From the IMG/VR virus record IMGVR_UViG_3300049009_000606, positions 1 through 46,587 of that record: a stretch of 46,587 nucleotides of DNA; one strand, written 5' to 3'. Numbering within the stretch: position 1 is the stretch's first letter; each line of letters starts with the position of its first letter. Below the pieces are notes generated by a model, which worked only from the letters and a program-made list of their open reading frames with translations, was not told where the DNA came from and did not search any database. Below are positions 1 to 46,587 of the stretch, piece by piece. The translations under genes were made by a program, and so were the position numbers. Origin of the DNA: a virus (Duplodnaviria > Caudoviricetes).

Positions 1-34
1 CCCTGGAGCAATGCCATTGCCTCGCCTTGCGTTG

Positions 35-121
35 TCCCTGGCACGGTGGGAAGGGCAGGCAAGCCCGGGTTGCCCTACCCCTTGCCCTTGTGCCTGGGGT
101 GATCCCTGGCACGGGGAAGGG
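35..121 (+). repeat. imperfect direct repeat in the left-end non-coding region
   Basis: TCCCTGGCACGGTGGGAAGGG (35-55) and TCCCTGGCACGGGGAAGGG (103-121). Confidence 0.7.
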
Positions 122-294
122 TTGCCCGCTGCTTTCCCCGTCGAGCTTGCGCAAGGTGGGGTTGCCTATGCCCTACCCCTTACGTCGCCCGCCCGCGAAG
201 GTTTACTAACAAGACGGGACAGGCCCAGGGATAACTTGCCCTTGTGAAATATGCCCTTGCCTTGAGCCCGTGCCGGCCATTGTGTCGCGGTCCT

Positions 295-423
295 ATGTTC
301 ACCCCTAAAAGAAAAGAGACCATTGCCCGCGTCTTGTTCGCCGGCGTCATTCTGTCCTGGCCCTTGGCAATTTGCCTAGGCTACGGGCCCGCGATCCGTC
401 GCTTCATTCTTTCCCTTTCCTAA
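295..423 (+). CDS. small single-TM membrane protein (42 aa), first early gene
   Basis: Read manually: MFTPKRKETIARVLFAGVILSWPLAICLGYGPAIRRFILSLS*. Its stop lies 1 nt before the ATG at 425. Basic N-terminus plus a hydrophobic stretch. Confidence 0.6.
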   Translation: MFTPKRKETIARVLFAGVILSWPLAICLGYGPAIRRFILSLS

Positions 424-424
424 T

Positions 425-1159
425 ATGAAAACGAAACTATTAAGCATTAACGCGGACGCGAAAACTAGCAAGGGCACGGGCAAGGGGTACTTGACCGGCA
501 TTTGCTACTTATCCCCCGCAGGGATCGCGGGCCTGGGCAACCTTTGCCCGCATTCATCCGCAGGCTGTCGGACCGCCTGCCTTTATACGGCGGGCCGTGC
601 CGGCATATTTAAGGAGATTAATAAGGCCCGCCTACGTCGGACCCGTTTTCTGTTCGCGGACCGCGTCGCGTTTGCCCTTCAGCTGGAAAAAGAGATTGCC
701 TCACTAGTACGCAAGGCGGACCGCAAGGGCCTTGTGCCCGTTGTTCGCATCAATGGGACGTCGGACCTGACTATTGAAAGCATATTCCCCCGCCTGTTCA
801 CCCTGTTCCCTGCGGTCCAGTTTTATGATTACACTAAATCGGCGCGACGTGCCCTTGCCTGGGCGGAGGGAAAGCTTCCCCCTAATTATCATTTAACCTT
901 TTCATATTCGGAAACAAACGGGAAGACCGCGTTTGATTTACTCCGCAAGGGGGTGAACGTCGCGATCGTCGCCAAGGGGATTGAACCCGGCGATTTGTTC
1001 ACATCCGCCTTTTTTGAGACGTTTGACGCGGACGCGTCGGACCTACGTTTTCTAGATAAGCCCGCAAGCGACGGACGCGGACGCGTCGCCCTACTCAAGG
1101 CAAAGGGCAAGGCACGTAAGGACAAAAGCGGTTTCGTCGTTAACCTGGAAAACCTTTAA
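425..1159 (+). CDS. GP88-family protein (radical-SAM-like Cys cluster)
   Basis: Motifs NLCPHSSAGCRTACLYTAGR (Cx6Cx3C), RINGTSD, QFYDYTK and NYHLTFSYSE are typical of phage GP88-domain proteins. Confidence 0.8.
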   Translation: MKTKLLSINADAKTSKGTGKGYLTGICYLSPAGIAGLGNLCPHSSAGCRTACLYTAGRAGIFKEINKARLRRTRFLFADRVAFALQLEKEIASLVRKADRKGLVPVVRINGTSDLTIESIFPRLFTLFPAVQFYDYTKSARRALAWAEGKLPPNYHLTFSYSETNGKTAFDLLRKGVNVAIVAKGIEPGDLFTSAFFETFDADASDLRFLDKPASDGRGRVALLKAKGKARKDKSGFVVNLENL

Positions 1160-1163
1160 TCCT

Positions 1164-1589
1164 ATGCATCCAACAATCAAAAGTCAGTTAATGGCAATTC
1201 ACTCCTCCGCCCAGTCCCTAGGGATTGACGCGGAAAACAACGTCGAACAACCCGGGCAGGCCTTTGTCGCGTTTAGCAAACGCGACGCGGGCAAGGTTGT
1301 CGCCCATTGTTTCGCAAGGTGGGGGTGGGGTCCGACGATCGTTTTATTTGATGCGACGTTGCCCGCCTTGCCGAAGGGGCAACAATGGATTGGGACGGAC
1401 GCGGTCGAACCCCTTACCCCTATGAAGGCCCTAAATATGCTTTACGGGATGACCCCCGTTGAGACTGCGCAAGACGCGGAGGCCTTGATTGCCTGGGCGG
1501 AGGACAACCCGGAACAATTGACAAGCGGGCAGGCCTTACGCGGGCTTGCAATGGTCCGCAATCACCTGGAGGGCGGATTTTATGCTTAA
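1164..1589 (+). CDS. hypothetical early protein
   Basis: 141-aa ORF tightly packed between its neighbours. Confidence 0.7.
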   Translation: MHPTIKSQLMAIHSSAQSLGIDAENNVEQPGQAFVAFSKRDAGKVVAHCFARWGWGPTIVLFDATLPALPKGQQWIGTDAVEPLTPMKALNMLYGMTPVETAQDAEALIAWAEDNPEQLTSGQALRGLAMVRNHLEGGFYA

Positions 1590-1908
1590 GGCGGACCTTG
1601 TGCAGGAGGCCTTTCAGGTTTCCCGCCTGCTTTCCGCGATCGAGCTGAAGGGGAGTCTTTCCCCTTTGAATCAAACGATTGCGGAAGCCCGTGCGGACCT
1701 TGAGGTTGCAATGGGCCTTAAGGCCGGCAGGTCCGAGGATATGTCAAAGGCCCTTGCGACCGTTGCAAAGGCCCTTGAGGCGGTCCGCGACGCGTCAGGC
1801 GTCGAAGGGTTCGGAAAGGTTGCGGACCGTGCCCGCTTCCTTTCCCTTTTGTTCCTGGGGTTTGCCTTTAACGGGCTTAACCGCAAGGGGCGCAAGCGGA
1901 AGGGGTGA
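1582..1908 (+). CDS. hypothetical helical protein with C-terminal hydrophobic segment and basic tail
   Basis: ATG at 1582 (MLKADLVQE) overlaps the previous stop. Ends FLSLLFLGFAFNGLNRKGRKRKG. Confidence 0.65.
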   Translation: MLKADLVQEAFQVSRLLSAIELKGSLSPLNQTIAEARADLEVAMGLKAGRSEDMSKALATVAKALEAVRDASGVEGFGKVADRARFLSLLFLGFAFNGLNRKGRKRKG

Positions 1909-1928
1909 CCTTCCCGCCGGCGATCTCC

Positions 1929-1949
1929 AGCCCCGCAAGGGGCTTTTTT
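1929..1949 (+). terminator. intrinsic terminator ending the first early unit
   Basis: AGCCCC-GCAA-GGGGCT followed by TTTTT. Confidence 0.85.
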
Positions 1950-1978
1950 GTACCCTGACGAAATTGACGAGACTGCCC

Positions 1979-2007
1979 TTGACGAGGCCTCCCGAGTCCT
2001 ACAGGTT
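1979..2007 (+). promoter_or_regulatory. putative sigma70-type promoter for the second early unit
   Basis: TTGACG-N17-CAGGTT between the terminator and the ATG at 2024. A second TTGACG lies just upstream. Confidence 0.45.
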
Positions 2008-2023
2008 GGAGGTCCTCCCTAAT

Positions 2024-2419
2024 ATGATTACTCCAATCCTCCCGTTAAGCGACAAGGCCCTTGAGGCCCTGTCCTACGTCATCGTGACCGCTACCGAAGG
2101 CGGACACTACACCCGCGAAGATTACGCGGAGTGGACCGACTACGTGCATAAGGACACCCCGAAGGGTTTCTATGCCGAGGTCACCCTTCACCCTAACGAC
2201 GACGTCGAAGGCATCAGCCTTGAACCGATTCGGATGACTCCCCAGGAGCTGGGCAAGCGTCTCGCGGAGCGGTTCAACCTTGATAAGATGCCGTCGCATC
2301 ACGCGTTGATGATTCTCCGGCTTCTCAAGGGCGACGAAGACATCGCGGGCGAAATGGACGTCATCGATTCGGGGGCAATCCTCCAGGTCGCGGTCTACGG
2401 TGAAACCATCTACGGCTAA
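2024..2419 (+). CDS. hypothetical acidic early protein
   Basis: ATG at 2024 (MITPILPL), 131 aa. The longer ORF call from 1679 would run through the terminator. Confidence 0.75.
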   Translation: MITPILPLSDKALEALSYVIVTATEGGHYTREDYAEWTDYVHKDTPKGFYAEVTLHPNDDVEGISLEPIRMTPQELGKRLAERFNLDKMPSHHALMILRLLKGDEDIAGEMDVIDSGAILQVAVYGETIYG

Positions 2420-2423
2420 ACCT

Positions 2424-2849
2424 ATGCGAACCGAAAACGAAAACAAGTGCATCCATTCGGCCTGCCATACGCTCAACGCGTATCGCAAGCGGAAGGGTCA
2501 GGGCTTCGACGTGAAGCCCTCGGACCTGCTCACCCTGCGGGAGGCTCGCGCGGTCACTCCCAAGCCAGCCCTGGCTGAATGGCACGACCTCTCGGTCTTC
2601 ATCCCCGTCAAGGTCGCCGGCCTTTTGTACCGATCCCTCACGCCGAAGGCCCGCGAGTCCCTTATCTCCGACGAGGTCTTTGGTGGCTGGTTCGGTGGCG
2701 GTCCTGCCGACCCTGACTGCGACATCGACGGCGACTTTTGCTCCACCCCGTGCCACTCCGACGACGTCGTGGGCGTCGTGGAATACGTCGAAGACCTTGA
2801 GCATTGCTCCGAGGCCGGTCTTATCTTTATCTACCCCGACAAATACTAA
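2424..2849 (+). CDS. hypothetical early protein (Cys/His-containing, acidic C-terminus)
   Basis: ATG at 2424 (MRTENEN), 141 aa, GC3-rich codons. Confidence 0.7.
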   Translation: MRTENENKCIHSACHTLNAYRKRKGQGFDVKPSDLLTLREARAVTPKPALAEWHDLSVFIPVKVAGLLYRSLTPKARESLISDEVFGGWFGGGPADPDCDIDGDFCSTPCHSDDVVGVVEYVEDLEHCSEAGLIFIYPDKY

Positions 2850-2862
2850 TCCAGCTAAACCT

Positions 2863-3153
2863 ATGATTGCATACATCAGCACGAAATACAGGGGCCCGTC
2901 GAATACGCGGGGCTCCCGAATCACCGCGAAGGCGGTCACGCGTCTGCGTTCGCCCGAACGTATCACCGCGTCTGTCGCGTGGGACCACTCCCTGTCGAAC
3001 GAGGAAAACCACAAGCAGGCGGTCTTTGCGGTTATGGCAAAGGCCGGGATGATCCGTGGGGACTATGCCCTGGACGGCTTCCGCGACGAAGCCCACGTCG
3101 GGCATTGGTGCGCAACCAGCACCTTCACCGCCAGCACGATGAGCGAATTCTAA
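2863..3153 (+). CDS. conserved phage early hypothetical protein
   Basis: ATG at 2863. The ISTKYRGPSNTRGSRITA motif resembles a recurrent small phage protein family (TKYxGPxNxxGxRI). Confidence 0.7.
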   Translation: MIAYISTKYRGPSNTRGSRITAKAVTRLRSPERITASVAWDHSLSNEENHKQAVFAVMAKAGMIRGDYALDGFRDEAHVGHWCATSTFTASTMSEF

Positions 3154-3170
3154 TCTCCAAACCCAAACAT

Positions 3171-3644
3171 ATGAAAAAAACCCGAATCCTCGAAGACGAA
3201 CACGTCTTCATCGTCGATATCGACGTCACCCGCTACGAACACTTCACCTACGGCAATTCGTCCGTGGGCGTGAAAGCGAAGACGCTCCAGTACGTCGAAG
3301 AAATCATCAAGGCGAAGCCCGTCGATGAGATTGACGGCCTTAAACAGCCCAGCCTGACCGCGTGGGCCGACTACTGCGACGTCGTCTACTGCGACGCGTA
3401 CAACCTGGACGACGTCGAAGACGTTGACCCGAACCGCGACATCGATGACGACGAAGACTACTGGACCATCGAGTTCCGACTGATCGCCCGCTTCCGCTAC
3501 AAAGTGCCGGCTGGGACGACGAAGGAAAAGGCGAAGGACCTTTTCATCGAAGAGCTGAACCATATCGTCGAAGACCCCATCGGAGATTCGCTGGAAGAGT
3601 ACGCCTGCGACTTCTCCCTCAACGTCATCGACCAAGGACTTTGA
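3171..3644 (+). CDS. highly acidic hypothetical protein (possible DNA mimic)
   Basis: ATG at 3171 (MKKTRILEDE). D/E-rich, e.g. DDVEDVDPNRDIDDDEDYW. Confidence 0.75.
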   Translation: MKKTRILEDEHVFIVDIDVTRYEHFTYGNSSVGVKAKTLQYVEEIIKAKPVDEIDGLKQPSLTAWADYCDVVYCDAYNLDDVEDVDPNRDIDDDEDYWTIEFRLIARFRYKVPAGTTKEKAKDLFIEELNHIVEDPIGDSLEEYACDFSLNVIDQGL

Positions 3645-3645
3645 T

Positions 3646-4005
3646 ATGAGCGACGAAACTAAAACCGCGCGAGTCACGCTGGGCGTCAAGGTGACGTTCA
3701 CCTTTCCCCCGTCCCAGACCCCGCAGGCGATCGAGGGCTGGTGGCTGGATGAGTGCCCCGAGTTCGAAGAGTGGCTGGAGTGCCAGGACAAGGACATCAC
3801 CCTGGACGACATCGTCGTGGACGACTACCACGTCGCGAGCCCAGGCACGGTCCACGTCTATTACCGCATCGAGGCCTCCTACCCCACCCGCTGGCGTAAG
3901 GATGACGTCGCGGACGCCATTATGGACGCGACCACGGTCCTGAATGAGCCCGACGACTGGATGGTCGGAGAGGTTAAAAGCACGGGCATCAAATTCTACT
4001 CCTAA
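3646..4005 (+). CDS. acidic hypothetical protein
   Basis: 119-aa D/E/W-rich ORF coupled to its neighbours. Confidence 0.75.
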   Translation: MSDETKTARVTLGVKVTFTFPPSQTPQAIEGWWLDECPEFEEWLECQDKDITLDDIVVDDYHVASPGTVHVYYRIEASYPTRWRKDDVADAIMDATTVLNEPDDWMVGEVKSTGIKFYS

Positions 4006-4109
4006 TGCAAATCCTATCCGCCCTATCCGCCGGCGATAAACTCGTCCTGTCGGCCCTCTTCTTCACCATCGGCATCGGGCTCGCCCTGTGGCTGATGATC
4101 AAGCGATAA
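4005..4109 (+). CDS. small single-TM membrane protein (34 aa)
   Basis: TAATG overlap with the previous gene. Reads MQILSALSAGDKLVLSALFFTIGIGLALWLMIKR*. Confidence 0.6.
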   Translation: MQILSALSAGDKLVLSALFFTIGIGLALWLMIKR

Positions 4110-4123
4110 CCTTTCCCAACCCA

Positions 4124-4561
4124 ATGAAACACCCAGACGAAAACCAGACGGAGGGCTTCAAGGCCCTCTGGAGCATCATCCACAACGAACCCACGCAGGC
4201 CGACTACGACTTGGTCGCGCAGGAACTCGCGGGCCACGATGACCGCATCGAGGCCGTGATCCACCTCGCGAACATCCTCCACGCGATGGCAAGCGTGGTC
4301 GAGTCCGACTGCGACCAGATGTCGTACGAACACGGCAAGGAGGGCGACCGCTACGGCGACAACCCGATGGCGAAGGACCACTATATGAGCCAGGTGCATT
4401 ATGCCTATGAAGGCAACCGTATGGCAAACTACTGTGCCAGGGTCGAGGAAGCCCACGAACGTGACGACGAGCTGAAGGACGCGTATGAGGGCGTCGATGA
4501 GGCTCACGGGGGCGAAATGACCGCCGAACAGGCCGAGAAGGCCATCGAGGAGATTCTCTGA
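4124..4561 (+). CDS. acidic helical hypothetical protein
   Basis: ATG at 4124 (MKHPDENQ), preceded by a CCCAACC leader. 145 aa. Confidence 0.75.
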   Translation: MKHPDENQTEGFKALWSIIHNEPTQADYDLVAQELAGHDDRIEAVIHLANILHAMASVVESDCDQMSYEHGKEGDRYGDNPMAKDHYMSQVHYAYEGNRMANYCARVEEAHERDDELKDAYEGVDEAHGGEMTAEQAEKAIEEIL

Positions 4562-4562
4562 T

Positions 4563-4874
4563 ATGGACCTGAACGACCTCAACCCGGCCCTTGTGGCACG
4601 GATGTCGGAGAATGCATTCAAGGAATGGGTGTCCACCGTCGTCACGCGGATGGGCATCCCTATCGAAGCGTTCGAAGCAGGCTCCGAGGAGTACGACGCG
4701 GAGATCACCCTTGGGGGCGAGTACGAGCATTGCCGAATCACGTTCGCTCCTGGCTCGTACGCGGTGTGGGCCTACAACCCGTTCCAAGACGACGACTACA
4801 TCATCGACGGCACCGGAAGTCTCGCCCGCGAATTGCGCGACGCGAAGCGGTTGTCGCTCGACACGAACATCTGA
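4563..4874 (+). CDS. acidic hypothetical protein
   Basis: 103-aa ORF immediately after the previous stop. Confidence 0.75.
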   Translation: MDLNDLNPALVARMSENAFKEWVSTVVTRMGIPIEAFEAGSEEYDAEITLGGEYEHCRITFAPGSYAVWAYNPFQDDDYIIDGTGSLARELRDAKRLSLDTNI

Positions 4875-4909
4875 ATCCCTACATCCATTCATCCCAACCC
4901 AATACCGAT

Positions 4910-5398
4910 ATGCCTAAATACCAAGTAATCCGCAACGTGGACATCATCACCGAGGTGACCGCGAAGAACAAAGCCGAAGCCATCGAGATGGCCCTTGAGG
5001 AGGAGGGCCGTGGCGAGGGCGAGTACTGCGAGGTCAGCATCAAGACGGTCGTGCTGGAGAAGGACAAGAAGCCGTGCAAGGGCCGGTTCGAAGTGATCGT
5101 TGATGCCCGTACCGTGCGTGGCAACGACGTCACCGAAGAGAACATCGCCGACGCCCGCCACGTCGAGAACCTTGACCTGGGCAACATCGGTTTGACCTTC
5201 ACCAAGGTCGAGCAGACGTCGCTTTGCGTCTCGGGTCCGCGCATCATCCTGCATTTCGAGGTGCATTGCCACGGTGGCAACGCCGGCGAAGTCACGGTTG
5301 CCGACCTCAAGGAAGACATCGACGAGATGATTATGTGGTGGGGCGGTAATGCGTGGTCGTACGACAACGGCCCGAAGATCACCGTCAAAGCCATCTGA
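4910..5398 (+). CDS. hypothetical protein
   Basis: ATG at 4910 (MPKYQVIRN...EVTAKNKAEAIEMA), a pattern common in small phage early proteins. CCCAACC leader. Confidence 0.75.
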   Translation: MPKYQVIRNVDIITEVTAKNKAEAIEMALEEEGRGEGEYCEVSIKTVVLEKDKKPCKGRFEVIVDARTVRGNDVTEENIADARHVENLDLGNIGLTFTKVEQTSLCVSGPRIILHFEVHCHGGNAGEVTVADLKEDIDEMIMWWGGNAWSYDNGPKITVKAI

Positions 5399-5417
5399 CC
5401 TTTCCCCTAACACAAAA

Positions 5418-5591
5418 ATGAGCCAACCCAACCACTATGCCGTCAAGGCAATCGCTGAACTCGGCATCGAGACATTCGGCACCGAGAAGCAATGCGAACG
5501 CGAGTTCAACAAGAAGGTGAAGGCCCTCAAGGCCGTCGCCAAGGAACTCGGCATCGCCCTCTGGGTCGATGAGGTCGTCGTCGAAGAGTAA
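5418..5591 (+). CDS. small hypothetical protein (57 aa)
   Basis: ATG at 5418 (MSQPNHY), GC3-rich codons. Confidence 0.65.
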   Translation: MSQPNHYAVKAIAELGIETFGTEKQCEREFNKKVKALKAVAKELGIALWVDEVVVEE

Positions 5592-5602
5592 TTTCCCCCA
5601 CA

Positions 5603-5989
5603 ATGAAAAAAACAAAAGAACAAGAAGAACACGTGTCCCTGGAAATCGGGGACTACACCGTCATCGTCAACGTCACCTTCACCACGAAGGACGACGAGAA
5701 GATGTGGCACTCGTACGAGCTGATCGGTGTCGAATGCCCCGAGGCGATCGACATCCGCGAGACCGACATCACGGAAGATATGCTCCAGACGGAGATTGCG
5801 TCGCACTACCAGTACCTGGCAGAGAACCCCGTGGAGCCTCCGCTGGAGGCCTTGGCGTTCGTGATTCAGGCGTCCGAGGACAACCCAGCTGGGGTCTCGT
5901 TCAGCGAATCTGGTAACGAGGCCATCAAGCGGGTCAAGGACTGGTTCGTCGAGCAGGGTGGGGTGCTGTTCCCCAAGATTAGGCGCTAA
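5603..5989 (+). CDS. acidic hypothetical protein, last early gene
   Basis: 128-aa ORF followed by a terminator. Confidence 0.75.
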   Translation: MKKTKEQEEHVSLEIGDYTVIVNVTFTTKDDEKMWHSYELIGVECPEAIDIRETDITEDMLQTEIASHYQYLAENPVEPPLEALAFVIQASEDNPAGVSFSESGNEAIKRVKDWFVEQGGVLFPKIRR

Positions 5990-6004
5990 TAGCGAAAAAC
6001 GACC

Positions 6005-6039
6005 AAAAGGGGCGATTCTTGCGAGTCGTCCCTTTTTTT
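6005..6039. terminator. bidirectional intrinsic terminator between the convergent arms
   Basis: AAAA-GGGGCGATTC-TTGC-GAGTCGTCCC-TTTTTTT. The loop reads GCAA on the - strand. Confidence 0.85.
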
Positions 6040-6093
6040 GTGCCTCCGCATTTGCCCTGTGGAGCCCTTTGACGACCCGACCCTAGGTAGGCA

Positions 6094-6543
6094 TCAACCG
6101 AAACCGCCAACCCAGCTAGGAGGCTCAATGTAGGGCACGGACGGGGCTACCGACGAATCGATCGACAGCATAAAGTGGGCACCCCCATCGTGAGACCAGA
6201 CCTTCTTGATGACTAGGCTGGAGACCGACGAGTCGTCTTTGATAAGACCGGCCCTCATCATCGCGTCGAGCGCGAGCTTTGCCAGGTTGTCGGCATCAGG
6301 GCGGAAGGTGTGGGGTTTGCCCCAGCGATCGTCCTTGGGGGTGGGCATACGGAAGAGCATCAGGACGTCGAGTGGCTCGCCGGCTACGCCGTGGGCCAGG
6401 AAGGCCTGACGAGCTGACCGCTCGACGGTGGCGATCCACCGCTTGGCGTTGGCATCGGCTACCGAGACGACGCGCCCCTTGCAGAGTCTTGGCCTGGGTT
6501 GTGGCCTAGGTGTACCCGAGGCGGAGAATTGGATTGGGTTCAT
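6094..6543 (-). CDS. rusA: RusA-family Holliday junction resolvase
   Basis: GTPRPQPRPR N-terminus, RPDADNLAKLALDAM and IKDDSSV catalytic motifs. An alternative in-frame start (also MNP) lies at 6567. Confidence 0.85.
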   Translation of the reverse strand: MNPIQFSASGTPRPQPRPRLCKGRVVSVADANAKRWIATVERSARQAFLAHGVAGEPLDVLMLFRMPTPKDDRWGKPHTFRPDADNLAKLALDAMMRAGLIKDDSSVSSLVIKKVWSHDGGAHFMLSIDSSVAPSVPYIEPPSWVGGFG

Positions 6544-6569
6544 TTTTGAGTAAGAGGTTGGGTTCATAC

Positions 6570-6866
6570 TATGAGGCAGTCGGGATGCCTCGCCCTTCTG
6601 GGCGATGGGCAAAGCCCGAGGATGCCATTAATAGTATTAATAGGGTGCTTCCTCGCTTCCTCGTCGTTCTGTAAGTGACGTAACTACAACGAGATCCGAT
6701 GAGGAATGGGGGGGTGTCGTTTTTGCCAAAAAGGAAAGGAAGGGGGGTAAATCGCACTTAAGTCGTTGATAATCAACGGAAGTGGTACCTTCCTCGCGCG
6801 GTTTGAGGCACGAGGATGAGGGGGGTAAAACACCCCTTCCTCGAACCACTACTATCAACGACTTAC
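6570..6866. promoter_or_regulatory. structured non-coding region; candidate replication origin or other cis site
   Basis: CTTCCTCG x4 (6648, 6656, 6789, 6836), CGAGGATG x2 (6617, 6811), an inverted pair of TATCAACGACTTA (6759-6771, 6853-6865) matching the IHF consensus WATCAANNNNTTR, and several hairpins. Confidence 0.55.
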
Positions 6867-6876
6867 GAAGCACGTT

Positions 6877-7146
6877 TCAGTCTCCGTAGTCGATGCTTTC
6901 GGCCTCTTCCTGGATGGCCTTCATCAGGCCTTCCGTGTAGCAAGGGTCTTCCTCGACGCCCTCCTCGTTGGTGCAGTCGATGATCTCGGTCTCGTCCCAG
7001 TCCAGCTCCCAATGCCCGCACTCCTCGGTCTGACGACGGCCACCCCAGTCGTGGTCGAACGAGTCGTCCTCCCAGGTCAGGCCGGCATTGATGTTGACGA
7101 TGTACGTGTGTCCACCGTGTTTGACGGTCAGTTCGGCTTCTTTCAT
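6877..7146 (-). CDS. acidic hypothetical protein
   Basis: ATG at 7146 (MKEAELTV), ATGA-coupled to the upstream ORF. Confidence 0.7.
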   Translation of the reverse strand: MKEAELTVKHGGHTYIVNINAGLTWEDDSFDHDWGGRRQTEECGHWELDWDETEIIDCTNEEGVEEDPCYTEGLMKAIQEEAESIDYGD

Positions 7147-7307
7147 TTGGTTGGGGGTTGATGGGTCCACTTGTTACGGGAGAGAAGTTCGGTCCAGAGG
7201 GCCTTTATCCCGGCCCTCATCTTGGAAACGAGCGCGCTTTCCAGCGGGGTGAGCTTCTTGAGCCCAGGCTTTGCCCGAGCCTCCTGTGGGGTGCTGGCAG
7301 TCTTCAT
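7143..7307 (-). CDS. small basic hypothetical protein (54 aa)
   Basis: Read manually: MKTASTPQEARAKPGLKKLTPLESALVSKMRAGIKALWTELLSRNKWTHQPPTK*. ATGA overlaps at both ends. Confidence 0.65.
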   Translation of the reverse strand: MKTASTPQEARAKPGLKKLTPLESALVSKMRAGIKALWTELLSRNKWTHQPPTK

Positions 7308-7501
7308 TGGTCGCGGATACCGAAGGTGTCGTTGCGGAGGAGCTTGAACTGATCGGAGGTCATATGGCGGATGATGCCATCCTCATCCAAGACGATGGCG
7401 AAGACGTCGTTGGCGAAGGTACCACCATCGCGGACGTAGATGAGCATACCGTAGCCGAGAGGGGTCTCGACGGGCATCGGATTGCGGAATTCGTGGATCA
7501 T
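7304..7501 (-). CDS. hypothetical protein (65 aa)
   Basis: ATGA-coupled ORF (MIHEFRNPMPVETPLGYG). Confidence 0.7.
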   Translation of the reverse strand: MIHEFRNPMPVETPLGYGMLIYVRDGGTFANDVFAIVLDEDGIIRHMTSDQFKLLRNDTFGIRDQ

Positions 7502-7710
7502 CGTTTGACGGAACGATTATGGGTGAGCCAGCCTTTGCCATCGACGTATGCGCTGACCACGTAGTTGGTCTCGCTGGGGTACCTCTCGATGCGAACCACA
7601 TAAGAATCATATTCGTCTCCGGGTTCAAAGTTCTCGATGATATTTACGATGACGTTATCTGCCCAGGCCTCAAAGCCTAGTCGGTTGACGTTTTCCGGGT
7701 CAGGTTTCAT
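7498..7710 (-). CDS. hypothetical protein (70 aa)
   Basis: ATGA-coupled ORF. Confidence 0.65.
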   Translation of the reverse strand: MKPDPENVNRLGFEAWADNVIVNIIENFEPGDEYDSYVVRIERYPSETNYVVSAYVDGKGWLTHNRSVKR

Positions 7711-7952
7711 TTGCCGAGTTCCTCGTCGAGCTTCTTGTCCAGGTAGGCGCAGTTGTTCTTGAGCCGCTCGACCTCGGCCTTGAGGTAGGCAATTTCGTTG
7801 TCGGTATCGATGGTTGCCTGGATGACGGCTACTCGGATGACCTTCAGCACTTCCGTGCTGAAAGCCTTCTGGAAGGCGTCGCGTTGGTCGGTGATCCTGC
7901 CGAGTTCAAGCCGGAGGGTGGTCGTCGGGTCGTGTGGTAGTTCTGGGTTCAT
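7707..7952 (-). CDS. coiled-coil hypothetical protein
   Basis: Heptad stretch EIAYLKAEVERLKNNCAYLDKKLDEEL. Confidence 0.65.
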   Translation of the reverse strand: MNPELPHDPTTTLRLELGRITDQRDAFQKAFSTEVLKVIRVAVIQATIDTDNEIAYLKAEVERLKNNCAYLDKKLDEELGK

Positions 7953-8475
7953 TGGGAAGGTCGATGGTATTGGTCAGGGAGGTCGTCACGTTGACGACGG
8001 TCTTCATAGAGTCGAGCCAGGTGCGCGCGCGATCGGCGATATCCTGGAGTTCGGATACGGACATATCCTGGAGGTCCTTCTTGCCTCGGTTGCCGACAGC
8101 CAGGGCAGCTGCGACAGCCGAGAGTCCGTGGCCGGAAGCCTCCAGGGTCCAACGAGCAGCCTGGAACTGAACCTGGGCAGGGGTGGCTGGGTCATCGAGC
8201 AGTCGGTTCATCACGGCCCAGGCCTTGGTGGCGCCCTTGGTCTTGATGTCGGTGTCGCGGTGAATCTCGATGGCCTCGCGGACCTTATGGTTCTTGAGCA
8301 GGGCCGATCCGTTGGACGGGTCGTAGCCGGCGGATTTAGCCGCGAGCATAGCGTTACCGCCATTGGCTACGTAGGCCTCGATGAAGGCCATCTGTTGCTC
8401 GGTGACGGTGCCCTCTGCGTCCTGACGGACGATGAGCCCGCCTTTCCATTGGTCTTTATCCGTTTGTTTTCGCAT
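7906..8475 (-). CDS. terS: terminase small subunit-like protein
   Basis: TEQQMAFIEAYVANGGNAMLAAKSAGY...LLKNHKVREAI is the typical N-terminal HTH of TerS. Confidence 0.7.
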   Translation of the reverse strand: MRKQTDKDQWKGGLIVRQDAEGTVTEQQMAFIEAYVANGGNAMLAAKSAGYDPSNGSALLKNHKVREAIEIHRDTDIKTKGATKAWAVMNRLLDDPATPAQVQFQAARWTLEASGHGLSAVAAALAVGNRGKKDLQDMSVSELQDIADRARTWLDSMKTVVNVTTSLTNTIDLPNEPRTTTRPDDHPPA

Positions 8476-8917
8476 CGTATTGTTTCTTCAAGTCTTTCCA
8501 GTCGATGCCGTTCATCTTGCAGAAGCGGTGGACGTTCTGGAGGTGGACGCCACCGAGGGAGTCGGCTACCTGTTCCAGGGTCTTGCCTGCCAGGGCACCC
8601 GCGATGATGGCGTCCCGCCAGCCGGTCTTGTCGATCTTCTTGCCCTGGCCCTTCTCGGAGGTCTTCCAGCGGATGCCGAGTATCTTAAGCCAGCCGTAGA
8701 TGCAGGGCTTGGAGTAGCCGAGCTTCCTGCAAGCGGCCCGCAGGGTCATCCGCTCCGCGTTCATCTTCTCCAGATGGGGACGCATCTCGACGAGCCTGAC
8801 GGCGGTGGAGTGGAACATCTTGTGCCCACGGAAGGACACGGCACCGCGCATCGAGCCTCGGTCTCCGGTGAAGGCGATGAGGGGGGACTGGATGATGGTC
8901 TCGTAGAGGTCGCTCAT
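8456..8917 (-). CDS. tandem helix-turn-helix DNA-binding protein
   Basis: Two HTH-like segments: TLRAACRKLGYSKPCIYGWL and TLEQVADSLGGVHLQNVHRF. Confidence 0.6.
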   Translation of the reverse strand: MSDLYETIIQSPLIAFTGDRGSMRGAVSFRGHKMFHSTAVRLVEMRPHLEKMNAERMTLRAACRKLGYSKPCIYGWLKILGIRWKTSEKGQGKKIDKTGWRDAIIAGALAGKTLEQVADSLGGVHLQNVHRFCKMNGIDWKDLKKQYDAKTNG

Positions 8918-9387
8918 TTGACGTAGATGGATCGGTAGATTTTCATCGCCTTCTCAAACTTGCGGTCGTCGAGCATAGGGTTCGACGGGCGGAAGCCGTA
9001 GCGTTTGAAGCCGTGGTAGCCCAAGTTAAAGGCAAGCCACGTTTCGTGGGCGAAGGCCTTACGACCGATGGCGAGGGAGACGCGGTCACGCAGATGCGTC
9101 AGCCAGGTACGAGCGTACTCGGTGGCGATATCCCTATCGTGGGCTCGCGTGAAAGGATATACCCGAAGGCCGAGGCACTTGCGAATCTCGGTGGTATCTT
9201 CCCAAGCTTCTTTGTGGAACTGGAATCGGCCACGGGCTTTTTTCGAATCTCCGAGAGCGGAGTCAGGGTCCTTCTCTCCGCCGGTCTCGATCTGCTGGAC
9301 TGCGTCCAGCCAGGAGTCGGGGACGGGAGCCGCGAGTACGCTGGCACTAAATATTAGATTTGTTACGAGGCTTTTTACGGGGTTCAT
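8914..9387 (-). CDS. lysozyme/lytic-transglycosylase-fold protein with N-terminal signal-like peptide
   Basis: LDAVQQIETGG (catalytic Glu), ALGD..KARGRFQF...W and WLAFNLG motifs. Hydrophobic leader ending in VLAA. Confidence 0.7.
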   Translation of the reverse strand: MNPVKSLVTNLIFSASVLAAPVPDSWLDAVQQIETGGEKDPDSALGDSKKARGRFQFHKEAWEDTTEIRKCLGLRVYPFTRAHDRDIATEYARTWLTHLRDRVSLAIGRKAFAHETWLAFNLGYHGFKRYGFRPSNPMLDDRKFEKAMKIYRSIYVK

Positions 9388-9598
9388 CGTGTTTGGTTGG
9401 GGAAGCTACACTTGCCTTCTTCGCTTTGCCTTCAACCTTTTTCTTTTGTTTTCTTGCGCGCCCCGTCCCCGAGATGGGGAGCCCGCCGGCATCACCGTAC
9501 TTCTTGATGCCTGCCTCCACTATCATTCGACATCGGTCCCAAAGTGAGACGTTATCTCGTCCGTCGTCTGCTTGCCTGATAATGGAGTGTTTGCTCAT
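9347..9598 (-). CDS. small Lys-rich hypothetical protein
   Basis: 83-aa ORF ATGA-coupled to the primase stop. Confidence 0.6.
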   Translation of the reverse strand: MSKHSIIRQADDGRDNVSLWDRCRMIVEAGIKKYGDAGGLPISGTGRARKQKKKVEGKAKKASVASPTKHDEPRKKPRNKSNI

Positions 9599-11868
9599 AT
9601 GGTTTTGATTACAATTCGTGCTTCGGTGTCATAGGCGTACATCTCCCAGTTCGGGGGATCGTAGGCACCGGAGTTGATTTCAGCCCCGATTTCATCGGTG
9701 GCGATGGGTCCGCTGGCGATATCGAGCCACTTCTTTTCCTTCCCGCCCTTGGCAGCAGCCGCGACGATGGCCTTGGACATCAGCATTTCGTCCACCAGAT
9801 GGGCGAATTCGCCTGGGCCGATGGACCGCAGGTTGGCCGGCAGTTCACCGCGACGACGGTACAGCCCGCTCTTGGCGTTCTTGCCCTCGATGGAGTAGGG
9901 GTGGCCGTTGCGCGCGCCCAGCGTGATGGCGGCGAGCATCCAAGCCTGACGCTCCATATAGTTGATGTCGTTGAACTTATCCTGATCGGTCACATCGACG
10001 AGCAGACCGGACTGCGTACGCAGGAGCGTACGCTCCCCATCAAACATCTCCGGGTTATTGGCCTTGATGACAGCCAGCTTCCAGAGGGAACCCTTCTTGG
10101 GGGTCATCTTCAGGGCTTTCATACGACGGTCGTAGTCGGAGCAATGCCACACCCCGATGTTACAGCGGAAAGCCGAAGGCAGGGCTGACGAGCCTCGGAT
10201 CGCGGCCTTCATCTGCTCCGCGTTGCGGATGGGCTCATCGCCCTGCTTGCGGATGTGGTGAACGACGATCAGGGTAGCGTTGAGTTCACCGCAAATCTGG
10301 CTGGCGACGCGGATGAATTCATTGATGACGGTGGCGGAATTCTCCTCCCCGTGCAGTACGGAATTTAGCGTGTCGATGACCACTAGTTGTAGGTTCTTGA
10401 TGTTCTTCAACAGGTTAAAGAACTCAAGCCATTTGCGGGAGGCCCTGGCCTCCTGGGTGCGCGGGTCCTTCTCGACGAGGGGGAAGGCACCGCCCGAGTT
10501 GATGGTAGGCAGGATGACGAGGTCATCACCGGCGTCCCGACGACGTTCACCGTTCGGGTCCATATCGTGGAGGCGGATGTGGAGTTCATCCTTGTCGTCC
10601 TCCGTGGTCAGGATGACGACGGCACCCTTACGCATCACGGGCATGCCGCCCCAGGTATCACCTTCCTTGTTGCCGGCAACCTTCAGAGCCAGGTCCAGCA
10701 TCAGGAAGGTCTTGCCTGCCCCGCCTTCAGCGACGAGAAGGTGGTGCTTGCCGGCCAGGATAAGCTTGTTGACGAGGAACTGACGGGTCGGAGGGGTATC
10801 AAGGGACCAGCGATGGGCGCCCCATACCGCGAGCCCCTGGCCCTCCTGGAGGATGGGCTTTTCGGGCTCCTGCATCGGCCCGTGGCTGGAGATGTCCTTG
10901 CGGAGCAAGCCCTGCCACTCGGAGGTGAACCTGGCGTCGGGCCAAGGTGGATCCATATGGGCAAGCATCCACCCGTGGGTAGCCTGCTTGGCCTCTTCGA
11001 CGTTCATATCCCCCTTGCGGGCTACGTGCAGATAGTGTCCCGCTACGCGGGTGAAGGCAGACCAACGGGTCTCCCCGCCTTCGGCACCAGCCGAGACGTC
11101 CGTGGTCAGGGCGGCGGATGTGTCCGTCTCGGGCTTGAACATAGCACCGACCTTGGCGACCTCTTCCTTCAAGGCCCAGGGGCTGGCCGGAAGCAGGGCT
11201 ACCTTGGTGGGGAAGGCCTCGTCGGGTACGGGTTCTGAAAGCTTCTCGATAGTGACGAGACGCAGGACTCCCGACTTACCGTGGATGGAGCCGGCGACAC
11301 GGATCGGCTGGTGGGCACGACCGTACGGGTTGCCGTCTACGCCCAGGCCGAACTGGATATCCGCTCCGCACTTACGTGCGACGGCATCTCGATAGGTGAC
11401 GATCTCTTGGACGGTGATGGTCGGGCTGACAGACCAGTAGACGTGACGCTTGGGCTTCCCCTCTTCGGTGGTGCCACCGGACAGGACGACCATCGCCGCA
11501 GGGCCGAGGTGTTCTTCAGAGTAGGCTAACTTCGCGTCGGTATCTCCCGTGTCGAAGTCCGCGCACACGGTGCGAAACACGTCGCAGTTTTCCGACGTGC
11601 CACGGCACTCGCGAAGAGTGCAAGGCACGATGAAGGTGGCTACGCCGTGCTGACCCCAGCGGGTGGCGTGGAACTGGACCGACATCGAGAAGCGACGCCA
11701 GCCCAGGGAGCTTGGCTGAAGGAAGATGTCCTCGCGGAACACGCCTTCCCGCTCGGTGCCCTTCTCTCCGATCCCACGCAGGCATACGTATCCCGTTGGG
11801 TTCTCTCCGAAGAGCAGACGAAGGTGCGAGTCAATGGCAGAGCCATCGACGATAAGAGCATCGCTCAT
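9595..11868 (-). CDS. primase-helicase (AEP/RepB'-like primase fused to RepA/AAA_25-type helicase)
   Basis: N-terminal ADFD, SGG..KRHVYW and PIRVAGS primase motifs. C-terminal Walker A AEGGAGKT, Walker B LVVIDTL, VVHHIRK and RGSSAL. Confidence 0.85.
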   Translation of the reverse strand: MSDALIVDGSAIDSHLRLLFGENPTGYVCLRGIGEKGTEREGVFREDIFLQPSSLGWRRFSMSVQFHATRWGQHGVATFIVPCTLRECRGTSENCDVFRTVCADFDTGDTDAKLAYSEEHLGPAAMVVLSGGTTEEGKPKRHVYWSVSPTITVQEIVTYRDAVARKCGADIQFGLGVDGNPYGRAHQPIRVAGSIHGKSGVLRLVTIEKLSEPVPDEAFPTKVALLPASPWALKEEVAKVGAMFKPETDTSAALTTDVSAGAEGGETRWSAFTRVAGHYLHVARKGDMNVEEAKQATHGWMLAHMDPPWPDARFTSEWQGLLRKDISSHGPMQEPEKPILQEGQGLAVWGAHRWSLDTPPTRQFLVNKLILAGKHHLLVAEGGAGKTFLMLDLALKVAGNKEGDTWGGMPVMRKGAVVILTTEDDKDELHIRLHDMDPNGERRRDAGDDLVILPTINSGGAFPLVEKDPRTQEARASRKWLEFFNLLKNIKNLQLVVIDTLNSVLHGEENSATVINEFIRVASQICGELNATLIVVHHIRKQGDEPIRNAEQMKAAIRGSSALPSAFRCNIGVWHCSDYDRRMKALKMTPKKGSLWKLAVIKANNPEMFDGERTLLRTQSGLLVDVTDQDKFNDINYMERQAWMLAAITLGARNGHPYSIEGKNAKSGLYRRRGELPANLRSIGPGEFAHLVDEMLMSKAIVAAAAKGGKEKKWLDIASGPIATDEIGAEINSGAYDPPNWEMYAYDTEARIVIKTI

Positions 11869-11870
11869 CG

Positions 11871-12188
11871 TTAGATAAAGCGAATGAAGATAGGCGTCTT
11901 AGAACCGACGTACGAACCTGTGACGTTGTACGACATATGGTCCATCGCGTCCTCTTCGGACATCCCTTCGACGACGAAGAAAATCTCGATGCACTTATCG
12001 TGGTCATAGACGACGACGGGCTCCATCGAGCCAGCCGTGACGCCGATGATGGCTGCTTCCAGCCCATCGGCCAGGAGCAACTCATCGCCCATCTCTTCGG
12101 CGATCTCGTTAATCTTCTTGAGGTTATCTTTACCCTCTTGGACGAGCATGTCCTTGAGGATGTTTTTCTTCACTTTTTTGGAAGCCAT
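11871..12188 (-). CDS. conserved phage hypothetical protein
   Basis: ADGLEAAIIGV...VVYD...EEDAMDHMSYNV.GSYVG..TPIF pattern, recurrent in aquatic phages. Confidence 0.75.
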   Translation of the reverse strand: MASKKVKKNILKDMLVQEGKDNLKKINEIAEEMGDELLLADGLEAAIIGVTAGSMEPVVVYDHDKCIEIFFVVEGMSEEDAMDHMSYNVTGSYVGSKTPIFIRFI

Positions 12189-13000
12189 GAAGGTGTAATT
12201 TCGGGGGTGGTGTTGGGTTTGAGTGAGCTAAAATCGAACGTCTGAACGGGCTCCTGCTTGACGACCTTGCGCGACCAGCATCTGTCGCGGAAGTCGCACA
12301 TGACCTTGCATCGGTAGTCGGACGGGTCCTTATAAGGGCGGGGGATTTCCTCGGGGTCAAGGGTTGATACGATGACGACGAGTTTATCGATGGAATCCTG
12401 GCAGTCGCGTGAGTTGAAAGGGATGACCTCGACGTTGATCTCGGCGGAGTCTCGGTTGAGGCACGTGAACAGGCAGGACTCCAGCTTGTGGTAGCCCATA
12501 TAGACCTGGACCTGGGCGTAATAGACAGGTTTGCTTTCCTTGATGCCCTTGCTGACGGCATCCTTAAAAGACGACATCCCGAGGGCCTTATTTTCCCAGA
12601 GCATAGGATATACGAGGCCTGGGATTTCCGGGCCGCCCTGCACGACTCCGTCAAGGTGGCCCTTGAACTTCCCATCCAGGTCTGAGATGCCGATCTGGCG
12701 ACCGTCAGAGGTATGGGTCTGGAGGTCGAAGCCGGCAAGGCGAAGATACTCGGCGACGCGGGATTCTCCGTCGTGGCCCATATCAAACATACGCAGGGTA
12801 GTGCCCTTGAATTCAGCACCAGGGTCCTTCTCCGTCATGTGGTATTCGTAAGCAAGTTTACGTGAACAGTCCTCCCCGATGCGTGATGCGCCGAGGTACT
12901 TTCGTTTCGGCTGCTCCTTATTTTTTGCCTGCATAGCCTTGTCGATAAGTTCGACGACGGCATCGTGCGTAGGGTTTTTGATCTCGGGTTTGAATTTCAT
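12170..13000 (-). CDS. Cas4-like PD-(D/E)XK exonuclease
   Basis: ATG at 13000 (MKFKPEIK, TGATG-coupled). YLGASRIGEDC, GHLDG, LWENK, YYAQVQVYM and the C-terminal Cys cluster (CKVMCDFRDRC). Confidence 0.85.
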   Translation of the reverse strand: MKFKPEIKNPTHDAVVELIDKAMQAKNKEQPKRKYLGASRIGEDCSRKLAYEYHMTEKDPGAEFKGTTLRMFDMGHDGESRVAEYLRLAGFDLQTHTSDGRQIGISDLDGKFKGHLDGVVQGGPEIPGLVYPMLWENKALGMSSFKDAVSKGIKESKPVYYAQVQVYMGYHKLESCLFTCLNRDSAEINVEVIPFNSRDCQDSIDKLVVIVSTLDPEEIPRPYKDPSDYRCKVMCDFRDRCWSRKVVKQEPVQTFDFSSLKPNTTPEITPSWLPKK

Positions 13001-14673
13001 CAGATTGCTAGGACCTTGGCTTTTATAGCCCGCTCGCGGAACTTCCAAGTAAGAAGGCAGGATGCCTTGTACTTTGTGAGGCCCATCGCGGAGAGGGGGG
13101 TGAGTCCAAGGATGTCGAGTTGCTTGTTGGACGGGGGTTCGTGGAGCCATCGCTTGGACTTTCGGGCGGCGTCCTTGTCGCCGTGTTCGCGGAGATAGTC
13201 GTCGGCGGAGGCGATAGCCTGGAGCCGGTCGGTGGTGACGCCGATCAGCTTGACGCTGGCAGAATCGTCCATCCCGCCAACTACCCACTCCTTGTCGTCG
13301 TGGCGGACCACTACGGTCCAGGCGGTCATCGCGTTAGCCATCGTGACCATGCCATCCCAGAAGGTTTCCCATCTGAACGGAGACATCTCAAAGATTTCTA
13401 CCTCTGTCAGGGTAAAGTTGACCAGGTCCTCGCGATCCTCGGAGGCCTCCTTTAAGCGACGCTCTACGGCATCAAAGATATGTTCACACGCTGGGCACAC
13501 GGCCAGGGGTGCAGGGACCTCCATCCCGCAGGACGGACAGGTTTTGACCATAGGCTCGCCGGCTGCTACGGGCTCTAGCTTAACCTCGGTCTCGATGCCA
13601 CCGTGAGTAAGTAGTGAATAACCGAAGTCCATCACGATGCAGTCGGTCTTGATGACCCCTGGATAACGCTCCGGGTCTACCTTACGCAGACCACGACCAA
13701 TCATCTGGATCATCGTAGACTTGAAGGAGCATGGGCGGAGCAGCACGACGCACGACACGGTCTGGCAGTCCCAACCTTCGGTCAGGACGGCGACGTTTAC
13801 CAGCACCTGGAAATGGTCGTGTTCGAAACCGTGCAGGACCTTGCGTCGCGCGTGGTCGGAAAGATTGCCGTGAACGATGTCGGCCTTGACGCCGGCTTCC
13901 TTGAGGGCCTCGGTTACGTGTTCGGCGTGTTCGACGGTGGAGCAGAACAGGACCGTCTTACGGTCGCCTGCTTTGGCCTTCCACTCCTCGATGACCCGCT
14001 CGTTGACGGCGGACTTGTCCATGATCGCCGCGACGGCGTCCATATCAAAGTCGGCGATAGTACGCCTGACGGAGGCAAGCTCTTGGCGGAGCCCGCAGTC
14101 GATAACGAAGACGCGAGGGCGGACCAGATTGCCGGCCTCGATAAGCTCCTTGACGGTAATGACGTCGGAGACGTTGGAGAACACTTCCTTGAGGGCCTTC
14201 TTATCCCCGCGTTGAGGGGTGGCGGTGACGCCTAGAACCTTAAGGTCTGGGTTTAGCTCCCTGGCACGATCCAAGATAGAGCGGTAGGAGACAGCGGCTA
14301 CGTGATGGGCCTCGTCGATGACGATCAGGTCCATCTTGGGCATAGTCTCCAGGTTGTCTGGGCGCGAGAGGGTCTGGACCATCGCGAAAGTGGCCCCTTC
14401 AGACCACCGCTTTCTGTCGGCGGCGTAGATGTCTGATGGGGTATTTGGGGAAACCCGCTTGAAGGTAGCCCTGTTCTGGGCCACCAGTTCATCGCGGTGT
14501 TGAATCACCAGGGTCCGCATGCCCGGGGTCTTATCCATCAACAGATGGATGGCGGATGATAGCATGACCGTCTTGCCGGCCCCAGTAGGGGCTACGCCAA
14601 GGGTCTCTCCGCATTCGGCGATAGCCCATAGAGTCTTACGCACGAACTCCTGCTGTCGAGGACGGAGCTTCAT
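13000..14673 (-). CDS. SF2 (DEAD/DEAH-like) DNA helicase with Zn ribbon
   Basis: PTGAGKT, DEAHH, TAT, LTEGWD and QMIGRGLR motifs, plus CPSC..CPAC. Confidence 0.92.
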   Translation of the reverse strand: MKLRPRQQEFVRKTLWAIAECGETLGVAPTGAGKTVMLSSAIHLLMDKTPGMRTLVIQHRDELVAQNRATFKRVSPNTPSDIYAADRKRWSEGATFAMVQTLSRPDNLETMPKMDLIVIDEAHHVAAVSYRSILDRARELNPDLKVLGVTATPQRGDKKALKEVFSNVSDVITVKELIEAGNLVRPRVFVIDCGLRQELASVRRTIADFDMDAVAAIMDKSAVNERVIEEWKAKAGDRKTVLFCSTVEHAEHVTEALKEAGVKADIVHGNLSDHARRKVLHGFEHDHFQVLVNVAVLTEGWDCQTVSCVVLLRPCSFKSTMIQMIGRGLRKVDPERYPGVIKTDCIVMDFGYSLLTHGGIETEVKLEPVAAGEPMVKTCPSCGMEVPAPLAVCPACEHIFDAVERRLKEASEDREDLVNFTLTEVEIFEMSPFRWETFWDGMVTMANAMTAWTVVVRHDDKEWVVGGMDDSASVKLIGVTTDRLQAIASADDYLREHGDKDAARKSKRWLHEPPSNKQLDILGLTPLSAMGLTKYKASCLLTWKFRERAIKAKVLAI

Positions 14674-14677
14674 AGGA

Positions 14678-14950
14678 AAAAGACACCACCGCGTACCGAA
14701 GCAGAGGCGATGGAGCGACCGACTAAACGCCGATCTAAAAATGGGGGTGCGGGAGGAGAGGTGACCCCAACAGTCACTTCACTCCTGCGTGAATTATAAG
14801 CGGAATGGGCCAGACCGACGGCTGGTTTATCGCTTTTCACTCGCACCTTGGGTGTTTTAAAGAGAACAGAATTACCGGACCTGTCAGATATCATAGCGTA
14901 GAATGAATAATACGCCAGTAATATCTGGGCTGGGGGCCCGGTAATTCTGC
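14678..14950 (+). ncRNA. putative structured non-coding element (RNA or ssDNA) between the helicase and SSB genes
   Basis: Multi-branch fold plus a long hairpin. The wobble pairs I traced are G-T on the + strand (see findings). Confidence 0.55.
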
Positions 14951-14956
14951 GAGGGG

Positions 14957-15562
14957 TTAGAACGGGCCGTTAGAGGAACCCGGAGCCTTGGGCCAAGACG
15001 GCTTCGCGATGGAAGCAGCCGTGGAGGGCTTGATGGAGAACGCGGAACCGCGAGCCTGATCGATGGCGGTCTGACCGCCGATAAGCTTCTGGTAATCCTT
15101 GAAGCCACCAGATGCGGGGTTCGGGGAGAGCCATTCGCCGACCTTATTCTTGTCAGAATAGGCAGGGTCCTTGGACTCCTCGATCTTGACCTTGATGGCG
15201 ACGCGCTGGCCGTCCATGCCGTTCATAATTTCCAGCGTCGGCTTGCCTTCGAAGGCGTTGTACGACTCGGGCTTGGCCGGCGTGAACCAGCCGCTCGATT
15301 CGAAGATGCGGGCGACGGACGTGATGCCCATCTTGCGCCACTTCTCGCTGTTGCGGTCGTCCTGGATATCCGGGATCATGTCGAAGACCTTACGGCCTTC
15401 GTGGTCACCGCCGACGAGGGTCAGCGTCACGGGGAAGTACGTACCGCCGGTGGTGCCGGACTGGCGCGCGGCCTGAACCGTGAGGATGGCCCAGGAGATG
15501 GTGCCGTTGGGGATGAGTTCCGGTGCCGAACTGGCTCCGGAGGTGGGGGAGAACATGCTCAT
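14957..15562 (-). CDS. single-stranded DNA-binding protein-like (DUF669-like)
   Basis: ELIPNGT...GRKVFD, KVKIE..KN.V OB-like core, flexible tail ending in PF, located next to a Sak4-like ATPase. Confidence 0.65.
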   Translation of the reverse strand: MSMFSPTSGASSAPELIPNGTISWAILTVQAARQSGTTGGTYFPVTLTLVGGDHEGRKVFDMIPDIQDDRNSEKWRKMGITSVARIFESSGWFTPAKPESYNAFEGKPTLEIMNGMDGQRVAIKVKIEESKDPAYSDKNKVGEWLSPNPASGGFKDYQKLIGGQTAIDQARGSAFSIKPSTAASIAKPSWPKAPGSSNGPF

Positions 15563-15593
15563 GTTTTCTTGGTGTTGTGTTGGGGGGTGGAAA

Positions 15594-16445
15594 TTACTTC
15601 TGCTCGGGCATCGCGGTGATGACGTTGGTGTCGGTGCGTTTGCCTTCGCGAATCTTCTTCATCAGGGCCTTCAGATCAGGGGCCTCCAGGACGTCGAGAC
15701 GACCGGAGCGGTCCTTCGCGGGGTAGCCCCACGGGTTCTGCTGCTGACAGCACAGGCCACGGTACATCGTGCCATCTTCAGCCTTGAAGCTTTGGAGCGT
15801 GATGACCTGATCGAAGATGCCAGGGAGTTCGCGACCGGTAGCGGCACCTTCGACCTGGGGAGACCAAGAAACACGCTTCAGGTCGTCTTCCTCGCGGTTG
15901 AGGATGCCGACCATGATGACGGATTTGTTGCAATGCTGGAGGTGCGTGGACCAGCGCATCATTTCCTTCTTCAGGATGCCGTAGGCACCACGTGTGTCGG
16001 GCTTGCCGGTCTTCTCGGACACAGCCTCGGGCTGCTTTTCGGCCCACTTGAAGCACTCGCGAGACGCCACCGTGATAGAGTCAACGAAGATGGTGTCGTA
16101 CTTCTGGAGGTCGATGTCCTTGAAAGCTTCCTGGACGGCATCGTAGTTGGGCTTGGAATAAGCACCGGTGGCGTCGCTCGGATCGTGACCGCCGATGTAG
16201 AGGGCGAGCGCGCGGGCGATTTCCCACGGGTAGCGACCGTACTCCTGGGCGGCGGCACGGACGTCGATGACGTCACCGGGCCAGTCCTGGATGGCGAGGG
16301 TGCCGGCCTCCAGGTCCACGAAGAGGGTCTTCGCGGGGTCGAGGGTGCGGGCGAGGGTGGTCTTGCCGACTCCGGACGGGCCGAAGACGAGCATGTTGAT
16401 TTTGGGTACGGACTTGAGGCGTTCGCTGGCCTTGATGATTTTCAT
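15594..16445 (-). CDS. Sak4-like / AAA_24 ATPase (ssDNA annealing recombinase)
   Basis: GPSGVGKT, LFVDLEAG, IFVDSIT and AKDRSGRL motifs. Confidence 0.85.
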   Translation of the reverse strand: MKIIKASERLKSVPKINMLVFGPSGVGKTTLARTLDPAKTLFVDLEAGTLAIQDWPGDVIDVRAAAQEYGRYPWEIARALALYIGGHDPSDATGAYSKPNYDAVQEAFKDIDLQKYDTIFVDSITVASRECFKWAEKQPEAVSEKTGKPDTRGAYGILKKEMMRWSTHLQHCNKSVIMVGILNREEDDLKRVSWSPQVEGAATGRELPGIFDQVITLQSFKAEDGTMYRGLCCQQQNPWGYPAKDRSGRLDVLEAPDLKALMKKIREGKRTDTNVITAMPEQK

Positions 16446-16463
16446 GTTTGTTGGGTTGGGAGA

Positions 16464-16922
16464 TTAGGCGGAGAAGATGATCTTGGGGTCGGAGTACTTG
16501 ACCGTACGGGCCTCGATGAGGAGATCTACGAGCTTCTGGTCGGTGATGGACTTGAAGACCTTCTCGGGTACGGAGAACTCGATCTTGAAGGTGTTACGCA
16601 TCTGGTCGTAGGGAAGCTGCATCGCGATGCGCTCCAGGGCAAGGGAGTCCCACTTGACGGTGGACTTGATCTCGCCGGTGAACTTGAAGCCTTCGGCTTC
16701 GAACGTGTGCTGGCCGGACTGCTTGTCCTGCTTGGACAGGGCATCGACGAGGACGTCTTCGAAGCGGCGACGGATCTCGCCGTTGAGTTCTTCAAGCTTG
16801 CGCTTGGAGCCCTCGATGTTGGTTTCGTGCATCGAGATGTAACCCTGGATTTCTCCGAGGGACATTTCGGTGACGGGACGGGGTCCCTCAACGAGGGACG
16901 ACTTTGCTTTTTTGTTTTTCAT
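16464..16922 (-). CDS. hypothetical recombination-module protein (coiled coil plus VKWD motif)
   Basis: 152-aa ORF upstream of the Sak4-like gene, a common arrangement. Confidence 0.7.
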   Translation of the reverse strand: MKNKKAKSSLVEGPRPVTEMSLGEIQGYISMHETNIEGSKRKLEELNGEIRRRFEDVLVDALSKQDKQSGQHTFEAEGFKFTGEIKSTVKWDSLALERIAMQLPYDQMRNTFKIEFSVPEKVFKSITDQKLVDLLIEARTVKYSDPKIIFSA

Positions 16923-17178
16923 GTCGGTGGGAAATAGATTCGCCGGCGTTGGGAGCCGAGCGGACCAAGTAGTCGTTCAAATTGATAGGGTGCTTTTCGT
17001 ACGTGGCAAGTTCAAGAAGCTCCATGATGCGAGGGGACGGGACGCTGTTGCGTTCTCCCCACTTCTCGATCGTCTTCACAGAAAGCTTGTAGCCCCTGGC
17101 ATTCATCCGACGCCAAAGCTCCATGCGACCACCGAAGCGGGCGACGAGTTTCTTGATGTCGAGTGTTTGATTCTTCAC
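16888..17178 (-). CDS. Cro-like HTH regulator
   Basis: GTG start. IKKLVARFGGRMELWRRM...LSVKTIEKWGERNSVP is Cro/YdaS-like. First gene of the replication operon. Confidence 0.7.
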   Translation of the reverse strand: MKNQTLDIKKLVARFGGRMELWRRMNARGYKLSVKTIEKWGERNSVPSPRIMELLELATYEKHPINLNDYLVRSAPNAGESISHRHEKQKSKVVPR

Positions 17179-17200
17179 GGCGTTGGGTCCGATGGAAGAG

Positions 17201-17253
17201 ACGTTGATCTACATACTGTAGGGCGTCAAGTTACAAAAGGACAGATTTTGTAA
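17201..17253 (-). promoter_or_regulatory. promoter with overlapping inverted repeats (candidate operators)
   Basis: - strand TTGACG-N17-CAACGT. CTACA-TAC-TGTAG (17209-17221) sits in the spacer and TTACAAAA-N7-TTTTGTAA (17231-17253) just upstream. Confidence 0.55.
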
Positions 17254-17283
17254 ACTAATCATAAACCAATGTATACCAGCAAC

Positions 17284-17592
17284 TTAAGCCTTTTTAATTC
17301 GCTTTTTTAGCCAGGATATAGAGGCGTCCACGATGTTGGTTGCGGATGCACCAGATATTCCGATGCATGCATCCTTCAATCCCTGGGCCATTTCAAACTC
17401 CTTTAATCCCTGGCCCACCAGCCACGCGACGATGCCGGCGGCAAACACGTAGCGCGCGGCTTTTCCCCACGTCATACCTGGCTCTTCTGATAGTAAGATT
17501 CTCGCGAGCATACCAGCCATGCCGATCAGAGAAGCCATGAAGCCTCCGTTCTGAAGTTGCTCGATGAGACCCAATTCTTCCGGAGGTTTCAT
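17284..17592 (-). CDS. putative holin
   Basis: 102 aa, 2-3 hydrophobic segments, basic C-terminus (WLKKRIKKA), last gene of the late block. Confidence 0.65.
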   Translation of the reverse strand: MKPPEELGLIEQLQNGGFMASLIGMAGMLARILLSEEPGMTWGKAARYVFAAGIVAWLVGQGLKEFEMAQGLKDACIGISGASATNIVDASISWLKKRIKKA

Positions 17593-17855
17593 TGACGTCT
17601 GTAACCCATTTTCCAGAGGGCGTCTGCGATGATCGTAGCAGTAGCGGCTACGTTTTGTTCTGCCATGTAAGGACAGGCTACGTGGATAAATTCGTGTACG
17701 GCAGAATCCAAAAGTTCAGACTCCGGTTGACGAGGGTCCAGGGTTACCTCTCCGGTGGCCTTGTCTGCTTGCCCGAAATCGGTGCTATTAGAGTTGGTTG
17801 GCGGGTGTTCCCCAAGCTCCTTAAACTCAACCTTGATTTTTGGGCGTGTCTTCAT
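17589..17855 (-). CDS. small HExxH zincin-like protein
   Basis: ATG at 17855 (MKTRPKIK). GQA...VTLDPRQ...LLDSAVHEFIH....E motif. Confidence 0.7.
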   Translation of the reverse strand: MKTRPKIKVEFKELGEHPPTNSNSTDFGQADKATGEVTLDPRQPESELLDSAVHEFIHVACPYMAEQNVAATATIIADALWKMGYRRQ

Positions 17856-18534
17856 TGGCTTTGTCGCGGACGTAATCCCACAGCAGGTAGAGCAGGAGTC
17901 CACACCCTGCGGCCAGCGAACCTCCGGCGATATAATTAAAATACGGACTATCGACCACAAACGGGAATGCCCCGATCGCGCCCCCGCACATGAGCAAAGG
18001 GATGCCGGTACGCGGACCGACCAAGGCCGTCACGACCCCGCCGATGACTGCCAGGGCTGCGCCAGCCATAGTCCACACGTCTTTCTTCCCCTGCTCAATC
18101 TTCTCCGTAAGTTCGGCGATCTTCTTGTCCTTGATGTCAGACACTCTCTTCGCTTCGGCCTGGTCTGCCTCAAGCCGCTCCCATGCCTTGTTCACAGCCG
18201 TAGCCAACTGCCGGCCAAAGGCCATCTGTTTAGAGTAGTCGAGCGGATCTTGCTTTACCGCGCGAGCGATCGCGAACTCGACGTCTTTCTGAGGGGGCGG
18301 TGGGAGGTACGACTGAGCTAGGCGAGATTCAGCAACCACGACCTTCGGCTTATCCGCGTTCCGCTCAATGGCTACCAGGGCAGCGCCGACTCGATGATCG
18401 GTCTTGTCCAGGTCCTTGCCCAGGGTGGTCACAGCGTCCGGCTTTGTTGGAGCTGCCGGCTGGACAGGGAGTACTTCGGGCTTGGACGAGCATCCGGCCA
18501 GCGCAAGTAGTACGACTGGCAGGAGACGCCACAT
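17827..18534 (-). CDS. lipoprotein with coiled coil and C-terminal TM segments (unimolecular-spanin-like)
   Basis: MWRLLPVVLLALAG-C lipobox, central helical/coiled region and 2-3 C-terminal hydrophobic helices. Confidence 0.6.
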   Translation of the reverse strand: MWRLLPVVLLALAGCSSKPEVLPVQPAAPTKPDAVTTLGKDLDKTDHRVGAALVAIERNADKPKVVVAESRLAQSYLPPPPQKDVEFAIARAVKQDPLDYSKQMAFGRQLATAVNKAWERLEADQAEAKRVSDIKDKKIAELTEKIEQGKKDVWTMAGAALAVIGGVVTALVGPRTGIPLLMCGGAIGAFPFVVDSPYFNYIAGGSLAAGCGLLLYLLWDYVRDKANEDTPKNQG

Positions 18535-18665
18535 CACTCCTTGTCGATCTTGAATTCTTCAGCCAGGTCCTTGATCTTGGCGACCTTGGACGACTTGGCG
18601 TTCTTGACGCCGGCGGCAAAGCCACAGGCAAATCCGATAACTAGGGTAATGAATGCGAATAGCAT
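18534..18665 (-). CDS. small N-terminal TM protein (43 aa)
   Basis: Read manually: MLFAFITLVIGFACGFAAGVKNAKSSKVAKIKDLAEEFKIDKE*. TGATG overlap with the lipoprotein gene. Confidence 0.7.
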   Translation of the reverse strand: MLFAFITLVIGFACGFAAGVKNAKSSKVAKIKDLAEEFKIDKE

Positions 18666-18681
18666 AGTCCTACCATTGTCG

Positions 18682-18948
18682 CTAAGACCTGGATTTGGTC
18701 AACCGTTTCAGCCACCTATAGACTTTGCCTATCTGTTCAAAGGTGGCATCGTGCTTTATGGTATTAGCCATACGGCTTATAACTACGACATTCCCTGGCA
18801 CATAGCCCTTCTTTGGGTCTATCCTGTCCAGGCTTGGGGCTTTGGCGTCTGGTATGTGATTCTTCCCCGTCTTGTACGTCACCCCCATTACTGGGCACTT
18901 GAGGCCTATGACTATGTCGGCTTCGGTAATGCTAAATGGAAGCCCCAT
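18682..18948 (-). CDS. HNH-like endonuclease (SLDRID family); true start uncertain, frame open to 19053
   Basis: GLPFSIT..DI...CPVMG and PSLDRIDPKKGYVPGNVVVISRMANTIK. Confidence 0.7.
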   Translation of the reverse strand: MGLPFSITEADIVIGLKCPVMGVTYKTGKNHIPDAKAPSLDRIDPKKGYVPGNVVVISRMANTIKHDATFEQIGKVYRWLKRLTKSRS

Positions 18949-19056
18949 CTTCTTGGCTCGCTGCCGAGCAAGCGCGAGAAGTACCCTGGCGGGGTTCGCC
19001 TTACGATAACGCTGGAGCCACTCCAGACGTTGCTTACCGGTCTTGGCCGTACGCTA

Positions 19057-19392
19057 TCAACGCCACTTTCCGCTCCGCAGGAGCAGGCCAATGACGCCGT
19101 AGTTTGCGAGATCGGACCAAGAATCGATGATCGGTTCGTTGGTAGCAGCCGGCTCGCCCTTCATCTCCTTCGTGAGGAGATTCCGGATTCGGCTTACTTT
19201 ATCCTGGGTGCGGACCATGACACCCAACTCGCCGTTCAAACTGATATTGCTGCTCCCATAGTCCATCTGCTTACGGTCCATAAGCTGGGCTAGGGGAATG
19301 ATGGCGCGGAGGTATTCGCGTCCCATCTCAGTCTGGAGGCCGAGATCAGCGTGGAGCTTCTCGGCCAGGGCGTCGGTATCAATGTTGGGCAT
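19057..19392 (-). CDS. Nucleotide-modification-associated domain 1 (Nmad1/DUF1599) protein
   Basis: KQMDYG, GVMVRTQDKVSRIRNL and DSWSDLANYGVI motifs. ATG at 19392. Confidence 0.8.
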   Translation of the reverse strand: MPNIDTDALAEKLHADLGLQTEMGREYLRAIIPLAQLMDRKQMDYGSSNISLNGELGVMVRTQDKVSRIRNLLTKEMKGEPAATNEPIIDSWSDLANYGVIGLLLRSGKWR

Positions 19393-19435
19393 TGTGGGAT
19401 AATACTCCCCCAATACCCAACATCAGTCAACCATC

Positions 19436-22400
19436 TTATCGCGATGGAGGCCTGGGCTTAGGGGGAGACGTAGGCTCAGGTGTCTGGCTACTTCCCCTTT
19501 CCTGCTTTTCGCCGGCAAAGAGGTCGGCGACAGCCTTTTCGGTACGGTTGTTGGCGACAGCCTGGGCCGCAAGGCCAGCCACAACCTTAACAGGCATCGG
19601 GGCCATCTCGGTAGCCAGGGCAAGACCAGCGTTGGCAGCGGGAACGAAGGCAGATCGGTAACCAACAGACGCCACCGCCCGCTGGGCAGCATTAGAATCA
19701 GGGTTTTCGATCATTGCCGCGCCGGCAGTCCATGCCTTCTTGGCCCAATCTCCGACTACGCCAGCTGGAAGTTGTCCGCGTGAGATGGCCTTCCATAAGA
19801 TTTCGGCAGGGCCCAGCATGCCGGTATATACAAAGGCGTCCGCCATAGACTTAACCCATGCAGGCACCTTGTCTCCATCCTTGAATTCAAACCCAGTCAG
19901 CATATTGATGATGGTTCTGATTCCGTAGGTAGCAGCCGTAGCCACGGCGAAAGCAGGACCTACTCCGGCCATAAGCATACGTTCGGTGGCGTTGTATTTA
20001 TTATCTCCAACGATCTTGCGACTCTGTTCCTGCATGCGTCGTCCGTGTTGAGCGGACCACTCATTGGTAAACGTAGAGAACTGGAAGAACATGCGTCCCA
20101 ATGCAGTATCATTTGCCGATTCCGTACGAGAAGACCGTGAGGCCTGGACGGACGACTGCTTGTTGAAGATGATAAGTGCCTGACGGTATTTAGCGGCCAT
20201 CGGATCTCCGCTCATAATAGCTTGGAGTTGCTGCGTTTCGTTGCCTTTACGCATTTCCTTTACCCAGGCTGAAAACTCGGCCAGGTCTTCATCCTTTAGG
20301 CCAAGCTCTTTAAGTCTGTCTTTTGCAAGGTTATCAGCCTTAGCTTCCTTACCCATTGCTCGCGCGATGCGCTGAAGATTGTGGGTACCTTCAAGCCACT
20401 TGATATTAGTATCGATGAAGTCAGCCCCGATTCGCAGAGATATCTCTCTCTTCGCTGCTTCGGTAGCATGGATGCCGTACATGCGGTATACGCCATCTGA
20501 CGCCTTGTTTAGCTTACCCTGGTAGTCGGAACCGCCGTCCAGGTGATAGCCTGATGCGATGGTGCCGAAACCACGGTCGATCGTATTGATGCCAAACTCA
20601 ATAGCCAGGGCAGAGGCAAGGTCATGTCCCTTTCCATAGATGCGCTCAATTTCATTTCTTGCGTTGGTGGTCTGTTCAGGCGTCAGGCGTCCAACGATAT
20701 TGCCGGTCCTGCGGAACATCTGCCACACGGCCTTGACGCTGTCTGATGCCGATTCGGTGCGAACTCCGATAGAAGCAGCCTCGGTGATATTTAAAAGACC
20801 GGTGAGCTTCAGGTAGGCTGCGTTTGAGATAAGCTTGGTGAAGTCAAGGGCCTGCTGGGTCTCTTCGCCCATGCGCTTTCCGCCAATACCGATGTTCGAT
20901 TTGATAAGCTGCTCGATCTCTGCGATGTCCTTCGGGTCTACACCCTGCTTGTCCATCTCGCTCTTGATCTTGCCCCATGCTCCGTTGTCCACTCCGATTC
21001 GTCGGGATACTTCTGCCTTACGCACAAGACCGCCAACATAGTTAATAACGGTGCGCTCGACGTCCTTGTCTCGGTAAGCGTCAAAGAGCAAAGCCTCGTC
21101 CTTGGTAAACTCGCGCTTTTTCTGGAAGCTTTCCTTGGTTCCCTGGCGTGGCTCTTCAAAGATTCCATGCTCGAAGTCCAGGCCTTCACGCCCAAGCAGG
21201 ATAGCATCGCGCCACTTACGGGCCATCAGATCAAAGTCAGGGGTCTCCGCCTCAACGTATTCGGTTCCATTCTTAGCCGCCTCATCTTTTGCCTCCTGCT
21301 TGAGACGTTCAAACTGAACCTCATATGCCTTGGTGGCCGCACGAACAAAGCCGGCCTTGTCTGCATCTACCGCGTTGGCATCTACGGATCGAGGGAAGAA
21401 TCCTTCAACCTTTCCAAGCTTCAGACCAGCATCGATACCGTACTTTTGCATTTCTGCCAGAACGACACCGACTTCCTTGATGGCTTCACCGACACGTCCG
21501 CCTACTTGGCGAGGGGCGCGTCCTTCTACGCACTTGATGAATAGCGAGTTGAACTCCTTCAGTTCAGCCGGCCCCATCTTTCGCATGTCTTCCAATACAG
21601 GGCCAAAAGCCTTGGTAAGTTTGTTGAAGAACACGTTTCGCATGTTTGCGGAATCCGTGTTGTAATCGGGTGCTTCAGCTTCCTTGCCCGGGATGAGCGA
21701 GAAGTCATTGACTACTTTTTGAAGTGCTTCGGACTGCGGGTTAAGATCAGCAATCGTACGCATACGCATCGAAAGCGGCTTAAACCACGCCACGACTGGA
21801 TGGTCTACTACGCTGCGCCACACCTTGCCCCCTGCGGTAAGCTCTGGCTTTTCACCGCGAGCCAGGTTCCGGTCAACTTCGCGGGCCTGGTCAATGGCGT
21901 CGCGTTCTTCCGGGGTAAGGCGGGTTGCCTCTTCGACGTCCTTCTTGCTGGACATCTTTGGCTCTGAATAGACAGACGGGTCTGCGTCTTCAGGCTTATA
22001 CCGTCCCTTGGCAAAGTTTGCCAGGATACGCTTGGCCTGCTCCTTACCGAATACCTGGGCAAAAGCCGTCTTGATGCTGTTCCACACGCCGGCAATCTTC
22101 TGCTTCCAACCTGGCTGCTCGCCGGTGTAGGCAGGGTCATTGTTAAGCTTTTCACGGGCCGCTTCCTTAAAGGTCTCAGCGAACCATTCGCGCGGGGTGA
22201 ATAGGCGGTACATCTCGTCCGTAGGACGAACCTCATAATGGGTAATCTCGCCCTTCTTGTTACGTGCCGGAGACACGAAACGATCAAGCGTAGGGAAGTC
22301 AGCAGCAGCCTCGGCGTAAGCTTCCTTAGAAATCTTAACCTTGGCCCAGTTGTCAGAGCCTTCTACAAGGCGACCGAACACGCTCCACTTATCCGTGAAC

Positions 22401-25400
22401 TTCTTGCGGGCTGCAAGCCACTCGGCCCGTAGGGCAGCACGATCCCCCTCGGGCAGGAACTGTTCCAGGTGGTGGCCGACTTCGTGGCCGGCGGTGTCTT
22501 CAAAACGGCCACGCTGGATGGCTTCCTTGAAGATAGTTACGATGCGGTTAGCTACGTCGTACTGGCCCTGGTGACCAGGGCGACCCTGGCGAATGGACAT
22601 CTTAACACCATCAAAGAACTGTCCACCGATGTAGTTGATGATACGGCTAAGACCCTCGACTTCCTTGTCCGTGATTTCCCCGCGCATACGGGCTTCGGAA
22701 ACGGCGCGGTCCATGATTCCGATGAATCCACGGCGACCTCCGTCCTCTTCCTTGCCGGCTTCGCGGTTCTCGGCGTTCTGCTTGACGCGACGGTCAAGCT
22801 CCCTGGCCTTACGCTCTTCCATGTCGAAGGCGTCGTTCGCGTCGTTGTTCGGATCGCGACGAGAATCCAAGGTCTCATCAAGAGTCCATTTCTTCTCGTT
22901 TTCGTATGACGACTTTCTGTCGATACGTGACTGATCGCGAGCTTCCTTTTGTTCCCATGCGCCTTCAAACCACCTCTTTGACTCGGTGAGCAAAGATTCA
23001 AGCTCTTTAAGCTTAAGCTGGGTCAAGACTTCGTTTCCATCACGTCTTGCTTCCGTGATTTCATCCCTGACCTTGTCGATCCTACGATCATATTCATTTT
23101 GCTTCTGCTTTGCCCTGTAGCCAGAACCTTCACGGAACTGGATGTCTTCACCATGCTGAACGACCCTGTGTACGATGCTCTTGAAAGATGTCTCGCCGTC
23201 GCGCGGTCCGATGCTGTTGCCATCTTTGTCGTATGCGAAGAACCTATTTCCGTCGGTGATGATCTTGGTTCCGTCTTCATGGGTCCAGGTTTTTTGTAGA
23301 CCAATGTCCCTGGTGTTCTCGTCGAGCTTCTGGTTAATTAGATCACGCAGAGCTTTGTGCTTAGGCCAATTGTTCACTTCGACTCCCTGTCGCCATGCGA
23401 TATCATCAAACCATCCACCTCCGTTTTGGTCAGCTGTGCGCTTCCTTGCTTCCTTCCAGAAATCAAGTTCCGAAGCGTCGGGATGGCGTTCGCGCCATTC
23501 CTTGAAAAGCTTATCCATTCTTTCCTTCGCCCATCCGGACTGGTCCTCTTCCGGATCGCGACGCATGTCCAGGGTGGTACCTTCGGCCCCAGACTTCATC
23601 TCCTTGCGTACTTCGGCGATTCGCTGGCGGAGCATACTGCCACCCGTAAGTCCGTTATTAGGATTGGAGTAAGGGTCGATACGAACCTTGTCTCTCAATG
23701 TTTCAGCGATTTCTCTAATGGAAGTACCAGGTTCAAAATATTCGTACGGAGTGCTGTTGTATTCAGCGTCTCTGCTGTAATCAAATTCTAATCCATCGCG
23801 AAGACTTAGTTGTGCCTTGTTCTTTGGGTTGTACTTTCTACCGGTTATCGCGGTCGATAGAGATTCAAATGCGGGATGGCTCTGAACCCACTCCATCGTA
23901 GGCTCGAATTTATCATTGTGTTCTTTGATGCTTCTACGGACGTGTTCCAGCACGTCAGCGTTCTTTTTACCCCAAAGGTCTTTATGGTTCTCGCTGATGT
24001 CTTTTTCAAGCACGGCGCGCTTTTCCCTTAGGTCAGCTACCTCTTTCATCAGTTCGGCCCTACGTGCCTCAGTAAGACCTTCCGGCTCACCCCTGGAACC
24101 TCCCGGTTCAGGAGCCTCAAAGAGATCAATTTCGTCGATACGATCATTAAGCTTTTCAAGCTCCTTGACCTTCTTACGACCAACCTCGTCGCCATACTGC
24201 GTCCCCGATGCCGGCTCGGTACGACCAACCGTGGCCTGACCTGTCTTGGGCTTGCGGATCAGGATAGCGTCGCTGCCTTCGGTCTTCTGTTCGAAGCCGT
24301 TCTTCTTGTACCACTCGATCAGCTGCTGCTTGTTCAGGGACTCGCCCTTGCCGATGATGGACCGGAACGGGGTAGGCTCCAACTGGAGCGTAAGCCCGGC
24401 CTTGTCAGCGGCTTCGGTAAGCTCGGCAAGGGCCTTGCTCGCGGAGCCCTTGCCACGGCCTTCAGGGGCGGTGACAATGCGCTCGATGTTGTAGATGACG
24501 TTGCCGGCGGCGTCCTTCTCCTGACCGTCCATGATCTGGACCTTGCCGTTGACCAACTCCATGCCTTCAGAGGCCAGGGTAATCTTGGTGTCACCGACCA
24601 CCAGGGTAGGACGCTGGCGACCGTTGTCCTCTACGCCGCCCTCGGCGACGAAGTCGTCCGTGTTGTTGCGACGCAGGATCTTCAGGTCCTTCTCGGCCAG
24701 GGCGTCTTCCAGCTTCTCGATTGGGTACTTCTTTTCGGCAGGCTCCTGGGCGGCTTCCTGAACGGGAGGCTTTGCCGGCTCGCCGGCAGGCTGGCTCTTG
24801 CCGCGAATAGACTCGATGTGCGAGATAGCCATTCGAAGGCCGGAGTGCGGGTCGTTCTGACTGTTTGTGAACTGCTTAATTTCCTTGAACGGCATAACCT
24901 CTCCGTTTTCGACTGAAAGGATCTTGAAGTATCCGTTGGAATCCTTCCTTGTTACTCCGGCCATGTGCGAGATGGCAAACTTTCCAGACTTATCAATCCA
25001 GGTCTTGTTGCGATTCCCCCTTACATCGCCGTCTCCATCAAGAGAGAAGCCCGCCTTTTTGAGCAGCTTAGTGTCCTCAAGCGCCAATGAATAATCCTTT
25101 AGAAGTCCTTCGCTTACATGCGCCCTTAGAAGGGCGTTCTTCCTCTCTTGTTCAGTTTTCGCTTCGGCTGCTGCTTTCCTGTGTTTTTTGACCTCGTCTG
25201 CAAACTCGTTGATCTTGTCGTTTATTTTCTCCTCGATGTCCTTTTCGACGGCTTCCCGTGCGGGTTCGGTCTTGGGGGATTCAGGCTGCTCGACAACGTC
25301 CTTCCGTCCGGCAAGCCACTTCTCGTAGTCGGCCTTCTTGACGGTGGTGCCGCCAAGTTTGTACCCGACCTTCTCGTTCATCGCTTGAACAAAGCTGCTT

Positions 25401-28400
25401 AAGGAATGTGAAAGATCTGTTGGCTCCGCAGAAAGACTTCCCCAAACATCCATGTATTTGTACTTTTCAAGAAGCTTCTTTGAGAGATGGTAAATCTCAA
25501 TTTCAAGCTCCCTTGCCATTGGGTTTTCGTGCTTCTTAGATCTTCCGTAAGTGTTCTTGTTGATTACAACAAGTTTTTCAAGCTCGACCATTTTGGCGAC
25601 AAGTTCTCTTACATTTGCGTCGTTTTTCCAAATGTCCATACCGCCTTTAATAGCTTTAATTCTCTCTCTGACGTGTTCAGCTGTTGGTGTTTCTCCTGCT
25701 GAAGGCTTTCTTCCGCGTCTTTCATTATCGGCGGAAATGGCTCTTCCAAGATGCTCTTCCTCTGCCTTGATCGCATCTTCTATGCTCTTTTTTCGTTCAG
25801 CCTCAGTATAGTCAGTCCTAATGTTCAATCGCGCTTCGCGTGAAGAATCTAATTCAATTTCCTTAACCTTTGGATCCTCTACCCAATCCTGCGTAGTTGC
25901 TCCAGCAGGCTGGTCCTTGGCGTTTGCCTTGTCGCGATAAGGCTCCATCTTGCGAGAAAGGTAACGCAAGATGGTCTTGGCTCGGATGTCCGGCTCCGCC
26001 AGGGCTTCCTCGCGCGTGGTCGTGTCGTAAGGCATCGGCATCCTCTTGAGGTTATCCTCAGATAGGGAAGCCTCACGGATATCCGGGAAGATCTTTTCAA
26101 GCTGCTTGATGACGTTCTCGATACGTCCCTCGGCCTTGGCCTTGGTTCCACCCATTGGCTTATATTCTCCGATATCGGACACAATATTGAAGGTCTTCAG
26201 GACCTTGTCGTAGTCGAACGGAGCGTCCTTCGTGTCCAAGCCCTGGCCGGCGTCCGGAGGCGTGACCTTCGGCTTCGGCTTGGCGCCCTGGCCGGCTTCA
26301 CCTTCGCCGGAAACGCTATCAAGCAGCTTCTTGATGGCCTTCGCATCCTTACCTGGCTTGTTCTTGTTATTCCAATCTGGGCCAAATTCTGTCAATGTGC
26401 CCTTCTTGAGGTATTCGAAAAGCTTATCTACGGTCTTGATGCCTTCGGGAATCACAATGTCAGCCGATTGGTGCAATTCCAATACGGTGCCGTCTGAATG
26501 CCTTCTTCCGGTATCGCTGATCAGTCGGACGCTCAGATCTCCCGTGATATGGTTCGTACCAATGTCGATTCCAATAAGTGCGCCCTTTCCTGGGCTGGTC
26601 TTTTTGACAAAAGTATATCTCGTAGCCTCCTCTTCAGAGTCCAGCATTTTGATGTTCTCAGACCGGAACTTAATTCCTCCGATTTCGGTCTCAAATCCTT
26701 CCGGTTCATTCACAGGGGCTTCCTTGCCGGACTTGTCCGGCTTCGTCGCCTGCTGCTCCTGGGGCTGCTCGGCAGCATCCATTGCGTCCAGCTTGTCCTG
26801 GAGTTCTGCGGCTCGGTTTGACAGTCGTTCTGACTCTTCCGGGTCAACTTCGACTAGGCTTGCGGCCTCTTCGTTGATTTGCTCGATTTCGTCTTCGATA
26901 CTCTGTCGCCTGGAATCATTCTTCTTTTTGTCCTTCTTTGCCTTCTTTTCGGCATCGTCTTTTCCCTTGGTGTTCTCCCACTTTCTATCAGTAAAAACCT
27001 CTTCAAACCAAAGGTATTTTGGCTTTTTCTCTCCTGTCTTTCCAAGCTTGTAAACAGGTTGGCTCCCGTCCGCAGGGTACGAAACTCCAATTACATCCCA
27101 ACCCTGGGCTTCCTTACTGATACCTTCAGCGCCTTCAGGGAATCCACCCATAGCACGATAGTCCATACCTTGAGATTCATTCGATCCTTTATTGGTCTTA
27201 TCTTTCTTCTTCTTTTCCTGCTTTTCTGGCACCGGCATTGCATCCAGCTTTGCGCGCTCCATGTCCAGGGTAGCCTGAACCTTCTCCTTTTGCTTGTCGG
27301 TGTATTTATTCGGCTTCTGTTTATCCAGACGGGCTAATTGCTTTTCTAGGCCAGAAACGACATTCTTTTGGGTTTCGTAGTCTACCTGCTCCTTTGACGG
27401 TTCGGTCGTATCGGCAGGGCTTTCTTCGCGCCAAGCAGCCTCACGTTCCGCGACATCCTTCGGGTTCTCACGCGGGTCAGCCTGTTCACCGGCAGGGTCG
27501 AAATCACGGTCTTCTTCGACTTTCTTCTCCAGGTTGGCAACAGCCTCGTTCAGTTTCTTCAGCTGGGCCTCCTGGGTGGTACCGGGTTCTGGCTGCGTAG
27601 CCGCGAGGCGATCGCGCTGCTCGCGAAGGTGGGCCAACTGGACCTCAGGAGAGGACTCTTGGGCTTCCGGGATAACAGGTTCTGATGGGGGCTTACTAGC
27701 AGCAGCCTCGGCATCCAGCATCTCAACAGACCTGGGAGTACCGGTAGGCGCCGGCGGGCGTTCACCCTGTTCACGGGCCTGCTGCTGGAGCTTGGCGATA
27801 TGGTCGAAAGCGGCGTCAGCAATCGGACCCATAAGCTCAGGATCCTCGTTGGCTGCTTCTTGAAGGTTTTTTAGGCGCTGCCTTGCGGCTTCAATAAGTT
27901 CTGCCTCGTTGATGAGTTTAATGGCCTCCTTGGGGTCAGGAGTGTTCTCCTTCTTAGCCTGCTCACGAAGCTTTTGTGCTTTTCCGCTCACCCAAGCGTC
28001 GTAGTCCTCTTCAGCAAACTGAATTGCCTCTTCCTTGGTAATAGGAATTGGTCTATCTTTTATTTCCTTAAGCTTGCGATTGTGATCAGCAGTTCGCGCG
28101 GAACGCTCTTCTGAGCTGAGAACACGTGGTTCTCCTGGAGTGTCCTGTTGAACAGGAGCATCAGTTCCATTAGTAGGTTTAGGAAGTTCAGCCTTCGGAA
28201 TGCCGCTTGACCAATGAGTAGCCGAATATTTGTCATCCCATTCTTTTAACAGCTTCTGGTGCGCGGCAATTGCCTCAGGAGAAAGATCTGCACCAGGTCC
28301 ATTTTCTAAAATAGGACGAGAGGGGATGGTTCCCTCTGGGGTGCTAGACTGCATCGGAGGAGGAGTAGGAATTTCCTCCCTTTGAGCTGCATTCCGTTCA

Positions 28401-30199
28401 GATGCAGCTTGTCCAGCCGGACCCTTTGGGGTCCCGTCGTCCCAATGAGTTTTCTGGTATTGAGCTTCCCATGCGTCATCTGCATCGACCCACTTCTTTG
28501 ACGCCTCAGGATCCATGCCTTGCGTCCACTTGGGACGAGGAGGAGCATACCCTTCTGGAATGGTCCCCTCAGGGGCAACAGGCTTCTTGGGGCTACCGTC
28601 TACGTTATGAGTCTTGCCATGTTTAGCAGTCCACATTGCCCGACTTTCTTCGTATGCCTTCATGGCATCAAATCGTTCCTTTTCGGTTCCTGCAATCCGG
28701 CGCTCAACTGGCATTGGCTCTACGTGACCAGGTGGGATATTTGCCGCAGGCGCGTTAGGTTTATCTTTAATTTCTACATTAATTGCTACGGTGTTTTCAT
28801 CACGATTTAGTGGCTTTCCAGTATTGTCGTGTGTGTTTCCGTATTGAGCGTCCCAATCAGTAATAGCCTTAAACTCTTCAGCGGTAAGTTCACTAAACTT
28901 TGTTTTTCCCTCTGGGAACGGGCGAGGAGGCACGTTGCCTTGCGCCACAGGCTCAAGACCTGAAGTGTCCAGCGGTTCATTTGCGGCACGAACATCCTTG
29001 GTACTCTGAGTCGCGTCTTCTGGTCGCGCCTTGGGAGAGAGCTTGGCTCCAACTACTTTACCTGGGTATTCAAAAGCCTTACCCATTAAAGTTGGCTTAT
29101 GCATCAAGAATGCGCCGGCGGCGGCATCCTTCTTCATCTCAGCTGGATCAAATACGTGGGCTAAATTGAACGGCTTGTCGCTCGAAATTTCATTTACCAG
29201 GCGGTGCTGACCGGCCAACGCTGTGTTGATAGCCGCGCCCTTGCCTGCAGCAGCTAAGGCGGCAGCGTCTCCAGTTGCCATACCATACAGCGTTCTTGCA
29301 CTAGGACGAAGCGCGGCAAGCGCAACGGCATGCTGGGTAACGGCATTCTGCGTTGGGTATAAAAGTTGATTCAGTTCGTCGGTTTCATCTAGCGGGAACG
29401 CGGCGTTAACGCCCAATTCCGTAGCAGCACCGGCTCCCATAGCAGCAAGGCCACCGCCAACTACAAGACCAACTGGAGCCAAATATGGGTGAACCCTGCC
29501 AGCCCACGCGGCAGCAGGAATGCCTGCCGCGTTGAAAGCGGCGAAGCTGGTGGCAGTAGCCGGCAAGGTACGTAAGGCTGTGTTTCGAATCGATCGAAGG
29601 GCACCCTGACCTTCGGTGTAAGCCTGGACTTGAGACGGATCCAGCTCTACCTTGGCAAAGACATCTTCTGTGACAATACGATTTGCTGGCGGAGGAATCA
29701 CACCGTCGTTCCACAAAGACGGAGTTGCCATTTCATCAAAAATGCCAGGCTTCTCCACAACTCTTTTTCCAATTGGCTTAGACTTATCTTCAATTTCAGT
29801 AACAAACTTATTGGTAACCGGATTGTAGGTAGCCATCATCTTCTTGCCGTTGAAGACAATACCAATAGGTTCACCTGGCTTTAGCTTCTGGTGGAAGGTG
29901 CCGTCATTCTGATTCCAGATAGTCTTCGGAACGGCTGGCTGCGTTGGAGCAACTCCAGTTGGGGCTGGGTACGACTGTGAAGACGATCCAGCCGCTGGCG
30001 CGAACACGCTCGACACGGGCTCGGCTTGCGGCTGTGCGACGGCAACGGGCTGCACGGGCGGCGCATCTACGGGCTCAAGCCCGGAGACATCCAGGGGCTC
30101 CAGCGCGCTTACATCAAGCGGCTTGCTCTTGTCGTCGATCGGCTCTAGGCCGGTGACGTCGAGAGGAACTAGTTTCGAGGTATCAAGCTGGTCGGTCAT
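19436..30199 (-). CDS. giant (3587 aa) internal virion/ejection protein, polyvalent-protein type
   Basis: Sits at the end of the ejection cluster. Contains a GNAT-like domain (EGRGKGSA...LIEWYKKNGF), a zincin (GHEVGH...EWFAE) and a gp16-like helical C-terminus with FFQFSTF. Confidence 0.8.
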   Translation of the reverse strand: MTDQLDTSKLVPLDVTGLEPIDDKSKPLDVSALEPLDVSGLEPVDAPPVQPVAVAQPQAEPVSSVFAPAAGSSSQSYPAPTGVAPTQPAVPKTIWNQNDGTFHQKLKPGEPIGIVFNGKKMMATYNPVTNKFVTEIEDKSKPIGKRVVEKPGIFDEMATPSLWNDGVIPPPANRIVTEDVFAKVELDPSQVQAYTEGQGALRSIRNTALRTLPATATSFAAFNAAGIPAAAWAGRVHPYLAPVGLVVGGGLAAMGAGAATELGVNAAFPLDETDELNQLLYPTQNAVTQHAVALAALRPSARTLYGMATGDAAALAAAGKGAAINTALAGQHRLVNEISSDKPFNLAHVFDPAEMKKDAAAGAFLMHKPTLMGKAFEYPGKVVGAKLSPKARPEDATQSTKDVRAANEPLDTSGLEPVAQGNVPPRPFPEGKTKFSELTAEEFKAITDWDAQYGNTHDNTGKPLNRDENTVAINVEIKDKPNAPAANIPPGHVEPMPVERRIAGTEKERFDAMKAYEESRAMWTAKHGKTHNVDGSPKKPVAPEGTIPEGYAPPRPKWTQGMDPEASKKWVDADDAWEAQYQKTHWDDGTPKGPAGQAASERNAAQREEIPTPPPMQSSTPEGTIPSRPILENGPGADLSPEAIAAHQKLLKEWDDKYSATHWSSGIPKAELPKPTNGTDAPVQQDTPGEPRVLSSEERSARTADHNRKLKEIKDRPIPITKEEAIQFAEEDYDAWVSGKAQKLREQAKKENTPDPKEAIKLINEAELIEAARQRLKNLQEAANEDPELMGPIADAAFDHIAKLQQQAREQGERPPAPTGTPRSVEMLDAEAAASKPPSEPVIPEAQESSPEVQLAHLREQRDRLAATQPEPGTTQEAQLKKLNEAVANLEKKVEEDRDFDPAGEQADPRENPKDVAEREAAWREESPADTTEPSKEQVDYETQKNVVSGLEKQLARLDKQKPNKYTDKQKEKVQATLDMERAKLDAMPVPEKQEKKKKDKTNKGSNESQGMDYRAMGGFPEGAEGISKEAQGWDVIGVSYPADGSQPVYKLGKTGEKKPKYLWFEEVFTDRKWENTKGKDDAEKKAKKDKKKNDSRRQSIEDEIEQINEEAASLVEVDPEESERLSNRAAELQDKLDAMDAAEQPQEQQATKPDKSGKEAPVNEPEGFETEIGGIKFRSENIKMLDSEEEATRYTFVKKTSPGKGALIGIDIGTNHITGDLSVRLISDTGRRHSDGTVLELHQSADIVIPEGIKTVDKLFEYLKKGTLTEFGPDWNNKNKPGKDAKAIKKLLDSVSGEGEAGQGAKPKPKVTPPDAGQGLDTKDAPFDYDKVLKTFNIVSDIGEYKPMGGTKAKAEGRIENVIKQLEKIFPDIREASLSEDNLKRMPMPYDTTTREEALAEPDIRAKTILRYLSRKMEPYRDKANAKDQPAGATTQDWVEDPKVKEIELDSSREARLNIRTDYTEAERKKSIEDAIKAEEEHLGRAISADNERRGRKPSAGETPTAEHVRERIKAIKGGMDIWKNDANVRELVAKMVELEKLVVINKNTYGRSKKHENPMARELEIEIYHLSKKLLEKYKYMDVWGSLSAEPTDLSHSLSSFVQAMNEKVGYKLGGTTVKKADYEKWLAGRKDVVEQPESPKTEPAREAVEKDIEEKINDKINEFADEVKKHRKAAAEAKTEQERKNALLRAHVSEGLLKDYSLALEDTKLLKKAGFSLDGDGDVRGNRNKTWIDKSGKFAISHMAGVTRKDSNGYFKILSVENGEVMPFKEIKQFTNSQNDPHSGLRMAISHIESIRGKSQPAGEPAKPPVQEAAQEPAEKKYPIEKLEDALAEKDLKILRRNNTDDFVAEGGVEDNGRQRPTLVVGDTKITLASEGMELVNGKVQIMDGQEKDAAGNVIYNIERIVTAPEGRGKGSASKALAELTEAADKAGLTLQLEPTPFRSIIGKGESLNKQQLIEWYKKNGFEQKTEGSDAILIRKPKTGQATVGRTEPASGTQYGDEVGRKKVKELEKLNDRIDEIDLFEAPEPGGSRGEPEGLTEARRAELMKEVADLREKRAVLEKDISENHKDLWGKKNADVLEHVRRSIKEHNDKFEPTMEWVQSHPAFESLSTAITGRKYNPKNKAQLSLRDGLEFDYSRDAEYNSTPYEYFEPGTSIREIAETLRDKVRIDPYSNPNNGLTGGSMLRQRIAEVRKEMKSGAEGTTLDMRRDPEEDQSGWAKERMDKLFKEWRERHPDASELDFWKEARKRTADQNGGGWFDDIAWRQGVEVNNWPKHKALRDLINQKLDENTRDIGLQKTWTHEDGTKIITDGNRFFAYDKDGNSIGPRDGETSFKSIVHRVVQHGEDIQFREGSGYRAKQKQNEYDRRIDKVRDEITEARRDGNEVLTQLKLKELESLLTESKRWFEGAWEQKEARDQSRIDRKSSYENEKKWTLDETLDSRRDPNNDANDAFDMEERKARELDRRVKQNAENREAGKEEDGGRRGFIGIMDRAVSEARMRGEITDKEVEGLSRIINYIGGQFFDGVKMSIRQGRPGHQGQYDVANRIVTIFKEAIQRGRFEDTAGHEVGHHLEQFLPEGDRAALRAEWLAARKKFTDKWSVFGRLVEGSDNWAKVKISKEAYAEAAADFPTLDRFVSPARNKKGEITHYEVRPTDEMYRLFTPREWFAETFKEAAREKLNNDPAYTGEQPGWKQKIAGVWNSIKTAFAQVFGKEQAKRILANFAKGRYKPEDADPSVYSEPKMSSKKDVEEATRLTPEERDAIDQAREVDRNLARGEKPELTAGGKVWRSVVDHPVVAWFKPLSMRMRTIADLNPQSEALQKVVNDFSLIPGKEAEAPDYNTDSANMRNVFFNKLTKAFGPVLEDMRKMGPAELKEFNSLFIKCVEGRAPRQVGGRVGEAIKEVGVVLAEMQKYGIDAGLKLGKVEGFFPRSVDANAVDADKAGFVRAATKAYEVQFERLKQEAKDEAAKNGTEYVEAETPDFDLMARKWRDAILLGREGLDFEHGIFEEPRQGTKESFQKKREFTKDEALLFDAYRDKDVERTVINYVGGLVRKAEVSRRIGVDNGAWGKIKSEMDKQGVDPKDIAEIEQLIKSNIGIGGKRMGEETQQALDFTKLISNAAYLKLTGLLNITEAASIGVRTESASDSVKAVWQMFRRTGNIVGRLTPEQTTNARNEIERIYGKGHDLASALAIEFGINTIDRGFGTIASGYHLDGGSDYQGKLNKASDGVYRMYGIHATEAAKREISLRIGADFIDTNIKWLEGTHNLQRIARAMGKEAKADNLAKDRLKELGLKDEDLAEFSAWVKEMRKGNETQQLQAIMSGDPMAAKYRQALIIFNKQSSVQASRSSRTESANDTALGRMFFQFSTFTNEWSAQHGRRMQEQSRKIVGDNKYNATERMLMAGVGPAFAVATAATYGIRTIINMLTGFEFKDGDKVPAWVKSMADAFVYTGMLGPAEILWKAISRGQLPAGVVGDWAKKAWTAGAAMIENPDSNAAQRAVASVGYRSAFVPAANAGLALATEMAPMPVKVVAGLAAQAVANNRTEKAVADLFAGEKQERGSSQTPEPTSPPKPRPPSR

Positions 30200-30210
30200 T
30201 GGTCATCGGA

Positions 30211-31554
30211 CTATCGCTTTTTCATGCGTTGTCCGTTGACGTAAATGATTGCACCAGAAGGCGCTTTGTCAATGTCTGCTTGAGTCGTAGCAATGATATC
30301 ACCAGGTTCAGGTTTGACCTGTTTTGCCGGCGCCTGGGTAGCGGGAGCTGCTGCCTCCTTTTTCACTTCTTTCTTTTGGCCGGAAGCAGGCGCGGTGGTT
30401 TCGGCAGTCTTTATCGCTGGAACTTTAGCGGGGCCGGAAGGATCAGACCCAGCTGCTACGACGTCTGCGGTGCTTTCTGCAGGAATCTTAAATCCGTTGA
30501 TCTTCAACTTACCATCTGGGTCCTTAAAGATAATGCCTTTCTTGCCCTGGGTGGTGTCAGATGGGCTTCCGGTAATGCCGTGATAGGCATTAGACTTTGC
30601 CATTGCTTCGGTAACGCCAAGGCCCTCGTTTTTGATATAATAAATAGCACGATTTCGTAGGCGCACCTTTTGGTCATTATCTAGCAATGCCCACGTCTTC
30701 TTGTCTCCTAATTGAGCAAAGTCATTCGTATATAGCTCATCAAGCTTCCCGATCAAGACGGCCTCATTATTGGCCCCCTTAACTACATCAACGGGCTTTG
30801 TCGTAGCGGCCTTTGTCGCGATAGCCTGCCGGCGGGCTTCGTTCAGCGAACGGCGGTCGGCTCCGTTAGCCACCATTTCTTCAATCTTTGCATCAGTAAG
30901 TGACACCAATGCATCGATTTGTGCAGCCGTCTTGTCCTTGAGCATATCGCCCTGGACGCCTTTGTACTCAATGTTTGCGTCACCGGTTGCTTTGATAGTT
31001 TCTGCGGCAACCTTGTTTTTATCAATAATAGACTGACCAACACCAGTAACTGGACCAAGTATTGGAGTACCATCCTTATTCCAGCTTAGAAGATTTCCAT
31101 CAATATTTTTACCGCCGCCAGCCAGGAACGCGCCGGCCAAGCCTTTGTCGGTCTTGCCATCTGCGCCCGTGACGTAGTCCTTAATCGTAATAGCTTTCTG
31201 AATCTCAGGAAGAGCAGAAGCCTGCCCCGTAAGCACCGAACTGGCTACCAGATCGCCACGTCCCAGAGCTTCGCGTCCACGATTAAGGTTAATGCCCTTG
31301 AAAATAGATGCTACAGAGTTGTCTCTCGCAGCGCGCATGGCGGCAATTTCCAAAGGGGAATAGCCGGCCCTTGCCAGAGCTGCCTCCGTCAGGGCATCAT
31401 TCTGATCTTCAGCCCCAGCAGCCTTTGCGTTGTTTAGCCGCGTTTGAGCCAATAGGCTCGCACCCTGGGCAGCAGCTTTAGGATTAAACATACCAGCAAT
31501 ATTGCTAGTTGCCTGCGCCCAATATGGATCGCCCTGTACAGATTCTTTTCCCAT
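30211..31554 (-). CDS. internal virion (ejection) protein, gp15-position
   Basis: 447 aa, Ala-rich and helical, TAATG-coupled, lying between the Met-Cys genes and the giant protein. Confidence 0.6.
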   Translation of the reverse strand: MGKESVQGDPYWAQATSNIAGMFNPKAAAQGASLLAQTRLNNAKAAGAEDQNDALTEAALARAGYSPLEIAAMRAARDNSVASIFKGINLNRGREALGRGDLVASSVLTGQASALPEIQKAITIKDYVTGADGKTDKGLAGAFLAGGGKNIDGNLLSWNKDGTPILGPVTGVGQSIIDKNKVAAETIKATGDANIEYKGVQGDMLKDKTAAQIDALVSLTDAKIEEMVANGADRRSLNEARRQAIATKAATTKPVDVVKGANNEAVLIGKLDELYTNDFAQLGDKKTWALLDNDQKVRLRNRAIYYIKNEGLGVTEAMAKSNAYHGITGSPSDTTQGKKGIIFKDPDGKLKINGFKIPAESTADVVAAGSDPSGPAKVPAIKTAETTAPASGQKKEVKKEAAAPATQAPAKQVKPEPGDIIATTQADIDKAPSGAIIYVNGQRMKKR

Positions 31555-32414
31555 TAGAGTTTAAACGGAGTAATTGGTCCCCCAGATAGATTAAAGACTG
31601 AAGGAGTTGGGTTAATAAGATGACGATATTTAATATCAAATAAACGCTGTGACAGACTTGGTACAGATGCACCAGGAAGCTGTAGCAAGCTAGGCGGCGC
31701 ACCTGAAAGATTTAAAATTTTACCAGGTTCCGCTGCAATGGGAGCAGTAATTTTACCAGCCTCCCCCATCAGGGATGTACCAAGTTCTGGAGCTGCTTTA
31801 TCCCACCATCCAGCACCAGCACCCATGCCAACAATAGTACCAGCCGTAGACAACAAGTTACCAAACGTCTTAAGACCTTGTCCCTGATTAGACGCTGCTT
31901 CCAGTTCAATCGGAAGTACGTTTGAGGATCCGCGCATGAAGTTACCCGTAGTGTTAAGTTTCTGTCCTGCCTTAATGTTGTTAATGGCGTTCTGGAACGT
32001 GACGTCGTTAAACGATAAAAGGTTTGATTTTGCACGACCTTGCTGGGTCGCGTAGCCTAGGTTCTTATTTGCTGCTACGTCGCCTTCCGATGCCATTACG
32101 GCATTGACGGTTTGGTCGCCGGCTAGGTTTGCGCCAGTAGCTTCAATGGGGGCACGGACATCGGCAACAGCTGCATCAGATGCGGCTGCTCGTTCGGCGG
32201 CAGCATCTGCCATTCCCTTGTCTGTGGCGTCTTTCCCAGACTTATTGAGGGAGTCCTCGACGACGGCATTAGCTTCATCTTGGAATCCCTTTTGGCGAAT
32301 GCTTTCAGCCGTTCGTGCGCCAGCCATAGCTTTGGCCGCGCGGCGCGCTCCCGCCGCCTGAGCGGCAGATCCTGCCGCAGTAAGGGCGAGAGCGACTATG
32401 GCAGGGGGGCACAT
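31554..32414 (-). CDS. internal virion (ejection) protein, T7 gp14-like; Met-Cys start
   Basis: MCPPAIVALALTAAGSAAQAAG N-terminus, A/Q/N-rich helix and a Gly-rich hydrophobic segment. Confidence 0.7.
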   Translation of the reverse strand: MCPPAIVALALTAAGSAAQAAGARRAAKAMAGARTAESIRQKGFQDEANAVVEDSLNKSGKDATDKGMADAAAERAAASDAAVADVRAPIEATGANLAGDQTVNAVMASEGDVAANKNLGYATQQGRAKSNLLSFNDVTFQNAINNIKAGQKLNTTGNFMRGSSNVLPIELEAASNQGQGLKTFGNLLSTAGTIVGMGAGAGWWDKAAPELGTSLMGEAGKITAPIAAEPGKILNLSGAPPSLLQLPGASVPSLSQRLFDIKYRHLINPTPSVFNLSGGPITPFKL

Positions 32415-32806
32415 TAGATTCCAGGGACAGATCCAGGCGGAATGCCTAACAGTTCACCAACGGTAGGAGAACGCATTGGTTGCATTGGTTGCTGCGTTGG
32501 CATCGGAATGGCGGGAATTACTTGTCGAGGAGGCATTTGTTGAATATTGCTTTCCATCATGTGCTGCACTCGCGGTCCATTGGGAGGGAAGAGGCCAGCG
32601 ACACCCTGAATAGCGTTGGCCCATCCGGGGGAGATTGGATCGCGTAGTTCTGTAATACTTGGCTGATAAGAATCAGAGGCAGGGCCCATGTTTTGACCAG
32701 GCACAGCAGCAGGACCTCCAGATGCCATCACCGGTCCGGCTTGCGGGTTGATCTGTTGCGCCGCCTTTGCGGCAGCTGCCGCTTCAATAAGTTGAGGAGT
32801 ACACAT
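32414..32806 (-). CDS. Pro/Gln-rich virion-associated protein; Met-Cys start
   Basis: ATG at 32806 (MCTPQLIE), 4 nt after the previous stop. 130 aa, low complexity. Confidence 0.6.
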   Translation of the reverse strand: MCTPQLIEAAAAAKAAQQINPQAGPVMASGGPAAVPGQNMGPASDSYQPSITELRDPISPGWANAIQGVAGLFPPNGPRVQHMMESNIQQMPPRQVIPAIPMPTQQPMQPMRSPTVGELLGIPPGSVPGI

Positions 32807-32810
32807 AAAA

Positions 32811-33431
32811 TTAAGTTCCAGAACCGACGACGCGGTTTTTAGAAGGCTTGATTCCAACAACACTCTTGAATGGATCAAGGCCAGGTCCGCCGGAGTAATA
32901 TCCAGACTGCTGGGCGGCACCCAGCATACCGGTGGTGTTGGCAAACAGGTTAGCCACAGGGTTGAAAGCCTGCTGCTGTTCCATGATGCCGGCGGAACGG
33001 AGTGCGTTCTGTGCGGCCATCTCAGGATCAGCAGTCATATTGACCTGTGAGATAAGAGAATTGCGCTGGTCTTCCACGGCCTGCCTAGCCTTTGTGGCTT
33101 CCGTGGTAGCACCTTCTGCCAGGGTCTGGCGGGCGAGGGCGTTGTCGCGCATCAGTACGCCGCCCTGTCGGGCTTTTTCGCTGGACTGGTCAAGGCCGGT
33201 GCGGGCGAGGCTGAATGCCAACTGGTCGCTTACCTGCTTGTACTGGTCGTTAACCTGGGGGGTGGCGAAGTTCGTGTAAGCCTGTCCGCGACCCTTGAAG
33301 AATCCGTCATCAAATTTGTCGAACTTCTGGTTGATGTTTCCGACACCCTTCTTGATGCGGTCCTGGCGCGCCTGCTCGTCTGCTCGCGCCTGGGCAGCAC
33401 CTCCGTCTCCTCCTCCTCCTCCGAAACACAT
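32811..33431 (-). CDS. virion/ejection protein; Met-Cys start
   Basis: ATG at 33431 (MCFGGGGGDGG), 206 aa, helical and Q/A-rich. Confidence 0.7.
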   Translation of the reverse strand: MCFGGGGGDGGAAQARADEQARQDRIKKGVGNINQKFDKFDDGFFKGRGQAYTNFATPQVNDQYKQVSDQLAFSLARTGLDQSSEKARQGGVLMRDNALARQTLAEGATTEATKARQAVEDQRNSLISQVNMTADPEMAAQNALRSAGIMEQQQAFNPVANLFANTTGMLGAAQQSGYYSGGPGLDPFKSVVGIKPSKNRVVGSGT

Positions 33432-33432
33432 G

Positions 33433-33714
33433 TTAGTAACTAACCCTCCCAAATGAATTTACAGGTGCGGACTGGTTATACTGTGAATACTGCATGTTAT
33501 TGTTAGGATTGAATGCCATAGCAACGGAACTTCCTGGAGGCTTCCCGGTATAGGCAGATTCAAAAGTAGGAGCCAGAATCTTCGGATGAGAGTCGTTATA
33601 GTCGATTTGACGTTGGGTTCGCGTGTGCGGGTCGTCTTTAAAAGGAATGAATCCAGGATTCAATGCCTTGCCGGCAAGAATCCCAAGATTCGATCCTAGG
33701 TGTGGACTGCACAT
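33433..33714 (-). CDS. small virion-associated protein; Met-Cys start
   Basis: ATG at 33714 (MCSPHLG), 93 aa, ending 1 nt before the next start. Confidence 0.55.
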   Translation of the reverse strand: MCSPHLGSNLGILAGKALNPGFIPFKDDPHTRTQRQIDYNDSHPKILAPTFESAYTGKPPGSSVAMAFNPNNNMQYSQYNQSAPVNSFGRVSY

Positions 33715-34202
33715 ACTTGAGTAGATTGTGTACTGGAGGACGGTTTTGTCCAGCAATACAGATAGAACGATTCCCCGGCCTTGCCGTAGTTAGATACTTC
33801 GCACTCTTTGGTCGCGCCGAGCAGCTCAAGCCACCTGTGGGCGACGTCGTGCGTGGCTAGGCTTCGACACTCCAACCGATGCCAACCAGTTTCATCTAAA
33901 TGGGGGAAAAATACCTTTTTGGCGAACCGATGGGTGGATAGGGATATCTCGTCGAACCTGTCGGTTGCAAACATCCAAATCGACCAAACGCCGTTCCACA
34001 TGGGCATGGCGCCACAGCACACGACTGGTTCTCCATCGTCCGTGTGGAGGATGAATCCTCCCCCTCCGACTCGTAGGATGCTGTTGCCGAATTCCCACGG
34101 ATCATCCGACCATTGGGTAGCGTACACTTCCGCCTGGTCCTTCGCCCTCATTTTATGGACGACGTGCTGCACCCCTTCGGGATACAGTTCAGTCACTTTC
34201 AT
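33696..34202 (-). CDS. T7 gp13-like GNAT-fold protein
   Basis: Follows the nozzle gene. MRAKDQAEV, G..W.IWMFAT and H..AHRWLELLGA match gp13/acetyltransferase-like proteins. Confidence 0.7.
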   Translation of the reverse strand: MKVTELYPEGVQHVVHKMRAKDQAEVYATQWSDDPWEFGNSILRVGGGGFILHTDDGEPVVCCGAMPMWNGVWSIWMFATDRFDEISLSTHRFAKKVFFPHLDETGWHRLECRSLATHDVAHRWLELLGATKECEVSNYGKAGESFYLYCWTKPSSSTQSTQVCAVHT

Positions 34203-36909
34203 TGAAGTCGATGTGGGCGATGATGTTGGCTAGTCGGGCGTAGCCGGCGGAGTCACAGGTCAGACGTACGCCGACATGCGTTCCCATACCGGTAGCCTGG
34301 ATTCGACCAAGGGTAAAGGTGGGCTGGCTGACCGTGGCGACTAGGTCGCGGGCGTTGGGAGACACGGGATCCATACCAATCTCGATAGCCCACTCGCCTT
34401 CACAGGTCATATCGATGCCGGACAGGGTCTTCATGTGCGCCGGCTTGCCGCCGTCTAGATAGGGCAGGATGACTTCCACAGGGGAGCTGTCATACAGGCT
34501 TCCACTTACGCCTCCGTAGACGTAGACGTACTGGCCTTCCTTGGCATACACCTTTCCGTCCTTGGTCGTGAATTCCGTGAAAGAATGACCAGGAGAGTAG
34601 GTGGACCAGGCAGCAACCTGGCTGCTTGGGAAGTAAGAGTAGACATAGATCTTATCCCCGATAGCCAGCCAGTACCGGCCATCATTAGGTTCAATGACAG
34701 CGGCGCAGTTGACCTTCTGGGCTTCGGTCAATCCGGCTACGTCGGCCAGGACAAGGTTGTCGATGGGCGTACCGACGTCATTAACGACGGCGGAATTGGA
34801 GCTGTCGCGCGCGCGGATGGAGCGGACGCCGGAATCGGATAGGTAGAAGACGTCGATATCTCCCACGGAGATAACACTCTTCTGGCCTAGAGCGCCGGTG
34901 TTGGAAAGAACCTGGCCTTGTCGGTTATTGGCAGGATCCGTGTCGATGCTCCAGATTTGAACCGTGCGGCGGGAGAATGAAGCCACGTTGCCCTGGTATA
35001 GGGCTACAGCCGTAAGCACCTCATTGCCTCCGGAGTTGTTGGACATATTGATAAAGCCAGCACCTACGCCGGTCTGTCCCCACTTGGTTGGCTGATTAAC
35101 GCCGGAGAAGAACAAGCTAGACGATGCCCCGACGTGTGCCTTGGTCTTGTAAGTAAGGGCAGATACAGGCTTGAGATTGCTTACGCGAGTAGCACCCCAA
35201 TAGATCGGGTTAGCTGCATCCAGGGTCTTGGTTGCGATTAGGGTTAGACTCTTATCTGGGTAGAACGGACTAGTAACGGTATAGCGTACAACCTTCTGCT
35301 TTCCGTCTTCAGCCGCAACACCGCCTCCAAGACCAATGACGCTGCCAATGATTACATTGCCGGACGTCTGCACGGTAATTGGCCTTCCGTTGGGAGTCGT
35401 ACCAGTACCGGCCAATGCCGTGATAATGACTCGTCCACCGGAAAGCGTGGCTGTATATTCTGGCGTAGAAGAGTATGAGTTAATCTTGTCAACAACGGCC
35501 TGCATCAAGTTGCTGTGAGATACACTCCAGTTTATTGATCCTCCCATGATTTCAACTCCATCAACCGTTACTGAAGTAATCGCATTTGTCTTACCGACCA
35601 TGTCGCCGCCAAAATTAGTACCAACACCAAGCGTTCCCATCGTGGCAATAAACTTTCCAGCGTTGTATGGGCTTGGTGCAACGCTTGCTGGGTCAACGAG
35701 CTGGTACAAGTATGGGACACCAGTAGGGTCTGAATCAAACTCGATTTGAACAAGCGTACCATTAGCGTTTGCTCCCTTTTCTGCCGGAGCATAAAGGTAC
35801 ATTGAGTTGGTGTCGTTTCCGTCGTTATAGTCGCGCTTGTATGAATATGCGGAATATTTATGATTAAGTCCAGCCGTGGTGTTTTCATTGATGACCTTTG
35901 AAATCTGCATCAATAACTCACCCCAGTTAGAACCGGCGTCATAAGTAATAGGATAGGTATTATATTTAAGTCCAATAGTCCCACCCCATCCAAGAAGATC
36001 AAGACCATCGGCATCTCCTGGCGCTGATGCTCCTGCACGGATGCTCCGAATGCCTGGCAGGTTTTGAGCGGGCATGTTACGTCCATCTACCCAAAGTCTT
36101 GCCGGCTGTGCATAGCCACCAGTCACAGCAAAAGATCCAGCCGCCTTTACCTCGACCTTCGGCTCGACGTACTCCTGGAGTGTAGTCATAGCCACGACAA
36201 TGCCACCTTCGCTTGGTCCAGGTGACGCCGTGTAAGATGGAGTGAAATCGACTCCAACCGGAGCAGTAACATCAATCCAAGGATTGACTGAACTAATCGT
36301 GTTAGAGGTAACGGCATTCCACCCGCTAGTGTTTGCTCCGTAGGTTTCTCCGTTGATCTGCCATGTGATGGTAGACAGGAATCCCTGCATCGGGTGGCTT
36401 GTTGCCCCAATCATCCAGCTTCTAGTCGTACCAATATAGAAGTCTGGAATAAAGACTCCGTCGAGATATGGAATTATTTCTCCATTGCTCCATTTTGCCA
36501 ACACGAAGGTCTTACCTCCGTAGAGGGTGCTGTAGACAATATCTACCAAGTCTAGACTGTTTGCATAACCACTATTATCAAAGCTGTACGAAGGGTGAAT
36601 TAAGACTTTTGCCCACAACCCACCAGCAACTGGAAGTTCTTGGTTGGTAACGTACTCGCTATTGATGCCCTTCGTGAACGTATAGATCTTGTCGGCAGTT
36701 GCTTGAAGTCCAACAAACGGAGCAGGAAACAGAATAGCGTTAAGAGCCTGGTTGGGGTTGATAGCCTCAAAAGCTTTGCGCTTTTCAATCTCACCTCCGC
36801 GAGAGACGTGAGCATTGTTTAATACCTGTAGAGTACCAGGCTTGGCCGTGAGCGGATGGCGCCGCGTGTCGAGGCCGGCTGAAAAGTTCTCGACGACGAT
36901 ATATGACAT
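34189..36909 (-). CDS. tail nozzle (tail tubular protein B-like) with a large central insertion
   Basis: ENFSAGLD..L.NAH...GEIEKR N-terminus, beta-propeller-type C-terminal half (LFFSG, VFYLSDSGVRSI, VAAWS) and gene position. Confidence 0.75.
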   Translation of the reverse strand: MSYIVVENFSAGLDTRRHPLTAKPGTLQVLNNAHVSRGGEIEKRKAFEAINPNQALNAILFPAPFVGLQATADKIYTFTKGINSEYVTNQELPVAGGLWAKVLIHPSYSFDNSGYANSLDLVDIVYSTLYGGKTFVLAKWSNGEIIPYLDGVFIPDFYIGTTRSWMIGATSHPMQGFLSTITWQINGETYGANTSGWNAVTSNTISSVNPWIDVTAPVGVDFTPSYTASPGPSEGGIVVAMTTLQEYVEPKVEVKAAGSFAVTGGYAQPARLWVDGRNMPAQNLPGIRSIRAGASAPGDADGLDLLGWGGTIGLKYNTYPITYDAGSNWGELLMQISKVINENTTAGLNHKYSAYSYKRDYNDGNDTNSMYLYAPAEKGANANGTLVQIEFDSDPTGVPYLYQLVDPASVAPSPYNAGKFIATMGTLGVGTNFGGDMVGKTNAITSVTVDGVEIMGGSINWSVSHSNLMQAVVDKINSYSSTPEYTATLSGGRVIITALAGTGTTPNGRPITVQTSGNVIIGSVIGLGGGVAAEDGKQKVVRYTVTSPFYPDKSLTLIATKTLDAANPIYWGATRVSNLKPVSALTYKTKAHVGASSSLFFSGVNQPTKWGQTGVGAGFINMSNNSGGNEVLTAVALYQGNVASFSRRTVQIWSIDTDPANNRQGQVLSNTGALGQKSVISVGDIDVFYLSDSGVRSIRARDSSNSAVVNDVGTPIDNLVLADVAGLTEAQKVNCAAVIEPNDGRYWLAIGDKIYVYSYFPSSQVAAWSTYSPGHSFTEFTTKDGKVYAKEGQYVYVYGGVSGSLYDSSPVEVILPYLDGGKPAHMKTLSGIDMTCEGEWAIEIGMDPVSPNARDLVATVSQPTFTLGRIQATGMGTHVGVRLTCDSAGYARLANIIAHIDFNESD

Positions 36910-36912
36910 AAA

Positions 36913-37611
36913 TTACACCCGGTTGCTGGGAGTGATGCGCGCGCCCCAAAGGATGCCGTTGCTTTCAGTAGGCATACCACCACCCAGCGTGAAGACGTCA
37001 TTCTTGATGCCTGCACCCTTGAGCTTGGTGAACAGTTCGTTGGCCGCACTCATCTTGCCCTGGGCGTCCTGTGACTTTGCGCGAGCGAGCAGTTCAGCGG
37101 CTGCGAACAGCACGATGAGGTTGTCGTCAAGCAATGCGACGTCCGAATCATTGACCATCTTCGGCAGCTTCTTGATCGCCTTAAACCGGACGACGCACTC
37201 ATTGCTGGAAGGCGTCGGCCAGACTTCAAACTGGTTGCCCTCGTAGTGGCGCCAGTTGGTTGCTGGATCTTGCTTGTCGCCGTCTTCGTGGTCGCTGGAG
37301 TTGTACTGGTCGATGCCGATGCCGTAAACCAGCGGACGCCAGGACGAGGAGTATTTGATACTAGCCTCGGTGATTCGACCGAAGTCGATCTCTGGGTCGA
37401 AGCCGTAGTACCGCGAGCCGTTTACCATTTGCTCGTCCCGCTCGATGTATGCGAACGGCCAGTCGAACTTTTCCCACAGCCAGGATTGGGTGCGATTGAG
37501 GATGTGATGCAACGCAGGAAGGGAGTTAACTCCCATCGAGACGTTGGTGGATGCACCGATCTCTGCCCGCAGGGCATCGACCAGCGCGGAAAGCTGGGTG
37601 CCGCGAGCCAT
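36913..37611 (-). CDS. head-tail adaptor (tail tubular protein A-like)
   Basis: LSALVDALRAE..., DWPF, FEVWPTP and LIVLFAAAELL motifs. Upstream of the nozzle. Confidence 0.75.
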   Translation of the reverse strand: MARGTQLSALVDALRAEIGASTNVSMGVNSLPALHHILNRTQSWLWEKFDWPFAYIERDEQMVNGSRYYGFDPEIDFGRITEASIKYSSSWRPLVYGIGIDQYNSSDHEDGDKQDPATNWRHYEGNQFEVWPTPSSNECVVRFKAIKKLPKMVNDSDVALLDDNLIVLFAAAELLARAKSQDAQGKMSAANELFTKLKGAGIKNDVFTLGGGMPTESNGILWGARITPSNRV

Positions 37612-37614
37612 CGG

Positions 37615-37911
37615 TTACTTCTTCTTGGAGGTTTCTTCCGGCACTTCGACACCAACCTCGGCGAGGGTGGTGGGGAGCTTGGACGTGACACCGGGGAAGA
37701 ACTTGGCGATCACGGCTTCCGTGTAACGCTTGTCCAGCGCGGCGCGTTCCGCAGCCTGGTCGGTAGACGAGACGCGGGACTTCTTGATGTTGACGACAGC
37801 ATCGTGGCCGTGGATGGCTTTGAGGATGGCAATTTCGGGAGCCGAGACTTCCTTGCGAACGGTGTTCTCAAGGGAGCCGGCGAGTCGGATTTCTACGTTG
37901 GCGTGTTCCAT
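37615..37911 (-). CDS. hypothetical virion-module protein
   Basis: 98-aa ORF between the capsid and adaptor genes, with its own promoter-like element. Confidence 0.7.
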   Translation of the reverse strand: MEHANVEIRLAGSLENTVRKEVSAPEIAILKAIHGHDAVVNIKKSRVSSTDQAAERAALDKRYTEAVIAKFFPGVTSKLPTTLAEVGVEVPEETSKKK

Positions 37912-37917
37912 CCATAC

Positions 37918-37945
37918 ATCGTGCCACGGCTTGCCATTGTTGCAA
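37918..37945 (-). promoter_or_regulatory. putative leaderless promoter
   Basis: TTGCAA-N16-CACGAT-N6-ATG(37911). Confidence 0.5.
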
Positions 37946-37947
37946 GC

Positions 37948-37980
37948 AAAAGGGGGTGGCTACTTGCGTAACCACCCCCT
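37948..37980 (-). terminator. intrinsic terminator after the major capsid gene
   Basis: - strand GGGGGTGGTTAC-GCAA-GTAGCCACCCCC-TTTT. Confidence 0.85.
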
Positions 37981-38002
37981 GGGGGAGCCTATCGACTACC
38001 GA

Positions 38003-39049
38003 TTAGTCGGTGATTTCGTAGACGGCACAGCCGGTGAACTGCTTGCCGGTGAGGCCACCGGTCCAGGTCATGGCGCGGTACAGAACGTACTGGTCGTGCG
38101 GGCGGGCAGGATTGTGCTGCTTCTTGTCTTCGCCGTCCATCACCATGAGGTTGATGTTCGACTGGTCGATGAAGTAGGCACGATTCTGGAAGCCCAGGTC
38201 GTCGAGGGTCGGGTCGTACACGAAGGTACCGATACCGCGCATGGTGATGCCAGCGAGGCCGATGTCCGTGTCAGACTTGGAGAAACCTTCCTGGGTGTAG
38301 ACGCCCTTGGAGGTGATTTCCTTGTCGAGGTATTCCAGGAAGCCGGAACCACAGAGGACGAGGGACGGCTTGCCACCGAAGCGGGTAAGCTGGCGAACTT
38401 CCTTGCGGAGGAACTCGCTGACCTTCTGCTGGCCGGAAACCCAGACGACGGCGTTAGCGCCGACAGCCGAGCGGTTGCGCCACTTAGCGTTCGTCGCACG
38501 ATCGATACCGCCGACGGTGCCGGTGGTGGGATCGTCCGTGATCAGGGACGTGAGGCCAGGGACGACCTTAGCGTCCTGGGTGCCGTCGAGCCAGAGCATC
38601 TCGTTGAACGAGCGAGCCCAGCCTTCGGTCATGTCCTTGAGCTTTTCGTCGAGCAGGCCAGTCAGGACCGTGAGGTCGCGCTCGGAGTGCTTGGACGTGG
38701 AGGCGCCGGTGGTGGAATCGACGACGGAAAGACCGTCGTGCTTCAGCTCGGTGAGCGTCAGCGAGATACCAGCATGGATTTCCTTCCAGGGATACGAAGC
38801 GCGCTTCGTGTTGGCCGGGTTGGCGTACGAGACGGTGTCGTTGTGGGTGAAGCCAGCGATCGAGGTCGTGTAGTCAAACGTGACCGGGATGCTGATGTTA
38901 CCCTTACCGCCGGGGAAAGTCTTCTGCTTGCCGGTGAGGGCTTTGAGCAGGGGCTTTTCCTGGATGTTCTGGGCGAAGGCCGGACCCTTGACGTAGTAGT
39001 CGAGGGCCGACGCGGTGATGTTAGCGAGTTCAGCGTTAGTGAATGCCAT
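38003..39049 (-). CDS. major capsid protein
   Basis: 348 aa, downstream of the scaffold, very GC3-biased, followed by a terminator. Contains GTVGGIDRA...WRN. Confidence 0.88.
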   Translation of the reverse strand: MAFTNAELANITASALDYYVKGPAFAQNIQEKPLLKALTGKQKTFPGGKGNISIPVTFDYTTSIAGFTHNDTVSYANPANTKRASYPWKEIHAGISLTLTELKHDGLSVVDSTTGASTSKHSERDLTVLTGLLDEKLKDMTEGWARSFNEMLWLDGTQDAKVVPGLTSLITDDPTTGTVGGIDRATNAKWRNRSAVGANAVVWVSGQQKVSEFLRKEVRQLTRFGGKPSLVLCGSGFLEYLDKEITSKGVYTQEGFSKSDTDIGLAGITMRGIGTFVYDPTLDDLGFQNRAYFIDQSNINLMVMDGEDKKQHNPARPHDQYVLYRAMTWTGGLTGKQFTGCAVYEITD

Positions 39050-39061
39050 AGTTTTTGTGCG

Positions 39062-40084
39062 TTAGCGGGTTTGCATTGCACCCATACGAACCGCCTCTAG
39101 GAGGCTGCGCGGCTGGGCCGTTGCGTGGGAGGACGACGTGGAGCTGGACACGTGGGTAACAGGTCGTCGCTGGGGTGCGAATCGGGAAAGCCGCTCCTTG
39201 ATAGTGGAGTGGGCGCGCTCAACGAGCGCAAGAGCCTCCTCCGGAGTACTCGGCTTTTCCGCCTGCAACATCAGTTTGACCTGGTCCGTGACCATTTCCT
39301 GTTTGGCGGACCAATCGGGATCCTTGACCTTCATCTGCTGTTCCCAGTTAACCACCGCCGAATGGATATTGCCGCGAGACTGTTGGTCTCGCTGCTGAAT
39401 CGCATTGGCCTGTTGCTGCTCGTAAAGGCTATGCTGGGCTTTAAACCTAGCTAGTTCCTTGGCGCTCTCTTCATCGACGTAACCCTCTTCAACCTTTTTC
39501 TGGATGTCAGGGGGCAACGTATCTCCGACTAAAGCGTCGAGTCGCGACTTGTACTCGCTGATCCTCTTGTGGGCTTCAACCGGATTGGTCTTCATAAGGG
39601 CCATGATATGGAACCCTTCTGCGACCTCTTCGGTTGATAGACCATTCGACGACATGAAGGTAGTGACCTTTCGGAATTCATCCGATTCGGTGCGGTATGC
39701 ATCGCGCTCCGCGATCATTTCCTTCCAGCGTGGGTGGCTATGGAACGGCAGTTTCTTGTCTGCTTCAGAGGGGGAATTTACCTTCGCTGCGTCGTCCAGA
39801 CTAGGCGTAGGCTTTCCTTCTTCTTGGGCGGATTTGCCGTTGGTTTCCACGGTGGACGATTCCGTGTCAGTCTTATTCCCAGCCGCGCGCCTTACGGCGT
39901 CTAGCAGGGAGGTAGGCTTCTTGTTAGCGTCCTTGTCGCCCGACTCCGACGAATCAGTCTGGCTTGTTTCTTTAGCGTCGCTCGACTCCGGGACAGTTTC
40001 CTGAACCGGAGTAGAAATGGGTTCTTTCACAGGAGCATTGTCCTGCGTTTCGATGGCGTCGGTTGGCTCGGTTGGATCGGGCAT
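39062..40084 (-). CDS. capsid scaffolding protein
   Basis: Disordered acidic N-terminus, LPFHSHPRWKEM motif and coiled coils. Lies between the portal and capsid genes. Confidence 0.75.
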   Translation of the reverse strand: MPDPTEPTDAIETQDNAPVKEPISTPVQETVPESSDAKETSQTDSSESGDKDANKKPTSLLDAVRRAAGNKTDTESSTVETNGKSAQEEGKPTPSLDDAAKVNSPSEADKKLPFHSHPRWKEMIAERDAYRTESDEFRKVTTFMSSNGLSTEEVAEGFHIMALMKTNPVEAHKRISEYKSRLDALVGDTLPPDIQKKVEEGYVDEESAKELARFKAQHSLYEQQQANAIQQRDQQSRGNIHSAVVNWEQQMKVKDPDWSAKQEMVTDQVKLMLQAEKPSTPEEALALVERAHSTIKERLSRFAPQRRPVTHVSSSTSSSHATAQPRSLLEAVRMGAMQTR

Positions 40085-40090
40085 AAAAAT

Positions 40091-40119
40091 ACTATACGGT
40101 ATGATTTATTTAAAATCAA
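40091..40119 (-). promoter_or_regulatory. sigma70-type leaderless promoter for scaffold/capsid
   Basis: TTGATT-N17-TATAGT-N6-ATG(40084). Confidence 0.7.
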
Positions 40120-42206
40120 CCATTCGGATACTGGACACCCTGCGAACGGATGTCTCCAGGGCTTGCCGGCATCTGCGGTCCGTCTGCTCCTGGAGCCATT
40201 GGACCAGGGCCTACGTTTGATGCGCCGGCAGGGCCCTGAGCATTGGGGTCTGCGGCAGGGTCTCCTTGGGCGAGCTGCTTCTGGGCGTTCATTGCAACGA
40301 TCGAAGGAAGGGCTGCGCGGATAGCGTCCGTGATGTCCATACCATCGTCCATACGCTTGAGGGCTTCCTTTGCCATAAATTCCGGGTTCATTCCTGGGAT
40401 CTGGAGAAGGATGGGTGCAATACGTTCAAAGTTCTGCATCTCAATGGCCTTGTTCGGGCGACCATTGGAACCAGCTTCGACTTCAAGCATCAGTTCAGAA
40501 GCAATCTCATTGATGGCGAGTTGCGGCCAAACGCCGCCAGGGCCGACAATCTTCATAACCGTTTGCTGATCCATCTGCTCTAGGAGAACCTGGCCGGTAG
40601 AGCGGGCTAGTTCGCCGAGGAAGTCTTCAAGGTCGTCCACATTGGACGACAGGCTAGACATACGGCTTCCTTCGGCGACTGATACTTCGGTAGCAGTAGA
40701 GTTGCTAGTACCACCAAGGTTAGCCTCTTGAGACCCAACTACGCGCATCATGTCCTCAAGCAGCATGGACGTGTCGTACAGGCTAGGATCGATCGGGTTG
40801 TGCTGGACCGGCTGGAGGATGGAATTGACGGCCTGACCTGGGGAAAGGTTCTGAAGCTTGATGACGGCGTTAGCCGGGTGGGACTGGAGGTTGGTGATGT
40901 CCTTCTCAGACAATGCACCTTCGTAGGTCGCGTATAGGGGGCGGTTGGCAAAACGATGCTCACGCAAAGCCTGTCGCGCGCGGTTATATTCCCGCTGAAC
41001 CGGCATCAATAGGCGAACGTCGGAAGGAGGGATGACATCCTTTTCGGATTCAACTTCATTGAAGATCAGAGGGAAGAAGGGCCAGAAGCGTTCCAGTTCA
41101 AGGTGGGGCGGCTCAGGCTCCTTTAAGAAATCGTGGTAGCCGTCGCACACGACGTAAAGCATTCCATCCTTCTTGGAGTAGATTTCCCATACGACGGCTC
41201 GCTTGCAGTCTTCGTCTACTTCATTCTTGTCTTCATAAGCCGAATATTCCTTACCAATATCAACTTTGTAGATTTCCTTTACGTCCTCAATGTCGAGAAT
41301 AAATTCCTGGGCAATCCAATCGGCACCTACAAAGCCGGACATCTGACGGCACTTCGGATCAACGATAATCGTATGGGACATCGGGAAATCGAAGACTACA
41401 CCCTCTTTAATGATAACGTCTTGCTTTTCCTTGATGCTATCAAGTAGCAAACGAAGTTGTTCCATCTTGGCATGGTCTTCGGAAAACTTATCGTCAGCCC
41501 GATCTGCGGCAAGACGTTCAAGCGTAGTAAGCTGCTCCGTAATATCGGTAATGCGATCTACGTCTTCCGGACGCTTTTCCATCACTCGGTGGTAGCCAAT
41601 CTTGACGTAGCCAACGCCGTTCACGCACACTCGACGGACGAGCTGCTTCATCTGCCCTTTGAAGGAAGGCTGCTGTTCTTGGAGCTGGTGATGAGCCACA
41701 ATCTCCATTGTCTTTGCAACTCGATCAAGCATACGGCGACGCTCAAATCCCTGCTGGGCATCTTGAATCGTCTGCATCATTACCGGATCAATTGGCTGTC
41801 CGGTAGCCATCGAATTCTGCATAGAAATCTGGACAGCCTGAAACGAAGACATATCGCCTTCCCAACTTGCAAAGTCTAGGGTCTCGCGACGTTTTGCAAT
41901 AAACTTTGGATTCTTGGCGTACAGAGCAGAGACTCGCTGGCCGACGTGACGCTGGACGATATTTGCGACGTAGCGGTCATCGTTCTCATTGGACGACCAT
42001 TGCTTGCCCATGTAGAAGTCCGTGTCCTCCTTCATGCGGTCAAAGGACTTCTTCCAATGCTTCTTGGCGTTCTCGACCTTCTTGATCAGGGTCTTGACCA
42101 AGGATGCTCGGGACGGACCTGGCTTCTCGGCGTCACGCAAGATACCGCTTTGCTTGGGTTCTTCTGGGGCCAAGCCTTCCGGGGCCATTTCGAATTCGTT
42201 TTCCAT
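40116..42206 (-). CDS. portal protein (P22-like)
   Basis: 696 aa after terL. DFYMGKQW, GVGYVKIGY and TATEV motifs, Pro/Gly-rich tail. Confidence 0.85.
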   Translation of the reverse strand: MENEFEMAPEGLAPEEPKQSGILRDAEKPGPSRASLVKTLIKKVENAKKHWKKSFDRMKEDTDFYMGKQWSSNENDDRYVANIVQRHVGQRVSALYAKNPKFIAKRRETLDFASWEGDMSSFQAVQISMQNSMATGQPIDPVMMQTIQDAQQGFERRRMLDRVAKTMEIVAHHQLQEQQPSFKGQMKQLVRRVCVNGVGYVKIGYHRVMEKRPEDVDRITDITEQLTTLERLAADRADDKFSEDHAKMEQLRLLLDSIKEKQDVIIKEGVVFDFPMSHTIIVDPKCRQMSGFVGADWIAQEFILDIEDVKEIYKVDIGKEYSAYEDKNEVDEDCKRAVVWEIYSKKDGMLYVVCDGYHDFLKEPEPPHLELERFWPFFPLIFNEVESEKDVIPPSDVRLLMPVQREYNRARQALREHRFANRPLYATYEGALSEKDITNLQSHPANAVIKLQNLSPGQAVNSILQPVQHNPIDPSLYDTSMLLEDMMRVVGSQEANLGGTSNSTATEVSVAEGSRMSSLSSNVDDLEDFLGELARSTGQVLLEQMDQQTVMKIVGPGGVWPQLAINEIASELMLEVEAGSNGRPNKAIEMQNFERIAPILLQIPGMNPEFMAKEALKRMDDGMDITDAIRAALPSIVAMNAQKQLAQGDPAADPNAQGPAGASNVGPGPMAPGADGPQMPASPGDIRSQGVQYPNG

Positions 42207-42221
42207 TTCAAGTATTTATGT

Positions 42222-43820
42222 TCAGAAACCACCCATCTGCAAGAAATTGCGTCTAGCCTCATCCCACTTGCCGGACAGCTTCACCCAGGCAAGGGTTCCG
42301 CTTTTGGGGAAGTCAGATGGCTTTTCGTAGGTTTTGGCTGCGCCAATCATAGTACTTAGCAATAATCCCACTAGTCCCATAGCGTCTACAAAGTCGTCAT
42401 GTCTGGCCGATGGGAACTTGAGAAGCTCGGTTTCAGCCTCAATCCACCAAGAGGTTGATTTAGGGAAGAATACCTTGCCCATAGCCATGCGGCCACGGAT
42501 CGCCTGGGCTCGGGTTTGCTTGTCCTTAACAGGGGTAATCTCCTCCACCACGGTCCAAATGCCTCGCTCTTGCTGAACCTTGCGTAAAAATGGTCCGATG
42601 GATTGGGAGATATGCCCTCGCTCCGCACCCCACTTTGCCGGCCTGTGGCGAGCCATCAGGTCAATCATGCCATCGATGACCTGGTCCGTAGACGCTCGGC
42701 GCCACCAGACGTCAGGAAGGACCCATACGTTGTCTTCCTCGTCTAGGCCAAAGGGCAGCAGCACGGTCTTGTCAGCCGTTTGGGCTGTAGACACGGCATG
42801 GTCGGATACGCAGTAGTAGCGTAGGTTGTTTGGAAGTTCGTGAGGATACGGCTTTAGCCAGTCTCGTTTAAAGAAGTCACCGTCGTCAGGTGTAGGCTGT
42901 CCCTGGTACAAGGCAGAGAACCCTTTGGGATTGAGACGCCTGATCTCGTTAAGAAAGTCCAGGCCGTATCTTTCCGGCCATAGGGCTTCCCCTGGCTTAC
43001 GCTCCATAGGGTCATCCTTGACCGCGATAGCCGGCAAGGACAGCACACGCCATGCCTGGGCTACCTCATCGTTATAGCATGGGTTCTTAGGATCAGTCAG
43101 ACGACCAACCAGATCATCCTCATGCCACCGCGTCATAATAATGACCACACGCGCGCCGGCCATCAATCGTGTCATGGCTACCTGGGTAAACCAATCCCAC
43201 AACTTGTCTCGCTCCCGCTTTGAGTCAGCCTCTTCGCGGTCCTTGATAGGGTCATCAATCACCAAAAGGTCAGCACCGCGACCAGTAAGACCGCCGCCAA
43301 TACCAACAAAGTTGGCAAGCCCGCCTTCTTCAGTCTGCAATTTGTCGGACGACTGGCTTCCAGTTCGCAACTTGCACCCAGGGAACACCTGGCTAAAAGC
43401 AGGCATACGCATGATTTCTCGCACAGAACGTCCAAAGTCCTGAGCAATGTCTGCGTTGTAGGTAGCAAAAATAACCTGGCGATATGGGTCTTTACCCAAG
43501 AACCATGCCGGAAAACGCCTCGACGCCAATTCTGACTTCCCGTGGCGTGGCGGCATAGAAATAATAAGTCGTTGATATACACCCTTCTCAACCTGTTCTA
43601 ATGCGGCACAGATCGTTTCGTGATGCCTTACGGGCTCATAGCGCGATTTGTCCGGATTCTCCGGGTCCTCGGGATCCGGCATGGTCATCCGCGTAAAATC
43701 AATAAGCGAAACCTTTGCCTTCTTTACGCGAAGGAGCCGCGTAGCGGCAAGGAGCTGACGCTCCATTTCCGCTACCTCTGACAACTTGTGCTTCTCTTCT
43801 GTGGTCGGTTTTTTAGCCAT
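42222..43820 (-). CDS. terL: terminase large subunit
   Basis: MPPRHGKS Walker A, GRGADLLVIDDPIKD, MTRWHEDDL, ALYQGQP and HDDFVDA nuclease motif. Confidence 0.95.
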   Translation of the reverse strand: MAKKPTTEEKHKLSEVAEMERQLLAATRLLRVKKAKVSLIDFTRMTMPDPEDPENPDKSRYEPVRHHETICAALEQVEKGVYQRLIISMPPRHGKSELASRRFPAWFLGKDPYRQVIFATYNADIAQDFGRSVREIMRMPAFSQVFPGCKLRTGSQSSDKLQTEEGGLANFVGIGGGLTGRGADLLVIDDPIKDREEADSKRERDKLWDWFTQVAMTRLMAGARVVIIMTRWHEDDLVGRLTDPKNPCYNDEVAQAWRVLSLPAIAVKDDPMERKPGEALWPERYGLDFLNEIRRLNPKGFSALYQGQPTPDDGDFFKRDWLKPYPHELPNNLRYYCVSDHAVSTAQTADKTVLLPFGLDEEDNVWVLPDVWWRRASTDQVIDGMIDLMARHRPAKWGAERGHISQSIGPFLRKVQQERGIWTVVEEITPVKDKQTRAQAIRGRMAMGKVFFPKSTSWWIEAETELLKFPSARHDDFVDAMGLVGLLLSTMIGAAKTYEKPSDFPKSGTLAWVKLSGKWDEARRNFLQMGGF

Positions 43821-44038
43821 TACGCCTTGGGAGCGGAAGGCTTGGGAGGATAAAACTCCGTGTAGCCGGCAGGGACTGCGGCCAGAAGTTCAGCCTCCGT
43901 GGGCTTGTTCAGAAGAGTCAGCGCGGTGTTAGCCTCGCCTGGCTTCTTGTATTCGCCGATGATAAGTGCGACCTTCTTATCGGCGTTGAGTAGTGCGTTC
44001 CAGCCGACAGGCAGGACGATCTTGATGAGTGTGGTCAT
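43820..44038 (-). CDS. hypothetical protein (72 aa)
   Basis: TAATG-coupled to terL. Confidence 0.65.
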   Translation of the reverse strand: MTTLIKIVLPVGWNALLNADKKVALIIGEYKKPGEANTALTLLNKPTEAELLAAVPAGYTEFYPPKPSAPKA

Positions 44039-44041
44039 GGG

Positions 44042-44959
44042 TTAAGTAGTGTAGGTGTAGTATCCGCTAGAACCGTCAAAGGCGTAGTAGACTGTCTGCA
44101 TACCGGCAGAGTCGTAATAGGAGTAGAAGACGTGTCCGTAGGAATACCATAGTTCAGATCCGTCTGAATAGAAATTACCACCGAACGAATCCTCCATGTA
44201 TCCGTTCCAGCCTTTACCATATTGGAAGGAAATATATGTGCCATACTCGTCGTAGTAGTACAGGTCTAGATTGTATTGAGAATACGTATCCCAGAATCCG
44301 TAAGGAAGGTAGCCACAGGTAGGATCGTTATACTGGTTAGCGCCGTAGTAACTTCCGCCATTGCCGTCTGCGTATGTCGTCAGCTTGAAATAAACAAAAT
44401 TCCAAGTTGTTCCAGATTGGTCCAAAAGATCTCCATAGCCGCAACTTTCACCAACATTAGTACCAGCATCGATGAAGTTATACTCGACCAGGGTATTGGT
44501 TGCAGTTTCAAACTTCAGATATGAAGTCATCGGATAATTGCTTGCATAGTCATAGTATCCGTATGAATGAGCAACCTGTCCGTTATAGGCCGTGATGTTA
44601 TTTCCACTACCGCCGGCACTACCGCCGCTCCCATTTGAGTATGTAGACTCGGAGTATGTTCCGTATGTGAATGTTCCGCTGTCCGGTCCATGACTCCAGT
44701 TGATTTGAAGATCTGAATTACTGGACGAATACATATATCCGTATGGAATCCAGCAGCCTTCCGTGTTGCTGCCTTCGACATTGGTATAAGACCCACCGGC
44801 TCCATCTGCGCGAGTCACGGAGTAGTTCCATTCTCCGGACCAGTAATTATTAAAGTAATCGTATCCATCGGCTGCCGTGCAACCAGCGGACAGGAATGTT
44901 CCGTATGGCGGGAAACTAGAACCAGGCTTGAACGCCAATCCTGTAAGGCCGATGATCAT
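44042..44959 (-). CDS. Tyr/Gly-rich repeat protein, putative fibre-tip adhesin
   Basis: ATG at 44959 (MIIGLTG), TAATG-coupled to the fibre gene. Repeated (A)DGxGGSY motifs. Confidence 0.65.
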   Translation of the reverse strand: MIIGLTGLAFKPGSSFPPYGTFLSAGCTAADGYDYFNNYWSGEWNYSVTRADGAGGSYTNVEGSNTEGCWIPYGYMYSSSNSDLQINWSHGPDSGTFTYGTYSESTYSNGSGGSAGGSGNNITAYNGQVAHSYGYYDYASNYPMTSYLKFETATNTLVEYNFIDAGTNVGESCGYGDLLDQSGTTWNFVYFKLTTYADGNGGSYYGANQYNDPTCGYLPYGFWDTYSQYNLDLYYYDEYGTYISFQYGKGWNGYMEDSFGGNFYSDGSELWYSYGHVFYSYYDSAGMQTVYYAFDGSSGYYTYTT

Positions 44960-46494
44960 TAGGCCAGGTTGCCGGATAGTACCCACTCATTGGACGCAAC
45001 CTTTATGGCTACTGCAGTACCCCATTGCTTCGTAATATTCAGAAGATTGTCGGCAGAGTGAATTGTCGCGTAATTAGACGGAGCAAAAGACATCGTATAA
45101 CTAGACATATTAACGAAGACTACTTGTGCGCCAATCGGGAACGGTCCGTTGGCGTCGTCGTTTAGATAAAAAGTAACTGTTGAATATGCGAGAATAACCG
45201 TATTGGCGTCAGATGCCACGATTGACCGATACCCCATGCCTCCGTCGCCAGCAACAGTAGTCGCAAGCTGGGTATTGTTGGTGGCAGCGGCAGTAGCCTG
45301 GGTAGTCGCGTCCGGGAAAGTCACGCCGGTTGCGCGAATCTGGGTCATTCCGCTGACATCCTGGACCGTGATGACGTCATGCTCGATCCACGCGGAGTGG
45401 GGCGTCGCACCCATATCTTCAAAGCCGATATACTCGTTGGTGAAGTAGGCCGTCTGGTCTGGCGTGTCGATGTGCTGGATCGTGACGGAGTCGTGGGCGA
45501 TGGTGACGCCCAGTTCGTTGGTAGACTCAAAGACCTTCACGATGTCCGGCGAAGCAGAGAAATAGTAGTCCGCATTTTTCGTAAAGATGCGGTTGTATTC
45601 AACGGTCGAAAGCTGGTTGACGCTTCCGGTGAGTTCGACGCCAAATCCCCAGCCGCCAACCTCGGAGTCGTTCGTTCCGTCGGACATAACGATAGCAGCA
45701 CCCTGTGAGAGCGTACCGCCATCGAAGGAAGGAGCCGAAGTGATATAGCCTTGTGACGTAACGAAGGCTTCCGTTGCGTAGCCGGCAGGAACAGACGTAA
45801 GAAAACCACGGCCATTCACCCAGGCCTGGGTGGCGTAGCCAGTCAGCGCAGAACTGGTGATGTAGCCGTCAGGATTGTTGACCGAATACTTACCATCTAA
45901 CGCGGACTGTAGTCCAGTCACGTTGCTGATCGCGTGGGTGTGGTGATAACTGGCGTAATTAGCCGCCTGGATCGTAGAAACGGCAGCTTCTGCCGTATTG
46001 GCGTGGACAAGGGCTGAATTCTTTGCCTGGAGGGCGGTAGTGGCGTATCCAGACGCCGTATCGGAGTAGCCTTGGGCGAGGATCGCCGAAGCTTCAGCAA
46101 CATCTCGCGCAATTTCAGCGTCATCTCGCGCTGCAAGAGCGTCTATGGCGTTCTGGGAGGTAAGAACAGCCTCCAGTTCAGCCACCTTGGCGTCACCAGC
46201 ATCGTTAACCAGTCCAATCTGGGCTGCGCCGGCAGCCTCAACGGCTTGTACAGGAGCGTCCGTGAGCAACGGTTCAACTTCCTCGGCGATGACAGCCAGA
46301 TTAAGAGCAGTCGTACGCACCTTGCCGTCGTCGGCCTGGATTTCACCCAGCCGAGAGATGGTGGCGTTGATCGCCGTTCGGGCATTGTTCAGCTCCTGGT
46401 CGATTTTTTGCCCCTGGTGGGGGGTGGTAGGGTTGCTTTGGCTAAAATCCGTGAAGGACCAAGAGCGGTCGAAAGGAGCAGGAGGCTGACTCAT
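44959..46494 (-). CDS. tail fibre protein
   Basis: N-terminal anchor (IDQELNN...LGEIQADDGK), Ala-rich coiled coil, HTHAISNVTGLQSALD and YAT..V...GYIT fibre repeats, C-terminal FPIGAQV...WVLSGNL domain. Confidence 0.75.
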   Translation of the reverse strand: MSQPPAPFDRSWSFTDFSQSNPTTPHQGQKIDQELNNARTAINATISRLGEIQADDGKVRTTALNLAVIAEEVEPLLTDAPVQAVEAAGAAQIGLVNDAGDAKVAELEAVLTSQNAIDALAARDDAEIARDVAEASAILAQGYSDTASGYATTALQAKNSALVHANTAEAAVSTIQAANYASYHHTHAISNVTGLQSALDGKYSVNNPDGYITSSALTGYATQAWVNGRGFLTSVPAGYATEAFVTSQGYITSAPSFDGGTLSQGAAIVMSDGTNDSEVGGWGFGVELTGSVNQLSTVEYNRIFTKNADYYFSASPDIVKVFESTNELGVTIAHDSVTIQHIDTPDQTAYFTNEYIGFEDMGATPHSAWIEHDVITVQDVSGMTQIRATGVTFPDATTQATAAATNNTQLATTVAGDGGMGYRSIVASDANTVILAYSTVTFYLNDDANGPFPIGAQVVFVNMSSYTMSFAPSNYATIHSADNLLNITKQWGTAVAIKVASNEWVLSGNLA

Positions 46495-46500
46495 GTGCGG

Positions 46501-46529
46501 ATAGTGTATCAGTCATTCCATAGAAGCAA
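46501..46529 (-). promoter_or_regulatory. putative leaderless promoter for the late operon
   Basis: TTGCTT-N17-CACTAT-N6-ATG(46494). Confidence 0.55.
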
Positions 46530-46587
46530 GAAATGGAATGTAGGAGAAAGTTTTTTTAGTACCCGAATTTTTGCGAGAGGGGGATGG

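Follow-up and report, generated by a model that had tools for sequence, protein, structure and literature searches.

Which function can be assigned to the structured stretch that fills the gap between the stop of the SSB-like gene (14957) and the start of the SF2 helicase gene (14673) in a 46.6-kb, complete-looking phage record, here called the window in its full length of 46,587 nt? The replication operon around this gap comprises a Cro-like gene, a 152-aa gene, Sak4, the SSB-like gene, the SF2 helicase, a Cas4-like nuclease and a primase-like AAA protein; terminase, portal, capsid and a 3587-aa virion-region gene are all found on the minus strand of the window as well. The label SSB for 14957-15562 is provisional and derives from the place after Sak4 and an acidic/aromatic-type tail, the gene having no Pfam or PDB match and only phrog_2300, of unknown function, as a relative. 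Matches to Sak4 among annotated phages all stay below 60% identity, pattern and protein scans of genome contigs gave nothing close as a host, and the RNA runs that contain relatives are lake or freshwater metatranscriptomes. The 3587-aa protein (19436-30199) carries a weakly matching GNAT-like segment near residues 2850-2940, numbered on the ORF as read from start-region pieces, and is otherwise without annotation.

A preliminary description of this DNA, made from the letters of the window, had seen in the gap one multi-branched element of about 270 nt. All helix arms that it listed were found at their places, and none of 200 shuffles folds as well as the stretch (14670-14960) on either strand (z -4.38 for plus and -5.36 for minus). 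The single unit did not survive: the outer stem AAGACACC/GGTGTTTT depends on a module of 60 nt that L001, L002 and L004 do not have, so that this stem is not conserved; RNA contigs of relatives show the corresponding 60-nt skip. On the minus strand, which is that of the mRNAs, the stretch is best divided into a rod of variable sequence, a three-way junction of 105 nt that is conserved and hereafter called the core, and the optional module (Table 1). A short ORF of 74 aa that crosses the element (14670-14894) was discarded because homologues have frame-breaking indels. Neither could a common system with the elements at 1-240 and 6570-6866 be upheld: model R1 of the core has a single match in the window, for 1-240 no significant structure emerges on either strand (z about -1 for each), and 6570-6866, where both strands fold strongly (z -5.4 and -6.4), contains TTCCTCG repeats together with an inverted repeat around TTGATA/TATCAA, is unrelated to the core and looks like a replication origin.

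Table 1. Features of the structured stretch and its predicted target sites in the window.
Feature	Position	Strand	Details
Three-way-junction core, predicted small RNA	14743..14847	minus	alignment A1, covariation, model R1 113.7 bits
Core layout		minus	P1 (6 bp in the window), P2 arm, P3 arm, then CCCA (14745-14742)
Loop 1, CCGUCGGU	14814..14821	minus	complement of site B (ACCGAC/ACCGAU); invariant in 26/26
Loop 2, UGUUGGG	14766..14772	minus	complement of site A (CCCAAC/UCCAAC); invariant in 26/26
Upstream rod with U-rich tail	14859..14949	minus	composition-corrected z -8.5 on minus, -4.8 on plus
Optional two-hairpin module with UUCG loop, outside the core	14676..14742	minus	composition-corrected z -3.2 on minus, -0.4 on plus
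Target with both sites, upstream of ATG 16922 (start of the 152-aa gene that precedes Sak4)	16923..16953	minus	site A (CCCAAC) 16953-16948, site B (ACCGAC) 16928-16923
Target with both sites, shortly downstream of the DUF1599 start (ATG 19392)	19372..19389	minus	
Two-part target (CCCAAC...ACCGAT) before ATG 4910	4893..4909	plus	sequence match in the window
Leader site A of GTG 17178, start of the Cro-like gene that opens the replication operon	17182..17187	minus	
Hairpin that hides AUG 19392 and site A when the transcript reads through, with its own UGUUGGG copy	19381..19424	minus	z -5.7 on minus
Further single site-A copies at starts 6562, 7155, 9401, 12217, 15584, 16455, 16460	within 6557..16460	minus	
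Single site-A copies at starts	4115, 5427	plus	

On comparative sequence evidence the core is a real, well-conserved RNA motif. The covariation among homologues that the preliminary description had named as a check was found in 26 distinct cores (92 locus matches; three that contain N and one that is truncated were excluded). In alignment A1, 94.4% of 728 cells are paired and 22 of the 28 pairs have changed on both sides. None of 500 shuffles reaches this covariation, and slid registers are 43-49% paired, a comparison that favours the observed pairing because the structure was drawn from the same sequences. The two loops, complements of short tags at gene starts termed site A and site B, do not vary, and most of the UGAN/CUMUC internal loop is invariant too. 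Model R1 finds more members elsewhere, up to A+T-rich ones, and, at 45-57 bits, three divergent members with changed loops (L284, L286 and L312). As had been foreseen, the stretch resembles neither a tRNA nor a riboswitch, Rfam giving no match at gathering score for the window and for 11 related loci and none up to E 10 on 14500-15100, and ARAGORN detecting no tRNA in the window. Loose DNA patterns gave mostly chance matches; of 118 metagenome loci, 2 proved real, with zero new loop variants. The motif was undescribed in the full-text literature searched, where the alignments of PMC10690425 and PMC5737381 were covered in part, and the available portion of the review PMC12197685 contains no such motif. 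Metatranscriptome contigs of relatives, which show neither strand nor ends, span the core in two of four runs (X1 and X4). Contigs in X1 end at 14844 and restart at 14851, flanking the predicted 5' end, but contigs in X4 bridge this position, so that the break is no evidence for a 5' end.

The core RNA very probably lies on the minus strand, a call based on wobble pairs, tetraloops and a neighbouring tRNA. The preliminary description had read selection on the plus strand out of the wobble pairs; the 8 G-T pairs concerned are confined to the ends of helices and to internal loops that vary, and in the column of the AGG/CUU wobble, 21 of the 26 homologues have C, 3 have A and 2 have T. Across the conserved helices the minus-strand cells amount to 668 Watson-Crick, 26 G-U, 7 A-C and 7 other combinations (708 in total, with four rows left out for P2b and hand re-registered for P2c), although the margin of 26 to 7 rests mostly on P3b and P1, as counting by distinct position and type leaves 8 versus 5. 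Rod and module both fold more stably on minus (Table 1), and GNRA/UUCG loops in 40 distinct spacers number 17 on minus and 6 on plus with about 3 expected each, where modules are shared between loci. Stability of the core itself is no discriminator, with a z of -2.8 on minus versus -3.25 on plus in the window, a better minus-strand value in 13 of 26 homologues and a raw energy lower on plus in 22 of 26.

This equal or better folding on plus would also suit a plus-strand RNA whose exposed CCCAACA and ACCGACGG copy the mRNA tags, so that it would serve as a decoy for an RNA-binding protein, for which CsrB is the analogue. The identity of loops and sites would account for the same conservation, and P1 can be extended by G-U pairs on plus. 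Such a decoy appears improbable, since its 5-bp loop-closing stem would hold an A-C mismatch in 16 of 26 homologues and the sites vary as G-U pairing permits, with UCCAAC in L267, L274 and L276 and ACCGAU in L031, L245, L248, L254 and L256; in addition, rod, module, tetraloops and the tRNA of L028 are all on the minus strand.

As a covarying junction exposes two invariant loops complementary to tags at non-structural starts, the RNA likely regulates these starts. With a probability of roughly two in three, we read the core as a minus-strand small RNA which pairs with the start tags and blocks translation initiation of an early-gene regulon. The window holds three two-part matches versus 0.69 expected, a number reached in 3 of 100 shuffles, and all three lie at gene starts, 2.1, 4.5 and 9.8 kb from the core. 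Before ATG 16922 the two sites follow each other in antiparallel order to the loops. For this 152-aa gene, 55 distinct start regions were scored, with three loci skipped: both sites are present in 29 of 29 loci with the canonical RNA and in 4 of 5 truncated loci, whereas loci without canonical RNA, which include three with divergent RNAs of changed loop 2, show site A in 0 of 21 and site B in 4 of 21, counts that are not independent as the carriers form one clade. Within the Cro-like frame, site A is spelled by the Pro codon CCC in 30/30 and the Asn codon AAC in 33/33 cases, compared with CCC in 9/33 and 7/24 at two other conserved prolines and with one non-target Lys codon that is invariant; site A is kept despite another reading frame in L029. 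The leader of GTG 17178 has site A in most carrier loci and not in relatives without the RNA. At the DUF1599 gene, site A is shifted into the leader in L270, L271 and L282, and the codons say less there, since a number of control codons show no variation either.

That pairing would repress rather than activate is our assumption. A minus-strand RNA could also pair with the same tags and activate or stabilise the mRNAs, for example by opening the hairpin over the DUF1599 start, which hides AUG and site A by means of a loop 2 copy; the RNA moreover lies in the early operon together with tag-bearing genes. This hairpin is kept in several homologues and lost in L273, L270, L271 and L282. It also spans a TTGAC promoter-like site, so that local and read-through DUF1599 transcripts would differ in accessibility. 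Activation nevertheless seems as unlikely as a decoy: site B abuts or overlaps start codons, and pairing at start codons normally blocks ribosomes; in most tagged leaders, which are rich in C and A, there is nothing to open; and a loop of 7 nt would hardly invade a long hairpin.

Still less probable is an action in place, either as a leader of the helicase gene or as a single-stranded DNA priming signal for the primase-like protein, the latter an idea of the preliminary description. The element always sits between the SSB-like gene and the helicase, and its distance to the helicase start shrinks to 10 nt in some loci, but the core-to-helicase spacer ranges from 10 to 334 nt (40 distinct loci) and can contain a tRNA-Met, in L028 3 nt after the core on the same strand, or, in L286, a gene. 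Riboswitches and cis leaders differ from the core in the same respect, the core having no fixed position before a start and no Rfam match. As DNA, the stretch folds about equally on both strands (-48.2 vs -47.0 kcal/mol), G-U wobbles and RNA tetraloops favour RNA, and neither form of local action explains the distant complementary sites. From the proposal of a new antisense RNA, the structured and probably antisense-acting RNA has stood, most likely on the opposite strand and with several early starts in trans instead of the abutting helicase start as predicted targets. The spacers of L029, L030, L035, L022 and L028 hold arrays of optional hairpin modules with U-tracts between them, several with CCUCU internal loops or GGUYGGG motifs.

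The tag pattern extends over the genome. Ranked with a simple purpose-made gene caller of approximate starts, CCCAAC takes rank 1, 1, 2 and 1 among start-region hexamers of the window and three carrier genomes; where loop 2 is altered or missing, as in four other genomes, it falls to 126, 487, 198 and 95. Across the four carriers it is found at 51 of 138 non-structural versus 0 of 59 structural starts (pooled p 5e-10, the genomes being related). Site B (ACCGAC) is not enriched genome-wide (ranks 501, 21, 488 and none). C/A-rich leaders occur in non-carriers too, with AACAAC in G004 and CAACAC and ACCAAC in G008; being general in these phages, they suggest that site A may double as an enhancer of translation or initiation. 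That a real RNA matches these C/A-rich leaders by mere coincidence is, however, very improbable, considering both the loss of rank without the loop and a roughly counted chance of about 0.002 for a loop complement to equal a top-two start hexamer.

Transcripts reading through the Sak4-SSB operon, a promoter within the upstream rod, or both would supply the antisense RNA, which would be excised at the base of P1, probably by RNase P, and would then accumulate. Loop 2 would contact CCCAAC at about one third of the non-structural starts, and at key genes (starts 16922, 19392 and 4910) loop 1 would also make contact, at the start codon itself or next to it. The outcome would be negative feedback, in which early genes are shut off and structural genes without the tag stay translated. 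The rod, variable in sequence and ending in a U-rich tract, is likely a terminator or processing hairpin of the Sak4-SSB transcript. Its sequence possibly includes the promoter of the RNA, as a -35-like hexamer (14918-14913) lies 17 nt before a -10-like TATGAT (14895-14890) in the window and a spacing of 16-17 nt is kept in 33 of 36 distinct rods. The corresponding promoter rule, derived from these same sequences and with a fit partly forced by hairpin symmetry, applies to 20 of 39 early-promoter candidates and 4 of 27 DUF1599 candidates versus a background of 4.5%. This promoter we infer rather than count as found, because the rule came from the sequences that it describes and a generic promoter scan did not call the rod hexamers.

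In integrase-bearing relatives the RNA may also serve immunity. Tyrosine integrases are encoded in G001 (11207-12637, with an additional HTH_3 repressor), G002 (27295-28314) and G003 (15217-16143), inserted between lysis genes and early promoter, and two of the three have CCCAAC at the integrase start, which makes an immunity role plausible in these genomes. The window and G006 have no integrase at that place, nor does the window hold a match to the integrases of the relatives or, among its PHROG matches, an antirepressor, the kind of gene whose operon C4 controls in a temperate phage.

By analogy, the core is most likely a C4/CI-like antisense repressor outside both families. The C4 RNA of P1/P7, as described in the sections of PMC5320573 available, has three stems and two loops, one addressing the ribosome-binding region and one an upstream site, and RNase P cuts it out of a longer transcript at the P1 base. 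The core shares the three-stem junction, with other arm lengths, and the complementarity of two loops to two predicted target sites, one of them at a translation start; integrases are carried by the relatives G001-G003 and not by the window. On the other hand, the covariance model of C4 (RF01695) gives no match to the core, which measures about 105 nt versus about 77 nt and combines a short P1 with two long arms, whereas the outer stem of C4 is long and bulged and its capped arm short, so far as the available part of PMC2864571 depicts it. Each genome, moreover, has roughly a dozen targets of the core, located on either strand at distances of kilobases. The CI RNA of the satellite phage P4 is, according to the available part of PMC4825925, processed from an untranslated part of the operon, and its predicted pairing with two sites silences replication genes of the phage itself. 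With CI, and with the IsrK/SeqA system, the core would have in common the origin from an operon transcript, the silencing of own genes and the two-site pairing; CI, however, pairs with flanking sites and causes termination, while the sites of the core are at distant start codons and Rfam gives no match. Of tRNAs and tRNA-like RNase P substrates the core recalls the stacking of P1 on P3, the 5' G and NCCA after P1 in 16 of 26 cores (13 CCCA and 3 CCAA), without having a D or T loop consensus.

While C4 and CI each address one neighbouring operon in a temperate phage, the core appears to apply the two-loop logic genome-wide, at early starts of phages whose leaders mostly lack Shine-Dalgarno motifs. 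If correct, timing would here depend on a simple RNA switch that lends itself to testing, and compensatory tests would be eased by the shortness of loops and sites. A further generalization, that one protein-free RNA constitutes the early-to-late switch of the whole family by reading the initiation tag CCCAAC, and that distant two-loop junctions form a retargeted wider class, is speculative and we regard it as rather doubtful. If host mRNAs shared the CCCAAC tag, host and early phage messages would be silenced together and ribosomes left for structural genes.

Divergent relatives at the same locus are only suggestive of a co-change of loops and sites, which is not clean. The changed loop 2 of L286 is matched by ACCAAC-AUG at two starts; L284 lacks a site of this kind at the key gene, and ACCGAAA-AUG, which matches loop 1 of L286, also occurs in L312, where the loop is unchanged. 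In G003 a shift toward ACCAAC is seen, with 4 of 16 copies at starts versus 3 of 31 for CCCAAC. A one-loop RNA missed by model R1 is found at L061:2912-3006, with CGUCGGUU in arm 1 and a short GGAA/GAAA-capped hairpin as arm 2; this locus has site B only, ACCGAC preceding the 152-aa and Sak4 homologues.

Other structures occur in further relatives. In the more distant L037-L043 and L052, the SSB-like stop is directly followed by another kind of two-arm junction (for example L038:3596-3705), the loops of which include UUUGUGUGG and CUCAUGGC and for which Rfam gave no match in L037, L039 and L041; L038 has CCACACAAA and CCAUGA at the start of the next gene. A third type of element, with GAGA and GAAA caps, precedes the helicase or the next gene in L044-L046 and L049-L051 (for example L046:3742-3851).
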